Assembly (NCBI GenBank): GCA_964514595.1
Contig: CAZEQZ010000001.1
Coordinates: 331,847-395,846 of the forward strand
Reading direction: 5' to 3'
DNA length: 64,000 nucleotides
From: an uncultured Candidatus Saccharibacteria bacterium
GTDB lineage: Bacteria > Patescibacteriota > Dojkabacteria > SC72
The notes beneath the pieces are model-generated. The model had not been told where the DNA came from, did no database searches, and saw only the letters and a list, made by a program, of their open reading frames with translations. A program made the translations under genes and the position numbers. Numbering within the stretch: position 1 is the stretch's first letter; each line of letters opens with the position of its first letter. Below, piece by piece: positions 1 to 64,000 of the stretch.

Positions 1-231
1 CTTTGTTTTTGGAAAATCAGCTTGAGCAGTATATCCTGCTTCTTCTATTAAATTGTTAATCTCATTTATTAGTTTGTTTTCATCTTCAGATGTATCAAAA
101 GATATCGTTTGATCCTTGTAGTTAGCTTTTAAATTTGAAATACTCTTTAGATTTTTTAGTTTCTGCTCTATATAAATGTCACAAGATGGACAGTGCATAC
201 CTTTGACGTACAGTTTTATGTTTTTTTTCAT
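1..231 (-). CDS. Heavy-metal-associated (HMA) domain protein, partial (runs off window); CopZ-like copper chaperone or N-terminal part of a second metal ATPase
   Basis: Minus-strand ATG at 229-231, then MKKNIKLYVKGMHCPSCDIYIEQKLKNLKSISNLKANYKDQ... The GMHCPSC metal-binding motif is typical of HMA ferredoxin-like domains. There is no stop before position 1. It lies 4 nt downstream of copA on the same strand. Confidence 0.6.
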   Translation of the reverse strand, partial: MKKNIKLYVKGMHCPSCDIYIEQKLKNLKSISNLKANYKDQTISFDTSEDENKLINEINNLIEEAGYTAQADFPKTK

Positions 232-235
232 AAAA

Positions 236-2416
236 TTATAGTTTCAAAATTTTAAGCCTTAATGAGTTCAATACAACTGATATACTACTAAGGGACATGG
301 CTATACCTGCAAAGGCAGGATTAAGAAGTATCCCCCAAAGGGGATAGAATACTCCCATAGCAAGTGGAATACTTAAGACATTATATATGAATGCCCAAAA
401 GAGATTCTGTTTTATAGTGCTCATAACCTGTTTTGCTAGTTTTATGCTTGTGGGTACTCTGTCTAGGTTTCCTCCCAGAATTGTCACATCCGAAGATTCA
501 ATTGCAATATCTGTCCCTGTGGCCATGGAAATCCCCACATCAGCCAGAGCTAGAGCTGGAGCATCATTTATTCCATCCCCAACCATAGCTACAGTAGTTT
601 CTTTCTTTAAATTATTTATGACGGAAGCTTTCTCATTGGGTAAAACATTGGAGTAGTACTCTTTTATCTCTAATTTTTCTGCGATATCTTTAACAATAAT
701 ATCTGCATCTCCACTCAATAATACGGTCTGTACGCCAAGCTCATGTATTTTCTGTATGACTTGTTTAGCCTCTTCTCTTAATTCATCCTCTATCTCAATT
801 TTTGCAAGAATATTTTTTGAATCAGCTAAAATAATTACAGAGGATTTTGAATCTAATTGTTCTTTTAGATGGAGTTTGTCTTTAATAAATTGTATGCTTC
901 CAATATAGTATGTTTTATTATCAATCTCTCCCATAACTCCTTTCCCATCTATATTTTTAAAGTCTGATACGGCTTTACTCTTGATATTTAATTCCTTTGC
1001 ACGCTCATTAATGGCAAAGGCTAAAGGATGTTGAGATTTAGATTCCAAAGAGTATGCTATTTGGATCACTTCGTTCTCAGCAAGTTTGGAGTCGATGTTA
1101 GTTACTCTCGGTTTCCCATATGTTAGAGTTCCTGTTTTATCAAATACTATGGTTTCTACCGTACTGAGCTTTTGTAATTTCTCCACATCTTTTATTAAAA
1201 TACCATTCCTAGCACCCTTGCCAACACCAACTATTACAGCCGTTGGAGTAGCTAATCCTAGAGCACAGGGACATGCAATAACTAATGTTGCAACAAAAGA
1301 TGATATGCCATTACCGATATTGCCACTTAAGATCCAAACAAGTAAAGAAAGAGATGCTAATACTAGTACAATTGGAACAAACACTCTTGAAATTTTATCT
1401 ACCAACTTCTCTATGGGTGCCCTACTGTTTTGTGCCTGTTCCACTAGCTTGATGATGTTAGCTAACATAGTATCTTTTCCTATTTTTGTAGCCTTTATTT
1501 TTATATATCCTTGCTTATTTAGTGTACCAGCGAAGACAGAATCTCCTAATTTCTTTAAAACAGGAATGGATTCCCCTGTAAGCATAGATTGATCTATTAG
1601 GGCTTTCCCTTCTACTATCTCTCCATCAATAGGTATTTTAGCTCCTGGTTTGACTACTAAGATATCGGATTTTTGAATCTTATCTATCTCTATCTCTATT
1701 TCTTTTTGATCTTTGTATAAAATAGCTGTTTTAGATTGTAATTCAAAAAGCTCTTTTATTGCACTTCCAGTAGATACTCTGGATTTCTCTTCTAAATACT
1801 TCCCCCATATAACAAATCCTTTTATGATGATAATTGCCTCGAAATATGTCGTATTATCAAGGATATTATCCATACCCAGATATCTAAGAAGCAAGATAAT
1901 GATGCTGTATATATATGCAGCAACGGTACCTAAACCTATTAAAGTATTCATATCGGCACCTTTGCCTGTTATGAAGTTGTGTAGCCCTTTAAAGAATGGT
2001 TTCCCTGCTATTATTAATATAATCGTGGTGACAAAGAAAAGTATCTCGTCTAAATAAGGGAGATGTAGTTCATATTGATCTCCTATTATTTTGACTACGA
2101 ATATATCCCATACCATCATTAAGAAAAGAAAAAATGCGAATGGAAGAATAAAGGTTAGCTTTCGTCTTTCTCCTTTTAAATATTTACTATCATCCTCCTT
2201 ATTCTTAGTGATAATTAGATAACCTAAATCTTTTATTTCCCTTTTGAAATCATCGATGTTTACCTTGTTCTCATCGTATTCCAGTTCGATGGTTTTTGTA
2301 GAGTAGTTCACCTCTACATTTTTTACTCCTTCAAGTGAGGCTATTCTGTCCTTTATGTTTATTGCACAGGTTGTACAGTGCATACCCTCTATTTTTTCTG
2401 TCAATTTTTTCATCAA
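236..2416 (-). CDS. copA: Copper-translocating P-type ATPase (P1B-type)
   Basis: N-terminal HMA motif GMHCTTC; transmembrane CPC motif (IACPCALG); phosphorylation motif DKTGTLT; hinge GDGINDAPAL. Length 726 aa. Confidence 0.9.
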   Translation of the reverse strand: MMKKLTEKIEGMHCTTCAINIKDRIASLEGVKNVEVNYSTKTIELEYDENKVNIDDFKREIKDLGYLIITKNKEDDSKYLKGERRKLTFILPFAFFLFLMMVWDIFVVKIIGDQYELHLPYLDEILFFVTTIILIIAGKPFFKGLHNFITGKGADMNTLIGLGTVAAYIYSIIILLLRYLGMDNILDNTTYFEAIIIIKGFVIWGKYLEEKSRVSTGSAIKELFELQSKTAILYKDQKEIEIEIDKIQKSDILVVKPGAKIPIDGEIVEGKALIDQSMLTGESIPVLKKLGDSVFAGTLNKQGYIKIKATKIGKDTMLANIIKLVEQAQNSRAPIEKLVDKISRVFVPIVLVLASLSLLVWILSGNIGNGISSFVATLVIACPCALGLATPTAVIVGVGKGARNGILIKDVEKLQKLSTVETIVFDKTGTLTYGKPRVTNIDSKLAENEVIQIAYSLESKSQHPLAFAINERAKELNIKSKAVSDFKNIDGKGVMGEIDNKTYYIGSIQFIKDKLHLKEQLDSKSSVIILADSKNILAKIEIEDELREEAKQVIQKIHELGVQTVLLSGDADIIVKDIAEKLEIKEYYSNVLPNEKASVINNLKKETTVAMVGDGINDAPALALADVGISMATGTDIAIESSDVTILGGNLDRVPTSIKLAKQVMSTIKQNLFWAFIYNVLSIPLAMGVFYPLWGILLNPAFAGIAMSLSSISVVLNSLRLKILKL

Positions 2417-2420
2417 GGTA

Positions 2421-2828
2421 TTAAATAAATTTAATAATGAAGGTATACATACCCATACTACATGTCCCTAACATATCTTTATTTGGTGATCCCAACTCAA
2501 AAAGAGTTTTTCCATTATTAGGAAGTTCTTCGTATATATTTAAAGAAGGAATTTGAAATGCTCTTTCACAGCCGTATGAATTAATAGATTCAATTTCTAG
2601 GACAGAAGGAGTGTTAGATTTTGCATATATAATTTTTGGAGAATATCCTCCCATCTTTGATATTACCTTTATTTTTTGAATACCACCTTCCATAACCACA
2701 TTCTCAGAAATTCCAAAAGTCTCTGTTTTAGAATTAGATTTTCTTTTCGCATAAGAGAAAGCAAAAATTACAATAAAAATTGCAAAGAGAATGGATAGGG
2801 TTGTAAATAAAGTTTTTGTATTGCTCAT
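2421..2828 (-). CDS. Small N-terminally membrane-anchored protein, possibly metal-binding (Cys/Met-rich C-terminus GTCSMGMY), apparently co-transcribed with copA
   Basis: 135-aa ORF ending 5 nt before the copA start. N-terminal hydrophobic helix. Met-x-Met and Cys residues near the C-terminus. No confident family assignment. Confidence 0.3.
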   Translation of the reverse strand: MSNTKTLFTTLSILFAIFIVIFAFSYAKRKSNSKTETFGISENVVMEGGIQKIKVISKMGGYSPKIIYAKSNTPSVLEIESINSYGCERAFQIPSLNIYEELPNNGKTLFELGSPNKDMLGTCSMGMYTFIIKFI

Positions 2829-2888
2829 ATACCTAAATATAGGTATATATTACTACTTTAAAACGAAATGTCAATATAGATTGACGAA

Positions 2889-3299
2889 CTATTTGGTCTC
2901 GAATCTAACGATCGCTTCTTCGCTAGCTAAGAATTCTCCCTCTTCATATACCTCCTGTATCACTTGGATGCAGACCATATCTTCAGATGGAAGTGTAATG
3001 GTTGATCTAACAATAACTTGCTCAGGGAAGCTCTCCATAACTATAGCTTCAGTCTTAATCTCATAGCATGGATTAGGAAGTGTACCAGTTATGATATATT
3101 CCCATCTGTTATCTCCCACATATTCATATTCGAAATTAAGATTCTCCCCTATACTGTCATCCAAAATTATTGTGTCTCCAATATCTATCGTATTGTCTTG
3201 CTCATGATTAGTATATAAGTAGTATAATAAACCTCCTGCTAGTATCAATACGACTAAAAGAATTCCTATTCCTAATATATTTTTTCGTCCCATGATCAT
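2889..3299 (-). CDS. Hypothetical membrane-anchored protein
   Basis: 136-aa ORF with an N-terminal TM helix (ILGIGILLVVLILAGGLLYYL) and an acidic extracellular domain. No recognisable motif. Confidence 0.4.
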   Translation of the reverse strand: MIMGRKNILGIGILLVVLILAGGLLYYLYTNHEQDNTIDIGDTIILDDSIGENLNFEYEYVGDNRWEYIITGTLPNPCYEIKTEAIVMESFPEQVIVRSTITLPSEDMVCIQVIQEVYEEGEFLASEEAIVRFETK

Positions 3300-3311
3300 C
3301 GGGTATTTAAA

Positions 3312-3962
3312 TTATTTAGCTACTTTATCTACAGGGACTACAACTATTTCCCCATTGCTTTTTCTATTCTTCACTTTTAGTAGTAGTACAACCCAAACAC
3401 TTGCTAATATCATGACTACCCCTACCCCTCTCATGGCCCAGTCAAAATAGATATCCCCTAGATTAGCTACAAACCCAATTAATGCACTAAACAGCGCTGT
3501 TGAAATACTAATAACGGTTTCATAGAAACCGTATTGAAATCCCTCTTGCCCCTTATCTAAATTTAGTGCAAATAGTTTCCTCCAATTAGGGAGATTAAAT
3601 GATACTCCTAAACCGAAAATAAATTGCAAAACATAGTATTGAAATGCTTGAGAAATTAATGGATAGAAAAGAAACGGTATACCCATTAATACAATTCCAA
3701 GTACAAGAAGTATTATTTCATCTTTGTCGTTTTCTAACTTATCTGTTAAATGTCCTATTGGCATTTGAAATAGTGCTCTTGTTAGAAAGTATATGCCTGT
3801 TCCAATACCTACAAAACTAACCGTATCCTGTCCAAGGCGTGTGGAGAGATATAATCCAGAAAGATTAGCAATTATTATAAAAGGACCCCATACAAATGTG
3901 TCAGAGAGGGTTAGGAGTAGAATAACTTTATTAAAATTCTTTAACATATCTAAACGATACAT
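3312..3962 (-). CDS. Polytopic membrane protein (MFS-like half-transporter?)
   Basis: ORF with about 6 predicted TM segments. I place the start at the internal Met (MYRLDMLKNF) because the longer ORF would overlap the divergent start at 4003. Confidence 0.35.
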   Translation of the reverse strand: MYRLDMLKNFNKVILLLTLSDTFVWGPFIIIANLSGLYLSTRLGQDTVSFVGIGTGIYFLTRALFQMPIGHLTDKLENDKDEIILLVLGIVLMGIPFLFYPLISQAFQYYVLQFIFGLGVSFNLPNWRKLFALNLDKGQEGFQYGFYETVISISTALFSALIGFVANLGDIYFDWAMRGVGVVMILASVWVVLLLKVKNRKSNGEIVVVPVDKVAK

Positions 3963-4002
3963 TGTTGGAATATATATTTCAATATGGTAAATTAAATATA
4001 GT

Positions 4003-5625
4003 ATGAACATCTTTGACTCTAGTTATTTACAAATAGCACTTGGACTTATATCGGCCCTAGTACTATTTCTCTATGCTATTGATAACTTAAGTAAAGAGCT
4101 ACAACAGTTAGCATCTGAAGATTTTAGAAAAGTTATATCCAAAATAGTTAGAAACAAAGTAACAGGAACTGTGGTTGGAGCATTGGCTACTGGAGTTACT
4201 CAATCTAGCTCTGCAGTAACTGTTATAGCTGTGGTATTAGTAAATACCGGAATCATTTCTTTCAGAAATAGTTTAGGAATAATATTTGGTAGTAATATTG
4301 GTACCACTATTACAGCGCAATTAGCTCTTGTTAATTCGGCGGTTGTAGCTTCCATTCTAATAATCTTTGGTTTTGTATTAGGATTACTAGGAAAAAAGTT
4401 TAAGCTTGTAAGTAAGCCAGTATTTTTCTTAGGTTTAATACTTTTTACACTTAACCTACTCTCATCTAGTATAGAACCGTTAAAAAATAACCCAGCTGTA
4501 ATGAATCTGTTTACGCATATGTCTAATCCCTTACTAGCATATGTAGTAAGTGGACTATTTACAATGATAATACATTCTAGTTCTATCACATCGGGTATTG
4601 TAGTTATATTAGCACAGGGAGGAATAATTCCCATAGAAGTAGCCATCCCAATGATATTGGGAGCGAATATAGGATCAAGTATTACCGCATTAGTTGCATC
4701 CTCTAGGTTAAATCTATATGCAAAAAGGGCTGGTTTTGCTAATTTTCTTTTCAATTTACTGGGAACAATTGTAGCAATGATCCTTCTTACTCCATTTGTA
4801 TCTTTTATGCAATTGATATTTGACAATGTAGCTCAACAGGCAGCCTTTGCACATCTGTTTTTTAATCTTTTTAATACAATCCTATTCTTATTAATTCTCA
4901 AATCATTTGAGGAATTAGTTATCAAATTGATCAAGGGTGAGGAAGAGGAGATCCTTTTCAGGACCAAATATATCCAAAGAAATGGGAAGAGGAAACTGCA
5001 AGAGAGGATAGAGGATATTAAAAAGGAGTTAGCATACGCCATTGAGAATACTATTAGGATATATCAGAAGGGCATATCCATATTCTACAATCCAAGTGGT
5101 TTAACAGTAATGGATATTCAAAAATTAGAGACATTAAATGACTATCTAGATGACGAAATAACAGCAAGTATAGTTTCTTTATCTAAATACAAACTTACTG
5201 AAACAGATGCGCAGAAGACAGTTACATTAGTTAAGGTTTCCAATACTATTGAACAGCTAGGAGATTTAGGTACTGATTTTTCCGAGGTATTTTTGCGTAT
5301 GCATGATTTGGGTATACAGAAAAAAGATGTTGATATTGAGAGATTAACAGATATACATAATAGATTAATAGAATTGTTTAAGGATATTGAGGCGGTTATA
5401 CAGAATCCTGTGGAAAAGGAGCTGTTAGATATTAAGACAAAAGAAGAAGAGATATATGCATTGATTAGGAGTGAATTTGATATTCATGTCAATAGATTGC
5501 AGGAAGATGATAAATATAATGGGAATATATTTGTAGATGCAGTATCTATAATAGAGCTTAGTGTGTCTAAGGTAAGGGATATTAGGAAGGTGCTTCTGAA
5601 ATTTGTAAGGGATTTTCCTAACTAA
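4003..5625 (+). CDS. Na+/phosphate symporter family protein (NptA/YjbB-like) with C-terminal PhoU-like domain
   Basis: Two QSSSA-type repeats (VTQSSSAVTVIAV and IHSSSITSGIVVILAQ) typical of Na/Pi cotransporter II-related proteins. Long helical C-terminal domain resembling PhoU. Confidence 0.7.
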   Translation: MNIFDSSYLQIALGLISALVLFLYAIDNLSKELQQLASEDFRKVISKIVRNKVTGTVVGALATGVTQSSSAVTVIAVVLVNTGIISFRNSLGIIFGSNIGTTITAQLALVNSAVVASILIIFGFVLGLLGKKFKLVSKPVFFLGLILFTLNLLSSSIEPLKNNPAVMNLFTHMSNPLLAYVVSGLFTMIIHSSSITSGIVVILAQGGIIPIEVAIPMILGANIGSSITALVASSRLNLYAKRAGFANFLFNLLGTIVAMILLTPFVSFMQLIFDNVAQQAAFAHLFFNLFNTILFLLILKSFEELVIKLIKGEEEEILFRTKYIQRNGKRKLQERIEDIKKELAYAIENTIRIYQKGISIFYNPSGLTVMDIQKLETLNDYLDDEITASIVSLSKYKLTETDAQKTVTLVKVSNTIEQLGDLGTDFSEVFLRMHDLGIQKKDVDIERLTDIHNRLIELFKDIEAVIQNPVEKELLDIKTKEEEIYALIRSEFDIHVNRLQEDDKYNGNIFVDAVSIIELSVSKVRDIRKVLLKFVRDFPN

Positions 5626-6326
5626 AATATATTTCTTAACTCTCTAATATCTGTTATCTCTTTATATTTGTTATTCAACGGATCTTGTTTAAATCTATGC
5701 CAGTTTCCTCTAGGTATATATATTGCATCAATATCTAAATTGAGAGCAGGATTAATATCTGTTCTCATTGAGTTTCCTATCATACATATATTTTCCGCAC
5801 CAAACTTATTCTTTAACTTAGTAAGTGGTTTACATTTATCATAGCTTTCGTAATGTACATAATCAAAATATTTTATTAATTTACTCACAGTTAATTTTCT
5901 TCTTTGAATCTGTTCAAGTCCAAGAGTAACAACATGCATCTCATATCCTTTCTCCTTCAAATCTGTTACAGTTTCTATAACTCCTGGGATTACGAAATAT
6001 GGAGGATCATAATTAGAAAGAATCAAAGATTCTATTAAACTTTTAGTATGCTCCCTAACAGGTAGTCCAATATCCCTTGCAAACCACTCATATGCCTTAA
6101 CCCAAGCGTTTGCTACTCTAAGTGGAGTGTACAGTTTATGTTTCGGCCATGTATCCCATGTACCATTTTCAATCTCTCTTGCTTTTTTAAGAATATCATC
6201 TATCTGTGGGCTTCTAGTTTCCAACGAATTAATAATTGCCTTAATACAATCACAGAAAGTTAATTCAAATTTATAGTTGTCATCTATCAATGTGTCATCT
6301 AGATCAAAACATAGTATTTTTTTCAT
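5622..6326 (-). CDS. HAD-superfamily hydrolase
   Basis: N-terminal DxDxT motif (ILCFDLDDTLIDD). 234 aa. Adjacent to murB on the same strand with a 1-nt gap. Confidence 0.6.
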   Translation of the reverse strand: MKKILCFDLDDTLIDDNYKFELTFCDCIKAIINSLETRSPQIDDILKKAREIENGTWDTWPKHKLYTPLRVANAWVKAYEWFARDIGLPVREHTKSLIESLILSNYDPPYFVIPGVIETVTDLKEKGYEMHVVTLGLEQIQRRKLTVSKLIKYFDYVHYESYDKCKPLTKLKNKFGAENICMIGNSMRTDINPALNLDIDAIYIPRGNWHRFKQDPLNNKYKEITDIRELRNIF

Positions 6327-6327
6327 A

Positions 6328-7410
6328 TTAGTTTGAAATAATATTAACTTCAGGTTCCAATTCTATATCGTATTTATCCTTAACATCTTTTTGCATTGAA
6401 TTAATAAATTCTATAACTTCTTCTCCAACTGCTTTTTTGTTTGTAACTACACAAAGTGCATGTTTCTCAGATACTCCAACATTTCCACACCACTTCCCCT
6501 TCCAACCTAATTCATCCAATAATCTTCCTGCCGGTATTTTAACTAAATCATCATCTTTGAACTGACTTGCATCGCTTAGATCATATCTTAAATCTTCAGA
6601 TGGATAGCATTGAAGGTCAGGGATTTTTTTAAGGAGTTCCTTGTATTTACTATACGTAACTAATGGATTTGTGAAAAAGCTTCCACAAGTACCATACTCA
6701 TCTACGCTAGGAAGTCTCTTTGTCCTTTGTCTAAAAACTGCTTTCATGACATCTTGTATGCTGTATGGCTCTTTTGCAAAGGATTCTAATTCCTCTTTTA
6801 AAGATCCATATCGTCCAGATCTTTCATGATAGCTAAGCTCAAACTCCTTTGTATTCTTTCTAAGTTTAAATGTAGCTGATGTGATTATATATTTATTCCT
6901 CCATTCTTTTTTAAAGATACTACTTCGGTATTTGTAATCACAATCCTTTGGATCGTATTTTTGTAGTTTAAGTGTATCTATCTCTAATGCTTCTATTTCT
7001 TCAAGAGTATCCGTAATGCTTTGTCCATATGCTCCTATATTTTGTGCAACTGCTCCCCCTACTGTTCCAGGTATAAAGACTAAATTTTCAATTCCAGCCC
7101 AATCCTTTTTAACAGCATATCTGACAAGTTTGTCCCAATCTTCTCCTGCAGATACCTTTATGTATATATTTTGATCATCTTCTTTTATTATCTTCTTTCC
7201 TTTAAAATCTATTTTAAGTACTAATCCCTCCCAATCTGTTAACAGAAGTGTATTGCTTCCTCCTCCTAGTATTAATATTTTTTCGTCTTTATATTTCTGT
7301 AATATGGATATACACTGTTTAACACTTTTCACATTAGCAAAGTATTTTGCTTTCACATCAATACAAAAGGTGTTGTATTTTTTAAGAGAGTAGTCCTTCT
7401 TTACATTCAT
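6328..7410 (-). CDS. murB: UDP-N-acetylenolpyruvoylglucosamine reductase
   Basis: FAD-binding PCMH-type domain motifs (ILGGGSNTLL, FIPGTVGGAVAQNIGAYG). MurB-like C-terminal substrate domain. 360 aa. Confidence 0.8.
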   Translation of the reverse strand: MNVKKDYSLKKYNTFCIDVKAKYFANVKSVKQCISILQKYKDEKILILGGGSNTLLLTDWEGLVLKIDFKGKKIIKEDDQNIYIKVSAGEDWDKLVRYAVKKDWAGIENLVFIPGTVGGAVAQNIGAYGQSITDTLEEIEALEIDTLKLQKYDPKDCDYKYRSSIFKKEWRNKYIITSATFKLRKNTKEFELSYHERSGRYGSLKEELESFAKEPYSIQDVMKAVFRQRTKRLPSVDEYGTCGSFFTNPLVTYSKYKELLKKIPDLQCYPSEDLRYDLSDASQFKDDDLVKIPAGRLLDELGWKGKWCGNVGVSEKHALCVVTNKKAVGEEVIEFINSMQKDVKDKYDIELEPEVNIISN

Positions 7411-7517
7411 TTATATATGTTAACAAATTTAGTTAAGTATTACAGCCTATTTACTATGGGGCTGTCGGGGTAGTATAATTTGTTGTTCTATTAAAACTAA
7501 AAAAAGGAGAAGGAAAA

Positions 7518-7760
7518 GTGGATATAATGGTTATGATTTTAGCTATAGTAGCAGGAGTGTTTCTGGCCGGAGGGTTTCTGAAGATAAATTCTTTGGAAAG
7601 AAGATTGCTAGGATGCTTCCACATGTATCTGGGTGGAGCTTTTCTTGCTATGATGGTTCTTCTGGGGCTAAAGGTGTCTATAAAGACAGGATTTTTAATT
7701 CTGTTTATATATCTGATAGTCTTGTCGGTACCATTCTCAAGGATGCTCTCAAAAAAATAA
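7518..7760 (+). CDS. Small hydrophobic membrane protein (GTG start)
   Basis: 80-aa ORF with two TM helices. AGGAG Shine-Dalgarno 8 nt upstream of GTG. Promoter-like TTTACT-18-TATAAT at 7450-7479 upstream. Confidence 0.3.
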   Translation: MDIMVMILAIVAGVFLAGGFLKINSLERRLLGCFHMYLGGAFLAMMVLLGLKVSIKTGFLILFIYLIVLSVPFSRMLSKK

Positions 7761-7812
7761 TAGAACATGGGCGATTTGATCGTTTCAATACACATATCAC
7801 TTCGCCCAAGTT

Positions 7813-8823
7813 CTACCTTAGTAGATCTCCAATAGATTTTCTTCTATTTATCCTATATATTGTCTCTGCAAAATATTTAGCAATAGATACCTCCTTAAAC
7901 CATTTATTCTCCCTTAAAAATTCTTTTGTATGATATGTGGCATTTGTACCTATAACCATATCTAAAATTCCTTGCTTATGAAGATTAGTAAAGCTCTCTA
8001 CCGCATTTCCATTTAGCAATGCTAAGGTACATACAGCTACGATTTTCTTAGCTTCCAACTTATGTGCCTTCTCTATGGTATTAATTAATGTCCCTCCTGT
8101 ATCTATCATGTCATCTATAACGTATATATCTTTTCCTTTAATATCGCCCAATATTTCAATATTTTCGATACAATTTGGTTTACTATAATTTCTCTTTTTG
8201 TATGAGAAAGCTATATCAGTATGAAGATTTTGTGCGTAGTAGTTTGCTCTTTTAGCTCCACCTAAATCAGTTGGCATAATAACTGTTCTTTTAGGATTTT
8301 TGATTAATTTGTTTAAATACGGTTTTAATACATACCCACCTCTTAAATTATCTATCTTAGCTTTTCTAAAGAATCCTTGTATAGCGGTATTATGTAGATC
8401 TATTGTGATTAGATGATCAACTCCCATCTCTCCTTCTAATTCCCATGCTACTCTTGCCGCAGTTATACCATCTCTTCCATCCTGTTTATCTTGCCTAGCA
8501 TATGGGTATGAAGGTATTACAGCTGTAATTCTTTCAGCATCACATCTTCTACATGCATCTATGGTTGTGTATAGGGCTCTTAGATTTTGATCAACTGTCA
8601 TACCCTCTGTATGGTTCTCAACATCCTGTATTATATATACCTCTCTTCCTCTTATACTTTCATCAATAACGGTTTTAATTTCAGTATTAGCAAAGTGTAC
8701 TTGTGATGATTTTATAAGGTGTATGTCTTTTGTAGTTTTTTTGCACAACTCTTTTACTATTTTCTTAGCTAATGGTATTCCTGATTCACAGGTGAGTATG
8801 GATAGTGGTGCTCTGGGTATCAT
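7813..8823 (-). CDS. prs: Ribose-phosphate pyrophosphokinase (PRPP synthetase)
   Basis: PRPP-binding motif DDMIDTGGTL. Conserved PYARQD. Overall PRS-family organisation. 336 aa. Confidence 0.9.
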   Translation of the reverse strand: MIPRAPLSILTCESGIPLAKKIVKELCKKTTKDIHLIKSSQVHFANTEIKTVIDESIRGREVYIIQDVENHTEGMTVDQNLRALYTTIDACRRCDAERITAVIPSYPYARQDKQDGRDGITAARVAWELEGEMGVDHLITIDLHNTAIQGFFRKAKIDNLRGGYVLKPYLNKLIKNPKRTVIMPTDLGGAKRANYYAQNLHTDIAFSYKKRNYSKPNCIENIEILGDIKGKDIYVIDDMIDTGGTLINTIEKAHKLEAKKIVAVCTLALLNGNAVESFTNLHKQGILDMVIGTNATYHTKEFLRENKWFKEVSIAKYFAETIYRINRRKSIGDLLR

Positions 8824-8888
8824 GTTCTTGATAATTGAAAAATAATACCTTTCATATTACCTTATAGTTTTAATTTTGTAAAAAGAAT

Positions 8889-8928
8889 GTCAATGTGAAT
8901 TGACCAGGTGTTTTTAAAAAGGTATAAT
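8889..8928 (+). promoter_or_regulatory. Sigma-70-type promoter (TTGACC-17-TATAAT) overlapped by a perfect inverted repeat GTCAAT-gtga-ATTGAC, an operator-like site
   Basis: -35 at 8900-8905, -10 at 8923-8928, spacing 17 nt. The palindrome at 8889-8904 overlaps the -35. It lies about 115 nt upstream of the first LAETG-protein gene. Confidence 0.4.
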
Positions 8929-9042
8929 TAAATAGGTTATCAAGGACTATGATCTTTCTTGTAGTAGTGGTTGCCGGAAAGAAAGGGAGTCAATGGCAAA
9001 ACCGATTGATAATAATAATTAAATTATTATTATTTAATCGAT

Positions 9043-9615
9043 ATGAAAGAAAAATATTTATTTTTTCTCACTGTTTCATTACTGTTCTTGGGGCTATCCC
9101 TTTTTTCACCTTTAAGGGTGAATGCGCAACCTGCTGACAAGATTAATATTTGTCATGCAACAGCAGCGCATAATAATCCATATATAACAAATAATGTTGA
9201 TAAAAATGCTACTGCAGGCGGACATGATGGTCATACGGGACCTATCTGGTTTGAGGGGATACAGGAAACTTGGGGAGATATTATACCTCCATATGAATTT
9301 GATGGAGGATCATTTTCAGGTTTAAACTGGACTGCTATGGGGGAAGCAATATGGGAGAATGGTTGTAATATTCCAGACCCTGTAGATGAAGAACCGGAGG
9401 AACCGGAAGAGGAGCCAGAAGAACCAATTGAAGAAGAGGAAGATGAAGAAGAGGTAGCGGGAGTAACAGATGATGACGAAGAGGTGCTTGGTACAACCGT
9501 TGTATTAGCAGAAACAGGGGCTTCAGGTAGTATATTAGTATATATTGTACAAACTATATTGATGTTAAGTACATTAGTAAGTGGTACATTGTTTGTAAAG
9601 GAATATACAATCTAG
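9043..9615 (+). CDS. Secreted protein with C-terminal LAETG sorting signal (predicted sortase substrate), paralog A
   Basis: Signal peptide MKEKYLFFLTVSLLFLGLSLFSPLRVNA. Conserved N-terminal module ICHAT...GGHDGH...IPPYEF. Acidic EEPEEPEE linker. C-terminus LAETG, then a hydrophobic helix, then KEYTI. Confidence 0.6.
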   Translation: MKEKYLFFLTVSLLFLGLSLFSPLRVNAQPADKINICHATAAHNNPYITNNVDKNATAGGHDGHTGPIWFEGIQETWGDIIPPYEFDGGSFSGLNWTAMGEAIWENGCNIPDPVDEEPEEPEEEPEEPIEEEEDEEEVAGVTDDDEEVLGTTVVLAETGASGSILVYIVQTILMLSTLVSGTLFVKEYTI

Positions 9616-9647
9616 TAGTAACGGGACTGCTGGATATAGTAACAATT

Positions 9648-9678
9648 GCAGTACTCTTTGGAGTACTGCTTTGTTTAT
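9648..9678 (+). terminator. Rho-independent terminator after LAETG paralog A
   Basis: 9-bp perfect stem GCAGTACTC / GAGTACTGC with a TTTG loop, followed by a T-rich tract. Confidence 0.5.
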
Positions 9679-9698
9679 ACAGTAGTATCTGATAGTAA

Positions 9699-9728
9699 TT
9701 GACTATATTTCCAAAGCAGGAGTATAAT
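9699..9728 (+). promoter_or_regulatory. Sigma-70-type promoter TTGACT-18-TATAAT for LAETG paralog B
   Basis: -35 at 9699-9704, -10 at 9723-9728, about 75 nt upstream of the ATG at 9805. Confidence 0.4.
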
Positions 9729-9804
9729 TGGTAAGTAATCATTAACTAATACTTTAATTTTTAAGTTTGTTAATGAATATATTAAATTTTTACTATTTAA
9801 TAAC

Positions 9805-10779
9805 ATGAAAGGGAAATATATACCTTTTCTGATTTTGCCTTTCTTTCTTTTTCTTTTGTTACTTTCCCCATTTAGTGTAGGTGCAGTGGAGGAAGCTAAT
9901 GGTGAAATAGAAGAAAGCAAGAAGATTCTTTTGTGTCATGCAAAACCGCCAGCAACAGCAAAAAATGGTTTTAACCTTTTAGAGCTACCAGTACAATCCT
10001 TATTTAAGAAAGGTCACGATATACACTATATGGATATAATTCCATATTTTGAGTATACGGTTAAAGAGAAAGTCTTAGCGTATGTTTACAAGGAAAAGAA
10101 AAAGGATGGAGAGTGCCCAAATAATTTTGAGGAATATGGAGACTTATTACTTTGTAGAAGAGAGAAGGAAGTAAAGCAAGAAGTTGAAAAGGAATATCTT
10201 GGAAGTAGATTATGGCAATTAGAGGCAGGTAAAATAGTTTTAGCAAATCGTTGTGAAATTCCTGCTTTATGTGAATATACTATGGACCCTCATGATTACA
10301 CAGAGTGGAGTGAGTGGAATAAACCAAGTGATGTAATCACCGAATGGTTTAGAACCAGGAAAGCTCTGTCATTTGATTTAATACAGAAGCAAATATTTGA
10401 GAAGGAAGAAGTTTGTGAGGAAGATGAAAAATATTTTGCTTGTGATGATACAGATAGTAAAGTCGTAAAGAGTGAATGGAAAGTAGATCCTCTTGATTCT
10501 ACAAAGGAGTATCAGATTACTACCACTTTAGAATTGGACGCTACAGATGAATCAGTAATTTGTAGTTCTGCTGAAGTAAAGGGTGTAAGAGATATTTCTA
10601 CTAAAGTTACCGAAGAGAAGCCGGAAGTGTTGGGTGAACAAACTCAAACTGAGCAGGTAGCTGTAGTATTAGCAGAAACAGGTGCTTCAGACAATATATT
10701 AGTATATATTGTACAAACTGTATTAATGTTAAGTACATTAATAAGTGGTACATTATTTGTAAAAAGATACAGTATCTAA
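9805..10779 (+). CDS. Secreted Cys-rich protein with C-terminal LAETG sorting signal (predicted sortase substrate), paralog B
   Basis: Signal peptide. N-terminal module LCHAK...KGHDIH...IIPYFEY homologous to paralog A. The last roughly 35 aa (VLAETGASDNILVYIVQTVLMLSTLISGTLFVKRYSI) and about 100 bp of DNA are near-identical to the 3' end of paralog A. Confidence 0.6.
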   Translation: MKGKYIPFLILPFFLFLLLLSPFSVGAVEEANGEIEESKKILLCHAKPPATAKNGFNLLELPVQSLFKKGHDIHYMDIIPYFEYTVKEKVLAYVYKEKKKDGECPNNFEEYGDLLLCRREKEVKQEVEKEYLGSRLWQLEAGKIVLANRCEIPALCEYTMDPHDYTEWSEWNKPSDVITEWFRTRKALSFDLIQKQIFEKEEVCEEDEKYFACDDTDSKVVKSEWKVDPLDSTKEYQITTTLELDATDESVICSSAEVKGVRDISTKVTEEKPEVLGEQTQTEQVAVVLAETGASDNILVYIVQTVLMLSTLISGTLFVKRYSI

Positions 10780-10809
10780 TTACAAATATAATATATTAGT
10801 TAGTTATTA

Positions 10810-10844
10810 AGAGCAGTACATGATTTAGGTACTGCTCTTTTGTT
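10810..10844 (+). terminator. Rho-independent terminator after LAETG paralog B
   Basis: 10-bp stem AGAGCAGTAC / GTACTGCTCT followed by TTTTGTT. The stem sequence is related to the paralog A terminator. Confidence 0.5.
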
Positions 10845-10866
10845 ATAAAAAAGATATAATTAGAAG

Positions 10867-11556
10867 ATGGACAAAATAAAATATATGATAATAATGGTTA
10901 TAATCTTTGTTTCTACCCTACTCTTTTCTAGCTTTGTTTTCATACCTACTGTAGCACCATACGAGATTGTTAATGTAGATATATCCCCTATTACATACAA
11001 TGATATGGAGGAAGAAGAAGTAGAGGATATACCTACACTAATGGAGCTATGGGTTATGGAGGAAGGTATGACTAAGATAATGGAGGCAGAGGTATTAAAT
11101 AGGGAATTGCCTCCCAATTGGTTAGATAAGGGGTTGTACTTTAAATATACATACATTGGCCAGTACAACGAATATACTCAGGAAGTATTAGATGATCTGT
11201 TGTTAGATGAGTATAAATGGCAGAAACAGTTAGATGAGCAGGGTAACGTTGTTATGGGAGGTATAGTTCTTTCTAAGGATGGTACATATCAACTTCATAC
11301 ACATAATACGTTTACACAAGGTAATAGATTTTATTTATTGGGAGATTTGTTAGATAGATATCATAATGAGGAAGGTGTAGTCGGAACTAGAATTAGGTTT
11401 GGTGGTGTAATATTGGAAAGTGTTTGGGAAAGAGATATACGTATTCTTGAAGGAGGATCCGTTCCTTATGCAGACCTAATCATATCAACCTGTTTAGAAA
11501 GGTGGGGAGATAGAAGATTGATAAGTGGTTGGAATATAGTATGGGAGAATATATAA
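10867..11556 (+). CDS. Sortase-like transpeptidase (divergent), N-terminally membrane-anchored
   Basis: N-terminal TM helix. Candidate catalytic His in LHTHNTF followed by F..LL..GD (FYLLGDLL), as in sortases. Candidate catalytic Cys in LIISTC (TLxTC-like) about 65 residues after the His, with Arg residues 7-8 positions later. It lies immediately downstream of the two LAETG proteins. TATAAT sits 7 nt before the ATG, consistent with a leaderless transcript. Confidence 0.45.
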   Translation: MDKIKYMIIMVIIFVSTLLFSSFVFIPTVAPYEIVNVDISPITYNDMEEEEVEDIPTLMELWVMEEGMTKIMEAEVLNRELPPNWLDKGLYFKYTYIGQYNEYTQEVLDDLLLDEYKWQKQLDEQGNVVMGGIVLSKDGTYQLHTHNTFTQGNRFYLLGDLLDRYHNEEGVVGTRIRFGGVILESVWERDIRILEGGSVPYADLIISTCLERWGDRRLISGWNIVWENI

Positions 11557-11563
11557 TCCTAAA

Positions 11564-12331
11564 ATGGTTGTAAGTAAGAAAAAAATATCACCTTTTGTAA
11601 AATTCCTTAAGAAAAGAGATATCCAGTATGTAGGGTTTGATATAGACAATACCCTCATACCTACAAATCTATATTATAGTGAGAGAATATCTTCCGTTAT
11701 AAAGCAAATATATAAATATCTTAATATCTCCGACGATTTAGAATCTGTATCCCAGGAATATTCTAATATATTCTTAAATAGATATATTAATAGAGGGAAA
11801 TTACCTATGAATATATCTGATGAGGTTCTGGGGGCACTACAGGAGTACTTGGGATATATGAATAAGGATATAGAGAGTATTGTTAAAGAAAATTTGAGTG
11901 ATTTCTATATGAACTCCACTGATCCATATGATAGTGCATATGAAATCCTTAAAATATTGAAAAAGAATAGTATTGAATTTGTATTATGTTCTCATGCGGA
12001 GGATGATTGGACTAATGTTAAAGTTAATCTGCTCGGGAAAGAGCTGAATATAGATATCCCCTACCTTGCCGTTGGTCTATCAAATATTAAGAATGCTAAT
12101 AGCTGGAAAGAAGCATTTAAGTTAATAGATGGTGATATCTCTAAATCTTTAATAATTGGAGATAGTTTGGATGCAGATATTCTCTCAGGCATAGAGTCAG
12201 GATGCAAGAATGTAATATGGATCGATTTGTATGGGAAAGGATTGTCAGATGATGATGTAATATCAGATGGTGTAAAGTTGATTATTGTGAAAGATCTTTC
12301 TGAAATTGTGGATTTTAATAATATTCTTTAG
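11564..12331 (+). CDS. HAD-superfamily hydrolase
   Basis: Motif I FDIDNTL. Motif IV IIGDSLDADI. 255 aa. Confidence 0.55.
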   Translation: MVVSKKKISPFVKFLKKRDIQYVGFDIDNTLIPTNLYYSERISSVIKQIYKYLNISDDLESVSQEYSNIFLNRYINRGKLPMNISDEVLGALQEYLGYMNKDIESIVKENLSDFYMNSTDPYDSAYEILKILKKNSIEFVLCSHAEDDWTNVKVNLLGKELNIDIPYLAVGLSNIKNANSWKEAFKLIDGDISKSLIIGDSLDADILSGIESGCKNVIWIDLYGKGLSDDDVISDGVKLIIVKDLSEIVDFNNIL

Positions 12332-13866
12332 TAAGAATACACTTCTTTTAAACTAGGGATTAACTTTTTAGCGGCATTTTGCTCTATAAATGAAACTGCT
12401 TGTCCTGAAATTCCGAATAATTTTCCTAATGTTTCTAAGAACAATTTTTCTTGTATAGTATAATCAGCCCTATTCATTACAATATATTTATTCCTAGGGC
12501 CAAGTTCATTAAGTATATTATCAATTTCTTGTTTATTTTCTTTTAATATAATTTCTTCCTCAGGAAGATTTGAATTATCCGTCAATTTATCGATTACCCC
12601 CTCTTCCTCGCCTTCTTCGTCAAATTCAGCTTTATCAAGATTTAAGTATACATAATTAACCGACAAAGCACTTTGTATATAATTTCTATTATTAGCAAAT
12701 TCAATGCCATGCGCATCACAATAATCCATGACTTGATCAAAATTCGGATTTGCAACTCCTTCTCCCTCTAATAGATCTCTTTGCTCCTTGTATAATTTAA
12801 GATCAGGGAAGAGATAGGCGGGGATTTTAATCATATTAAAACTGTTTTTGTTCGAATTCATTAATGTTCCATCTATCCAATGAGTAGCATATGTAGAGAA
12901 GTCATTTTCTGATTCTAATTTGAAATTTCTAATAGCTTTGAAAAGTCCAACGGAAGCACTCTGTAATATATCTTCATAATCTTGATAGTTTAGAGGGGCT
13001 CTAGAGTCATCATGCACGAATTCCAAAAATTTCATTACATAATGTCTCGAACGAGATATAACTAATCTTTGGTTGAATAGTAAAATAATTGATTCTATTC
13101 TTTCTTTGTCTCTGTATAAACTTTCTTTACTATGAAGGGAATAGTTTAATTTTTGATAGCCGAAGAACAGTAATCCAACTTCTTCATCTTCAAGTATTCT
13201 GTGGTTTGGGTTAGCTAATTTATAATATGAAGTTGTTTCAACTAATCTGTTTTCTAATTCTATCTCTAAATCTCTAATTTTTTCTTCCTCTGCTTTGTTA
13301 AGAGGAGGTAGTTTTCTTCCTTCTTTAATCCTAAAAATAATTTCCTCAGAATCTATGTTGTTAAATTCAGGATGAAAATGAAAAACATTTTCTATATCTA
13401 GATTAAATTCTTTATATATCTTATATTGCTCCGAGATTCTTTCAAAGCTTAAGTTGAGTAAATCATCTCTTTTTAATATCTTATTTATCTTTATTCCTTG
13501 GGAGTGTAGATATATCATGGAAGCGATATTCTCACTGTTTAAGTCAGCAATAATTTTTTTGTCTATTGATTCAAAAGCCGTAGGATTAAGAGAGTATCCA
13601 AGATAAGTAAATAGGTCAAATGGTAAATGTTTTATCTCTTCGCTATTTTCTGAGAAAGAGGTTATTAATTTTGCAGCTTCATACTTTTCCTCATCTTCTA
13701 GTGGAGTTGAGGTCTCAAGGTATTGAATTGAGGAGAGAAGAATATCCTGAGCATGTTCAGTTGGACTAGTTCCTTTCTGTAACTCTATTTCATTCTCGTC
13801 CATAACAAATCTAAAAGTATAACAGAATAAATATATGGTTGTCTTTAAAAACAAACACAATCTCAT
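12328..13866 (-). CDS. RNA polymerase sigma-70 family factor (RpoD-like) with about 280-aa N-terminal extension
   Basis: Region 2 motifs (VGLFKAIRNFKLESENDFSTYATHWI, IKIPAYL). Region 4 helix-turn-helix (TIQEKLFLETLGKLFGISGQAVSFIEQNAAKKL). Confidence 0.6.
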   Translation of the reverse strand: MRLCLFLKTTIYLFCYTFRFVMDENEIELQKGTSPTEHAQDILLSSIQYLETSTPLEDEEKYEAAKLITSFSENSEEIKHLPFDLFTYLGYSLNPTAFESIDKKIIADLNSENIASMIYLHSQGIKINKILKRDDLLNLSFERISEQYKIYKEFNLDIENVFHFHPEFNNIDSEEIIFRIKEGRKLPPLNKAEEEKIRDLEIELENRLVETTSYYKLANPNHRILEDEEVGLLFFGYQKLNYSLHSKESLYRDKERIESIILLFNQRLVISRSRHYVMKFLEFVHDDSRAPLNYQDYEDILQSASVGLFKAIRNFKLESENDFSTYATHWIDGTLMNSNKNSFNMIKIPAYLFPDLKLYKEQRDLLEGEGVANPNFDQVMDYCDAHGIEFANNRNYIQSALSVNYVYLNLDKAEFDEEGEEEGVIDKLTDNSNLPEEEIILKENKQEIDNILNELGPRNKYIVMNRADYTIQEKLFLETLGKLFGISGQAVSFIEQNAAKKLIPSLKEVYSY

Positions 13867-13917
13867 AGTATATCAAAAAAGGTTGTATTTGTAACCCTTT
13901 TTTACTAAAATTATCCT

Positions 13918-14307
13918 ATGAGAAAAGAAAAAAGACGCATTACACCATATAAAGATTCTAAACAGGAAGGATTTCCAGTTAAATCAAATAGAAATGTAAG
14001 AAACTATGCTACTATTAATAGGCCTGGAGCCGCTATTCGTCTTCTAGAGAAGAAGGATTGGATACTTTTTGATAGTGAAATTGGTTATATGGATATAACC
14101 TACGGTACACCTGAGTTAGAATTAGAAGGTGAAGGTTTGAAAAGGGTCGTAGAGGAAAAGCTATTTGACTTAACATTAGATAATGATTTTTTAGGGGGTC
14201 TAACTCAGGAGGAGATAGGTGTGGAGTATAGTAATGGAAGAATACCGTGTGAGTTAAATCAGTTTGTAGAAATGATTATTAATTGCCCTATTAAAGAAGA
14301 GGAGTAA
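13918..14307 (+). CDS. Hypothetical protein
   Basis: 129-aa ORF with coding-like composition. TAAAAT sits 6 nt before the ATG. No motif recognised. Confidence 0.35.
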   Translation: MRKEKRRITPYKDSKQEGFPVKSNRNVRNYATINRPGAAIRLLEKKDWILFDSEIGYMDITYGTPELELEGEGLKRVVEEKLFDLTLDNDFLGGLTQEEIGVEYSNGRIPCELNQFVEMIINCPIKEEE

Positions 14308-14311
14308 TTTC

Positions 14312-17300
14312 TTAGGATTTCCTTTTCTTAAGAATTAGTAGGATTCCAACTGTGAGTATTAATCCTGTACCTATGTATATGTATAGAAGATATTCTTTTT
14401 TAATCTTATTCATCTCTATGTTCATTTCTATGGTTGTTTTTTCCACCTCTATCTCCTCACTTTCATATGTTTCGTATCCATCTAGTTCAACCTTTATTTT
14501 ATAAGTACCAGGTTCTACTAAGAATTGGTATTCTCCATGTGTATTGGTATATTGTGGATTATTTGCTATACCATATATATTCCAGTCATCATCTAATTTG
14601 GCATATAGTGTTACTTGTGCATTACTGAGTCTTAACTCATTCTCATCAATTTTTTCGTACACGAAACCGTATGGGTCTACTAATACCTCCAACTTCATTC
14701 TCACGGATGTATTATCATCAAACATTGCTAATATATTCAAATCATATGTCCCTAAAGAGTTGAATATATCCATCTTGGTTTCGTAGAAGTAGGATGTACT
14801 ATCTAGGGCTAGTTTTGTGATTTCTCCATTACTCTCTATGTATACTCCTTTAATAGAAGAGTTGGGGTTCAAGGAGGATATTGTGTTGATTGGGATTCCA
14901 ACATCTAGCGTGTTATTGGCGTATATTGAGAGCTTTGTTTTTTCATTTACAGAAATATTTTTCTCCCCCAAAGTTATTGTTACTTTATCATTATCCTTAA
15001 TTGTTTTTATTGGAGTAGCAGTATCTTTGATTGTATCTAGAACTGCTTTCTTTTCTTCCGATGTTAATTTATTAGATTGCTCTTTAGGGATTTCCATAGG
15101 AGGCTCTTCTGTCACAGGAGGTGGAGTTGGAGATTGTGTAGTTGACGGTGTGGTTGGAGGTTGAACAGTAGAGGCTTTGGTATAACAAGTTGTGCTCTCG
15201 GAGTATGCTGTTTCAATAGCATCTCCGTTGCGAGCTTTAACTCTAAATGTATAGGCAGTAGATGGTGTTAACGATTTCACCGTGTACGAATTGTTAGTAG
15301 TGAATTCTGTAAATGTCCCCCACTGAACTGTATCTGAAAGTACACCTAATGTCTTGTCTAAATATTTATTACTACTAGACTCGTTAATTAATATATTCGT
15401 ATTATCGGGATTAGAATTTTTCTCTACAGAAAGAGTTATAGTAGTAGATGTGGTGGTCAGACAGGATATCGTAGGAGTATTCGCCAGGGTATATCTAGAT
15501 AAGGTAGAAGAACTACTTGTCTCTATACTTTCCGCATTTCTAGCCTTCACAGAATAGCTATACTGTGTGTTTGGAATTAAATTCAAAGAGGAATCTGTAC
15601 TATTTTGAACCCATTCATTGATTCCAGTATTACAATTGGAAGAAGAGCATGAGAAAAGGAGGCCTGATGATACTTGTTCTAGATTATTAACATTAGTCGC
15701 ATACAAAGTTATAGAAGTTGAGGTAAGGGCTGTAGCTGTTAAGTTAGGGATATCACTTAATGTATATTGGGAGATCGTGGAAGAGTATCCACTCTCTATA
15801 CCTTCAGCATTACGTGCTTTGGCCTTGTAAGAATACTGTGTATTTGGTTGCAGAGAAGAGGATGTTGCCGTACTATTTTGTACCCATGTATTTATACCCG
15901 TATTACATCCACTATTTATACAATTAAACAGAATTCCTGATGTGCCTGAGGATAAATTGGTTGCATTTGTAACATTTAATCCAATTGAATTTTTGTTAAC
16001 AGTTCCGAAGGTAAGTACTGGTATGTCAGCAAAGGTGTATTTACTAGTTTCCTCAGAGTAATTACTATCCCCTAGGATATTGTAGGAAGAAATTTTTCTT
16101 CGATATTGGGTGTTAGGTAATAGATTGATTTCTTCAATATAGCTCAAATCAGAAGTTTCTTCTGTTTCTATCAAGGAATTATCATAATTATATAGTTTAA
16201 AACCTAATTCATTATCTGAATTGTCTGTAAAATTCCATCTTATACTTGAAGTTGAGATAGTTTCAGGAGTCTCAATTGTAGGGGCAAGTGGAGCTTGATC
16301 ATATGATAATGAAATATCGTCTAAAACTGGTGTTGCTACGCCTTCGTCATTATCAAATTCTATTTTATAATAGAAGGAATCTGTTTCCCAATCTAGGGAT
16401 GAAAGATCTATAGAGTTGCTATTTCCTTGTACAAGAGTATCAGATCCATCTTCTACCCCTCCTGAGTTATACCACGTTGTTGCATCTGTACTAAATTGTG
16501 CAGTTGCGGAAGTCCCAGAGGGTAAAGAGGATATGGAGTAATCAAATGAAATCATTTTCATATTCTCATCTCCAGGAAGAATGTCTAAAGATTGTATAGA
16601 AGTTTGATTTTGGTATTGAGGAAGTTGAGTGGTATGTGCCAAAGGAGTTGTTGTCCCAGATATCGAGGACACATAATCAATATGAATTCTTCCATCACCA
16701 CCGTTTCCTCCACTGTATGCACCTGTACCTCCAATACCTCCATTTGCAGTTACTTTGTCATTTCCTAAGGTTATACTGTTTGTATATAATTTAACAGAGC
16801 CTCCTGCACCACCACCACCACCACCGCTATACGCTCCTGCATTACTTCCATCTGCTCCATTAGCGTTCACAGAGCCATTTGCTCCAACAACTACATTTTG
16901 TCCATATATGTATACAATTCCTCCACCTGCTCCGCCTGCTCCTGTAGAGGTTGGTGATCCACTTCCTCCAGAACCACCGCCAGCTCCAAGAAAAAGAAGA
17001 GAAAGATCTGCTACTCCATAATTACCACCACCACCACCTCCTCCTGCATACGCTTCTCCCGATACTCCTCCACAATACGCATTTCCTCCAGTACCACTAT
17101 TATCTCCACCATCTCCACCATTTTGATATCCACTTCCTCCTCCTCCTCCTGTTCCATATCCACCACCACCACCACCACCACCTTTGGTTTTCGTTAACAA
17201 ATTGCCCAAAGAAGTTCCACCGCCACCACCCGCACCTCCAACTCCACCAGTACCACCAATACCACAATCAACAGGGCCATTGTCACTGTATACATAGAAG

Positions 17301-18652
17301 ATGAGATCGTGAGTATTGTCCGCTTGCCAATTAGTACCATCATGAGACACCCTGTTTCCCCCATGCGTGGGGCTTGTTGAATCAGCCCCTATCAATACCT
17401 TATTACTAGAATTTCCACCTGTATACTCTAAAACCACAACATAGTTAGTTCCGTTAGTAAGGGTAATTCTCTCATCACCAGAAAAGTTGAAATTTATTAA
17501 CGCAATAGTGGTTGTTAATGTTGATACATCGAAGGCGTCTGATGTGGCAAGCAAAGTGTCCGGAACAGAAGATGTCCCAAAAGTTCCACTATGGGAGTAT
17601 ATCTTTGCATATCCATTTCCCGTTGGAGAACCACTCTTTTTCATATAGAGTTTAAGACTATCGATAGCTCCACCATTACCTGTAAAGGACTGACCCTGTT
17701 TTCCGTTTGCTCCATATATATCAAAATTTGTACTAACATAATTGGTATTAGCGTAATTGTCTACATTTGCAATCTTTAAATACATTCCACCACCACCTCC
17801 ACCACCGGCATATGTCTCGTTCTCTCCATTTTCGTTTCCGTAAGTGAGTTTCCCGGCATTTTGAGCCCTACCTTTTGCATAATCTGCACCTCTTTCTCCA
17901 CTGCTTGTACAAGATAGGGAGCAGGCAGTACCTCCAGGAAAGCCCTTTGTCGCTCCATTTATAGAACCATTAATCGCAACTGTACCTGTGGCTTTAAAAA
18001 AAATGACACCGGCATTAGCAAGTAACGATTTAGTGTCAGAAGTAATAGCAAATCCCTCGTTTACCGTTACATCTGTATATTGAGGAACTCTAATAATGGC
18101 TATATTATTTGAAGAGTAGTATGTGTTTTGTAAGTTGGTTTCGAAAGTCAATGTATCCCCAGTTATATTAGAAATAGTAACTGTCTCATACTGTCCTGTA
18201 TACTGTGCGAAAGAGGATAAACCATCTTGAGTTATTATTAATACCTCATCTCCCACAGCTAATCCGTTTAATGTAGATGTACTTAAACGCATTTGGTTTG
18301 TACCAGCATTTGCGGTATAAGTACTATACTTCTGAAACCGTACAGCATCTCCGTATGCCCTTCCCACACATGACTGTGTGTTGATATTCATATTACTTGA
18401 TACAGTACAGGCTCCATCAGCACCTGTTCCAAAGGTGTATGATCTTGTCGATGCAGAAATTTGACCTCCTGAAAGTATATAGTTTGATGAATTTACAGCG
18501 TCGATATATGTATCATCTATAAAAGCGTCATTAACAGTATATGCATTTACATCTTTATAGTAATTATCTTTTAAAAAAAGAAAAAACAAAGAACAGAGTA
18601 TTGATGCTATCAGTATAATTGTCAAAATTCTACGACCTCTGGTGCGGGGCAT
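14312..18652 (-). CDS. Giant cell-surface protein with N-terminal signal anchor, Gly-rich (poly-G/GGxGG) region, tandem FN3-like repeats, CarboxypepD_reg-like domain and C-terminal TM anchor
   Basis: 1446 aa. N-terminus MPRTRGRRILTIILIASILCSLFFLF. Long GGGGGG/GGxGGxG tracts. At least four FN3-like units ending PNTQYSYKAKARN / PNTQYSYSVKARN / PSTAYTFRVKARN. Motif YGIANNPQYTNTHGEYQFLVEPGTYKIKVELDGYE near the C-terminus. C-terminal TM helix plus a KKRKS tail. Confidence 0.7.
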   Translation of the reverse strand: MPRTRGRRILTIILIASILCSLFFLFLKDNYYKDVNAYTVNDAFIDDTYIDAVNSSNYILSGGQISASTRSYTFGTGADGACTVSSNMNINTQSCVGRAYGDAVRFQKYSTYTANAGTNQMRLSTSTLNGLAVGDEVLIITQDGLSSFAQYTGQYETVTISNITGDTLTFETNLQNTYYSSNNIAIIRVPQYTDVTVNEGFAITSDTKSLLANAGVIFFKATGTVAINGSINGATKGFPGGTACSLSCTSSGERGADYAKGRAQNAGKLTYGNENGENETYAGGGGGGGMYLKIANVDNYANTNYVSTNFDIYGANGKQGQSFTGNGGAIDSLKLYMKKSGSPTGNGYAKIYSHSGTFGTSSVPDTLLATSDAFDVSTLTTTIALINFNFSGDERITLTNGTNYVVVLEYTGGNSSNKVLIGADSTSPTHGGNRVSHDGTNWQADNTHDLIFYVYSDNGPVDCGIGGTGGVGGAGGGGGTSLGNLLTKTKGGGGGGGGYGTGGGGGSGYQNGGDGGDNSGTGGNAYCGGVSGEAYAGGGGGGGNYGVADLSLLFLGAGGGSGGSGSPTSTGAGGAGGGIVYIYGQNVVVGANGSVNANGADGSNAGAYSGGGGGGAGGSVKLYTNSITLGNDKVTANGGIGGTGAYSGGNGGDGRIHIDYVSSISGTTTPLAHTTQLPQYQNQTSIQSLDILPGDENMKMISFDYSISSLPSGTSATAQFSTDATTWYNSGGVEDGSDTLVQGNSNSIDLSSLDWETDSFYYKIEFDNDEGVATPVLDDISLSYDQAPLAPTIETPETISTSSIRWNFTDNSDNELGFKLYNYDNSLIETEETSDLSYIEEINLLPNTQYRRKISSYNILGDSNYSEETSKYTFADIPVLTFGTVNKNSIGLNVTNATNLSSGTSGILFNCINSGCNTGINTWVQNSTATSSSLQPNTQYSYKAKARNAEGIESGYSSTISQYTLSDIPNLTATALTSTSITLYATNVNNLEQVSSGLLFSCSSSNCNTGINEWVQNSTDSSLNLIPNTQYSYSVKARNAESIETSSSSTLSRYTLANTPTISCLTTTSTTITLSVEKNSNPDNTNILINESSSNKYLDKTLGVLSDTVQWGTFTEFTTNNSYTVKSLTPSTAYTFRVKARNGDAIETAYSESTTCYTKASTVQPPTTPSTTQSPTPPPVTEEPPMEIPKEQSNKLTSEEKKAVLDTIKDTATPIKTIKDNDKVTITLGEKNISVNEKTKLSIYANNTLDVGIPINTISSLNPNSSIKGVYIESNGEITKLALDSTSYFYETKMDIFNSLGTYDLNILAMFDDNTSVRMKLEVLVDPYGFVYEKIDENELRLSNAQVTLYAKLDDDWNIYGIANNPQYTNTHGEYQFLVEPGTYKIKVELDGYETYESEEIEVEKTTIEMNIEMNKIKKEYLLYIYIGTGLILTVGILLILKKRKS
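15290..16250 (-). repeat. Intragenic tandem repeats (about 270-285 bp units encoding FN3-like domains) within the giant surface protein gene
   Basis: DNA-level similarity between blocks near 15520-15580 and 15790-15840 (both encode PNTQYSY..KARNAE). Repeated protein units of about 90-95 aa. Confidence 0.5.
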
Positions 18653-18749
18653 AATGAAAATAGTACCACTATTACATTATTATGGCAATAACGTTATTTT
18701 TCTTGTACAAGCATATAGATATTTATGCCTTTTCTTAGTATATTATTCT

Positions 18750-20135
18750 ATGCACTCATTAAAAGATAGAAAAGTTCTGATATTTGGTCTTGGTTTAAAT
18801 GATGGTGGATTGGGTATGGCAGAGTATTTCCTAAAGCATGGCGCATTAGTTACCATAACTGATTTAAGAACAAAAGAACAACTATCTCCAATATTAGGGA
18901 AGTTAGAAAAGTATAAGGAGCAAATAACGCTACACTTAGGAGAGCATAGAGAAGAAGATTTTCTAAATAATGATATTATTGTTAGAAATCCTGCTGTTAA
19001 ACCAAATAGTGAATATCTACAAATAGCCCAAAAAGCGGGGAAACAGATTGAAATGGAGATGAGTCTTTTTCACAGACTCTCACCCTGCCCTATCATAGGA
19101 ATAACTGGGACAAGGGGGAAGTCCACAACAACTTCTTTAATATATGAATTTCTGAAGAAAAAATACGGAGGAAAAATATTTTTGGGAGGAAACATAGGAA
19201 GAAGTGCTATAAGAGAGGTGGATACTCTAACCAAGGATAATATTGCTGTTTTGGAAATATCTAGCTTTCATCTAGATGGTATGGGAGCAAATAAAGTATC
19301 ACCACATATTGCTGTTGTTACAAATATGTACATAGATCATCAAGATTGGCACGGTAGTATGGAAGAGTATATAAATGCAAAGAAGAACATATATAGATAT
19401 CAAGGGAATGATGATTATTTGGTTGTAAATATCGACAATGATATTACGAAAGAATTTGTGAAGGATTGTAAGTCCAATATTATCACCTACTCACTTAAAG
19501 ATACCCCTGCAAACTACTATATGGATGATAATATGCAGATATATTTAAATGGTGTACCTATACTAAAGCTTCAGTCGAAAGATGTAGCTTTAAAAGGAGA
19601 ACATAACATGTATAACATACTTTCTGCCATAGCTACAGCGAAAATATATGACATTAGTAATGAAGATATAGAGGAAGTCTTAAAAGATTTCAAAGGTGTA
19701 CCTGGAAGGCAAGAGCTTGTTAGAGAGCTTAATGGTGTTAAATTCTATAACGATACTACAGCAACCTCTGTAGAGGCTGTTAAAGCTATGTTTGAGAGAT
19801 TTTCAAAAGATTTCAGTGGGAAGATTATTATGATAGCAGGTGGCGTGGATAAAGGACTTGATTATTCATTGCTTGTAGACAATATGAAAGAACATCTAAA
19901 AGGTTTGGTACTTCTTGAAGGTACAGCCTCTGAGAGGATAAATGACTTAATGGGTGATTTTGATAATACGCATAAGTATTTTAATAATATGGAAAGTGCA
20001 GTTAAGAAGGCATATGAGTTAGCAAAAGATGGAGACATGGTAATACTGTGTCCAAGTGCTTCAAGTTTTAATATGTTCTTGAATGAATTTGATAGAGGTG
20101 ATCAGTATGTAAAGTATGTTAATTTGTTAAAATAA
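18750..20135 (+). CDS. murD: UDP-N-acetylmuramoylalanine--D-glutamate ligase
   Basis: N-terminal KVLIFGLGLNDGGLGMA Rossmann-like domain. P-loop GITGTRGKSTTT. LEISSFHLD and DHQDWHG motifs. Start placed at the internal ATG at 18750 (MHSLKDRK) because the longer ORF overlaps the divergent giant gene. Confidence 0.8.
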   Translation: MHSLKDRKVLIFGLGLNDGGLGMAEYFLKHGALVTITDLRTKEQLSPILGKLEKYKEQITLHLGEHREEDFLNNDIIVRNPAVKPNSEYLQIAQKAGKQIEMEMSLFHRLSPCPIIGITGTRGKSTTTSLIYEFLKKKYGGKIFLGGNIGRSAIREVDTLTKDNIAVLEISSFHLDGMGANKVSPHIAVVTNMYIDHQDWHGSMEEYINAKKNIYRYQGNDDYLVVNIDNDITKEFVKDCKSNIITYSLKDTPANYYMDDNMQIYLNGVPILKLQSKDVALKGEHNMYNILSAIATAKIYDISNEDIEEVLKDFKGVPGRQELVRELNGVKFYNDTTATSVEAVKAMFERFSKDFSGKIIMIAGGVDKGLDYSLLVDNMKEHLKGLVLLEGTASERINDLMGDFDNTHKYFNNMESAVKKAYELAKDGDMVILCPSASSFNMFLNEFDRGDQYVKYVNLLK

Positions 20136-20139
20136 TTAT

Positions 20140-21480
20140 ATGATAGATATACAAGGATTGAAGAAGGTTCATTTTATAGGCATCACCTCCGCTTTTTGTA
20201 GCTTCTGTGCTAACTATCTCATAGAGAAAGGGGTTAAAGTCACTGCATCGGAAGTTAATCAACAATCAGAGGATGCAAAAAAATGGATAGAGAGAGGTGT
20301 CTTGTATGAGGGTGGTCATAGTGGAAAATATATAACAGATGATTTGGATTTAGTTGTTCTTCCCACAGGTCCTATTCCAGGTAATCCAGAGTGTGTAGTT
20401 GCAGAAAGAAAGAATATTCCAACTATTCCAGTAGCTAAATTAACGGGAATAATTAGTAAAGAGTTTAAGACAATTGCCATAGCAGGTACACATGGGAAAA
20501 CAACCACATGTGCTTTAACTGTATGGATGTTATATAAGGCGTTAGGCTCTCTCCCAAACTTTGTTATAGGAGATCACATATTAGATATAGATAGATCATG
20601 GAACTACAATCCCGAGAATGAGTATTTTGTAGTAGAGGCATGCGAATACAAGAAACAATTTCTAGATAGAGCCCCTACTCCATATATTTCTGTCATAACA
20701 AATATTGAATTAGATCATACAGACTTCTTTAAATCGCAAGAGCAGTATAATGATGCTTTTGTGGAGTTTGTATCAAATACCACAAAAGCTTTGGTAGTCG
20801 ATACAAAGGGGAATAATATAGAAAATATTTTAAGAAAGATTAAGGAATACAACATAGAGATAGTTGATGTTGCTAATCTAAAGGATGATTGTTCTAATGT
20901 CACAGCGGGTCTCAGAGGTGATTATAACAAACAGAACGTACTAAGGGCATGTGGTGTAGCAGAATACTTAAAGTTAAATGTTGATATAGAGGATTTCCCA
21001 GGAGTAGCTTCAAGATTTGAATTTAAGGGTTCTACCATTAATGGTATGTCAGTATATCTTGACTATGCACACAATCCCACAAAGGTGAAGGCATGCTTGA
21101 GAGCTACGAGAGAGAGCTTCCCAGATAAAAAAATAATATTTGTGTGGCAACCGCATAGTTTTGAAAGGACATACTCTTTCAAAGATCAATTTGCAAAGAG
21201 TCTTGACGATACAGATATTTTATATATCCCCAATATTTTCGCACCCAACCGAGAGGAGAGAAGATATAAAGAATTAATAACTGAGGAAGAATTTGTAGAT
21301 TATCTTAAAGAGAAGAACCCTTCTAAAGAAATACTTTATACAAAGGATTTCGAAAATACCGCATCGCTACTCTTGGATAAAAAGTATAACTCTGATTATA
21401 TCTGTGTATTAGCCAGTGCAGGAGATTTGTATAAAATACTTCCCAGCTTGAAATTAGAAGATAATAAAGATGAAATATAG
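20140..21480 (+). CDS. Mur ligase of MurC/Mpl type (UDP-MurNAc--L-alanine ligase or murein-peptide ligase)
   Basis: N-terminal VHFIGI... domain. P-loop AIAGTHGKTTTC. EACEYKKQFL (EADESD-like) and DYAHNP motifs characteristic of MurC/Mpl. Confidence 0.7.
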   Translation: MIDIQGLKKVHFIGITSAFCSFCANYLIEKGVKVTASEVNQQSEDAKKWIERGVLYEGGHSGKYITDDLDLVVLPTGPIPGNPECVVAERKNIPTIPVAKLTGIISKEFKTIAIAGTHGKTTTCALTVWMLYKALGSLPNFVIGDHILDIDRSWNYNPENEYFVVEACEYKKQFLDRAPTPYISVITNIELDHTDFFKSQEQYNDAFVEFVSNTTKALVVDTKGNNIENILRKIKEYNIEIVDVANLKDDCSNVTAGLRGDYNKQNVLRACGVAEYLKLNVDIEDFPGVASRFEFKGSTINGMSVYLDYAHNPTKVKACLRATRESFPDKKIIFVWQPHSFERTYSFKDQFAKSLDDTDILYIPNIFAPNREERRYKELITEEEFVDYLKEKNPSKEILYTKDFENTASLLLDKKYNSDYICVLASAGDLYKILPSLKLEDNKDEI

Positions 21481-23056
21481 CGAAATAAAAAAAGTAGTAG
21501 TTATTGGTATTGGAGGACGAGGTGCCTACTACATTGTTAAATTCCTTAATCTTCTAGATATAGTTGTAGAAGGATATGATCTAAAGGAATCAGAAAGAAC
21601 AAAGGAAATAGAGAGTTGGGGTGTAAAGATTAATTATAGGAATCCTCAACCAGGTGAGATATTTGATTGTGATTTTTTCATATATACGAATGACTTACTT
21701 AAAGAATTGCAAGAGCAAATAAAGGAGGACAATAGCGATAAGGAGGGTTTGGAATTAGGGAAATTCTACAAACAAATCATCAAAGATTTTGAGTCTGGGA
21801 ATATGAATGAGAGTGAGATAAAGGCTTTTAAAGATTCTAACATTGCTCCACTATTTGATATAGATACTTCAAAAATGAGGTATATAGCTATTACAGGTAC
21901 TGATGGGAAGACAACAACCTGTACTATGATCTACCATATGTTGAAAGATAATGGATTTAAACCTGCATTAATAACAACAGTTGCAGCATATATTGGAGAA
22001 GAAGAGATTGCGACTGGTTTGCATACAACGACTCCATCGTCCCAAGAACTATACGATCTTCTAAAACGAATAGAAACAGAGCAATGCACACATGTGATCA
22101 TAGAAGCCACATCTCATGGCTTAGAACAAGGGAGATTAGCAGGGTTAAAGTTTGATACTGTTGGATATACAAACATCACATCAGAGCATTTAGACTACCA
22201 CGGCAATTGGGATAGCTACTGCAATGCCAAAGCACTTCTAATAAAGGATCATCTTAAGGATGGTGGTTTAGTTGTATTAAATAAGGATGATAAATCCTTC
22301 GAAATACTCTCTAAACTTTCAAATAATGTTCTCACCTACTCTATTCTTCAAGTAGCAGATTTTGAAGGAAAAGATATAGAAGAGTTAAAGAATGGAATAA
22401 ATTTCGAGTTGAGAAATAAGGAAGAAACATTTCCTATAACTTTGCCAATTTTAGGGAAATATAATGTTTCTAATTTTCTTTGTTCTGTAGCAGTCTGCGA
22501 AAAAGAAAATATTACGATTGAGAAAATGAAAGATTCAATCATTTCTTTTAAAACAGTTAAAGGAAGAATGGAGATACTTAAAAAAGAACCGTATACCGTA
22601 ATTGTGGACTATGCTCATACCTCCAATGCTGTAGAGAATGCTCTTAAGTCTGCAAGGTTGATGGTGAAAGATGATGGAAAACTTATTCATGTTTTTGGTT
22701 GTGCAGGTAGAAGAGATTTCTATAAAAGACCTGAGATGGGAAGAATCTCAAATGAATTAAGTGATATTACAATATTAACGGCAGAGGATCCTAGATTAGA
22801 GAATTTAGAAGACATAAATGATCAGATAGAGAAAGGTTGGAGAGAGGGCAAGAATAAGAAAGGAAAGTTGTATAGATTTGACTATATGGATAAGAATGTA
22901 GAGGTTAGAAGAGATGCAATTAAAGAAGGTTTAGAATTAGCCAAGGGGAATGATGTTGTAATAATAACAGGAAAAGCTCATGAAGAATCTCTCTGCTTTG
23001 GGCAGATAGAGTATCCATGGAATGATATTGAGGAGAGTAAAAAACTAATAGCATAA
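21470..23056 (+). CDS. Mur ligase, MurE-like central and C-terminal domains with atypical MurC-like N-terminal domain
   Basis: P-loop ITGTDGKTTTC. GLHTTTP, EATSHGLEQGRL, EHLDYHG, DYAHT and TAEDPR motifs resemble MurE (TTP, SSHGL, DHLDYHG, DYAHTPDAL, DNPR). The N-terminus VVVIGIGGRGAYYIV resembles MurC/D. Its start overlaps the upstream gene by 11 nt. Confidence 0.6.
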   Translation: MKYSEIKKVVVIGIGGRGAYYIVKFLNLLDIVVEGYDLKESERTKEIESWGVKINYRNPQPGEIFDCDFFIYTNDLLKELQEQIKEDNSDKEGLELGKFYKQIIKDFESGNMNESEIKAFKDSNIAPLFDIDTSKMRYIAITGTDGKTTTCTMIYHMLKDNGFKPALITTVAAYIGEEEIATGLHTTTPSSQELYDLLKRIETEQCTHVIIEATSHGLEQGRLAGLKFDTVGYTNITSEHLDYHGNWDSYCNAKALLIKDHLKDGGLVVLNKDDKSFEILSKLSNNVLTYSILQVADFEGKDIEELKNGINFELRNKEETFPITLPILGKYNVSNFLCSVAVCEKENITIEKMKDSIISFKTVKGRMEILKKEPYTVIVDYAHTSNAVENALKSARLMVKDDGKLIHVFGCAGRRDFYKRPEMGRISNELSDITILTAEDPRLENLEDINDQIEKGWREGKNKKGKLYRFDYMDKNVEVRRDAIKEGLELAKGNDVVIITGKAHEESLCFGQIEYPWNDIEESKKLIA

Positions 23057-23230
23057 TTTCCAATATTTTAAGAATGGCTTCTTGTATATGCAGATATCTT
23101 AATTAAGTATTGATATTCAGATGTTAGGAGAATTTTGGGGTGTACTTAAACCGAATTCTAATATTATCACTGTAAATCTAATAAATGTAAAGATGTGTTA
23201 GGATATGATGTATGTAATTTTTAAATTTAT

Positions 23231-24412
23231 ATGTTTATGAGATATACAGGAACAGTAGTAAGAGGTATAAGAACCCCTATAATTAAACAAGGGGACGATT
23301 TAATAGATGTAGTGGTCTCTTCTCTCCTTAGGGTTTCAAAGGGAGAAAAGTTCCAATTTAAGAATAGGGATATTGTTGGTATTACAGAGGCTGTAGTATC
23401 AATATGTCAGAATAATTACGTAACTATTGATGAAGTAGTTAAAGATTTAAGGAAGAAGTTTCCAGTGGATGAGATTGGCATAGTTTTTCCAATACTTAGT
23501 AGAAACAGATTCTCTTTGATTCTTCATGCAATAACTAAAGCATTTAAGAAGGTTCATATACTCTTTAGTTATCCAGCAGATGAGGTAGGAAATCATTTGA
23601 TGAATGTAGATAAAATGGAGAAGCTAGGTGTTAATCCATATTCCCACTCTTTTGGTGAGCAAAAGTATAGAAAACTATTTGGGAAGAAAGTTAAACACGA
23701 ATTTACTGGTATGGACTATGTCGAATACTATAAAAGTATAGGGAATGGGAATGTAGTTGCACATTTTTCTAATGATCCAAAATATATACTCAAATACACG
23801 AAGAATGTGTTAGCATGTGATATACATACTCGGGAAAGAACAAAAAGAATTTTGAAAGTGAATGGAGGCAAATTGGTGTACGGTTTGGATGATATATGTT
23901 CAAGAAAAAGTAGTAAAAGAGGTTATAACAAGGAGTATGGTCTGTTAGGTTCTAATAGAATGGGAGAAGATAGGTTAAAACTTTTCCCGAGAGATGGAGA
24001 TGAATTTGTTAGGAATGTACAGAAGAGATTAAAAAAGGAGACAGGAAGGGATATAGAGGTGTTAATATATGGGGATGGTGCCTTTAAGGATCCTGTCGGA
24101 AAGATTTGGGAATTAGCAGATCCAGTTGTATCTCCAGGCTTCACAGATGGTTTAAAAGGAAGACCTAAAGAGATTAAACTTAAATATGTATCGGAGAATT
24201 GGAATAAAGAGGGGAAGCTGGATGATTATGTAAAGCAGATGATAAAGGAGAAGAATACAGAGAAATATGTCGTAGAGAAGTCATTAGGTACTACACCAAG
24301 ACAACTGACTGATTTACTTGGTAGTCTTTGTGATTTAACTAGTGGTAGTGGAGATAAAGGTACGCCTGTTGTTTTAATACAGGGGTATTTTGATGATTAT
24401 ACTGTAGAATAG
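23231..24412 (+). CDS. CofE-family (F420-0:gamma-glutamyl ligase-like) amide-bond ligase homolog
   Basis: N-terminal IRTPIIKQGDDLIDVV...IVGITEAVVS matches the CofE/FbiB N-terminal pattern. The later block EVLIYGDGAFKDPVGKIWELADPVVSPG matches the CofE C-terminal pattern. Longer (393 aa) than canonical CofE. Confidence 0.45.
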   Translation: MFMRYTGTVVRGIRTPIIKQGDDLIDVVVSSLLRVSKGEKFQFKNRDIVGITEAVVSICQNNYVTIDEVVKDLRKKFPVDEIGIVFPILSRNRFSLILHAITKAFKKVHILFSYPADEVGNHLMNVDKMEKLGVNPYSHSFGEQKYRKLFGKKVKHEFTGMDYVEYYKSIGNGNVVAHFSNDPKYILKYTKNVLACDIHTRERTKRILKVNGGKLVYGLDDICSRKSSKRGYNKEYGLLGSNRMGEDRLKLFPRDGDEFVRNVQKRLKKETGRDIEVLIYGDGAFKDPVGKIWELADPVVSPGFTDGLKGRPKEIKLKYVSENWNKEGKLDDYVKQMIKEKNTEKYVVEKSLGTTPRQLTDLLGSLCDLTSGSGDKGTPVVLIQGYFDDYTVE

Positions 24413-24919
24413 TTATATCTTCCTACTATCATAGGCCCAATGTAATACAGCTTGTCTCTGTTTCTTTCTACAATCCAAATCCAGTGGTATACAGTTTTTC
24501 TGTATCCCAGCTATATGTCTCTTTATAGCCCTCCATCTTTTAATCTGTCTTTCATCCTCTGGTGGTATTCTTCTTCCCATATAATATCTACAATACCATT
24601 GAAACCATCCTCTTGGATCTTCGTGATGTATCCAACCTTTCTGTCTCCAATACGATAGCGGCATACTAGCGTCTACCTTGAAAAAGTTAAGGGATATGTC
24701 TTTCTTTCGTGGAGATAGTTTAGCGTTAGTAAACCAATCCTTAGGGAATTCTTTAATACAATCAGTCATATACTTCCCACCAAATACTCCTAGTTCCAAC
24801 ATCTGTTTAGGAGTAAGTTCTGGTTCAAATTCAGGATCAAAATTTTTGCCAACAAGCTCTATGAGGTAATATACATAATTGCTTTGCATCTTATCATTTA
24901 CAATAACCTTTTTGTTCAT
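24413..24919 (-). CDS. Conserved hypothetical protein (Trp/Arg-rich), translationally coupled to the LD-carboxypeptidase gene
   Basis: Start chosen at the internal ATG that overlaps the upstream stop by 1 nt (TAATG). Distinctive conserved-looking block GWIHHEDPRGWFQWYCRYYMGRR. Family not identified. Confidence 0.4.
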   Translation of the reverse strand: MNKKVIVNDKMQSNYVYYLIELVGKNFDPEFEPELTPKQMLELGVFGGKYMTDCIKEFPKDWFTNAKLSPRKKDISLNFFKVDASMPLSYWRQKGWIHHEDPRGWFQWYCRYYMGRRIPPEDERQIKRWRAIKRHIAGIQKNCIPLDLDCRKKQRQAVLHWAYDSRKI

Positions 24920-25908
24920 TAATGTTTGGTTATTTTTATACTTGCAGAGGAAGCAGTAAGATCGAGGGTACACTCTCCTCCCACAGGAAAGGTTATCTTA
25001 GGATCTGTGTGACCGAAATCAACATTGGCAACCACAGGTATACCTTCTAGCTCTTTTTTATTCTTTATCATTATTTGTAAATCCTCTTTTGACACCTCAC
25101 TATCCCTCTGGAACCTCCCTATTACAATCCCTTTGACACCAGAAAACCCTTTTTGATGTATTATGGAGTGTAGATCTCTATCAAAATTAGTAGCCCTTGA
25201 TTCGGAATCGTCCTCTAGAAACAGTATGGAATCTTTAAGAGAAGGCATATACTCAGTTCCTTGTATTAGGTTGAAAGTACAGAGATTAGCTCCTAAGATA
25301 GTACCTTTAGTCTTTCCTTCATTTATAACCCAGTATCCATCATTTTTAACATTATTTCTTTCATCTTGGTTTATATACCAAGCATCATCATTCCACTCTT
25401 TGCTTGGCAAAAGATCAAACTCATCATCTTCAAAAAGGCACTTCATAAGATATTCAGGTGTATATGGGTCTAATATTTTCTGTCCAAATGTTGAATAATG
25501 CGGACCAGAGTATGTGACTAACCCGGTTTTAGCATATATTGCATTGTTGAGTGCTGTTATATCAGAAAAGCCGCAGAATATTTTGGGGTTATTTTTAATA
25601 ATATCCCAATCTATGTAGTCGAGTATCTGATTACAGTTAAAGCCACCAATTATTGTAAATATTGCTTTAACACTACTATCTAAAAAGGCCTCATGGAGAT
25701 CAGTTACTCTTGATTCTACCGATGAAGAAACAAAATGGTCTCTTTCTTCTACATTTTTACCAAAGGTCACTCTCAGATCTAGTTTATTTTCGAAGTACTC
25801 CTTCGCATATTTCCTACTATCTTCCCCTATCATGCTCATAGAGCGAGATGGGGCGATGACTCTAATGGTGTAACCTTTTTTTAATTTGTTTGGGTATATT
25901 TTATTCAT
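24919..25908 (-). CDS. ldcA: Muropeptide LD-carboxypeptidase (peptidase S66)
   Basis: S66 nucleophile motif FCGFSDITAL. C-terminal catalytic His in DFGHTDP. N-terminus GYTIRVIAPS. 329 aa. Confidence 0.75.
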   Translation of the reverse strand: MNKIYPNKLKKGYTIRVIAPSRSMSMIGEDSRKYAKEYFENKLDLRVTFGKNVEERDHFVSSSVESRVTDLHEAFLDSSVKAIFTIIGGFNCNQILDYIDWDIIKNNPKIFCGFSDITALNNAIYAKTGLVTYSGPHYSTFGQKILDPYTPEYLMKCLFEDDEFDLLPSKEWNDDAWYINQDERNNVKNDGYWVINEGKTKGTILGANLCTFNLIQGTEYMPSLKDSILFLEDDSESRATNFDRDLHSIIHQKGFSGVKGIVIGRFQRDSEVSKEDLQIMIKNKKELEGIPVVANVDFGHTDPKITFPVGGECTLDLTASSASIKITKH

Positions 25909-26028
25909 AGATATAATGTATCACAGAGATATTGGAAGAGCAAGGTTTATTGAAGAAGTATGCCCCATAGTGATATAATCCATGTTGCCGTCAAATTGCT
26001 CATAAAAACATAAAAAAGGGAGATAGAA

Positions 26029-26289
26029 ATGCAATATGCTGATATTATTGTGATAGAGGATCCGACAGGAAAAATTGTCCTTTGGGACATACTAGAATTT
26101 GAATTAAATCCTAAGGAATTCCTGCGAATATCGGAAGAAGTAAGTAAAATCACGCAATGTAATGAAGAAAAGGAGTATATTTTACTTCTTTGTAATCCTC
26201 CTTTCAATGCAAGGGTTACTATTTGCTCTATAAATAAGAGCGAAGTTCTCTTGAAAGATCTATTCGAGAGAATAAAAAAGATGAACTAG
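26029..26289 (+). CDS. Hypothetical small protein
   Basis: 86-aa ORF with an AGGGAG Shine-Dalgarno 6 nt upstream. A weak hairpin plus T-tract follows at about 26305-26335. Confidence 0.3.
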   Translation: MQYADIIVIEDPTGKIVLWDILEFELNPKEFLRISEEVSKITQCNEEKEYILLLCNPPFNARVTICSINKSEVLLKDLFERIKKMN

Positions 26290-26359
26290 ACGGAACAATA
26301 ATCTGCCCAGGGGTGCTTTAGCACATTTTTAATATAAAGTACCCCTTCAGATTTAAGAA

Positions 26360-26557
26360 TTATGAACTCTTCTTTTGAAAAAACTTTATATACAGTATTG
26401 GTAATATACCTACTGTATTAAATATCAATATACATACAAACCACGACAATTGATTATTCCTAGCAGATTTCCATAATGCTATGGATTTCCAGACCCCTTC
26501 CCATATTGATAGCAATAAGATAAAAGGTATATATCTACTAATTATATCTATATCCAT
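26360..26557 (-). CDS. Small membrane protein, PLD-nuclease N-terminal (PLDc_N)-like
   Basis: 65 aa. Two TM helices with conserved Trp pattern (LSIWEGVWKSIALWKS) and GILPILYIKF, resembling PLDc_N small membrane proteins. Confidence 0.4.
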   Translation of the reverse strand: MDIDIISRYIPFILLLSIWEGVWKSIALWKSARNNQLSWFVCILIFNTVGILPILYIKFFQKKSS

Positions 26558-26574
26558 ATTGTTATATTAACAAT

Positions 26575-27099
26575 TTAAATCTTAGGCGGTGTAACACCAT
26601 CTTGATTAGAATATTTACTCTCCTTACCTCCTACTATCTTTTCACTTAGTTTAGCAAACAGATATGTACCAATCTTCTCACCCTTATGTAATACAATATT
26701 ACAATTTCCTAAATTCTTTATTTCTAATACGGAATTTTCATTATTGAAAGGTATTCCATCTAATACTAATGCTGTAATATGTATAGTCATCCCTACTCTA
26801 GCAAATGTAGATCTACCATCTACCATGGTTATAATGTCCTTGTCTGTCCTTACACTCTGAAGTGTAGAGCCTAAAACAAAATCATTAGGTTTTAAAATAT
26901 ATGGACCCTTAGATAGATCATGTTTGTCATATTTTAATTCTTTTGGCTTCTGAGTATCTACTGTTTGATTAGGTTTAGGTATAAGTAATTCAGGACCTAA
27001 ATTCATAGTTATTCCCTTAGTCTCAATATGTAGTTTTCCTTTTACAATAATCTTCCCCTTTTGTATGTATTTGCTAATTGTTTTATTCGAAAGAAACAT
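26575..27099 (-). CDS. dcd: dCTP deaminase / dUTPase-family protein
   Basis: GRSTFARVGMTIH motif (GRSSLARLG-like) followed by a dUTPase-like beta region. N-terminus ISKYIQKGKII typical of Dcd. 174 aa. Confidence 0.6.
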   Translation of the reverse strand: MFLSNKTISKYIQKGKIIVKGKLHIETKGITMNLGPELLIPKPNQTVDTQKPKELKYDKHDLSKGPYILKPNDFVLGSTLQSVRTDKDIITMVDGRSTFARVGMTIHITALVLDGIPFNNENSVLEIKNLGNCNIVLHKGEKIGTYLFAKLSEKIVGGKESKYSNQDGVTPPKI

Positions 27100-27201
27100 G
27101 GCAATATGTATACACTTAATACATATATATTACATCATATTATAACTAATTCATATATTATTAATTAAGTGATATACTAGAAAAATTTTTAACAAGAATA
27201 T

Positions 27202-27744
27202 ATGGATAAGGTAGAAAAAGCTATATACTTTGCAACAAAAGCACACAATGGGCAAAACAGGAAGATGGAAGATGTAGCGATGATATTTCACCCATTTACT
27301 GTAGGAATGATACTCCAAAGAGCTGGATGTAGCGATGATATTGTCATAGCAGGTCTATTACATGATGTCATAGAGGACACACCGTATACTAAGGAGGATA
27401 TTGAAAAGAGATTCGGAAAAAAGATTGCAAATATTGTAGATGGGGTTTCAGAATCAGATAAAAGCTTACCTTGGAAAGTGAGAAAACAAGAAACTATAGA
27501 TCATGTTAAGGGTTCAAGTATGGAGGAAAAGCTTGTAGAGTGTGCAGATAAAATAAATAATCTAGAGTCAATATATATAGATTTGCAAAGAGAGGGAGAA
27601 GAGGTGTGGAATAAGTTTAAGAGAGGGAGGGAGGATCAGGAGTGGTACCATAGGAATGTTTTGGAGAGTATAGTGGCCAATACAGATGAAAAGCACCCAC
27701 TGTTTAAAAGACAAAAGAAATTAATTAAAATGGTATTTGGTTAA
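27202..27744 (+). CDS. HD-domain (p)ppGpp hydrolase-like small alarmone hydrolase (SpoT/Mesh1-type HD domain)
   Basis: Pattern KAIYFATKAHNGQNRK...HPFTVGMILQ...AGLLHDVIEDT matches the RelA/SpoT HD hydrolase domain. 180 aa. No synthetase domain. Confidence 0.55.
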   Translation: MDKVEKAIYFATKAHNGQNRKMEDVAMIFHPFTVGMILQRAGCSDDIVIAGLLHDVIEDTPYTKEDIEKRFGKKIANIVDGVSESDKSLPWKVRKQETIDHVKGSSMEEKLVECADKINNLESIYIDLQREGEEVWNKFKRGREDQEWYHRNVLESIVANTDEKHPLFKRQKKLIKMVFG

Positions 27745-28418
27745 CCTCCCCTATTCTGTACTCTAAATAGTATATTTCTAAGTAGTGTTTTAATGGATAT
27801 CTTTTTAAAGAAAATATATCCTACTAATGAGAATGGTATCATTACACTAAATACCCTTATGGTGGTTATCAATATATTACTACTTCCTTGCATAACATAT
27901 ACCATTACAACAGCCCAAGGTATCATACATATTACCGTCATAATCATATAAGTAGTGAACTTAATATCTGTTAGTCCAAAAGCATATGATGCAAAATCAT
28001 TCATATAGAAGGTTAAAAATCTTAGTAAAAGATATTTCTTTGTGCTAAGTCCTCTAACAATATCCTCTACAGTATTAACTCCTTCTTTCCCTACAAAAAA
28101 CTTAAGTACAGATTTCCCATATCTTTTTGCAATCAGAAAGTTTGTAATGGATGTAACTAACCATACTAATATCATGTATGCAATAGCTCTTTGGCCAAAC
28201 AGTATAAATCCAGCTACGAATAATACAGAGGTACTTAAGGGAGCAAATATTTGTCCTACTATCTGTATAAGTACGTATAGTATTGGAGCGTATATCCCAG
28301 CTTGCAAAACATACTCTACTACCTCTTCCGTGGTATATATGTTAGAGATGTATAAAAGGGAGAGTATAAGGAATATAGATAATATTATAACTAGTAATCT
28401 TTTATATTTTTTTAACAT
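27741..28418 (-). CDS. DedA/TVP38/TMEM64-family membrane protein
   Basis: Polytopic membrane protein with a core (FAPLSTSVLFVAGFILFGQ...ITNFLIAKRYGKSVLKFF) resembling the SNARE-associated/DedA family. Confidence 0.45.
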   Translation of the reverse strand: MLKKYKRLLVIILSIFLILSLLYISNIYTTEEVVEYVLQAGIYAPILYVLIQIVGQIFAPLSTSVLFVAGFILFGQRAIAYMILVWLVTSITNFLIAKRYGKSVLKFFVGKEGVNTVEDIVRGLSTKKYLLLRFLTFYMNDFASYAFGLTDIKFTTYMIMTVICMIPWAVVMVYVMQGSSNILITTIRVFSVMIPFSLVGYIFFKKISIKTLLRNILFRVQNRGG

Positions 28419-28475
28419 TGAAATATTATGTTAATAATGTACAATCTAAATATATAAATTGTTTAATTATATATT

Positions 28476-28859
28476 ATGAGTTATATAGATAATATAGAGG
28501 AACAGACATTGAATAATAGTAATTTTAGAAAGGTTCTATTTACAGGTAAATATATGCAACTAGTAGTTATGTGTCTTAAGGGTGGTGAAGATATAGGAAA
28601 TGAGGTACATAATAATGTGGATCAGTTTTTTAGAGTAGAGGAAGGAGAAGCTAAGTTTGTAATAGATGGAGTTGAGAGTGTTGTTGAAGAGGATATGGTT
28701 GCTATAGTTCCTGCAGGAGCAGAGCATAATGTTATTAATACATCTGAAACTGAGGATTTAAAACTATATACCATATACACTCCTCCTAATCATCCTGAGG
28801 GTACAGTGCATGAAACTCGAAAGGAAGCCATGGAGGCAGAGGAGGAACATCATCACTAA
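28476..28859 (+). CDS. Cupin-domain protein with His-rich C-terminus
   Basis: Cupin motifs G(X)5HxH-like (GNEVHNNVDQFFRVEEGE) and PAGAEHNVIN. C-terminal EEEHHH. 127 aa. Confidence 0.55.
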   Translation: MSYIDNIEEQTLNNSNFRKVLFTGKYMQLVVMCLKGGEDIGNEVHNNVDQFFRVEEGEAKFVIDGVESVVEEDMVAIVPAGAEHNVINTSETEDLKLYTIYTPPNHPEGTVHETRKEAMEAEEEHHH

Positions 28860-28876
28860 GTATAGCTTGGCAGAGA

Positions 28877-30445
28877 ATGGAAGATTTTCAATCAATAGAG
28901 GGTTCAGAAAAAGAAGAGAAATCTATTAGTCGAAGGGAGTTTCTAGGAACAATAGGAAAGGGAGCATTAGCAATGGCATTTATGCCCCATTTGGATATTA
29001 AAAATGAACAAGACTTAGTAGAAAACAATCCGTTTGCTGAGATCTCTCAATCATATGTTGCCAATAATCATGATGATGCTATTAAAGTTGCATGTAATCT
29101 TAGGGGTGTAAGTACGGCTTCTGCCGAAAATATATGTGGTCCTTTAGCGACTGCGATCCTCTTGGGTTACAAATTAAATGAAGATGGTACATTTAGTCAA
29201 ATTTGGAATGAAGATGTAAATAAGGTAAGGATGGAGGGTGATGTATCTCCTAATGATATGTGGTTAGGAAAATTTGATCACGAGTCGAGATTTAGATGGG
29301 CCTTTCCAGAAGAGAAATATGAACGTTATCGTATAAATGCTAGTGTAGGGAAATTAGATTTCAGTGATATCCCGGGTGCAAAAGAATTAGAAGTAGGAGA
29401 TTTTCTATATCTTTACGGTGGTTCTTTTACACACTATATAGCAATATCCAGGAAAGATCCAGATGGAAGGGTATACTGTGTCTCTAACGTTCATGGTGAC
29501 TACAAGGAGCATTTTGAGATAAGGGAGTTAATGCTTTGGGATCCTAAAACAAAGGATGGATTTTTCAGACAATGGGCAAGAGGTGCAGGAGGATTAAAAG
29601 CTACAACAGGGACCAAAGGTTTTTATATTGCAAGAAGAAAGACTCCTGGTGAGATACTTTTGGATGATACTGTCTCTGAAAAGTCACGCAATGTTTTATT
29701 AAATAAAATGCTGGAGAAAAAACAGGGCAATTGGAATGTGTTAATCACAGAGATGGGAGAAGGAAAACTTTTTGAATGGAGAAATGGGGCCCCCTATACA
29801 ACAGATTCGGCTATGAAGCTACCACTATCCATTTTCGCAATGAGAATATTTGAAGATATGCATAAGGAGATGATTAGGGCCAAAGGTTTAAAGGCTGTAC
29901 TAGAGGAAGAGATTTATGATAGAAAGTCATTTAATGAATTAATGGTAAATATGCTACAAAATTCTGATCCGAATGCAATACATAGCATAATAAAATATAT
30001 AAAGGAGAGTAGGAATATAGATGAAATAACATATGAGTTTGGAATGAGAGAGACTAGTTATAAACCTTCAAGAAGGACCTCGCAAAAGGACATGTTTAAG
30101 TGTTGGGATGAGCTTTATTCTGGGAAGTCACTTTCCACTGATTCCCGAAGCTACATTCTGCAAAATATTGCAATTAAACCGGAAGATAATACTTTCTTAT
30201 CTAACGAAATTAAAAAATATATTCCAACTGCCAAGTTATGGGGAGTAAGGGATGAGATAAGGGGACATGCACCTAGTACGCAAGAAAGTTGTATTATAGG
30301 AGTTGATTCCAGATACTATCATATTAGTATTGCAGGAACTTCTTCAGAAGGAAGAATACTAACCAAAGATGATGCTGAACAATTCACAAGGGAAATAATT
30401 AGTAATTTGGGTTCCTATTTGCAACAAAGACAAAGGGAGAAGTAG
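28877..30445 (+). CDS. Secreted protein with Tat-like signal (SRREFLGTIG), N-terminal C39-like papain-fold peptidase domain and C-terminal serine-hydrolase (beta-lactamase-like) region
   Basis: Twin-arginine-like motif SRREFL followed by a hydrophobic stretch. Catalytic-Cys context ENICGPLATAILLGY and His context FTHYIAISRKDPDGRVY fit the peptidase C39-like pattern. The C-terminal half has DSAMK (SxxK) and SDPN (SDN-like) elements. Confidence 0.4.
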   Translation: MEDFQSIEGSEKEEKSISRREFLGTIGKGALAMAFMPHLDIKNEQDLVENNPFAEISQSYVANNHDDAIKVACNLRGVSTASAENICGPLATAILLGYKLNEDGTFSQIWNEDVNKVRMEGDVSPNDMWLGKFDHESRFRWAFPEEKYERYRINASVGKLDFSDIPGAKELEVGDFLYLYGGSFTHYIAISRKDPDGRVYCVSNVHGDYKEHFEIRELMLWDPKTKDGFFRQWARGAGGLKATTGTKGFYIARRKTPGEILLDDTVSEKSRNVLLNKMLEKKQGNWNVLITEMGEGKLFEWRNGAPYTTDSAMKLPLSIFAMRIFEDMHKEMIRAKGLKAVLEEEIYDRKSFNELMVNMLQNSDPNAIHSIIKYIKESRNIDEITYEFGMRETSYKPSRRTSQKDMFKCWDELYSGKSLSTDSRSYILQNIAIKPEDNTFLSNEIKKYIPTAKLWGVRDEIRGHAPSTQESCIIGVDSRYYHISIAGTSSEGRILTKDDAEQFTREIISNLGSYLQQRQREK

Positions 30446-30458
30446 TATCGAGGTATTT

Positions 30459-31577
30459 TTATTTCTTGTATATTCTAGGGACTCTTTCACTGATACTAGT
30501 TAGCATATCCCAAATTGATCTTTCTGAGAGCGAAGATAATTTATAAAGAGAAATATTATCTCCCCACAACTCTACTGTATCGCCTACATATGCTTCTCCA
30601 GTCTTTCCCAGACTTACCATAACTTGATCCATACACACCCTTCCTGCTAGTGGATATATTTTATCATTAACATACACATATCCTTTATTTGACAATGTAG
30701 ATGGATATCCATCTGCATATCCTACGGGTAGGGTAATGATACGGGATCTGTTCTCCGTAGTATATGTTCTATCATATCCAACAGTATATCCTTTCTCTAA
30801 AACCTTAAAATATGATACTTTTGTAAAAAATTTCATAACAGGTTTTAGTAATCTTTGTATCTTAGGATTAAAACTGTATCCATACAGCATAAGGCCAGGT
30901 CTTGCCATATCAAAAAAGGAGTCTTTGTAATTGTTTGATACCGCACCACTATTTGCTAAGTGAATAATTGGAGGAAGTTTATAGTTCTTTTTAATATATT
31001 CCAATACCTTACTAAACCTCTCAGATTGTAAATATGTATATATTTTGTCATTAATAGAATCAGAAAAATGAGAGAATATTCCTACAATATTAATATTCTC
31101 TAAACTGTATGCTTTATCTATGAATTTTTCTTTCCTATCCCACTGTACCCCTATTCTACCCATACCAGTATCAATTTTAAGATGTATATTAGCACATTTT
31201 CCTAATTTCTTAGCCACTTTAGATATGTTCTCTATTTTTTCAATAGAAGATCCTGTCATATCGACATCATATTTAAGATACAATGGAACCTGTGAGTTAG
31301 TAATAGCACCTAATACAAGTATTGGCTTTTTAATACCATTCTCTCTTAAGTATATTGCTTCTTCCAAATATGCCGTGCCTAAGTAGTCTACATTTAATTT
31401 TTCTAATTCTTTGGATATTTCTACTAACCCATGTCCATATGCATTTGCTTTAACTACACCCATTAGTTTTGTATTTTTACCAATAATATTTCTAATCACC
31501 AAGACATTATTTTTAAGGTTATTTAAAGAAATCTCTACATAGGTCGGTCTGTTTTGGAATATAGGACTATTAAACAT
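30459..31577 (-). CDS. alr: Alanine racemase
   Basis: PLP-lysine motif VVKANAYGHG. Two-domain Alr architecture. 372 aa. Immediately downstream of ddl. Confidence 0.85.
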   Translation of the reverse strand: MFNSPIFQNRPTYVEISLNNLKNNVLVIRNIIGKNTKLMGVVKANAYGHGLVEISKELEKLNVDYLGTAYLEEAIYLRENGIKKPILVLGAITNSQVPLYLKYDVDMTGSSIEKIENISKVAKKLGKCANIHLKIDTGMGRIGVQWDRKEKFIDKAYSLENINIVGIFSHFSDSINDKIYTYLQSERFSKVLEYIKKNYKLPPIIHLANSGAVSNNYKDSFFDMARPGLMLYGYSFNPKIQRLLKPVMKFFTKVSYFKVLEKGYTVGYDRTYTTENRSRIITLPVGYADGYPSTLSNKGYVYVNDKIYPLAGRVCMDQVMVSLGKTGEAYVGDTVELWGDNISLYKLSSLSERSIWDMLTSISERVPRIYKK

Positions 31578-31578
31578 A

Positions 31579-32574
31579 CTAAGCGTTTTCTATGAAAAAT
31601 GTAATGAGTTTTGTAAAATTCATCCCAATGGCTTTAGCTTCTTGGGGAATTAACGAGGTAGCAGTCATACCAGGAAGGGTATTTGTTTCTAGAAAATATA
31701 TATCAGATCCTTTTATTAAGAAATCAGACCTACTGTATAGTCTACATCCAAGTAGTTTGTGAATTTCTATTGCTAATTTGGAAACTTGATCCCTTTGTTT
31801 TTTAGGAATACCAACAGCTGGTATTCTTTCAATAGAACCTCCTATATCGTATTTAGATTTATAATCAAAAAAAGTAGCTTTTTGGGGGATTATTTCTATT
31901 GGAGGAAGTGATATAAATGTACCATTTTTCTTTTCTAAACACCCACAACTCACTTCCACATAATCTTCTATAAGTTCCTGTACTAAAATCCCCCCACCAT
32001 TATCTTTATATTTGTCAAAATCCTTAAGAGAGTTTTTAACATCATTATTGTCTTTTAGCGGGTAGGCACACACACTAGAACCATCTCTATTTGGTTTTAC
32101 AAAAAGAGGTAGTTTACTGTTTCTGAGTATACTTTCTAAATCTTTTAATTTAATAAGTTTTGTTTTCACCTCAGGTAGCTTTAAATATTTATTAACCAAA
32201 GTACAAGATCTGTACTTATCCATACATAATCTACTTGAATATGAATCTGATCCTGTAAATTTGACATTGTTTTCTTCTAAGTATGTTTGTATAACACCAT
32301 CCTCACCAAATTGACCATGAGTTGCTAGGAGAACTAAATTATACTGTTTTAACTTTTTAATACCACTATCCAGTGAAATGGGTTTGTTTTTGATACTGTT
32401 AATAGATAGTGGTTCTAGAATCTTTGTAAAAGAAAATCTCTTTTTTTTGTCTACAATACATAGCGATACTAAATATCTTTTGTAATCGATATAGTTAAGT
32501 ATTGATTGAGCTGTGGAAATAGACACTTCATGTTCGCTGGAAGGACCACCACATAATATGAGGACCTTTTTCAT
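31579..32574 (-). CDS. ddl: D-alanine--D-alanine ligase
   Basis: N-terminus KVLILCGGPSSEHEVSISTAQS typical of Ddl. ATP-grasp C-terminal region. 331 aa. Confidence 0.85.
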   Translation of the reverse strand: MKKVLILCGGPSSEHEVSISTAQSILNYIDYKRYLVSLCIVDKKKRFSFTKILEPLSINSIKNKPISLDSGIKKLKQYNLVLLATHGQFGEDGVIQTYLEENNVKFTGSDSYSSRLCMDKYRSCTLVNKYLKLPEVKTKLIKLKDLESILRNSKLPLFVKPNRDGSSVCAYPLKDNNDVKNSLKDFDKYKDNGGGILVQELIEDYVEVSCGCLEKKNGTFISLPPIEIIPQKATFFDYKSKYDIGGSIERIPAVGIPKKQRDQVSKLAIEIHKLLGCRLYSRSDFLIKGSDIYFLETNTLPGMTATSLIPQEAKAIGMNFTKLITFFIENA

Positions 32575-32754
32575 ATATGGATATATTATATATGGAACCT
32601 ATTAATAATCAAGGAATCTCTTATATACTTTCTAATCATTCCATGTTATACTCCATCTTCGTTTAATGTAGATTCACGAAATAAGTACCTTACGGTTTAA
32701 ATTTTATATTCGGTTATCTATAAGAAACTGAAAATAAAATAAATATATACAACC

Positions 32755-33936
32755 GTGAGACATTATCACAGAAATAATGGAGGATATCGCCATAATAGAT
32801 ATAACAACAATACAAGAAGATCTAGGTATAAGCCAAATACAATCTCTGTAGACAAACTAATTGCAAAAGCAGTGGATAGTGAGCCTATGAATATGTTTGT
32901 AGATGATTTTGAGTATTCTCAATTTGAGATAACAAAGGTTTTAAAAAGAAATGCCTATGAAAAGGGATATAGTCACCCCACAAAAATACAGTACAAAGCT
33001 ATACCGGAGATATTAAGTGGAAAAGATATATTAGGAATAGCGACAACTGGTTCAGGAAAGACGGCAGCTTTCTTAATACCAATGATAAATAAAATTGTTA
33101 AGGATAGAAATAGTAGATGCTTGATAGTAGTGCCAACTAGGGAACTAGCTATGCAGATACAGGATGAATTTAGACAACTTTCAAGAAACACCGGTATTAA
33201 TAGTGTTTTAATAATGGGTGGTAATAGTATGAGAACTCAAATTAGTATATTAAGAAGAAATCCTGAGTTCATAATATCTACACCTGGAAGATTAAAAGAT
33301 TTGACAGAAAGAAGAGAAATTAATCTTTCTACTATAAATAACGTAATACTGGATGAAGTAGATAGAATGCTAGATATGGGATTTATAAATGATATTAGAT
33401 TCATAATTGATAGACTGAAAAAGGAAAGGCAATCTCTGTTTTTTTCTGCTACTATGAATAATAAGTCTGAGCAGATAGCGAATACTCTATTAAACAACCC
33501 TGTAAGGATAGAGATAGAGAAGCAGGAACCTGGAAGAAATGTTGATCAAGATGTTGTTAGATTAGATAGAAACGAAAACAAATTTGATGTGTTATTAAAT
33601 CTTCTAAAAAAGGAAGAGCTCAAAAAAGTTCTCATATTTACTGCTACAAAGAGAGGTGCAGATAATCTGTGTAGAAAATTAGGAGAGTCTAGGATATATG
33701 TTGAGTCTTTACACGGAAATAAGAAGCAGAATCAAAGGAGTAGAATAATTGATAAGTTTAAGAAAGGTAGTATTGATGTTTTAATAGCTACGGATGTAGC
33801 ATCTAGAGGATTAGATGTTAATAATATCTCTCATGTGATTAATTATGAAATGCCTCAATCATATGATGATTATATTCATCGTATAGGAAGAACAGGAAGA
33901 GCAGGCAAAAAAGGATTTGCTTTAACCTTCGTTTAA
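32755..33936 (+). CDS. DEAD-box ATP-dependent RNA helicase (DEVD variant) with Arg-rich N-terminus
   Basis: Q motif (YSHPTKIQ), motif I ATTGSGKTAAF, PTRELA, DEVD, SAT and HRIGRTGRAG. GTG start as given; the true start may be the downstream Met at about 32887. Confidence 0.8.
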   Translation: MRHYHRNNGGYRHNRYNNNTRRSRYKPNTISVDKLIAKAVDSEPMNMFVDDFEYSQFEITKVLKRNAYEKGYSHPTKIQYKAIPEILSGKDILGIATTGSGKTAAFLIPMINKIVKDRNSRCLIVVPTRELAMQIQDEFRQLSRNTGINSVLIMGGNSMRTQISILRRNPEFIISTPGRLKDLTERREINLSTINNVILDEVDRMLDMGFINDIRFIIDRLKKERQSLFFSATMNNKSEQIANTLLNNPVRIEIEKQEPGRNVDQDVVRLDRNENKFDVLLNLLKKEELKKVLIFTATKRGADNLCRKLGESRIYVESLHGNKKQNQRSRIIDKFKKGSIDVLIATDVASRGLDVNNISHVINYEMPQSYDDYIHRIGRTGRAGKKGFALTFV

Positions 33937-34400
33937 TCCTTAAGTAAATCTTTATACTCTTTTACAATAATTATCCCATTGTCACTCAGTAGTTGGGCCA
34001 ATATACCCTTTCCTTCTATCAATGTACCACTAAAGGTCCCGTCATATGTTAAGCTATATCCACACGAAGGGCTTTTTTCTGCTAATATAGCATGAGTGAT
34101 ATTAATTGATTTGCAAAATTTCAATATTTCCTGAGCACCCGAGACGAAATTACTGGTAACATCTTTCCCATCTTTTGTTAAAACTCTACCTTTTCCATTC
34201 AGTATGTCCTTTGCTGTATATCCTTTCTCTATTTCTGAAGGCTCTCTGGGTGTTGTGAGGCCTCCTAGTTGCTCTGCACAAAGAGGATAGAAATCAATGT
34301 TATTGATCAAAAGGAATGAAAGAAGATTTTCATCTAATTTACTCTTTCCATCATATCTTGTAGCCATCCCTAGCAAACAAGGGCTAACAAGTATCTTCAT
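33933..34400 (-). CDS. DUF523-family protein (TudS-like putative thiouracil desulfidase)
   Basis: ILVSPCLLG..RYDG, PLCAEQLGGLTTPR and EKSPSCG motifs match DUF523. 155 aa. Adjacent to upp. Confidence 0.55.
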   Translation of the reverse strand: MKILVSPCLLGMATRYDGKSKLDENLLSFLLINNIDFYPLCAEQLGGLTTPREPSEIEKGYTAKDILNGKGRVLTKDGKDVTSNFVSGAQEILKFCKSINITHAILAEKSPSCGYSLTYDGTFSGTLIEGKGILAQLLSDNGIIIVKEYKDLLKD

Positions 34401-34421
34401 AGTATTGCTAATTTAATTATT

Positions 34422-35066
34422 TTACTTTGTACCAAAACACCTGTCTCCACAGTCCCCAGGACCATTTACTATATAGAACTTCTCATTTAGGTCACTAGGT
34501 CCAAATACGGAGTATATATTAATATCAGGATACTCCTTTCCTATATTTTTTATACCCTTTGTAGCAGAATGTAAACAACATATAAGTACCTTTTTAGGTT
34601 TAACCTTTTTATATATCACATCTATGCATGCTAGAAGGGAAGATCCAGAAGCTAATGCAGGATCTGTTATTATCACAACCTTATTATCTAAATCCTCTAT
34701 TCCTCTGTTGTAATCAGTATCTGCTATTATTTTGTCTCCTTCCTGTCTTCTCCAGGCACTAATAAAGGATATACAACTGTTAGGGAAGGCCTCTCCCATT
34801 CCTAGAGCCATTGTAGTACCTGCTCTAAGTACATTGACTATTCCTATCTTGTCTTCATCTGTTATCTCGGATGTGAGTGAACCTAATGGAGTTTTAGTGG
34901 TTTCTTTTTTTGTAGGGAGTATATCTCTGCTAGCTAGGTCTATACCCATGTATAGACCTAATAATCTAGCAGACTCTCTATACTCATGAGGATTAATATC
35001 CTTATCATGAAGTTTCAACCCAATATTTTTTACTACTGGATTGTTAAGTAGAGTAAAGTTTGTCAT
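34422..35066 (-). CDS. upp: Uracil phosphoribosyltransferase
   Basis: PRPP-binding ITDPALASGSS (LDPMLATGGS-like). N-terminus LLNNPVVKNIGLKLHDK like UPRT. Start at the internal ATG overlapping the upstream stop as TAATG. Confidence 0.7.
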   Translation of the reverse strand: MTNFTLLNNPVVKNIGLKLHDKDINPHEYRESARLLGLYMGIDLASRDILPTKKETTKTPLGSLTSEITDEDKIGIVNVLRAGTTMALGMGEAFPNSCISFISAWRRQEGDKIIADTDYNRGIEDLDNKVVIITDPALASGSSLLACIDVIYKKVKPKKVLICCLHSATKGIKNIGKEYPDINIYSVFGPSDLNEKFYIVNGPGDCGDRCFGTK

Positions 35067-36109
35067 TACAATATTGCCTTTTCCCATATAGAAAGGGTAT
35101 ATATTTTTGTAACGTCAATATTTTTAACTTCTTCTATATACTCTGTAGCTATATCTACAGTCTGTTGAAGCTTTTCTAGATTGATGTAGAATAACCCTTC
35201 ACTCTCTCCATCATCTGCTTGATATAATTTTGCTGTTTCTTTAGCCATCCTTATTTGATGATCCTTTGCTGTTACATCATTAGCAGTAAAATCTAGGTTC
35301 ATTAAATCAACCGCTTCTTCTGGATTTGTAATAGCATATTCCCAACCTCTTATACTTGCTCTAAGGAACCTTACTAATAGGTCCTCATTGTTGTTTAGAA
35401 AGTCTCTTTTAACAAACAGAGCATCCTGAAGCATACCTGCACCCTCCTCTTCCATATCAAATACTGTGAAGTCATCTTCACTATATCCTTGTTCGATAGG
35501 TAGCCAATACTCGTTATATATCATCGCAGAGGCAAGATCTATTTCACCATTTAATAACTGATTCATATCAAAGTTCTGGCTTACTAATGTAACATCCCTA
35601 TCCTTATCCAATCCCTGCATCTCTATGAATGCATACGGTTCTAACTCATTTCCACCTGGCCATGTACCGATCTTTTTGCCTTCAATATCCTCAGGGGATT
35701 CGATACCGCTTTCTTTTAATGCCATTAGCCTCATTGCAGATCTTTGTAGTCCTTGACCAATATTAACAAGATCCTCTCCTTGAGATATAGCTGGAAGTAC
35801 ATTACCTGTCCACGCTACAGCGACATCTGCATCCCCTGCAATCAAGACATCTATTGGGTTTATCCCAACTCCTCCAGGAAGTATTTCAATATCTATTCCC
35901 TCTTCCTCATAGTAGCCTAGTTCTCTTGCAACAAGAAAACCCATGAATTGAGCTTGCTCTATCCACTTGAGTTGCAAGGTTACCGTATCCATATCACCCT
36001 TCTCTTCCTTGGGTGAATCCTTTAGGAAAAGGAAGTATACTCCCACTGCAACAAGAATAAGGAGTACAACCCCTATTAGGAGTGAACTAGAAGAATTTTT
36101 TTCTTCCAT
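35066..36109 (-). CDS. ABC transporter substrate-binding protein, NMT1/THI5-like (NitT/TauT family)
   Basis: N-terminal signal anchor. LQLKWIEQAQFMGFLVARELGYYEEEGIDIEI matches the NMT1/SsuA/ThiY-like fold. Confidence 0.6.
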   Translation of the reverse strand: MEEKNSSSSLLIGVVLLILVAVGVYFLFLKDSPKEEKGDMDTVTLQLKWIEQAQFMGFLVARELGYYEEEGIDIEILPGGVGINPIDVLIAGDADVAVAWTGNVLPAISQGEDLVNIGQGLQRSAMRLMALKESGIESPEDIEGKKIGTWPGGNELEPYAFIEMQGLDKDRDVTLVSQNFDMNQLLNGEIDLASAMIYNEYWLPIEQGYSEDDFTVFDMEEEGAGMLQDALFVKRDFLNNNEDLLVRFLRASIRGWEYAITNPEEAVDLMNLDFTANDVTAKDHQIRMAKETAKLYQADDGESEGLFYINLEKLQQTVDIATEYIEEVKNIDVTKIYTLSIWEKAIL

Positions 36110-36146
36110 ATTAAATAATTAAAAATTTAAATATATATGTACCTAT

Positions 36147-36908
36147 CTATACTTTCTGCCAAGGTGTTAACTTTTTTTGCAAAGCCTCTACAGAGAAATA
36201 GAAGATAGTTCCAAATATCGCTATATAGAATATGCTTGCCCATACTAAGGGAAGGTTGTACAGACCTTTCTTAGATAGTATAAATATTCCAATACCCCCA
36301 TAGCCTCCAAAAAATTCTGCTGTTATAGCTGAAAAGATTGCGGTAATTACACTAACCTTTATGCAATTCAATATAGAGGGAAGAGATTTGGGAAGAAGTA
36401 TCTTCTTTAATATATCTTTCTCAGTTGCGGAGTATGTAAGTAATAGGTCGTGATGATCTTCCTCCATATTTCTAAGTTGGGAAAGCACAGTAATGAACAT
36501 AGGGAAAAAGATTATCAAAGATATAATTAATATCTTCTGATCTATATTTGTCCCCATAATACCTCCTAAGATTGCTGAGAGCGCTATTAGGGGTATTGCA
36601 TTGATTAATACAAAGGTGTTTATTAATTTCCCAGAGATTTTCTCTTTCTTGTATATTAATACTGCTACTAGAAATCCAACAACATTCCCAATTATCCATC
36701 CCGGAATAATCTCTTTTGTAGTATATAAAAGTTCCTTTACTATTATGTCGTGTTGATTAAAGGCAACCACAAATATTTCACTGGGCTTTATTAGTACTGC
36801 CCTTGAAACATTTATGATATCTAATACAACTTCCCAAAGGATAAAGAATAAAATAACTGAGATTATTGAAATAATTAATGACTTTTGATTATTAACAACT
36901 TGCTTCAT
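36147..36908 (-). CDS. ABC transporter permease (NitT/TauT family)
   Basis: 6 TM segments. Conserved permease loop region LPKSLPSILNCIKVSVITAIFSAITAEF. 253 aa. Confidence 0.55.
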   Translation of the reverse strand: MKQVVNNQKSLIISIISVILFFILWEVVLDIINVSRAVLIKPSEIFVVAFNQHDIIVKELLYTTKEIIPGWIIGNVVGFLVAVLIYKKEKISGKLINTFVLINAIPLIALSAILGGIMGTNIDQKILIISLIIFFPMFITVLSQLRNMEEDHHDLLLTYSATEKDILKKILLPKSLPSILNCIKVSVITAIFSAITAEFFGGYGGIGIFILSKKGLYNLPLVWASIFYIAIFGTIFYFSVEALQKKLTPWQKV

Positions 36909-37677
36909 TTAGATACCCCCTAACCTCTTTAATATATTTAAAATACTGAGTACTGTTTTCCTCCTTCTCCCTAGGATATGCAAGATCAATATTAACTATC
37001 TTGTGTATAGTGGAAGGTTTCCTAGAAAGTACTATTACTTTTTGAGAAAGGTATACTGCCTCATCAATACTGTGTGTTATGAACAGGATTGTTTTTTTCG
37101 TTTTTCTCCATATCTTAATAATCTCATTATTCATTTTCCTTCTATTAATTTCATCTAAGGCTCCGAATGGTTCATCCATCAAAAGAAGCTCAGGATCATA
37201 GGCCAGTGCTCTTCCGATAGATACCTTCTGTTGCATGCCTCCTGAGAGTTCACTAGGTCGATACTCGGCATATTCGTTGAGTTCCAAGAGATTAAGTAAT
37301 CTGTTTACTTTTTCTTTTTGCCTCTCTTTTGAATACTGCATTATTTCTAATGGAAGGGTGATATTGTTGCGAACATTTCTCCACTCAAGGAGTGTTGCTC
37401 TTTGCAGTATAAGGCCAAGTTCTCTGTTTTTAGATGCTGTTTCTGGTTTCTTCCCCAATATTCGAATACTGCCCTCTATTTTGCATGAATCTTTTGTTGG
37501 GAGACCGCTGAGTAATCTAAACAGGGTTGATTTTCCACATCCTGAAGGTCCTATTATGCAGTTGAATGTTCCTTTGGATATGCTTAGATTTATATTACTT
37601 AAAACATTCAAATCTTTCCCATCTCCTTGAAAATTAGCCGTCAAATTTTTAACTAATATTGCTTTAGTATTGTCCAT
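36892..37677 (-). CDS. ABC transporter ATP-binding protein
   Basis: Walker A GPSGCGKST. Signature LSGGMQQK. Walker B LLLMDEPFGALD. 261 aa. Confidence 0.8.
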   Translation of the reverse strand: MDNTKAILVKNLTANFQGDGKDLNVLSNINLSISKGTFNCIIGPSGCGKSTLFRLLSGLPTKDSCKIEGSIRILGKKPETASKNRELGLILQRATLLEWRNVRNNITLPLEIMQYSKERQKEKVNRLLNLLELNEYAEYRPSELSGGMQQKVSIGRALAYDPELLLMDEPFGALDEINRRKMNNEIIKIWRKTKKTILFITHSIDEAVYLSQKVIVLSRKPSTIHKIVNIDLAYPREKEENSTQYFKYIKEVRGYLNEASC

Positions 37678-38530
37678 ATTTGTATTTGGTAGATATATAT
37701 TTTTCTAAGTAGGAGATTAGTTTAAAGAAGAGTAATGATATTAAGGATATCAGTATCACACTAACCCATACCCTTGGTATTAATTGGTTGTTAAAAGAAT
37801 TGTATATGTCTTTCCCGATACCATTTCTTACAGAGAGTGGTAACTCTGTAATTATGGTTGCAACTATACTCGAAGTGGCAACTATCTTCATTACAGAAAG
37901 TAATGGTGGGATTAAGGATGGGAGTGTGAGGTATCTAAATAACAGTAATTTCTTTTGAGTGTATGTATGGAGTAATAGAATATAGTTTTCAGGTATATTT
38001 ATTATTGAATTCTTTATTATTATTGCTATTGGAAATATTGTAAACATCACAATTAAAACTATCTTTGTAGTTTGTCCATATCCTAATATCGCTGCCATAA
38101 TAGGTGCTAAGGCAGGTACAGGTACTACCTGAGTCAAAAATAGGAATGGGAAGAGGATAGAGTCTAATATCTTGCTTCTAGATAGTAATATCCCAATAAT
38201 ACTTCCAATAATAAGTGAGAGAGTAAATCCAATTAAAGCATCTTTGAAGCTGTATAGTGATTTAATTAAAACTGTTTTATATGCTGTAGATTTAGGAATA
38301 AAGAATTCCTTCTGTATAAAATCAAGAAGATCTGTTGGACGAGGAATAATTCTTTTTGGGATGTTAAACTTGATTGTTATAAATTCCCATATTAGTAAAA
38401 GAATTGCCAGAAAGATTATGATTTTAACAATTTCTATAATCTTTTCCCTTTTTATGCAAAAAAAAAGACCAAATAGGTCTTTTACTCTGGTCTTAATATT
38501 CTTTAGTTTTGTTTTTCTTAGAGTAGTCAC
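37664..38530 (-). CDS. ABC transporter permease (second membrane subunit); N-terminal about 30 aa uncertain
   Basis: Polytopic. Permease loop LPSLIPPLLSVMKIVATSSIVATIITEL. GTG start at 38530. A strong hairpin plus T9 lies within codons 17-25, so the true start could be downstream or the N-terminus may overlap a leader or attenuator. Confidence 0.5.
   Translation of the reverse strand: MTTLRKTKLKNIKTRVKDLFGLFFCIKREKIIEIVKIIIFLAILLLIWEFITIKFNIPKRIIPRPTDLLDFIQKEFFIPKSTAYKTVLIKSLYSFKDALIGFTLSLIIGSIIGILLSRSKILDSILFPFLFLTQVVPVPALAPIMAAILGYGQTTKIVLIVMFTIFPIAIIIKNSIINIPENYILLLHTYTQKKLLLFRYLTLPSLIPPLLSVMKIVATSSIVATIITELPLSVRNGIGKDIYNSFNNQLIPRVWVSVILISLISLLFFKLISYLEKYISTKYKYGQY
38457..38484 (-). terminator. 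Terminator-like hairpin (AAAAGACC-TATTT-GGTCTTTT followed by T9) inside the 5' end of the operon: possible attenuator
   Basis: 8-bp stem and a 9-T tract on the minus strand. It is preceded by two mutually exclusive hairpins at 38515-38536 (TCTTAGAGT/ACTCTAAGA). Confidence 0.3.
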
Positions 38531-38541
38531 TCTAAGAGTAC

Positions 38542-38570
38542 AATATACTATATGAAATTTTTTGTGTCAA
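38542..38570 (-). promoter_or_regulatory. Sigma-70-type promoter TTGACA-17-TATATT for the ABC-upp-DUF523 operon
   Basis: Minus-strand -35 TTGACA (38565-38570) and -10 TATATT (38542-38547), spacing 17. Confidence 0.35.
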
Positions 38571-38599
38571 ATATGTTTCGAAAATATTTGAAAAAGATC

Positions 38600-39022
38600 C
38601 TATTTTAGGACCTTATACCCACTCATCTTCCCACTTAAGTATCCATGCAGGGTGCTTCCTGTTAAGAGGACAGTTGGTAGTTGTACAAATAAAAGATTGA
38701 ATAGTAATAAGTCGAAGGGAAAGAGTATCCATATAACTATTGTAGAAAAACTTAAAGTGTAAAGAGACGTATATATTAATTGGTTCCTAACAGGATATTT
38801 CTTCTTCCAATATATACCTAACAGTATCATGCCTAGGGATCTATTTTCCGTTAGAAATATGAAAGAAAGATTGTATAGAAAAAATATTAATACAAGAACT
38901 ACTTTGTATGTAGTTGTAAATCCATAGGACAGATAAAAGGGTATTGATAAAGATACAACAAATATACTGTTTATTATTGATACAGAGAGTTTTTGTAATG
39001 CATTGGTATTTCTTATCTGCAA
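38600..39022 (-). CDS. RDD-family-like membrane protein
   Basis: 140 aa with 3-4 TM segments. RSLGMILLGIYWKKK resembles the RDD domain. A weak terminator follows. Confidence 0.35.
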   Translation of the reverse strand: MQIRNTNALQKLSVSIINSIFVVSLSIPFYLSYGFTTTYKVVLVLIFFLYNLSFIFLTENRSLGMILLGIYWKKKYPVRNQLIYTSLYTLSFSTIVIWILFPFDLLLFNLLFVQLPTVLLTGSTLHGYLSGKMSGYKVLK

Positions 39023-39039
39023 TTAAGTTCTAATAAAAT

Positions 39040-40131
39040 TTATCTGTTATTAAATTGAATACTCTCGATTATGGCATTGTTACTATTGTAGGCAGTGATA
39101 GATGCGTAGGTTGAATATATCCTAGCTACAATATATCCAATTGATGGTTGTCCACTTAATGTAAAGTAGTTAATTCCATTACTTGTAGAATGACTGTATG
39201 AATGTACATGTCCTGCTACAACGAAATCAACACCATAGTTGATTAAATGTGAAGATATTGTACTTGCAAATGTAGGATGATGATACATAACTCCTGTTAT
39301 TCTACTTTGTGAATTACTGCTCTGTAGATCACTAATTAACCAGTTTAGTTGCGCAGAACTTCCTCTTGCAAATGCACTATCTAGTACAATTAAATGAAGA
39401 TTCCCATAATTGACGGAGTACCATCTCTCATTGTTAGGAAATACAAAATTATCTAAGAATAGTTGAGATGGAGTACTTGAATCACCCACTTGCCTATCAT
39501 TATTTCCCAAAGCTGCATAGAAGATTCTTGTAGATCTCAACGTAGCTGTTACTGAATTGAACCTATCTAAACTTGCTTGAGTACCATCTTCCATTACATC
39601 TCCTGCATGAAATACAGGATTAGCACCAGAAGATAATATGTAGTTCACTACTTTCTGATGATTTAAATCTTCTTGATCAGTATCTGATTGTGTATCCGCA
39701 TAGAATGCAACAACTGCACTAGGAGATTCTGGAGGTGATGGTATAGGCTCTGGGTCTGGTATAGGTTCATCTGGAGGAATTTGTTCCTCCTGTTGTATGT
39801 TAGAAGTATCAACATCCTTCGATTCTTCAATGCTTGATGGAGTATTAGCTCTTTTAGAGGAGTTGTTAGGAGTGTTAATTGTATCTTCTTCTTCGTTCTC
39901 CTTAATTTCTGCATCAGGAGCTGGTTTAGTTTCTTTCCCATTATCATCCTTATTTATTTCTACAAGGGTTTCGTTTGAACTATTCTCTGTTGTTTTGATG
40001 TAATTTGAGAATACAAAAGTTCCCAATATACTTAATGAGAGAATAAGGGCGAGAAAAAGTTTAAAGAGATATTTGTTGTTTATAAGGTTCTTTAGATTGT
40101 TTTTTAATCTTTCCGAATATTTGAGCTCCAT
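39040..40131 (-). CDS. Secreted calcineurin-like metallophosphoesterase with Pro/Glu-rich linker
   Basis: Start at MELKYSERLK. TM anchor. Motifs VVAFYADTQSD, GDVME(D), YAALGNNDRQ and GHVHSYSHS correspond to metallophosphatase signatures. Confidence 0.6.
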   Translation of the reverse strand: MELKYSERLKNNLKNLINNKYLFKLFLALILSLSILGTFVFSNYIKTTENSSNETLVEINKDDNGKETKPAPDAEIKENEEEDTINTPNNSSKRANTPSSIEESKDVDTSNIQQEEQIPPDEPIPDPEPIPSPPESPSAVVAFYADTQSDTDQEDLNHQKVVNYILSSGANPVFHAGDVMEDGTQASLDRFNSVTATLRSTRIFYAALGNNDRQVGDSSTPSQLFLDNFVFPNNERWYSVNYGNLHLIVLDSAFARGSSAQLNWLISDLQSSNSQSRITGVMYHHPTFASTISSHLINYGVDFVVAGHVHSYSHSTSNGINYFTLSGQPSIGYIVARIYSTYASITAYNSNNAIIESIQFNNR

Positions 40132-40292
40132 TTCTAGATTCAGTATATATATGAATATGTATAGGGTCAATTATGGGGGTATTGTTAGAATATATTGAAA
40201 GTGTTTTATCCTGAAAAAAGCACCCAGAGGATACAAATAAACACTATGGGGTGCAAGTGGGTGTTGGGGGAAATTTAGTAAAAATAGATTCT

Positions 40293-40706
40293 TTATTTAG
40301 TTAATTCTGTACATTTGAATGTATTAACTTTTCTGCCATTTGAAATACCTTGATCAGAGAATGAACAACCTGTACCACAGGAATAGTCCCAGTTTCCTTC
40401 CTTTAAATCTTTCTTGTCTGCTTCCTTTTTTGCCCATTCACGACATTCTTCTAGTGTTTTAAACTGTCCATCATCAATAATAGAATGAGAACCAGAATAC
40501 CACATAGAGCCGTACCAAGGATATTTTAAATCATGTTCCTCATCTTTCTCCATAGCAAGGTTAATCAAAAATCCTACGAAAATAATACCTACGACATATT
40601 TTAATAGGGTTAAACAACCTGTAGCAACCTTCTTTTTAGTGGAGATTTCTTCTTTAGGTTCATCTACAAAGTATGTATGATTATTCATACTTATTAATAA
40701 TAACAC
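40293..40706 (-). CDS. Hypothetical membrane-anchored Cys-containing protein
   Basis: 137 aa. TM helix GCLTLLKYVVGIIFVGFLINLAM. C-terminal domain with 6 Cys. Confidence 0.35.
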   Translation of the reverse strand: MLLLISMNNHTYFVDEPKEEISTKKKVATGCLTLLKYVVGIIFVGFLINLAMEKDEEHDLKYPWYGSMWYSGSHSIIDDGQFKTLEECREWAKKEADKKDLKEGNWDYSCGTGCSFSDQGISNGRKVNTFKCTELTK

Positions 40707-40840
40707 AGAAGAATATATACTTTAATAGTAGTGTAAAATCTAGGGGTTAATGGTAGATAAAGTTTAGAAACTTAATACAAAATACTAATCTTATATTACA
40801 CTAGGTAAATAACTTTTTATCAATTTGTTATAATCACCAT

Positions 40841-41611
40841 ATGGAACAACAAGAAATACCATTTTCATCAGGAGAATCTAATAGAAATGTTGTAAAAGTA
40901 GGAGATACTGTAAGAAAAGAACCAGCTGAAAATTGTGAATTTGTTAGAAAGGTAATGACTGAATTAACAAATAACAATTTTAATTATTCTCCTAAGTACT
41001 TAGGTGTAGATGACAAAGGTAGGGAGATAATGACATATGTAGAAGGAGAACAAATGAATCACACTGAAATATCATTAGATTTAATGAAACAAACATTTGG
41101 TGCCTTAAGACAGTTTCATGATATTTTCTCAAAGTCTGAACTGAAAGGAGCTGAAGAGACTTTAATACATACGGATTTTGCACCGTGGAATTTAATTGTA
41201 AAAGATAATAAGTTAGTTGGGGTACTTGATTTTGATGATGTTAAACCTGGAAGAAGAATCTCTGATGTAGCATATGTATGTTGGACCTTTTTAGATATTG
41301 GTTCTACTGATTCAAATTTCACAGAGGAAGAGGTATATAGATATCTTCAAGATCTTATAAAGGCATATGGGTATATAGATACTTCTGATTTTGTAGATGT
41401 ATTACTTTTGGAACAAAATAGAATTTTAAAATATCGAGAAGGAAGAGTTGAGGAAGTTGAAGAAGGGGATGAGAAGGAATATAGAAAAGTATTATGTGAA
41501 GAGATTAGAAAGGAGATAGAATGGGTTAAAAGAAATAGAGAGAACATAGATAGAGCTTTGGGAGGTAATAATGGGGTGGATGATACAAGATCTCTGGAAA
41601 TTTCTTCTTAA
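40841..41611 (+). CDS. Aminoglycoside/choline-kinase-like phosphotransferase (APH family)
   Basis: Catalytic loop IHTDFAPWNLIV and DFDDVKPGRRISDVAY match the APH/CHK Brenner and DFG-like motifs. An extended -10 TGTTATAAT lies 6 nt before the ATG, suggesting a leaderless transcript. Confidence 0.6.
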   Translation: MEQQEIPFSSGESNRNVVKVGDTVRKEPAENCEFVRKVMTELTNNNFNYSPKYLGVDDKGREIMTYVEGEQMNHTEISLDLMKQTFGALRQFHDIFSKSELKGAEETLIHTDFAPWNLIVKDNKLVGVLDFDDVKPGRRISDVAYVCWTFLDIGSTDSNFTEEEVYRYLQDLIKAYGYIDTSDFVDVLLLEQNRILKYREGRVEEVEEGDEKEYRKVLCEEIRKEIEWVKRNRENIDRALGGNNGVDDTRSLEISS

Positions 41612-41762
41612 AAATTGATTAAAAGGAACAAGAATTGCCGATAGGGGTTATATATAAAAATGCAGAAAGTTCTGCTTATAACCCCTATCTGCCAAATATT
41701 AAATTTGGACTTTTCCTATTTCAGAGATTCATTTTTAATTGAAATACCAGGAAGGAAGTCAC

Positions 41763-42857
41763 CTAGGGAACAGAAATTAGGAAATTTCCTAAATCACTTG
41801 TATACAAGGGTAATTTCCCGTCCCAGTTACTCCATTTTATGTAATCAATGAGACTTCCACTTATGGAGTTAGCAAGTATTTTATTTGCTTCGGCTTGAGC
41901 TTCTGCTTCAACTAAAATTGAAGCTGCCTTGGCTTCTGCTTGCTTAATAGCAACTTGCTTTTGACCTTCGGCAGTAGCAACTGATTGTTTTGCTTCTGCT
42001 TCTTTGACTGCAATTTCCTGTTCTGCCACTTTTGCGTTTTCCTGGGCTACAAGAGCATTGTTAAGACTTATTTCGAGGTCACCATTTATTCCAAGCTGAG
42101 GTTTTCTGAATCCGAACATAATTAACTCAAGCCCGCCCTGTCGCATGATTATTTCTAGTTCCTCTGTTACAGAACTGTCAACATTGTCTACTTCCAAATA
42201 GAGCTTCTTTGCATCAAATTCTTGAGCTTTTTGGCGTGTTATAACCCTAGCTGGGAATTTAACAGATTGGGATATTGCATTTGCAAGTGTTCCATATCTT
42301 TCATAAACAGTTAAAGCTTGTTCAGGAACAAGTCTTCCTTGAATTGTATATGTTAAACTCGCTTGTGCACCATTCTGTGTAATCAGTGTCGTTGGGAAAT
42401 CGCGATAATCTTCGTTTCCGCTTGATGGATTGAGCATTGTCGCGTAAGTCCAGTCCCGAGTGCTAAAAAGTACTATTCTGTCAACATACGGAATTACGGT
42501 ATTTAGTCCTGGATTCCTTACTTCGATTGCTTTACCCATGCGAACCAAGACACCAACTTCTCCCTGATCAATAGATATAAAGCTTCCAATCATAAGTGAC
42601 ATTACGCTACAAACAATGATTGTCAAATATATGAGCAATTTTTTGTTTTTAATTTCTAATCCACTTATTGCCCATATTGCGATACCAATAACTACTAAAA
42701 ACCCTAGCGCAACAAATGGGCTAGATCCAGCAGTTTTGGTATTAAGTGTGGATTCAATATAATCTTGTTGAGCTGCTTGAGATACAATTTCTGCAGCAGG
42801 AGCACAACTAACAAGTAGTGCAAGTAAAACAATAATCCAAAATCTTTTTGTTTTCAT
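41763..42857 (-). CDS. SPFH/band-7 (HflK/C-prohibitin-like) membrane protein
   Basis: N-terminal signal or lipobox-like LLVSC. TM helix. Band-7 core (QGEVGVLVRMGKAIEVRNPGLN). C-terminal Ala/Glu/Gln-rich coiled coil. GAGGAG Shine-Dalgarno. Confidence 0.65.
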   Translation of the reverse strand: MKTKRFWIIVLLALLVSCAPAAEIVSQAAQQDYIESTLNTKTAGSSPFVALGFLVVIGIAIWAISGLEIKNKKLLIYLTIIVCSVMSLMIGSFISIDQGEVGVLVRMGKAIEVRNPGLNTVIPYVDRIVLFSTRDWTYATMLNPSSGNEDYRDFPTTLITQNGAQASLTYTIQGRLVPEQALTVYERYGTLANAISQSVKFPARVITRQKAQEFDAKKLYLEVDNVDSSVTEELEIIMRQGGLELIMFGFRKPQLGINGDLEISLNNALVAQENAKVAEQEIAVKEAEAKQSVATAEGQKQVAIKQAEAKAASILVEAEAQAEANKILANSISGSLIDYIKWSNWDGKLPLYTSDLGNFLISVP

Positions 42858-42965
42858 TTTTTCTCCTCATTTATTATTTTGAAGTCCGAAATAGGATTTT
42901 TAAAGATCATCAGAGAAATAATATATATTTCATTGATGTGCTAATTATACAAAAAAACAAGCGAG

Positions 42966-42995
42966 ATTACTATGGGATGTGGGGTCGATGGTGGG
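42966..42995 (+). repeat. Imperfect direct-repeat copy (25/30 identical) of the tRNA-His 3' end plus 12 nt downstream: candidate att-site scar
   Basis: Minus-strand CCCACCATCGACCCCACATCCCATAGTAAT here versus CCCATCATCCACCCCATACCCCATAGTATT at 43543-43572 (tRNA 3' end). Confidence 0.5.
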
Positions 42996-43151
42996 TAGAG
43001 TTTAGGAACAGTTTTTATGGAATAAATGGTGTTAATAATACTATGAAATTAATCATATAAAAAAGAAAATAACTAGGATAATGATTTTTGATGGTTCACC
43101 ATCCTAGTTATAATGTAAAAGAGCCTTAATTCATTGAATTCGAATAACTAT

Positions 43152-43457
43152 TTAATCACTAAATACGTCTTCGAGTTCCTCGAATAATTGATGTAAGCCT
43201 GGTCCAGGACATTCGTCCTTAAGTGAACAGTTCTCACAATCTGGCTCTTCTTCGGGTTGCAGCATATCCCAAAGTTGGTTGAGGGCCAATGGGAGTTCTT
43301 CTGCATCTACAGCGGCGCGAAAGGTATTTTCGCCCTGGTCATTCTCACCAATTATTGCAAAAGTTTTTGGTCTTTTGGGAATTCTGTGAGTAACAACCTT
43401 TCGAGCTAGTTCCACGCCTTCACCTTGAAAAACTTGATTTCCAATCTTGATTTTCAT
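43152..43457 (-). CDS. Hypothetical acidic protein (higher GC), lying between the tRNA-His repeat copies
   Basis: 101 aa. Own extended -10 promoter (TGATATAAT) and AAAGGAG Shine-Dalgarno. GC about 45% versus about 33% for the window. No family recognised. Confidence 0.4.
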   Translation of the reverse strand: MKIKIGNQVFQGEGVELARKVVTHRIPKRPKTFAIIGENDQGENTFRAAVDAEELPLALNQLWDMLQPEEEPDCENCSLKDECPGPGLHQLFEELEDVFSD

Positions 43458-43554
43458 CTTTTCTCCTTTAAAGAACGATTTGGATTATGGACAGAAGTCC
43501 ACTGTATAAAGCAATTATATCAAATATAATAAAGAGGGACAATACTATGGGGTA

Positions 43555-43632
43555 TGGGGTGGATGATGGGCTTTGAACCCACAACCCTCGGTTCCACAAA
43601 CCGATGCTCTAACCAATTGAGCTACATCCACC
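43555..43632 (-). tRNA. tRNA-His (anticodon GUG) with genome-encoded G(-1) and encoded 3' CCA
   Basis: Manual fold: acceptor stem GUGGAUG/CAUCCAC, D-stem GCUC/GAGC, anticodon stem UCGGU/ACCGA, anticodon loop UUGUGGA (anticodon GUG), T-stem GUGGG/CCCAU. An extra 5' G pairs with the discriminator C. Confidence 0.85.
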
Positions 43633-43661
43633 ATAAATAACAAGGTAATTATACTACATAA

Positions 43662-43946
43662 CTACTCTACTTTAGTAGGAAAGAACTCTCCTTCTTTCTT
43701 CTCAGCCCTATCTCCCTCATTCCATTGATCGTAATATTTGCTATCTGCTGTAGTAAATCTCTTCTTCTTTCCCTCTTCTGTCTTAAATACTATTGTATAA
43801 CTAGGAGAATTCTCATAATCCCCTGGAGAATACCTCTTCTTTATGACTTCTCCCTTCCATACTTCCTTCCTCTTTTTAGCTACCCACCATACCATTATTC
43901 CAACTATTACAACAACAAGAATAATACTATATACATACTCTGGCAT
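43662..43946 (-). CDS. Small membrane-anchored protein
   Basis: Start at MPEYVYSIIL. One TM helix then a Lys/Glu-rich domain. 94 aa. Confidence 0.4.
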   Translation of the reverse strand: MPEYVYSIILVVVIVGIMVWWVAKKRKEVWKGEVIKKRYSPGDYENSPSYTIVFKTEEGKKKRFTTADSKYYDQWNEGDRAEKKEGEFFPTKVE

Positions 43947-43957
43947 ATATTTATATA

Positions 43958-44536
43958 TTAATAATTTAATATTGCACACTCACATCCTTTATTATTATAT
44001 TCCATAATCTCTAGTATCTCCTCTACCATACTCTTCCCAAAGGCATTTAAAAAGTTATATGGACACTCATACAGCTTACTTCTACTATTATTAATTCTTA
44101 AATTAAAATACATACCGCTTACTCTTCCTAGCGCATCTCCTTTTGTGACATATTCTCCTAAAAATACCGAATAGTTGGAAATAGGATAATGTTCTATATA
44201 TACATTAGGCTCTATCTCTATTGATATCACATTATCATCCACACTATTAACTATACCCGTAGCAGAAGAATAGACTGTTGTGTCTTCCCCTACCTCAAAT
44301 GTTAATGCCGTATTATCGTCTTTACAGAAAGGTATTATACCTTCCCCTGTGTATCTAAGGTTTCTTTTTTGTAGGGGAAATTCAAGAAATACATCACTTT
44401 TACCCAACGTACTCTTATTGTTATTAGGTGCTATTACAAATGCATATATTATGGTGGCAAAAAATCCAACACCCATGAGAAGGAAGAGTACTATAGATCT
44501 ACCTCTGTTTTCATCCATAGGTATATTGTAGAACAA
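43958..44536 (-). CDS. Membrane-anchored protein with degenerate M23/LytM-like beta-barrel region
   Basis: TM helix. The SSATGIVNSV...VYIEHYPISNYSVFLGEYVTKGDALGRVSG pattern resembles M23 peptidase and lipoyl-like barrels, but the HxxxD/HxH zinc ligands are not evident. Confidence 0.3.
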   Translation of the reverse strand: MFYNIPMDENRGRSIVLFLLMGVGFFATIIYAFVIAPNNNKSTLGKSDVFLEFPLQKRNLRYTGEGIIPFCKDDNTALTFEVGEDTTVYSSATGIVNSVDDNVISIEIEPNVYIEHYPISNYSVFLGEYVTKGDALGRVSGMYFNLRINNSRSKLYECPYNFLNAFGKSMVEEILEIMEYNNKGCECAILNY

Positions 44537-44543
44537 ATTTCAA

Positions 44544-46331
44544 CTATTTTACAGTAACAGATTTTGCTAGATTCCTAGGTTTATCTATACTATTACCTAA
44601 TTCTAAAGAAAGAAAATATGATATTAATTGAAAAGGTATTACGTTAGATATACTACTCAATGTATTTATTTGAGGTGTAGGTATGAAATCATCAAATATG
44701 TCTAATTTAGAGTATTCAGAGCTCCCTATGCCGATTGTATGAGCTCCCCTGGCCTTTACCTGCTCCATAGCACTAATTATATCCTTATTATCATCTGTAT
44801 GTTCATTAGAAGGTACTATACCTATTACAGGAGTACCCTTCTCTATCAATGCTATAACTCCATGCTTAAGTTCCCCTGCAGAAAAGCCCTCTACATGCTT
44901 ATACGATATTTCCTTAATCTTAAGTGCACCCTCAAGCGCTATAAAGGAGTTTTCTCCTTTTCCTAGAATAAAGAAGTGTTCATATTTTTTAATGTTCTTG
45001 CATATCTGTTGTATATATTTAAATGTAGAGGGCTTAAATATATCTTTAAGAGAGTTAGAAAGCTCCTTTAATTTTCTCTGTGCAGTTCTGTGCTTTCCTA
45101 TGAGTGACATAGCTACTAAATATCCCCATGCAGTTTGAGATGTGAAGACTTTGGTGGAAGCTACACATATTTCAGGTCCTGCGTTGGTGTAGTATTCATA
45201 ATCTGACATTCTAGATATTGTAGTACCGTACATATTAACAATACTCGCTATCTTGCACCCTCTTTTCTTAAATACTTCCAAAGGCTCAATAGTATCTGCT
45301 GTCTCTCCACTTTGTGAAATTGCTAATATTAGATCTTTAGTAGAGAGAATTGGTAGGTAGCTTCTAAATTCGTAACTTTTTATCTCCTGTGCATCTATTC
45401 CTGCAATTGTTCTTAAAAAGTATGCTATCTGTCCTGCAGCATACCCAGCTGTACCTGCACCTAATATATATACCTTCCTAGATTTTTTAATAGCATCTAA
45501 TATTGGTTGGAGCTCCTTAAGAGTATACTGTGTAGCAAATAGAATTGTTTTCTGTTGCTCTACAATCTCTTTTAACATATAGTGGGCATATTTACCCTTA
45601 GATATATCCTCATACTGATACTTTAGTTCCTTTATTTGAGGTGATACTTTCTTGCCTGTTTTAATATTCGTGATATTAAATTTCTTCCCCTCAATCTCCA
45701 CCATTTCATAATCATCAAGTACGACGATCTTTTTAGTATACGGGGAGAAGGAAAGTGAATCAGATGCCAGATATGTTCCATCTTTTCCTATTCCCACAAC
45801 CAAGGGAGAGCCATTTTTAATTGCATATATTTTCCCTGATTGAGAATCTATTAATGCAACTGTATTTCTTCCTTCTAAGGTTTTGAATACATTTATAAAT
45901 GATTGTTTAAGGGTATTTCCTTTCTTAATCTCTCTTTCTATTAATTTAACAATAACTTCAGTATCTGTTTGAGATTTAAATACATATTTCTCCCTCTTTA
46001 ATTCTTTTTTAAGTTGATCAAAATTCTCCACGATACCATTCTGTACCAAAGTGAAGTCCTTGGATGTGGAGATATGGGGATGGGCGTTTGTTTTTGTAAC
46101 GCCACCGTGTGTAGCCCATCTGGTATGTCCTATTCCAATATTACTCTTAGGAAGCTTTGTTAAATTGGTATCCTTTTTAACAAGCCCTATGTTTTTGTAT
46201 TGATATATCTTCTTTCCATTCAATACTGCAACTCCCCAAGAATCATATCCTCTGTATTCCAATCTCTTGAGTCCTTCAAATACTAAATTGTTTGCAACAT
46301 TAGATCCAGTGTAGCCAAAAATACCGCACAT
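44544..46331 (-). CDS. glmS: Glutamine--fructose-6-phosphate aminotransferase (GlcN6P synthase)
   Basis: N-terminal MCGIFGY (Ntn Cys). Glutaminase domain. Two SIS domains. 595 aa. Confidence 0.9.
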   Translation of the reverse strand: MCGIFGYTGSNVANNLVFEGLKRLEYRGYDSWGVAVLNGKKIYQYKNIGLVKKDTNLTKLPKSNIGIGHTRWATHGGVTKTNAHPHISTSKDFTLVQNGIVENFDQLKKELKREKYVFKSQTDTEVIVKLIEREIKKGNTLKQSFINVFKTLEGRNTVALIDSQSGKIYAIKNGSPLVVGIGKDGTYLASDSLSFSPYTKKIVVLDDYEMVEIEGKKFNITNIKTGKKVSPQIKELKYQYEDISKGKYAHYMLKEIVEQQKTILFATQYTLKELQPILDAIKKSRKVYILGAGTAGYAAGQIAYFLRTIAGIDAQEIKSYEFRSYLPILSTKDLILAISQSGETADTIEPLEVFKKRGCKIASIVNMYGTTISRMSDYEYYTNAGPEICVASTKVFTSQTAWGYLVAMSLIGKHRTAQRKLKELSNSLKDIFKPSTFKYIQQICKNIKKYEHFFILGKGENSFIALEGALKIKEISYKHVEGFSAGELKHGVIALIEKGTPVIGIVPSNEHTDDNKDIISAMEQVKARGAHTIGIGSSEYSKLDIFDDFIPTPQINTLSSISNVIPFQLISYFLSLELGNSIDKPRNLAKSVTVK

Positions 46332-46349
46332 AGTAGTAGTTGTTAATTT

Positions 46350-46490
46350 TATATTCTTAGGGATTGGTGGTTAGAGTTTGTTTATTTGTAACTAACCTTT
46401 AGGCTAACAATATAGCCTAGGAGTGCCCGCTGATGGCTCGATAGCTCCTGCCTCGTAACAATATCCTTGGTATTGCCCAGCCGCTTCTAT
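46350..46490 (-). ncRNA. Candidate glmS ribozyme in the glmS 5' leader
   Basis: Minus-strand leader GUUACGAGGCAGGAGCUAUCGAGCCAUCAGCGGGCACUCCU matches the conserved glmS ribozyme core (GUUGACGAGGAUGGAGGUUAUCGA...CGGCGG...CCUCC in Bacillus). A P1-like hairpin CAAUA/UAUUG lies upstream, the P3-like hairpin UAGGCUA/UAGCCUA and then UAAAGG follow, and there is a terminal hairpin GGUUAG/CUAACC. The region is locally GC-rich in an AT-rich genome. Confidence 0.5.
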
Positions 46491-46554
46491 GTTAAATAAC
46501 CCTTCGTATATATTACAGGATAGATTTTTGAGGTCAAGTGATATATATTAGAAT

Positions 46555-47235
46555 ATGTTTGGTTTAAATATCTTTAAGAGTAGCTCATCTTCCTTCTATG
46601 ACTTCTATAAAAGGATGGTGAAATGGAGGGAGAGTAATGTATATCCATTTTCATATAATCTTCCTTCTACTATTTCTTTTCCCGATTATTTTTGGAAAGA
46701 CGTAATTGGTGTATATAAGGATACTTTAAAGGATGGTCTTGAAAGAGCAGTATCTGTATTTTGGGTAGATGGAGAATTAGTAGTGACATCTATTGTTAAG
46801 GGTGATGAAAAATCTGTTAAATCGAATCACAATTTGAATGTTAAATACTCACCCCATCCAACTAGAAGAGGATATTTAAGAAAAGAGGTATATTTAAATG
46901 AGAAGCTATTAAAAAGGAAGGATGTATATCATAAAAATGTTCCTAAGAAAGTTGTTGTAGAATATCTTTTTAATATGCATACGCATCCTAAAAATAGTAA
47001 TACAGAAACAGTATCCTACTCTTTCTTTTCAAAACAGGATGTGTCATCTTTACTCTCGTCTGGAGCCATTATTTCCGGATTAGTAACAGACAGATTATGG
47101 CTTTTAGTTAGAACTAGCGAATCACCTAGTTCACCAGTATTAGAGGACGAACAAATATCGGTTGAAACGTTAAAAGATCAGATGAAATTTACCATATACG
47201 AGGCTGAGTTTAATAATAAGGCAATCAGAAAATGA
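46555..47235 (+). CDS. Hypothetical protein
   Basis: 226-aa ORF with a leaderless-type promoter (TATATT 5 nt before the ATG). It contains HTHP...S..D, which only loosely resembles a JAMM motif. Confidence 0.35.
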   Translation: MFGLNIFKSSSSSFYDFYKRMVKWRESNVYPFSYNLPSTISFPDYFWKDVIGVYKDTLKDGLERAVSVFWVDGELVVTSIVKGDEKSVKSNHNLNVKYSPHPTRRGYLRKEVYLNEKLLKRKDVYHKNVPKKVVVEYLFNMHTHPKNSNTETVSYSFFSKQDVSSLLSSGAIISGLVTDRLWLLVRTSESPSSPVLEDEQISVETLKDQMKFTIYEAEFNNKAIRK

Positions 47236-47936
47236 TTAGGGAAGATATATTAGCGGACTTCAAAAAAGTTTCATCAAAAGAGAAAGCTCAGATACTTCAA
47301 CGTTTCTTTAAAACAGGTAAAGGAGAGTATGGAGAGGGAGATATATTTATAGGGGTAGTTGTTCCTGAGATTAGAAAATTGTGCAAAAAATATTACAAAG
47401 AGCTATCATTCAACAACTTGGACTATTTTATGCATAGCAAGATACATGAACATAGACTATTTGCGATACTATGTCTGACATATAAATACGAAAAGGCTGA
47501 TGAGTATGAACAGAGGAGAATTTTTGACTACTATCTTAAGAATACAAAATATATTAACAATTGGGATCTGGTAGATCTATCAGCACCTAAGATTGTGGGG
47601 AGATATTTAAAGGATAAGGATAGAGATATTCTATATAAATTAGTAAAAAGTAATAGTTTATGGGAGCAAAGAGTAGCTGTATTGGCAACAGCTTCATTCA
47701 TATACGATCATGACTTTAAAGACATTTTAAGATTCTCTGAAATGCTAATTAATCATAAGCATGATTTAATACATAAGGCTGTAGGATGGATGTTAAGAGA
47801 GGTTGGGAAGAAAGATCTTAATGTATTAAGAAAATTTCTCAACAAATATGCTACTAAAATGCCCAGAACAATGCTGAGATACTCTATAGAGAAGTTTGAT
47901 AAGGAAGAAAGGCTCATGTATTTGAAGAAATCCTAA
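47232..47936 (+). CDS. DNA alkylation repair enzyme, AlkD/AlkC-like HEAT-repeat glycosylase family
   Basis: Pattern NNWDLVDLSAPKIVG...LWEQRVAVLA...HKAVGWMLREVGKKD matches the DNA_alkylation family. Overlaps the upstream gene by 4 nt. Confidence 0.55.
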   Translation: MIREDILADFKKVSSKEKAQILQRFFKTGKGEYGEGDIFIGVVVPEIRKLCKKYYKELSFNNLDYFMHSKIHEHRLFAILCLTYKYEKADEYEQRRIFDYYLKNTKYINNWDLVDLSAPKIVGRYLKDKDRDILYKLVKSNSLWEQRVAVLATASFIYDHDFKDILRFSEMLINHKHDLIHKAVGWMLREVGKKDLNVLRKFLNKYATKMPRTMLRYSIEKFDKEERLMYLKKS

Positions 47937-48451
47937 ACTGTTTTGATTTTCACTAATTGATTTGCAATCAAACCACCAGTTAATACAGTAACTAATTGAA
48001 TTATTCCCATAGAGCTTAGAAATATACTTGGTAATTCTATTAATCTATTTAGAATTAAAGTCATTGTGAAAAGAAAGATAGCCTTTATGGCAGATGCAAG
48101 AATTACACTTATATAATCCTTCTTAATGTGTTTATATATTAAAACATAAAGGATGTTTGCGATACCAATAACTGGAATTAAATATAGGAGAAAATGAGTA
48201 GTAGTGCCAAACAGTAGACCGTATGTATAGGAGGCTATGGAAGGAAAGAATAGTGCAGGAGCTATTTGTTTAAAACTGAATTGGGTTATACCTAAAATCA
48301 AAAGAAAATTAATTAAAGAACCAAGTAGTAGTTGTGGACCTGGGAGGATGAGAGGAGTTATGAAAAGAAGAATGTAGAAGAGTGAAAGGTGTAAATATTT
48401 GTTGAGTAATATGAGATCCAATTTTTGATATATTCTGTATATATATTGCAT
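47933..48451 (-). CDS. Polytopic membrane protein (possible ECF-transporter S-component/BioY-like)
   Basis: 172 aa with about 5-6 TM segments. TPLILPGPQLLLGSLINFLLILG weakly resembles the BioY-type S component. Confidence 0.3.
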   Translation of the reverse strand: MQYIYRIYQKLDLILLNKYLHLSLFYILLFITPLILPGPQLLLGSLINFLLILGITQFSFKQIAPALFFPSIASYTYGLLFGTTTHFLLYLIPVIGIANILYVLIYKHIKKDYISVILASAIKAIFLFTMTLILNRLIELPSIFLSSMGIIQLVTVLTGGLIANQLVKIKTV

Positions 48452-48537
48452 ACTAAATATTACAAATATTATTTAATTAAAACAAGTTAATGAGTTATAG
48501 GTCTGTTAAACTTCTTTATTAAAATGTATATTAAATT

Positions 48538-49389
48538 ATGGAATTTGATAGAAGTAAGAAATATATCTGTTTGCTTGCACCCTCCTTTGTTTCCGAGTTC
48601 GATTATCCAGATATAGTATATCGACTAAGAGCCCTAGGATTTGACAAGGTTGTAGAGTTAACATTTGGAGCTAAGATGACCAACCTAACCTACTATACTG
48701 TATTAAAGGATAGTATAGACAAGGGGGAAAAGAAGACATGGATAGCATCGCCCTGCCCTACGCTTGTTAACTTCATAAAGGTTAAGTATCCCCATCTGGT
48801 TGAAAATTTGGTTCCTGTACACTCTCCTATGGGAAGTATGAGTTTGATTTGCAAAAAGTTTTATCCTTCTCATACCCAAGTATTTATCGGACCCTGCGTT
48901 ACAAAAAAACTGGAGGCCCAAGAAACAGGAAGTGTCGAGCACGTCCTCACATTTAAAGAGTTGGAGGAGGCATTAAAAGAAAAAAATATACCGGAAAGAA
49001 TAGACGATCCAAAATATTGTGAAAGTTTTGATAAATTCTACAACGATTACACGAAGGTATATCCAATATCTGGAGGCCTATCTAACACCTTAAATTATAA
49101 ACATATCCTTAATGATCATGATATTTTGGTGAAAGAGGGTTTAAATGATTTGGTAAAAATATTTGATAAATTTAAAGATGGAAGATACAAGCATTATAAA
49201 TTCTTAGATATTCTTAATTGCAAGGGGGGATGTATCAATGGGCCTGGAATGATAGGAAATAGGTCTATCAAAGAGAGGACAAAGAGGGTATTGAAATACC
49301 GTGAGTTTGCTTGGAAGTACGAGAAGGATTTAGGTAAAGCTGGTAGTTTAGTTGATGCAAAGGGTGTTGATTTTAAGAGAAAATTCTAA
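48538..49389 (+). CDS. [FeFe]-hydrogenase H-domain-like protein (minimal, with altered L1 motif)
   Basis: APSFVSEF, LRALGFDKVVELTFGAK, L1-like IASPCPTLV (versus TSCCP), SPMGS, L2-like FIGPCVTKKLEAQE (versus MPCxxKxxE) and L3-like LDILNCKGGCINGPG (versus ExMACxxGCxxGGGQP). All four cluster-ligating Cys positions are retained, but the first Cys of TSCCP is Pro. 283 aa. No N-terminal ferredoxin-like domains. Confidence 0.5.
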   Translation: MEFDRSKKYICLLAPSFVSEFDYPDIVYRLRALGFDKVVELTFGAKMTNLTYYTVLKDSIDKGEKKTWIASPCPTLVNFIKVKYPHLVENLVPVHSPMGSMSLICKKFYPSHTQVFIGPCVTKKLEAQETGSVEHVLTFKELEEALKEKNIPERIDDPKYCESFDKFYNDYTKVYPISGGLSNTLNYKHILNDHDILVKEGLNDLVKIFDKFKDGRYKHYKFLDILNCKGGCINGPGMIGNRSIKERTKRVLKYREFAWKYEKDLGKAGSLVDAKGVDFKRKF

Positions 49390-49449
49390 TTTCCTTGACA
49401 AGTGTGTTCTATTTGGATAGATTATCAAATAACCTCTAATTACACGTAC

Positions 49450-51120
49450 ATGTCAAAATACATATTTATCTCGGGAGGCGTAATTTCCGGAATAGGAAAA
49501 GGTGTATCAGCAGCCTCTATAGGTTTCATCTTAAAGTCATACGGTAAGAAAATTACCATGATCAAAGCCGATCCGTATATTAATATTGATGCAGGAACTA
49601 TGAATCCTTTAGAGCATGGAGAGACTTTTGTACTAGAAGATGGGTTTGAAACTGATATGGATATTGGAACGTATGAAAGGTTCACCAATCAATCTTTCTC
49701 TAGGCCTAACTCTATGACGCTTGGTGCTGCTTTGGACAGAGTTATAAAGAAGGAAAGATCATTAGAATATAATGGGAAGTGGGTTAGTCTAGATCATCAT
49801 GTTCCAGAAGCTATAGTGGAGTGGCTAGAGGAGGTAACTAAAAAAGAGAAATCGGATATAACAATAGTAGAAATTGGTGGTACTGTAGGAGAAGTAGGAA
49901 ACAGCTTAATGCTATCGGCAAATAAAGCCCTAAAACTTAGAAATCCCAATGATGTTATACATATTCATGTGACATATCTTCCAGTTCCTCCTCGGTTAGG
50001 TGAAATGAAAACTAAGCCTGCACAGCTTTCAATTCAGCAATTAAATAGGCATGCTATACATCCGGATTTTATAATTGCAAGATCGGAGGTGGGACTAGAT
50101 AAGGAAAGGATTGAGAAAATTAGTAAATACTGTTTTGTACCACCCAATCATGTTATATCAGCTCCAGATGTTGACTGTATATATGATATCCCACTTAATT
50201 TCGAAAGTGCTGACATTGGAAAGGAGATTTTAAAATCATTAAATTTAAGAGCCAAGACTACTCCGCTTTATTCTAAATGGAGAAAGAAAGTTTCTAAAAT
50301 CAAAAATCCCAAAAAGAATCTGGATATCGCCATAGTGGGGAAATATTATAAGAGTGGTGATTTTGATCTTAAGGACTCATATGTTTCTGTTTTGGAAGCA
50401 ATTAATCATGCTTGTTGGGAATTTTCTATTAAACCTAATATTCACTGGATAGTAGCGGATGGATTAGAAAAAGATAAAAAAAGATTAGCAGAATTATCTA
50501 AGATGGATGGTATTATTGTTCCTCAAGGTTGGGGATGTAGAGGATGTGAAGGCAAAATACGAGCAGTGCAGTTAGCTAGAGAAAAGAAAATTCCATATTT
50601 CGGACTATGTTACGGCATGCAGATGGCCACAATAGAATATGCAAGGAATGTATTAGGTATCAAAGATGCTAATTCAGAAGAGGTTGATCCTAAATGTAAG
50701 GACAAAGTAATACATTTAATGGAAGAGCAACAGGAACTAATTAAAAAGAAGGAGTATGGAGGTACTATAAGATTGGGTGCTTGGCCATGCAAGATAGATG
50801 AAAAATCTCTTATATATGAAATGTATGATAAATATGGTAATGGTCTTTACAGGCCGCTTCCAGTAGTTCAGGAAAGACATAGACATAGATATGAATTTAA
50901 TAATGAATATAGAGAGATATTTGAAAAGTCTGATTTCAAATTAGTGGGTAAAAGTCCTGATGATATGTTAATTGAAGCCATAGAACTATCCAAAACTGTG
51001 CATCCATTCTTTATAGGCACGCAGTATCATCCAGAACTTAAAAGTAGATTCTTAGAACCACATCCATTATTTATGGGGTTTGTAAATGCTAGTTTAAAAA
51101 GAAAGGCCTTTATTTCTTAA
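49450..51120 (+). CDS. pyrG: CTP synthase
   Basis: N-terminus MSKYIFISGGVISGIGKG. Synthetase domain. C-terminal class I glutamine amidotransferase with GLCYGMQ. Start placed at the internal Met. Promoter TTGACA-17-TAGATT at 49391-49419. Confidence 0.9.
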   Translation: MSKYIFISGGVISGIGKGVSAASIGFILKSYGKKITMIKADPYINIDAGTMNPLEHGETFVLEDGFETDMDIGTYERFTNQSFSRPNSMTLGAALDRVIKKERSLEYNGKWVSLDHHVPEAIVEWLEEVTKKEKSDITIVEIGGTVGEVGNSLMLSANKALKLRNPNDVIHIHVTYLPVPPRLGEMKTKPAQLSIQQLNRHAIHPDFIIARSEVGLDKERIEKISKYCFVPPNHVISAPDVDCIYDIPLNFESADIGKEILKSLNLRAKTTPLYSKWRKKVSKIKNPKKNLDIAIVGKYYKSGDFDLKDSYVSVLEAINHACWEFSIKPNIHWIVADGLEKDKKRLAELSKMDGIIVPQGWGCRGCEGKIRAVQLAREKKIPYFGLCYGMQMATIEYARNVLGIKDANSEEVDPKCKDKVIHLMEEQQELIKKKEYGGTIRLGAWPCKIDEKSLIYEMYDKYGNGLYRPLPVVQERHRHRYEFNNEYREIFEKSDFKLVGKSPDDMLIEAIELSKTVHPFFIGTQYHPELKSRFLEPHPLFMGFVNASLKRKAFIS

Positions 51121-53218
51121 CATATAGTTTTGTATCCACAACCACGGCCCTGTTCTCTGTTATCATAACAGGGTTAATATCCATTGTTATTATTTCGGGA
51201 TAGGAAACAAGTAATTTCTGTATACTCATTATCAGTTCAATAAGTTTCTCCCTTGCCAGCTTAGGTTTTCCTCTATACCCATCAATTATCATAGATGCTT
51301 TTGTCTTAGAAAGTATAGCGTCTATCTTTTCTAAACGTTCGGGTACTAGAATATGTCTAATATCCTTATAAACCTCTGTATATATTCCTCCTTGTCCAAT
51401 TGCTATTAAATGACCAAATCCAAGTCCACTTTTTTCATAAATATCAGATCCTCCCTCTCTGTTAGCACCAATAAAGAACTCTAATTTACCATCTATCATT
51501 TCTTGTATCAAAATATTGGGAGCTACATTGCCCGTTGTTTTAGTTATACTTTCTTTCAACTCAACAAACTTCTCTTCAAATTCTGTTATTGTTCTTATAT
51601 CCAAGAACAAACCCTTGAAATCAGTTTTATGTGCTAAATCTCTAGATTCTGCCTTAATTGCTACGGGGAATATTGTCGATGCAAAATCAATACCCTGTTC
51701 TAAACTACTAGCAACCATCTGTTGTGGCATATCTATACCAAATTCACTCAACAATTTTATTGAAAGTTTATCAGGAAGTATTTCAATTTTATCTCTAAAA
51801 ACATACTCCGATACCTCTTCTCTACTTTTCACCTTTTTTTGATATTCATCACTGTCTACAATCTTTGTTAATTCTTTGTTTTCTTCAAATTCTGCTAATT
51901 TGGAAATTAAATGCAGTGCTTCTTGGAGGTCATTAAACCATGGACAATTATTTTCTTCTAAAATGCGTATTCCTGATTTAATATCTTTCCCTCCTAGAAA
52001 ACAGGAATAAATTGGTTTAGAAGCCTTTTGAGATATATTAGCTATAGCTTGCGCCGTTCCTTCTATTTCTGTAATTAATTGGGGAGTTAGAATAACTAAT
52101 ATTACATCAATAGACACATCGTCTAGAAGTGTTTGTATGGCGAGCTCATATCTGTCACTCTTAGCATCTCCTAGTATATCAACAGGATTTGAGATGCTTG
52201 ATTCTGGAGGAAGATTCTTTAATAGTTTCTGTTCTGTTTTTTCGCCTATTTGTGCAAGTTTTAGACTTTCTTTCTCTATATGATCTACAGCAATTATTCC
52301 AGGTCCGCCTGCATTAGATACTATTCCAATATTTTTCCCTTTAGGTAGTTTATTTATATCTATTAACTGCATTAGTTTGAATAACTCTTCTGAATTTTCA
52401 GTGAAGATCATATTCCCCTTTTTCACTGCCGCAATAGTTGTATCAAAAGAAGATGCCAAGGATCCTGTATGAGAAGAGATCGCTTCTTTTGCTTTCTCTG
52501 AGATGCCCGGGGCTATTATTAATATTGGTTTTTTAGCTTTCTGACATAGTGTTACGAATTCTTTTCCATCTGAGAATTCTTCCAGATAGAGTGCTATTGC
52601 AGATATGGTATTGTCATTAACATATAGCTCCATTAACTCATTTTCATTTATATCAGCCTTATTTCCTATGGAAACGACCTGGGAGAATCCCAATTTCTTA
52701 TCAGATGCCATATCCAATATAGCAGTACAGAAGGCCCCTGATTGAGAAATAAAAGCGATTTTTCCATCTCCAGGATTTTCTCTCGCGAAAGACAGGTTTA
52801 TCTTAGCCTTATTATTTATGAATCCCAGACAATTAGGTCCTAGCAATCTTATATTCGCACTCTTAAGTTTGTTTGTTATTCTCTCTTCCAATTCCCTACC
52901 CTGTTCCCCTACCTCTTTAAATCCTGCAGAGATAACTACAACACTTTTAACCTGTTTTGTAACACATTGATCTATAATGTCCTCTACAAATTGATACGGT
53001 ATGGCAATACATACTGTCTCCACGTTTTCCTCTATCTTCAAAATATCTGGGTACGCTTTTCTTCCCTGTAGTTCTTCATATTTGGGATTTACTGGGTAAA
53101 TTTTCCCATTATATCCACCCTCTATTAAGTTCCTTAACAAGACAGACCCTATCTTATCAGGATCTTGAGAAGCGCCTACTATAGCTATTGATTTTGGAGA
53201 AAGAATTGATGCTTCCAT
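51110..53218 (-). CDS. Acetyl-CoA synthetase (ADP-forming), fused alpha-beta subunits (NDP-forming acyl-CoA synthetase)
   Basis: N-terminal CoA-binding domain (IAIVGASQDPDKIGSVLLRNL). Succinyl-CoA-synthetase-like ligase domain. C-terminal ATP-grasp. 702 aa. Confidence 0.7.
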   Translation of the reverse strand: MEASILSPKSIAIVGASQDPDKIGSVLLRNLIEGGYNGKIYPVNPKYEELQGRKAYPDILKIEENVETVCIAIPYQFVEDIIDQCVTKQVKSVVVISAGFKEVGEQGRELEERITNKLKSANIRLLGPNCLGFINNKAKINLSFARENPGDGKIAFISQSGAFCTAILDMASDKKLGFSQVVSIGNKADINENELMELYVNDNTISAIALYLEEFSDGKEFVTLCQKAKKPILIIAPGISEKAKEAISSHTGSLASSFDTTIAAVKKGNMIFTENSEELFKLMQLIDINKLPKGKNIGIVSNAGGPGIIAVDHIEKESLKLAQIGEKTEQKLLKNLPPESSISNPVDILGDAKSDRYELAIQTLLDDVSIDVILVILTPQLITEIEGTAQAIANISQKASKPIYSCFLGGKDIKSGIRILEENNCPWFNDLQEALHLISKLAEFEENKELTKIVDSDEYQKKVKSREEVSEYVFRDKIEILPDKLSIKLLSEFGIDMPQQMVASSLEQGIDFASTIFPVAIKAESRDLAHKTDFKGLFLDIRTITEFEEKFVELKESITKTTGNVAPNILIQEMIDGKLEFFIGANREGGSDIYEKSGLGFGHLIAIGQGGIYTEVYKDIRHILVPERLEKIDAILSKTKASMIIDGYRGKPKLAREKLIELIMSIQKLLVSYPEIITMDINPVMITENRAVVVDTKLYVKK

Positions 53219-53219
53219 A

Positions 53220-54086
53220 TTATTTTATATGTTCTAATAGTTTTTTAATATCATACTGTTTTACCTCGTCTACCAACTCTGTTAAGGAATCTTTCCTACT
53301 ATCAAGGGATTCATAGAAGGTCTTCATGTCATTATCCTTAAACAAAATTCCTGTGTATACAGGTGTCTGATCTTTCACTAAATCTAATGCACTGTCTAAA
53401 GATTGGTTATTATAGCTCTCTACGGTTTCAATCTTTTTTATATTTTGAGCAGCCCACTGAGGAGTAAAGTCTTTGTTGTATGTGGGACATAATTGCATTA
53501 TTTCTATAACAGAACATCCTTTGTGATTAACGGCTTCTTTTATTATTTCAGTCAATTGTAGTGGATCGCCGGAATATGCTTTTGCAAAAAATGCAGGTTG
53601 GAGAGAAAGTATAAATTGAGTTATATTAATATCCCTTTCTGGCCTTCCTGAAGGCAATCCATACATTGGTTTTTCCCTCTTGGTTGCAAGGGTAGCTTGT
53701 CCTGTTGTGAGTGCAAAATTCTCGTTGTTATGTATTAGTATGGTAATGTCGTAATTGGACCTGATGGCGTGTATTAGGTGATCTATTCCTTCGTGGAAAC
53801 ATCCTCCATCACCAATATCAGCTAGTACTGTAAATTTTCTGTTTGCTAGATGTGCTCCCACAGCGAGAGGTATGGATCTACCGTGTAAGCCTTTGAATCC
53901 ATACAGATTTATTCTATCTACGCCATTTCCATTACAACCTATATCAAATGCCATAAAAACCTCTGAAGGGGAAATGTTAAGTTCAGAGAGGGCTTTCTTG
54001 AGGGCAACTTGAACAGCAAAATTGCCGCATCCTGGACACCAAGTGGGTATATTAATTGAATTGTACTGTTCTATTGGTATACTCAT
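53220..54086 (-). CDS. 2-oxoacid:ferredoxin oxidoreductase, beta (TPP-binding) subunit
   Basis: CPGCGNFAV Cys cluster. GDGG TPP motif (ADIGDGGCFHEG). 288 aa. Confidence 0.7.
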   Translation of the reverse strand: MSIPIEQYNSINIPTWCPGCGNFAVQVALKKALSELNISPSEVFMAFDIGCNGNGVDRINLYGFKGLHGRSIPLAVGAHLANRKFTVLADIGDGGCFHEGIDHLIHAIRSNYDITILIHNNENFALTTGQATLATKREKPMYGLPSGRPERDINITQFILSLQPAFFAKAYSGDPLQLTEIIKEAVNHKGCSVIEIMQLCPTYNKDFTPQWAAQNIKKIETVESYNNQSLDSALDLVKDQTPVYTGILFKDNDMKTFYESLDSRKDSLTELVDEVKQYDIKKLLEHIK

Positions 54087-55789
54087 TGGCTATTTAAAAA
54101 ATCTAATATATCTTCCAAAAAGAATGGTCTTCCATCATATTTAAGTACTTTTTCTTTAAATAGAAAGCCTGTTTCTTGGGAGAGTAGTTTACCCAATTGT
54201 CCCGTTTGATTATTTTCTGCCAATATTAATCGCTTTCCTTGTTTTATAAGATCAGATAGTAGTGCAGTTTTCAATGGATATATGTATTCGTAGTGAAGGT
54301 ATGTTATATCATCTCTTGTACTAATTAGATCTGTCATAACATTTTTTACACTTCCCCATCCCACAAATACTATTTCACTATTTTTACTCCCGTAGAGGGT
54401 GGGTTCAGGGATTTCATTCATCAAAGTTTCCTGTTTCCTTGCTCTTTTATCTGCCATTTGTATGACTTCTTGGGAATCATCTGTGCTTGTACCATCTTCA
54501 GTATGCTCATCACTATTTGAGATATATGGCTTCTTATCTTTAGATGGAATCCATCTAGGAGAAATACCGGAATCTGTAATTTCGTATCTTAAGTCTCCCG
54601 TACTCAGTCCTCTTTCTATTGGTATGTTCTTGGGGAGGGAAGGAAGTGAGAATATAGATTCGGAAATTTGTTTTTCTGTTAAAAGAATAACTGGAAGTTG
54701 ATATTGTTCAGCTATGTTAAATGCCTTCTGTATTAATGTGTATGAGGAGTTTGCATCACTTGCTGATAGTACACATCTGGGAAATTCCCCGTGAGATGGA
54801 GTGACTGCAAGTTGTAGATCGCTGGCTCCAGTCCATGTGGGAACCCCTGTACCAGATCCTGCTCTTTGAGATAGGACTACTACTAATGGGGTCTCCGTCA
54901 TGCCTGCACAGGATATGGTTTCAGTCATTAAATCGAAACCTCCTCCTGATGTGGCAACTAAAGCTCGTGTTCCCATGTGCATGCTTCCCATGGCCATATG
55001 TATCGCAGTAATTTCATTCTCTGCTTGCTTTACTAAAATTCCCGTGTCATTTGCAGTATTGCCAAGGAATTTAAATATGGATGTGGCTGGTGTCATTGGA
55101 TATCCATAGTATGCTCTCACTCCACAAGATATTGCTCCCAAAGATAGGGCATCATTTCCAGAGATATTGATAGATCTTTGCTTAAGAAGTTCTAATTTAG
55201 GAATATTTATTCTTTCACTCAATTCCGGTCTATATGATGGAGATGTGTGGCCTGCTAGTATGACTTTCTTTTCTGCCTCTAAATCTATATTCTTTGATTT
55301 GAAATGTTCTAATATAATTTCTATTAATATCTCTACATCTAGATTTAATATTCTCCATAGGAAACCTAATATAGCAGCGTTGGACATTATTTCAGTTCCA
55401 CCAGCCTTTATTGCAAGTTCAACTGAATCTAAATATATAACAGATATGTTGTTACGCTTGATATGCTCTTCTTGTTCTTGAGAAAAATTTAAATCCTTAG
55501 ATCCATGGATTAAAATACCGTTTTGGGATACTGTATTAAGATAGTGTATTATAGATTCTGTGGAAGAGGTTAGAAGGATATTGCAATTCCTAGACGAGGA
55601 GTTGATAAGTTTGTTAGAAAAATCTATCTGATAGCTTGCCACTCCACCTTTTATTAACGATGGATACTCTCTATAGGAGAATGTTTTATAGCCGTGTTGA
55701 TTTAATGCCTTGGACAGTAGCTTGCCTACAGTATTTATTCCTTGACCAGATTCTCCTGCAAATTTTACGGACAGTCGTGTAAGGGACAT
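54083..55789 (-). CDS. 2-oxoacid:ferredoxin oxidoreductase, alpha subunit with fused N-terminal gamma domain
   Basis: N-terminal gamma-like domain (FAGESGQGINTVGKLL). Alpha-subunit motif YGYPMTPATS. 568 aa. No delta/ferredoxin subunit is adjacent, so this is a two-subunit OFOR/Kor type. Confidence 0.7.
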   Translation of the reverse strand: MSLTRLSVKFAGESGQGINTVGKLLSKALNQHGYKTFSYREYPSLIKGGVASYQIDFSNKLINSSSRNCNILLTSSTESIIHYLNTVSQNGILIHGSKDLNFSQEQEEHIKRNNISVIYLDSVELAIKAGGTEIMSNAAILGFLWRILNLDVEILIEIILEHFKSKNIDLEAEKKVILAGHTSPSYRPELSERINIPKLELLKQRSINISGNDALSLGAISCGVRAYYGYPMTPATSIFKFLGNTANDTGILVKQAENEITAIHMAMGSMHMGTRALVATSGGGFDLMTETISCAGMTETPLVVVLSQRAGSGTGVPTWTGASDLQLAVTPSHGEFPRCVLSASDANSSYTLIQKAFNIAEQYQLPVILLTEKQISESIFSLPSLPKNIPIERGLSTGDLRYEITDSGISPRWIPSKDKKPYISNSDEHTEDGTSTDDSQEVIQMADKRARKQETLMNEIPEPTLYGSKNSEIVFVGWGSVKNVMTDLISTRDDITYLHYEYIYPLKTALLSDLIKQGKRLILAENNQTGQLGKLLSQETGFLFKEKVLKYDGRPFFLEDILDFLNSQ

Positions 55790-55829
55790 ATGATATTAAT
55801 ATACTTTATGTAAATGGATATGTAAACAA

Positions 55830-56840
55830 TTAGATGGAGCCCTCTCCGTTAAATACGGCATAGTCAAAGAGAACATTGTGCCACTTTGCCTCTGGAATTA
55901 GAACTTCTTTCCCTCTATATATACCATAACAGTTTGCGGAAACTCGAAGATTTATCATTCTAAGATTTTGCAAGCAGTTAAGTTCCAAGGGTACTGAGGC
56001 ATACTTAATACCGATTGTTCCTCCTACAGCTTTGATTCTAATTTCATCAAGGGAGTAAATCTCTCCATCTATTACTTTCTGTTCTTTCAAGTTAATTGGC
56101 ACAGAAAAATTTCTATTTTCTATAAAATACGGCTCCCAATCATTATCTAAGAAATTAATATCTTGAGAGTTACATCTTCCAGAGGAATCTGCGAAACAGT
56201 AATTTGTAATATCCTCATATTCATATTTTTTATATTCTTGAGGCTCCTCAAGGCCTGGGATATACTTGGCATATGATTTAAACAGTACAAAACCTGCCTG
56301 TGTACTCCCTCTTACGTCAAATCCTAGTAATACTTGACACAGCACATCTATCTCAAGTCCCTTTATGGGTAAACTCCAGACTTGACCTGGTCTGATTTCA
56401 AAATATGTATTTTCATCTGCCTCCCTGATAGTTAATTCGTATTCATTCAAACCTTCTTGAACAGGACAAATAGAAAGGTTTCGTATACTGTCTAACATTC
56501 CTAATCTGGAAAGTAGTGTTGATATCTCTTGAGTTGTGTTGTTTTCTTTCAACGGTGGTACTGTGCCCTCTATATAATCGAATTCTTCTTTACTCTCCTC
56601 TGTTCTTATTTTATTTATCATAGCCATAACCTCCTTGATAGGATATAGAGTTAGTTTATCTATTATTAAATCTGATATCTCCAAAGCCTCAGCAGAAGCT
56701 CTTTCTTCTAGCGTGAGTGTTTTGTCTTTTTGGGATCTAAAAAATACGGACATAGCTATTATTGAGGATACAACCATAACTACCATGGCTATTGCTAATG
56801 CTTGAGATTCATATGTTTTCTTTATTTTCATATAGACCAT
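55830..56840 (-). CDS. Hypothetical membrane-anchored extracellular protein (last gene of the secreted-protein operon)
   Basis: 336 aa with an N-terminal TM helix (ALAIAMVVMVVSSIIAMSVFF). Its start overlaps the upstream stop by 1 nt. Confidence 0.4.
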   Translation of the reverse strand: MVYMKIKKTYESQALAIAMVVMVVSSIIAMSVFFRSQKDKTLTLEERASAEALEISDLIIDKLTLYPIKEVMAMINKIRTEESKEEFDYIEGTVPPLKENNTTQEISTLLSRLGMLDSIRNLSICPVQEGLNEYELTIREADENTYFEIRPGQVWSLPIKGLEIDVLCQVLLGFDVRGSTQAGFVLFKSYAKYIPGLEEPQEYKKYEYEDITNYCFADSSGRCNSQDINFLDNDWEPYFIENRNFSVPINLKEQKVIDGEIYSLDEIRIKAVGGTIGIKYASVPLELNCLQNLRMINLRVSANCYGIYRGKEVLIPEAKWHNVLFDYAVFNGEGSI

Positions 56841-59632
56841 TAAAATACTTTAAATCCTACCTCTTGTTTGTACATAGGAGCTTCGCTTCCAAAAAAAGTT
56901 TCCGAAATTCTTGCGTACTTTATATCCCAAGAAACAACCAAAGTGGGATGAGAATAATTATACAATCTAAGATTTCGTTTTATAAAAATAGCAGAATCTA
57001 ACTGAGAGCTATTCCCTAAAGAAACTAAACCTCCTTTTATCTCCAAACCATCTCGAACAGCATCATTTTCGTCTGCCACCTCTATCAGTATTTGATTTTC
57101 TGCTATCATAAAACCTTCTATATAATCGTATCCGACCAAATCCCCAAAGCTTTGCCTCCCACCTTCCTTAATAAAAATGTTTTCCTTTGCAACAAATATA
57201 CATCCAACTGTCTTGTCCGCAGTGGATTCAATTATATTTGGATGTAAAATTATGTCCTTCTCAGACATTATTAAGGTATCTCTATCGCAAACAAACCCCT
57301 GTTCTACCTCAATCTGGTCTGTAGCATAGAAGAGGCAGTATCTATTTTCTCCACAGTATGTCGAAGAGGAGGAACTTAAAAGCACCTCAAAAGATTCATT
57401 TATATACATATCTCGTTCAAGTTGTTGGACATTTAATTTTCTTTTTAAATATTCGAACCAGTAGTTCTTCTTGTCATTTGAATCATATATATTTATTGCC
57501 CTGACTGCTCTACTTACTTCTGGGTGTATCAAATTAGTGATAAAATCTCCCCTAGAAGACACTAACTCTGTCCCAGTGTCTAATTCCTCTTTTAATATAT
57601 TTTTAAACACTCCTTCTAATTGTCCAACGTTAGACACATCCTTGGAGCTTGCTCCTAATCTGCCTTTTGAATATACTACTCCGCCTTTAGTCGCTATCCA
57701 AGGTCTTAAGTCTACATTGTGTGCTCTAGTAGCATCATTACAGCCCTGATCGTAGGCTGTAGCATAGATGCTAATTATCCCTCCTTCGTTGTCCCCTATG
57801 TTTATTCTGTTTTCTCCTATACTTACATATGTGGAAAGTCCTATGTTATTAAACCTCCAGCTGTTAGGATCTACGATATGACCAATTTCTTTTGAATCAG
57901 GGATTCCTTCCTCTAATACTATTTCGTTGTTTCTTCCTTCTAGAGATATAGATTTGTTTAATAAGAAATCTCCATCTCTGTATGCGTTTATAACAACATC
58001 CGTTACCAAAGATTCGGTTCCATTTATATTCCAATTAAGAAATAGTTCTCTTGGTCCTTGCGGATCTTGGCTTAAATCTATAATATTTGGAACTGAGAGA
58101 TCAATTCCCCAATCAAAATATTTCTTCATATGACTTTGATCTACTCGGCCATCCTCCAGGATCATATGTGTATCTAAAACTACACTTTTGAAATTGTATA
58201 AACCCCCTATATTGGATGAAAAATTGGCGACAAATTCTAAGTCAAATTCGAAGGATATCGTGTCTATAAGTTCCTCTATTTTAGTATATGTGATTCTTGC
58301 TATTGGATCATTTCTGTAATTTTTCAAAACATCATCTGTTATTAAACCCCACGTATTCCCATCTTCATTAATACCATATATCTCTGGTTCGTTATTCCAG
58401 GAATTATTTCTTTGAAGAATCATGATTCCTATCTCATCTACGCTTGTAGCTGTATATGTACTTGTTATCTTAGGAAGAGTTGGAGTATCATTGGATTTAC
58501 TAAACCACACGATTACTCCCTTAATCTCATTAACAGAATTTTTATCGGCTCCCATAACCCTTACCTTTAATGGGTTGTTAACTTCCAAACCGGTATAATC
58601 CTCTGTGTAGCATCCTTTAAATGAAGTTGAATCTTCTCCTCCTAGATTAGGTAAAAATTTTTTCTTCAAACACTCCTGGTCGTCTCCACATACTGTTTCA
58701 TCATCAATAATAGAAGGGTCGGAATTCTCGGGGTCTATTATATCCGGGTTGTTATTTACTCTGTAGTATGTTTCAAGTACAGGAGAATACAATTTATTAT
58801 CATCACATCTATTAACTGTGTAGTATAGTCCTCCGATCTTCCCTTCGGAACCTTGTTTTAATGTCTCCAAAATACTTTGTTCTGAAGGAGAAAAATTTTG
58901 AATATTGTCCGTTGATTCACTACAAAAATCTTCCTGATATGGATCTATACAGCTATTCCATTGAATCCATTCATCATTCACTCCATAATTGTTTGCCCTG
59001 AATATATACCCTAATTCTCTAGATGAATCCGGTTTAGTTCTAGAAGGGAGGAAAAGTTTTACATTATTTTCTATAGAGGGGTATTTAACTATTGTTGGGG
59101 AGTTTGAATTTATAGAGAGAGTGTATGACTCTTCGTCTATTATCATATTTAGAGATTCTGGGATAGATTGTGCTACATTATCCTCTATTTTGTAGCATGT
59201 ACTACGTGAGGTACAAGTATTTCCACAATCATTTTTGTATGTACAGCTAATTGGTTGAGTATCGCTACTACACAAATTATTAGGGTTAGTGGTTGAATAT
59301 CCATCGGGGCAAGAAGGAAATGTGCACGAGCCATTACAGGAGTTATCACATGGGCAACCAGTGAACACACATTCCAATTTTGCACATTTATAACTAGGAT
59401 AAACAAGCCTAGATCCACAACATGAATCTCCGCATGGATTATAACAATGAGTCCAAGGGCTAGCGCATTGATGTCCAGTCCCACCCCAGACGTAGCATGT
59501 TGTTTGTGTACATTTTAAAGAGTAACAACTCGGGCATTGTGCGTACACCTTTTGTACGTAGAAGAAAGTCAACAATACACTAAGAAGAAGAATCATTTTT
59601 ATAGATTTTATTTCTTTCCTTCTATTTCTCAT
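56840..59632 (-). CDS. Large secreted protein with N-terminal Cys-rich module (about 30 Cys in 150 aa)
   Basis: 930 aa. Signal peptide MILLLSVLLTFFYVQKVYA. Segment QCPSCYSLKCTQTTCYVWGGTGHQCASPWTHCYNPCGDSCCGS... The rest is Asn/Ser/Asp-rich. No known domain recognised. Confidence 0.55.
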   Translation of the reverse strand: MRNRRKEIKSIKMILLLSVLLTFFYVQKVYAQCPSCYSLKCTQTTCYVWGGTGHQCASPWTHCYNPCGDSCCGSRLVYPSYKCAKLECVFTGCPCDNSCNGSCTFPSCPDGYSTTNPNNLCSSDTQPISCTYKNDCGNTCTSRSTCYKIEDNVAQSIPESLNMIIDEESYTLSINSNSPTIVKYPSIENNVKLFLPSRTKPDSSRELGYIFRANNYGVNDEWIQWNSCIDPYQEDFCSESTDNIQNFSPSEQSILETLKQGSEGKIGGLYYTVNRCDDNKLYSPVLETYYRVNNNPDIIDPENSDPSIIDDETVCGDDQECLKKKFLPNLGGEDSTSFKGCYTEDYTGLEVNNPLKVRVMGADKNSVNEIKGVIVWFSKSNDTPTLPKITSTYTATSVDEIGIMILQRNNSWNNEPEIYGINEDGNTWGLITDDVLKNYRNDPIARITYTKIEELIDTISFEFDLEFVANFSSNIGGLYNFKSVVLDTHMILEDGRVDQSHMKKYFDWGIDLSVPNIIDLSQDPQGPRELFLNWNINGTESLVTDVVINAYRDGDFLLNKSISLEGRNNEIVLEEGIPDSKEIGHIVDPNSWRFNNIGLSTYVSIGENRINIGDNEGGIISIYATAYDQGCNDATRAHNVDLRPWIATKGGVVYSKGRLGASSKDVSNVGQLEGVFKNILKEELDTGTELVSSRGDFITNLIHPEVSRAVRAINIYDSNDKKNYWFEYLKRKLNVQQLERDMYINESFEVLLSSSSSTYCGENRYCLFYATDQIEVEQGFVCDRDTLIMSEKDIILHPNIIESTADKTVGCIFVAKENIFIKEGGRQSFGDLVGYDYIEGFMIAENQILIEVADENDAVRDGLEIKGGLVSLGNSSQLDSAIFIKRNLRLYNYSHPTLVVSWDIKYARISETFFGSEAPMYKQEVGFKVF

Positions 59633-61196
59633 CTGTCAGGTAAGGTTCATACTCTATAATAGTTTTTAAAAAATAAGCATTATCCTTAATATTATATTTG
59701 TCATCGTACCACAAACCTTTTTTATTTTCAGAACTATAAAAATTTTGATAGTAGGCTCTTAGCAGAAGAGATCTGACTATAGTAGTATTTTCGTTACTCA
59801 AACAAAAATACCAATTATTAAGATTATTTTCGGTTAATCTTAATATGTTTTCATCTATTCTGCTTTCAGAGAAGATGGTTTTATATGCTGATATTTGATC
59901 CATGTACTCATTACCCAGTATCTTTTTTTCTTCATTTTGGACCAATCTGAGGAAAGAATCTATCTGACATACATCTTTTAAAGCAAAATTGTCTTTTTCC
60001 ACCATGGTACTAGTAATCGCAATCAACTGTTTTTCAAACTCCATGTCTATTAGAGAACCTCCTGCAAGTTTTGTAGAATAATAAGAATCCAATAAAGAGG
60101 ATGACAAATTTGAGAATGAAAGGAAATCATATTCGAAAAATTGATACTCACCAGACGTAAACCTACTGGGTGTCAAAGATTGTAAGTAGCTTAACACATA
60201 ATTATCACCATTTAAACCGTTTGCTTTTCCTTCGAAAAGTTCTGTAGTACCATATTTTAGTTCTTCTGAAGAACAGTATTGTGCTTGTAAATACTCATCT
60301 TTATACTCCAAGTTCTCAGATATATCATAAATCATTACACAACTTAAACTATTATTAAAGTGATAAATATTCTCATTTAAAACCATAGTGAGCCCTTCGC
60401 TGATTTCAGCAACTTGACAAATGTCTGGATCCAAACATTCTGTTTGTGTGTTTTCATTATCTTTTCCATAATTAATTACATCTTCATCCTGCAATATACT
60501 TAAAAGATTCTCCTTATTAATTTCGTTTGCGGAGTTTTCCTTTACTAAGAATGACAGAGCCCACGGCGCATATAGTTGTTTATTATCTCTTCCGTTAGAA
60601 AAATAAATACTTTCTCCATCATTAAAAACTTCGGTTATAGACACTTTAGGAGATTTTTGAAACAATAAATCTTCTGATTTAGAATTCTCTATAGGGGTAG
60701 ACAAAATAGCTTCAGCAATACTATTTTTTATAAGCTCGATATCATCCTGGGAAAAATAGAGAGTGTCTATCCCTATTTTTATCTTGTTATTATCAGAGAA
60801 AAACTTGGTTAAATCAGAAATATCCTTAACAGAGGTCAATTCTAATGTTATAGCTTCATAATTTTTAAGATTTTTTATCTTATCTTTGTCAAGATGGTTG
60901 TAGGGGATCTCCAAATTCGGCAGATAAATGTTGCTTTGATCTTTGTAGTCCCATAAATTAATACCCAAAGAAACTGAATCACTAGTGTCATCTTTTATCG
61001 AATAAATCAAACCCCTCATGAGATATTTTTTCTCATAGCAGCTTTTTGAAATTATTTTGTCTTCTAAAAAAGAGTATTTTAGAGGTATTTGAATACATGA
61101 ATAAAACTTGACAGCAAAAAATGACAGAAGCAAAATTGGGAAAACAAGAAGAAACACAAATGCTTTTTTTATGAAGGTTTTTCTTTCTATGGGCAT
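59622..61196 (-). CDS. Hypothetical N-terminally anchored extracellular protein
   Basis: Start at MPIERKTF, chosen because the promoter-like TGTAATATAAT lies 4 nt upstream. TM helix FVFLLVFPILLLSFFAV. About 525 aa. Overlaps the next gene by 11 nt. Confidence 0.45.
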   Translation of the reverse strand: MPIERKTFIKKAFVFLLVFPILLLSFFAVKFYSCIQIPLKYSFLEDKIISKSCYEKKYLMRGLIYSIKDDTSDSVSLGINLWDYKDQSNIYLPNLEIPYNHLDKDKIKNLKNYEAITLELTSVKDISDLTKFFSDNNKIKIGIDTLYFSQDDIELIKNSIAEAILSTPIENSKSEDLLFQKSPKVSITEVFNDGESIYFSNGRDNKQLYAPWALSFLVKENSANEINKENLLSILQDEDVINYGKDNENTQTECLDPDICQVAEISEGLTMVLNENIYHFNNSLSCVMIYDISENLEYKDEYLQAQYCSSEELKYGTTELFEGKANGLNGDNYVLSYLQSLTPSRFTSGEYQFFEYDFLSFSNLSSSLLDSYYSTKLAGGSLIDMEFEKQLIAITSTMVEKDNFALKDVCQIDSFLRLVQNEEKKILGNEYMDQISAYKTIFSESRIDENILRLTENNLNNWYFCLSNENTTIVRSLLLRAYYQNFYSSENKKGLWYDDKYNIKDNAYFLKTIIEYEPYLTDEK

Positions 61197-61408
61197 GTTT
61201 ATTATATTACATTTGTTTCTAACCAAAAACAACAACCCCATAGTATTTGCCCCCTTGTTATTATTATGATATAATTTTCTATATTTGATCACTGCTCTTT
61301 CACAAATTACAAGGTTTGATTTCGCGTTTCCATCTATTTTCTGTGTGGAGTACAAAGTATATTTTTGTATTTTTTGTTCTCTACACAGGGATTAAGAAAG
61401 GATATGTC

Positions 61409-61855
61409 ATGAAAAAGATAATTGTTTTACTTTTCTTGAGCTTAATTTTAAGCTCATCCTCTTCCCCTGTAGAAGGAGAAGAAAAATGGTTTCTAAACGA
61501 AACAAACGTCACGTTTGTGGAAACCGAGGCTGGTTGTGAGTTAACTAGCCCTGGATGGAAAGGACGATGGGATTCAGAAGCCCAAAAATGGATCTGGATC
61601 TCTGGTGGCTGGAGAACCACTGCAATTTGTCCGTCAGGACAATGTGGTTGCTCTAATCCACTAATAATTGATCCACTCACTCCTAAATGCGGAGACTCTC
61701 AACTTTTCTTTGGAGAATTCCGTGAATATCTTCATGCTGGAGAAACCAGAGTGGACCAATATATATGGGTCGGCATTTATAATTGCCAGACCAATTCCTG
61801 GATGGAAACATCTGGAGATTGGGTTCCCAAAAGGATCGGAAAAATCACCCTGTGA
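61409..61855 (+). CDS. Small secreted Cys- and Trp-rich protein
   Basis: Signal peptide MKKIIVLLFLSLILSSSSS. 8 Cys. Shine-Dalgarno AAAGGA. 148 aa. Confidence 0.45.
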   Translation: MKKIIVLLFLSLILSSSSSPVEGEEKWFLNETNVTFVETEAGCELTSPGWKGRWDSEAQKWIWISGGWRTTAICPSGQCGCSNPLIIDPLTPKCGDSQLFFGEFREYLHAGETRVDQYIWVGIYNCQTNSWMETSGDWVPKRIGKITL

Positions 61856-61938
61856 AAGAGAAAAGACCCAGCCTTGAGATTGTTCTTGCCTGTGTATCTT
61901 TATGATACTTGGTATATCTCTCGGTTGGGTTCTTTTTT

Positions 61939-62673
61939 TTACCCAAACAAAGTACCATTCCCCCTACTAAGTACCCTATCTATATTCCATTGTAAATCAT
62001 CCTTATCTGTTAAATTACCCTTTAACCATTCTAAATACTCCCTATCCTCCTTAGCTACCTCCTCCAACGATTTTCCTGCATATTTACCAAAATTAATACT
62101 TCTAATATACGCTGGTTCCTTTGTTATTTGTATCATATTTTCTATGCTTAATTTGCTATTTTCTTGGATATACTTAAACAGATCTCTAACAAAATATACA
62201 TCACTTAGTGCATCATGTGCCGTATTATGATCCACATCTTCATTCTTGTATAACCCTAGATAGTATCTAAGATACTGAAGTGAGTAACTCTCCAAATCCA
62301 TACCGTTTTCCTCAAACATATTTCTTGCTAATTTAAACGTACATATTTTATTAGGTATCTCTATACCCTTTCTCTTTAAAACCTCAGCATCAAACTCCAC
62401 ATTATGTGCGACCCATATATACTCTTTAAGAAGCGCATCTAAATATTCATTTAGAGGTTTCTCTTCATAAATACTTTCTTCGTACGTATCATAGTTTTCT
62501 AAGAACTCGGGGGTTAGGTGATGTACAGCCATAGCAGAAAAACTAATCTTCTGCATAGGTTTAAAGTACATATTAAATACCTCCTTTGTATCATCGATTA
62601 TTGCTAATTGAATAATATCCTTGCTTTGTATATCAGTTGTTTCTGTATCAAAATACAGTAGTTTCTTCTCCAT
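61939..62673 (-). CDS. DEDDh 3'-5' exonuclease (DnaQ/ExoX-like) with C-terminal DUF3820-like domain
   Basis: Exo I YFDTETT, Exo II WVAHNVEFD and Exo III HTAHDALSD motifs. C-terminus FGKYAGKSLEEV...REYLEWL matches DUF3820. Start at the internal MEKKLLYFD. Confidence 0.65.
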   Translation of the reverse strand: MEKKLLYFDTETTDIQSKDIIQLAIIDDTKEVFNMYFKPMQKISFSAMAVHHLTPEFLENYDTYEESIYEEKPLNEYLDALLKEYIWVAHNVEFDAEVLKRKGIEIPNKICTFKLARNMFEENGMDLESYSLQYLRYYLGLYKNEDVDHNTAHDALSDVYFVRDLFKYIQENSKLSIENMIQITKEPAYIRSINFGKYAGKSLEEVAKEDREYLEWLKGNLTDKDDLQWNIDRVLSRGNGTLFG

Positions 62674-62691
62674 TAGATTCCAGTATATCAT

Positions 62692-62721
62692 TAATTTAGA
62701 AAAAGGTTGAAAGGTAGTATA
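62692..62721 (+). promoter_or_regulatory. Promoter TTTAGA-17-TATAAT (GGTAGTATAAT) placed 7 nt before the map ATG (leaderless)
   Basis: -10 at 62716-62721. ATG at 62729. The same GGTAGTATAAT element is seen at 7469-7479. Confidence 0.4.
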
Positions 62722-62728
62722 ATCTAGA

Positions 62729-63496
62729 ATGATTATTACAAAACCTAAAGATGAAAGAGTTTTAAGAGAGGCATGTAGTATCTCTGTCGATATACTTAAA
62801 CAATTGGGGGAAGAAATACAGATTGGGAAAACACCGTTAGACATAGATAGTAAGGCGGGATATTTGTGTAAATTATACAATGTAAAGCCTGCGTTTAAGA
62901 AGGTTAAGGGATATAACTTTAATACGTGCATCTCGGTTAACGATGTAGCTGTACATGGTGTACCAAAGGATATACCTTTAAAGGAAGGTGACTTAGTATC
63001 TATAGATTTTGGTATATACCATAAAGGTATATATACAGATCACTGCTGGACATGGAGTATTGGAGAACCAAACGAGAAGAATTTGAAATTATTAACAGCA
63101 GGAAGAAAAGCTGTTGAGAATGCAGTTTCTAAGGCTACCGTAGGGAATACAACTGGAGATTTGGGATATGAAATGATAACAGAGGCACACAATAGTGGCT
63201 TTGAGACTCTCAAGATGTTTGTTGGTCACGGTATAGGTAAAACATTGCATGATGAGCCAGAGATACTAGCATACGGGAAGAAAGGCTCTGGGACAAGGTT
63301 GGTTGATGGAATGGTGCTGTGTATAGAGTGTCAGGTTGCAGATGATGTGGGGCATGATATTAATATAGATCAAGACGGATGGTCAGCAAAAACCTTAAAT
63401 GGAGGTAATAGTGTAATGTTTGAATATATGGTTATAGTGAGGAAAGATAACCCCGTTATATTAACTGATACTCTTAACTGGGATACTGTTGTTTAG
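62729..63496 (+). CDS. map: Methionine aminopeptidase type I
   Basis: Pita-bread fold metal ligands ([38 protein letters not shown]). 255 aa. Confidence 0.85.
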
Positions 63497-63516
63497 TTTA
63501 TGATAGAATAATTCCT

Positions 63517-64000
63517 ATGGAAGATATATATGATACAGCAATAATTGGAAGTGGTCCTGCAGGGCTTAGTGCAAGCATATATGCTAGCAGATATAGATTA
63601 AAGAATGTTGTATTTGGGAAAATTATGGGAGGCACTATTGCAGATGCACATAAGCTATGTAACTATCCTGGACTTCCTGGTTTAACAGGGTTCGAAGTTG
63701 GGAAAAAGATGTATGACCATGCGAAAGAGGAAGGTGGGGAATTAGTTGCTGAGAGTGTGGTTGATATAAAGAAAGAAAATAATATTTTTAAAATAATAAC
63801 TGATTCTCAAAAAGAGTATTTCTCTAAATCTATTATTATTGCTACCGGTACTAAAAGAAACAAGCTACATATACCAAATGAGGATGAATTCTTAGGCAAG
63901 GGTGTATCATACTGCGCTACATGTGATGCCATGTTTTATAAAGATAAAACGGTTGTAGTTGTAGGGGGTAGTAATGCCGCTACGATGGCAGCAACTATGT
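63517..64000 (+). CDS. trxB: Thioredoxin-disulfide reductase, N-terminal part (runs off window)
   Basis: FAD motif [12 protein letters not shown]. Redox-active CATCD. No stop before the window end. Confidence 0.8.

Follow-up and report, generated by a model that had tools for sequence, protein, structure and literature searches.

Group E "ultraminimal" [FeFe] hydrogenases, averaging 286 aa, were described from DPANN archaea (Greening et al. 2024, Cell; PMC11216029). The enzyme of 'Ca. Forterrea multitransposorum' (Fm) contains one [4Fe-4S] cluster and takes up [2Fe]adt, giving the FTIR bands of an H-cluster. After artificial maturation it evolves H2, and its catalysis is bidirectional with a bias toward H+ reduction. 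The closed Fm genome lacks HydEFG, as do most genomes that encode an archaeal hydrogenase. OFOR (2-oxoacid:ferredoxin oxidoreductase) genes often adjoin the archaeal group E genes, and the published tree places group E as sister to the sensory group C (PMC11216029). In characterized enzymes of groups C and D, the Cys that relays protons in group A is replaced by Ala (PMC10407848, PMC11803613); the exchange C299A costs group A enzymes most of their activity (PMC11803613).

Here we analyze a minimal [FeFe] hydrogenase gene, hydA, in a 64-kb window (the whole stretch of DNA under study). The window is bacterial and belongs to the Dojkabacteria/WS6 (CPR/Patescibacteria), and its bacterial marks include a glmS ribozyme and peptidoglycan genes (Mur ligases, Ddl, Alr). 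We found no description of these hydrogenases in the papers searched on Dojkabacteria, WS6 or CPR.

A full-length H-domain with conserved cluster ligands

The hydA ORF (Table 1) starts with ATG and encodes 283 aa; its product is a real, conserved and full-length catalytic H-domain. Residues 8-236 match positions 2-245 of the 245-position Pfam profile Fe_hyd_lg_C (PF02906) at 147.3 bits (E = 7.6e-43; curated threshold, 22.1 bits). A phmmer search of the Protein Data Bank matched HydA to CpI and to the HydA of HydABC with E values of 1e-17 to 1e-18. Scores against the NCBIfam models fell below their cut-offs, both for the best match, TIGR04105 (B1; 138.9 bits, cut-off 450), and for the group A model TIGR02512 (87.9 bits, cut-off 405.95). 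The AlphaFold2 (AF2) model of HydA has a pLDDT of 85 and a pTM of 0.83, and its best 50 Foldseek matches in the PDB are all [FeFe] hydrogenases (TM 0.70-0.76, E 1e-15 to 1e-12).

PF02906 is the sole Pfam domain of the protein, which contains seven Cys in total. Just 13 residues precede the APS motif, without an N-terminal Cys cluster, and the domain search found no N-terminal 2x[4Fe-4S] domain, C-terminal 4-Cys FeS motif, or PAS, signaling or kinase domain. An earlier note, made from the sequence alone, had described an H-domain spanning the whole product and devoid of accessory F-cluster domains, and both statements are borne out.

The four Cys that ligate the H-cluster (C73, C120, C228 and C232, corresponding to CpI C300, C355, C499 and C503) are invariant in the family. 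Alignment to CpI confirms the register of the motifs recognized in the earlier note, which had described intact L2 (GPCVTKKLEAQE) and L3 (NCKGGCINGPG) motifs, an L1 that keeps its cluster Cys but reads ASPCP instead of TSCCP, and a shortened L2-L3 spacing. In L1, A70-S71-P72-C73-P74 aligns gap-free with CpI T297-S298-C299-C300-P301, so that C73 is the cluster ligand and P72 replaces the proton-relay C299. This gap-free alignment, together with the occurrence of xSPCP in 118 of the 120 closest homologs, excludes a sequencing or alignment artifact at this position. L2 retains K123 (CpI K358) and E126 (E361) beside C120; these three residues and P119 are invariant throughout the minimal family. 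The active-site Met residues of group A, M353 and M497, are replaced by G118 at the start of L2 and by L226 immediately before L3, and D224 occupies the position of CpI E495 and TamHydS E289. From the L2 Cys to the L3 Cys is 108 residues in HydA, versus 144 in CpI.

Conservation extends to the pocket of the diiron subsite. Across 24 minimal enzymes, both bacterial and archaeal, that share 34-74% identity (~40% overall), there is no or almost no variation at A14-P15-S16 (CpI 230-232), S96-P97 (323-324), K123 and E126. The roles of CpI P231-S232, S323-P324, K358 and E361 at the diiron site are established structural knowledge. That these residues are maintained at only ~40% identity argues for selection on binding of the diiron subcluster.

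Table 1. Positions of hydA, its sequence motifs and the neighboring genes discussed in the text
Feature	Position in window	Strand	Basis
172-aa all-helical membrane protein, divergent from hydA, candidate partner	47933..48451	-	Neighbor clustering, profile HMM, AF2
hydA, H-domain-only ("ultraminimal", group E-like) [FeFe] hydrogenase	48538..49389	+	ORF, PF02906, PDB matches, AF2/Foldseek, homologs
L1 motif, A70-S71-P72-C73-P74	48745..48759	+	Ungapped alignment to CpI; xSPCP in homologs
L2 motif, GPCVTKKLEAQE, residues 118-129	48889..48924	+	CpI alignment; family conservation
L3 motif, NCKGGCINGPG, residues 227-237	49216..49248	+	CpI alignment; family conservation
ADP-forming acyl-CoA synthetase (ACD), ATP-yielding step	51110..53218	-	CoA_binding, Succ_CoA_lig and ATP-grasp_5 domains
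OFOR beta, TPP and single [4Fe-4S] subunit	53220..54086	-	TPP_enzyme_C and PFO_beta_C
OFOR alpha (gamma-alpha fusion), without delta/ferredoxin domain	54083..55789	-	POR and POR_N

Relatives of HydA and the replaced proton-relay residues

HydA belongs to a large family that is under constraint. The protein database holds more than 1100 homolog clusters at 90% identity, 279-290 aa in length, and a scan with a profile built from an alignment of 10 sequences found relatives encoded in 221 GTDB species genomes. Within the Dojkabacteria, a minimal HydA occurs in no fewer than 67 of the GTDB species sampled. The closest relatives, at 57-78% identity, come from Dojkabacteria/WS6 metagenome-assembled genomes; records of Dojkabacteria derive from digesters, rumen and groundwater. 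Outside this lineage, the nearest relatives are H-domain-only proteins of the Pacearchaeota, Woesearchaeota and Nanoarchaeota (DPANN), at about 41-46% identity.

We placed these sequences in a tree computed by neighbor joining (NJ) on corrected p-distances, not by maximum likelihood. The Dojkabacteria enzymes are monophyletic in 97 of 100 and 59 of 60 NJ bootstraps, and their sister group consists entirely of minimal enzymes in 59 of 60 replicates. In 51 of 60 replicates all the minimal enzymes group together in a single clade that admits no more than one intruder, and the sister of the Dojkabacteria clade includes archaea in 33 of 60. Membership of the exact set "Dojkabacteria plus archaea" is unstable (1 of 100 bootstraps), and the sister-group tests were used instead. 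The clades that flank the minimal enzymes have sensory architectures of the group C/D type (Fer4, H-domain and FeS with PAS, HisKA or MCP), a position that matches the published placement of group E as sister to group C.

HydA thus lies in the same clade as the DPANN minimal enzymes, and this clade matches group E as judged by the lineage of its hosts, the length and architecture of its proteins and its place in the tree. The Dojkabacteria HydA is the bacterial counterpart of group E, and the kind of enzyme itself is not new. Of the two possibilities raised in the earlier note, a very reduced or novel hydrogenase and a non-catalytic, sensory or Nar1-like protein, the very reduced hydrogenase is supported by the clade shared with DPANN group E-like enzymes. 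Novelty has to be given up, since group E was already described in 2024, and HydA lacks both the modules of sensory enzymes and the N-terminal cluster motif of Nar1.

The resemblance to group E covers several features. HydA consists of the H-domain only, at 283 versus ~286 aa, without accessory Fe-S domains; it keeps the ligands of the single [4Fe-4S] cluster and the diiron subsite, has condensed loops and non-canonical proton-transfer residues, and is encoded near OFOR. With the DPANN members it has in common a C-terminal tail (...G..KG[IL]DF.R.F), a Tyr at the CpI E279 position and an Asp at that of E495. It differs in its bacterial host, group E having been defined from archaea only; in a Pro that is invariant at the C299 position across the sampled Dojkabacteria, whereas the sampled archaeal enzymes mostly have V, A or T there (Pro at only two loci, L084 and L087); and in frequent linkage to a gene for a 172-aa membrane protein that we found at only one archaeal locus.

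The putatively sensory groups C (TmHydS) and D (TamHydS) include the nearest multidomain relatives. Like HydA, they lack a Cys where CpI has C299 (the two characterized enzymes have Ala) and show Leu for M497, a small residue for M353, an L2-L3 spacing of ~105 and a largely absent group A proton pathway. Unlike them, HydA has no N-terminal 2x[4Fe-4S], C-terminal FeS motif or PAS, kinase or MCP output; compared with group D, it also has Leu at relay residue E252 and Asp instead of Glu at E289/E495. Group A enzymes (CpI and CrHydA1, as well as a 363-aa "minimal" archaeal A1 enzyme) share its fold (TM 0.72-0.76), four cluster Cys, Lys358/Glu361, Ser-Pro pocket residues and presumed ferredoxin-linked fermentative role. 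HydA is nevertheless 174 residues shorter than CrHydA1 (457 aa), has ~36 fewer residues between L2 and L3, and departs from group A at L1 and at the Met and proton-pathway positions. Proteins of the eukaryotic Nar1/NARF family (CIA) carry an N-terminal ferredoxin-like Cys motif that binds a second cluster; HydA lacks this motif, and its host is bacterial.

The group A proton pathway (C299, E279, S319, E282 and R286) corresponds in the CpI alignment to P72, Y52, V92, V55 and S59 of HydA. Pro is unable to relay protons. The earlier note was correct about the exchange of C299 for Pro, but understated the change, as the entire pathway has been replaced. It also gave weight to the Pro and the short L2-L3 spacing as odd features, and neither is unique to HydA, because both are widespread among non-group-A relatives. 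Enzymes outside group A as a rule have another residue in place of the proton-relay Cys, with Pro the second commonest at this position among non-group-A relatives (26 of 92 multidomain and 8 of 33 minimal representatives), and a spacing of ~105-108 is common to the whole non-A superclade. Of the group D pathway, E252-E289-S249-D265 in TamHydS, L181 stands at E252 and only D224 (E289) and S178 (S249) are similar, in an approximate mapping by offset, anchored on the A137/S191/L291 equivalences of PMC11803613.

Conserved neighbors of hydA

Domain matches confirm pyrG, the ADP-forming acyl-CoA synthetase and OFOR alpha and beta at the positions near hydA assigned to them in the earlier note. Among 81 loci whose neighboring genes we clustered, ACD lies no more than a few kb from hydA in 48, OFOR beta is nearby in 45 and OFOR alpha in 38. 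The synteny with OFOR beta takes in four archaeal loci and locus L078. These same five account for the loci at which OFOR alpha/beta adjoins hydA among 13 at 41-45% identity; OFOR is on the hydA strand in three of the five and directly upstream in L076 and L085. No regulator is conserved beside hydA among the 81 loci, and the window contains no CO2-fixation or respiratory context. The conserved synteny with a two-subunit OFOR and ACD supports a fermentative, H2-evolving electron sink.

Some neighbors point to nucleotide metabolism. A 146-aa ORF found 3' of hydA in 47 loci was considered as a hydrogenase subunit and rejected; it is a CMP/dCMP-type deaminase, is absent from the window, and, like pyrG, belongs to nucleotide metabolism. 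A promoter scan of the AT-rich window returned a 10/12 match ahead of pyrG; promoter and terminator scans were otherwise uninformative. No accessory hydrogenase subunit was found in the window or within ±10 kb of hydA in 80 related loci.

The maturases HydE, HydG and HydF are missing among the large ORFs of the window, in agreement with the earlier note, and also from the 10 kb on either side of hydA at the 80 related loci, where all CxxxCxxC ORFs of at least 250 aa were compared with NCBIfam. Radical-SAM ORFs in these flanks are HemW, generic rSAM or TIGR04084 rSAM/SPASM proteins, which excludes them as HydE or HydG. Likewise, no ferredoxin-like ORF occurs in the window or in any Dojkabacteria flank examined.

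The most frequent neighbor of hydA is the gene for the 172-aa membrane protein (54 of the 81 clustered loci; a profile HMM matches 57 of 87 loci). It lies on the same strand directly upstream of hydA in L027, L068-L071, L091 and the archaeal L079. The protein has no Pfam, NCBIfam or PDB-profile match. Its AF2 model has a pLDDT of 93, and the best fold matches found by Foldseek are six chains of ECF S-components, not significant at E 0.6-4; among the top matches only these six reach TM 0.39-0.56. S-components such as RibU and PanT are of similar size (~170-190 aa) and are also all-helical membrane bundles with conserved polar residues inside the helices. However, the 172-aa protein has no sequence match to any S-component family, the fold match is weak, and no EcfA or EcfT genes are present among the annotated window ORFs. 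Obligate linkage to hydA is not upheld. Among four distant homologs, three are without a hydA inside 4 kb, and the membrane protein is missing from several Dojkabacteria loci that are full-length.

The 172-aa protein may nonetheless be a partner of HydA. We consider it very doubtful, but worth stating, that the two genes constitute one module, which has passed between CPR bacteria and a DPANN archaeon and in which the membrane protein, weakly ECF S-component-like in fold, would import a ready-made diiron precursor scavenged from hosts or neighbors, or would dock HydA at the membrane. If true, import of a precursor would explain an active H-cluster in organisms without HydEFG.

Proposed role of HydA

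We propose, with a probability of roughly two-thirds, that HydA is a monomeric, catalytic-domain-only [FeFe] hydrogenase of the group E clade that serves as the electron sink of a three-enzyme fermentation module. The two-subunit OFOR would oxidize pyruvate or another 2-oxoacid to an acyl-CoA, which ACD would convert to the acid with formation of ATP. Low-potential electrons, carried by a ferredoxin whose gene lies elsewhere or perhaps handed over by OFOR itself, would enter HydA at the surface-exposed [4Fe-4S] part of the H-cluster and leave as H2. The group A proton route is unusable because C299, E279, S319, E282 and R286 are replaced, as is the group D route because L181 occupies the position of TamHydS E252; protons should therefore take a different path to the bridgehead amine. 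This path is probably water-mediated, in a scaffold with trimmed loops that is exposed to solvent, and the clade-conserved Y52 and D224 are candidate proton relays. Domain, ligands, pocket, fold, clade and synteny are all observed features of HydA or its locus; incorporation of an H-cluster, the direction of catalysis, the electron donor and the proton path are inferred. Counted against this explanation are the lack of HydEFG, of a nearby ferredoxin-like ORF and of known proton-pathway residues.

These same absences could be read differently. HydA might hold a [4Fe-4S] cluster but no H-cluster in vivo, the diiron subcluster never being made in the absence of HydEFG. It would then stand in for ferredoxin, as a small low-potential protein that carries or accepts electrons for OFOR, or would have another role unrelated to H2, as the hydrogenase relatives Nar1/NARF do in eukaryotes. 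Maturase genes are missing from the window and the 80 related flanks, OFOR has no ferredoxin gene close to it at any Dojkabacteria locus, the known proton-relay residues are all gone, and close linkage to OFOR would suit an electron carrier too. An empty pocket, however, would hardly explain why residues that in CpI contact only the diiron subsite are invariant at ~40% identity. Moreover, the enzyme of archaeal group E takes up [2Fe]adt and catalyzes H2 turnover even though its closed genome lacks HydEFG, and HydA is without the Nar1-type N-terminal Cys motif. We therefore regard this reading as unlikely.

An active HydA could also work mainly in uptake, oxidizing H2 from hosts or neighbors in digesters and aquifers and supplying OFOR with the reduced ferredoxin needed to make 2-oxoacids reductively. 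The OFOR reaction can in principle run either way, the group C enzyme TmHydS, as the closest characterized multidomain relative, prefers H2 oxidation, and record titles place Dojkabacteria in H2-rich anaerobic consortia. Yet the one group E enzyme characterized favors H+ reduction, ACD as the conserved partner downstream of OFOR indicates the ATP-yielding catabolic direction, and the window shows neither CO2 fixation nor respiration; we judge mainly uptake to be quite improbable. The least probable reading makes HydA a stand-alone sensor of H2 or a regulator, in the form of a group C/D-like sensory H-domain stripped of output domains and signaling via a partner protein: HydA has tree neighbors fused to PAS, kinase and MCP domains, and its non-Cys L1, Leu at M497 and small residue at M353 recur in TamHydS (PMC11803613), but it has no signaling, F-cluster or C-terminal FeS domain, its conserved neighbors are catabolic with no regulator among them, and its group E relative shows genuine bidirectional catalysis.

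The Dojkabacteria HydA leaves knowledge of the enzyme class itself unchanged. What it adds is that the smallest known hydrogenase class reaches beyond the DPANN archaea into the CPR bacteria, where it extends to a whole class, such that the two great radiations of ultra-small, host-dependent prokaryotes have the same stripped-down H2-evolving module of OFOR, ACD and HydA. Inter-domain transfer most simply explains a module common to both. The family also contributes many natural variants of an H2 catalyst of ~32 kDa, among them enzymes with an invariant Pro in place of the Cys that group A requires, which are useful for tracing proton access to the H-cluster in minimal scaffolds. Finally, these loci sharpen the question of how cells assemble an H-cluster when HydE, HydF and HydG are absent, and they offer one candidate partner gene.

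Identity and distribution of the minimal hydrogenase

The hydA product matches Pfam Fe_hyd_lg_C (PF02906) at 147 bits over profile positions 2-245 of 245, and a Pfam search found no second domain. The best NCBIfam models are TIGR04105 (group B1; 138.9 bits versus a cut-off of 450) and that for group A (87.9 bits versus 405.95). Because these scores fall below the cut-offs, the protein classifies by sequence as an H-domain outside every curated NCBIfam subfamily. A phmmer search of Protein Data Bank (PDB) sequences retrieved the group A reference enzyme CpI and bifurcating HydA (E values 1e-17 to 1e-18). The alignment is gap-free from query residue 27 past the L1 motif and lays A70-S71-P72-C73-P74 over T297-S298-C299-C300-P301 of CpI; ASPCP is therefore in register with TSCCP, and C73, C120, C228 and C232 occupy the H-cluster ligand positions C300, C355, C499 and C503. 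For an AlphaFold2 model built from 47 homologs (pLDDT 85, pTM 0.83), the 50 best Foldseek PDB matches are all [FeFe] hydrogenases (TM 0.70-0.76 over the query). Profile, alignment and model thus bear out the earlier proposal of an H-domain homolog over its whole length; the motif strings reported then are exact, and the gap-free alignment upholds Pro at the relay Cys position.

This architecture has a precedent. Group E "ultraminimal" [FeFe] hydrogenases, defined from DPANN archaea by Greening et al. (2024, Cell; PMC11216029), consist of an H-domain only, average 286 residues, have proton-transfer residues unlike those of group A, are sister to sensory group C and are often encoded beside OFOR. 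We compared 103 sequences (Dojkabacteria, archaeal loci and representatives; 270 columns) in an NJ tree with Kimura-corrected distances. Dojkabacteria were monophyletic (bootstrap 97/100 and 59/60), and their sister group contained minimal enzymes only (59/60), with archaea among them (33/60). All minimal enzymes grouped into a single clade that admitted no more than one outsider, a 352-residue Fer4 + H protein (51/60). Adjoining clades were of sensory type, carrying Fer4, H and FeS (PF04060) domains with PAS, histidine-kinase or MCP modules. We equate the archaeal branch with group E on four criteria: the lineage of the hosts, protein length, domain architecture and placement in the tree. HydA belongs to this kind; the gene is real, and the earlier suspicion of a very reduced hydrogenase was correct. 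We found no description in the searchable literature of carriage by a whole bacterial (CPR) class.

A glmS ribozyme precedes glmS in the window, which also encodes MurB, three Mur ligases, Ddl and alanine racemase; the DNA is therefore bacterial. A protein identical to the hydA product occurs on contigs of up to 760 kb. Among GTDB species, scanned with one genome each, 221 genomes encode a relative, 80 of which were examined as loci. Sixty-seven of these (57-78% identity) belong to MAGs recovered from digesters, rumen and groundwater and classed as Dojkabacteria/WS6 or as unclassified Patescibacteria, many of them auto-labelled "Saccharibacteria"; the remaining 13 (41-45%) are almost all from Pacearchaeota, Woesearchaeota or Nanoarchaeota. 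A further homolog, P0123 (46%), lies on an archaeal contig beside RNA polymerase subunit N and ribosomal proteins.

The Dojkabacteria-type locus, with full synteny of glmS, hydA, pyrG, ADP-forming acyl-CoA synthetase (ACD) and OFOR, is carried by many TPA MAGs whose records read "uncultured Candidatus Saccharibacteria bacterium" (L009-L012, L015, L016, L018 and others); these submitted taxonomic labels look wrong. The predicted protein P0122, of 4122 residues, has six identical group-A-like H-domain repeats of 444 residues (GLMPCTVKKTEAQR, period 444) and a seventh, diverged copy; it probably reflects misassembly of a public run. Elsewhere in the window, a 393-residue protein matches PF01996, a family unexpected in a CPR genome; the 218-position profile is stretched over residues 12-385, which implies a large insertion. 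The gene for a 1446-residue protein coincides with the window's only GC-rich stretch (0.41 at 16-18 kb, ~0.33 elsewhere), and L018 and L020 encode giant Cys-rich proteins of a similar kind.

Features of the window and of related loci
Feature	Coordinates	Strand	Details
1446-aa protein	14312-18652	-	fn3 and carboxypeptidase-regulatory-like domains
393-aa protein	23231-24412	+	F420-0:gamma-glutamyl ligase PF01996, 176 bits
glmS ribozyme	46359-46496	-	Rfam RF00234, 50.8 bits; upstream of glmS (44544-46331)
172-aa helical membrane protein	47933-48451	-	upstream of hydA, divergent
hydA	48538-49389	+	ATG start, 283 residues
Sigma-70-like match	49395-49423	+	TTGACA-17-TAGATT; 60-bp spacer from hydA stop to pyrG ATG (49450)
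Three consecutive large ORFs	55830-61355	-	336, 930, 577 aa; downstream of OFOR
Radical SAM/SPASM protein	L083 10819-11952	-	TIGR04084, 276 bits
Single-cluster ferredoxin	L075 14255-14440	-	61 aa, CIGCGAC...CP
Single-cluster ferredoxin	L078 2711-2896	-	61 aa, CIGCGAC...CP

Active site, proton path and maturation

The gap-free alignment indicates that changes relative to group A go beyond the relay Cys. Besides C299 (P72 in hydA), the CpI pathway residues E279, S319, E282 and R286 correspond to Y52, V92, V55 and S59, and the active-site Met residues M353 and M497 to G118 and L226. By contrast, the protein retains the residues that line the diiron subsite of CpI, namely A14-P15-S16, S96-P97, K123 (K358) and E126 (E361), all of them invariant or almost invariant among 24 H-domain-only proteins with 34-74% identity to the query.

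The earlier note had treated the Pro and the shortened L2-L3 spacing as oddities. Both are real, but neither is unusual outside group A by our census of 50%-identity cluster representatives from an exhaustive HMMER scan. The C299 position holds A 32, P 26, S 16, C 10 and T 7 times in 92 multidomain proteins, and A 9 and P 8 times, or else N, V, T or S, in 33 minimal ones; the spacing between L2 and L3 Cys residues is 100-108 throughout, versus 144 in CpI. Among the 120 closest hydA homologs, 118 have xSPCP. Both features thus read, from these sequences, as family traits. In groups C and D, C299 is mostly replaced by Ala, and other group A pathway residues are likewise replaced (PMC10407848; PMC11803613).

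The minimal clade has Tyr at the E279 position, Leu at the group D relay position E252, and Asp at the position of CpI E495 and TamHydS (group D) E289, where multidomain relatives have Glu; most members share a C-terminal tail ending G..KG[IL]DF.R.F. By residue comparison, hydA has the proton pathway of neither group A nor group D, and Pro is unable to relay protons. Protons would instead reach the H-cluster by a water-mediated route through the loop-trimmed scaffold; Y52 and D224, both conserved in the clade, are candidate relays.

As the earlier note had stated, hydEFG is missing near hydA: no radical-SAM HydE/HydG or HydF GTPase was found among the window ORFs. Across the 80 related loci, radical-SAM ORFs lying within 10 kb either side of hydA were ruled out as HydE/HydG, being HemW, generic enzymes or, once only, a TIGR04084 protein, which is convergent with and directly beside hydA in the archaeal MAG locus L083. 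HydEFG is also reported missing from group E genomes, one of them closed; the group E enzyme Fm of "Ca. Forterrea multitransposorum" nevertheless binds a single [4Fe-4S] cluster and incorporates synthetic [2Fe]adt, gives the FTIR bands of an H-cluster and evolves H2 with a bias toward proton reduction (PMC11216029).

A membrane protein encoded beside hydA

The commonest hydA neighbour (54 of 81 clustered loci) encodes a 172-residue membrane protein with no family match in Pfam, NCBIfam or PDB-profile searches; its family profile HMM matches 57 of 87 loci. The gene immediately precedes hydA on the same strand in L027, in L091 and in the deep Dojkabacteria branches L068-L071, and overlaps the hydA start co-directionally by 8 nt in L079. 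The latter locus is genuinely archaeal, since it encodes ribosomal proteins S19e and L31e, ATP-dependent DNA ligase and TrmB regulators. Polar residues within the helices (Q40, N99, K123, Q152, T155) are invariant, and the predicted model (pLDDT 93) weakly resembles ECF-transporter S-components, its best PDB matches (TM 0.39-0.56, E 0.6-4). The link to hydA is not obligatory: only one of four distant homologs has hydA within 4 kb, and the gene is missing from several complete Dojkabacteria loci. One WS6 homolog is annotated "Putative Fe-only hydrogenase", which looks like transfer from the neighbouring gene. An uncharacterised 4-6-helix protein beside archaeal group A enzymes, "hyd6TM", appears in figure legends only (PMC11216029).

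Gene context and proposed role

In the window, pyrG directly follows hydA, as in the closest relatives, and the sigma-70-like match in the spacer points to a separate promoter for pyrG and a monocistronic hydA here. A CMP/dCMP-type zinc deaminase of ~145 residues (HAE...PCxxC), missing from the window and from those relatives' loci, separates the two genes in 47 related loci, directly after hydA at an offset of about +859 in L012, L014, L020-L033 and others. Beyond OFOR, the three large ORFs have no Pfam match, and those of 336 and 930 residues keep their position in many Dojkabacteria loci.

Across the 81 clustered loci, ACD (48), OFOR beta (45) and OFOR alpha (38) lie within a few kb of hydA, sometimes with pyrG, or the deaminase and pyrG, in between. 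Of the 13 loci at 41-45% identity, five have OFOR alpha/beta adjoining hydA: four archaeal loci and L078, whose record title is "Candidatus Paceibacterota bacterium". In L076 and L085, hydA starts where OFOR beta ends, on the same strand. The window OFOR is of the two-subunit type without a ferredoxin-like delta domain, and no ferredoxin-like ORF was found in the 64-kb window or any Dojkabacteria flank. Only L075 and L078 encode small ferredoxins, at a distance of 4-7 kb from hydA; the hydA and ferredoxin of L078 resemble those of L075, a Pacearchaeota locus.

The evidence best supports reading hydA, OFOR and ACD as a module of three enzymes for fermentation. OFOR would oxidise a 2-oxoacid, ACD would yield ATP at the substrate level, and the hydrogenase, receiving electrons from a ferredoxin whose gene lies elsewhere or, with lower probability, from OFOR directly, would evolve H2 as an electron sink.
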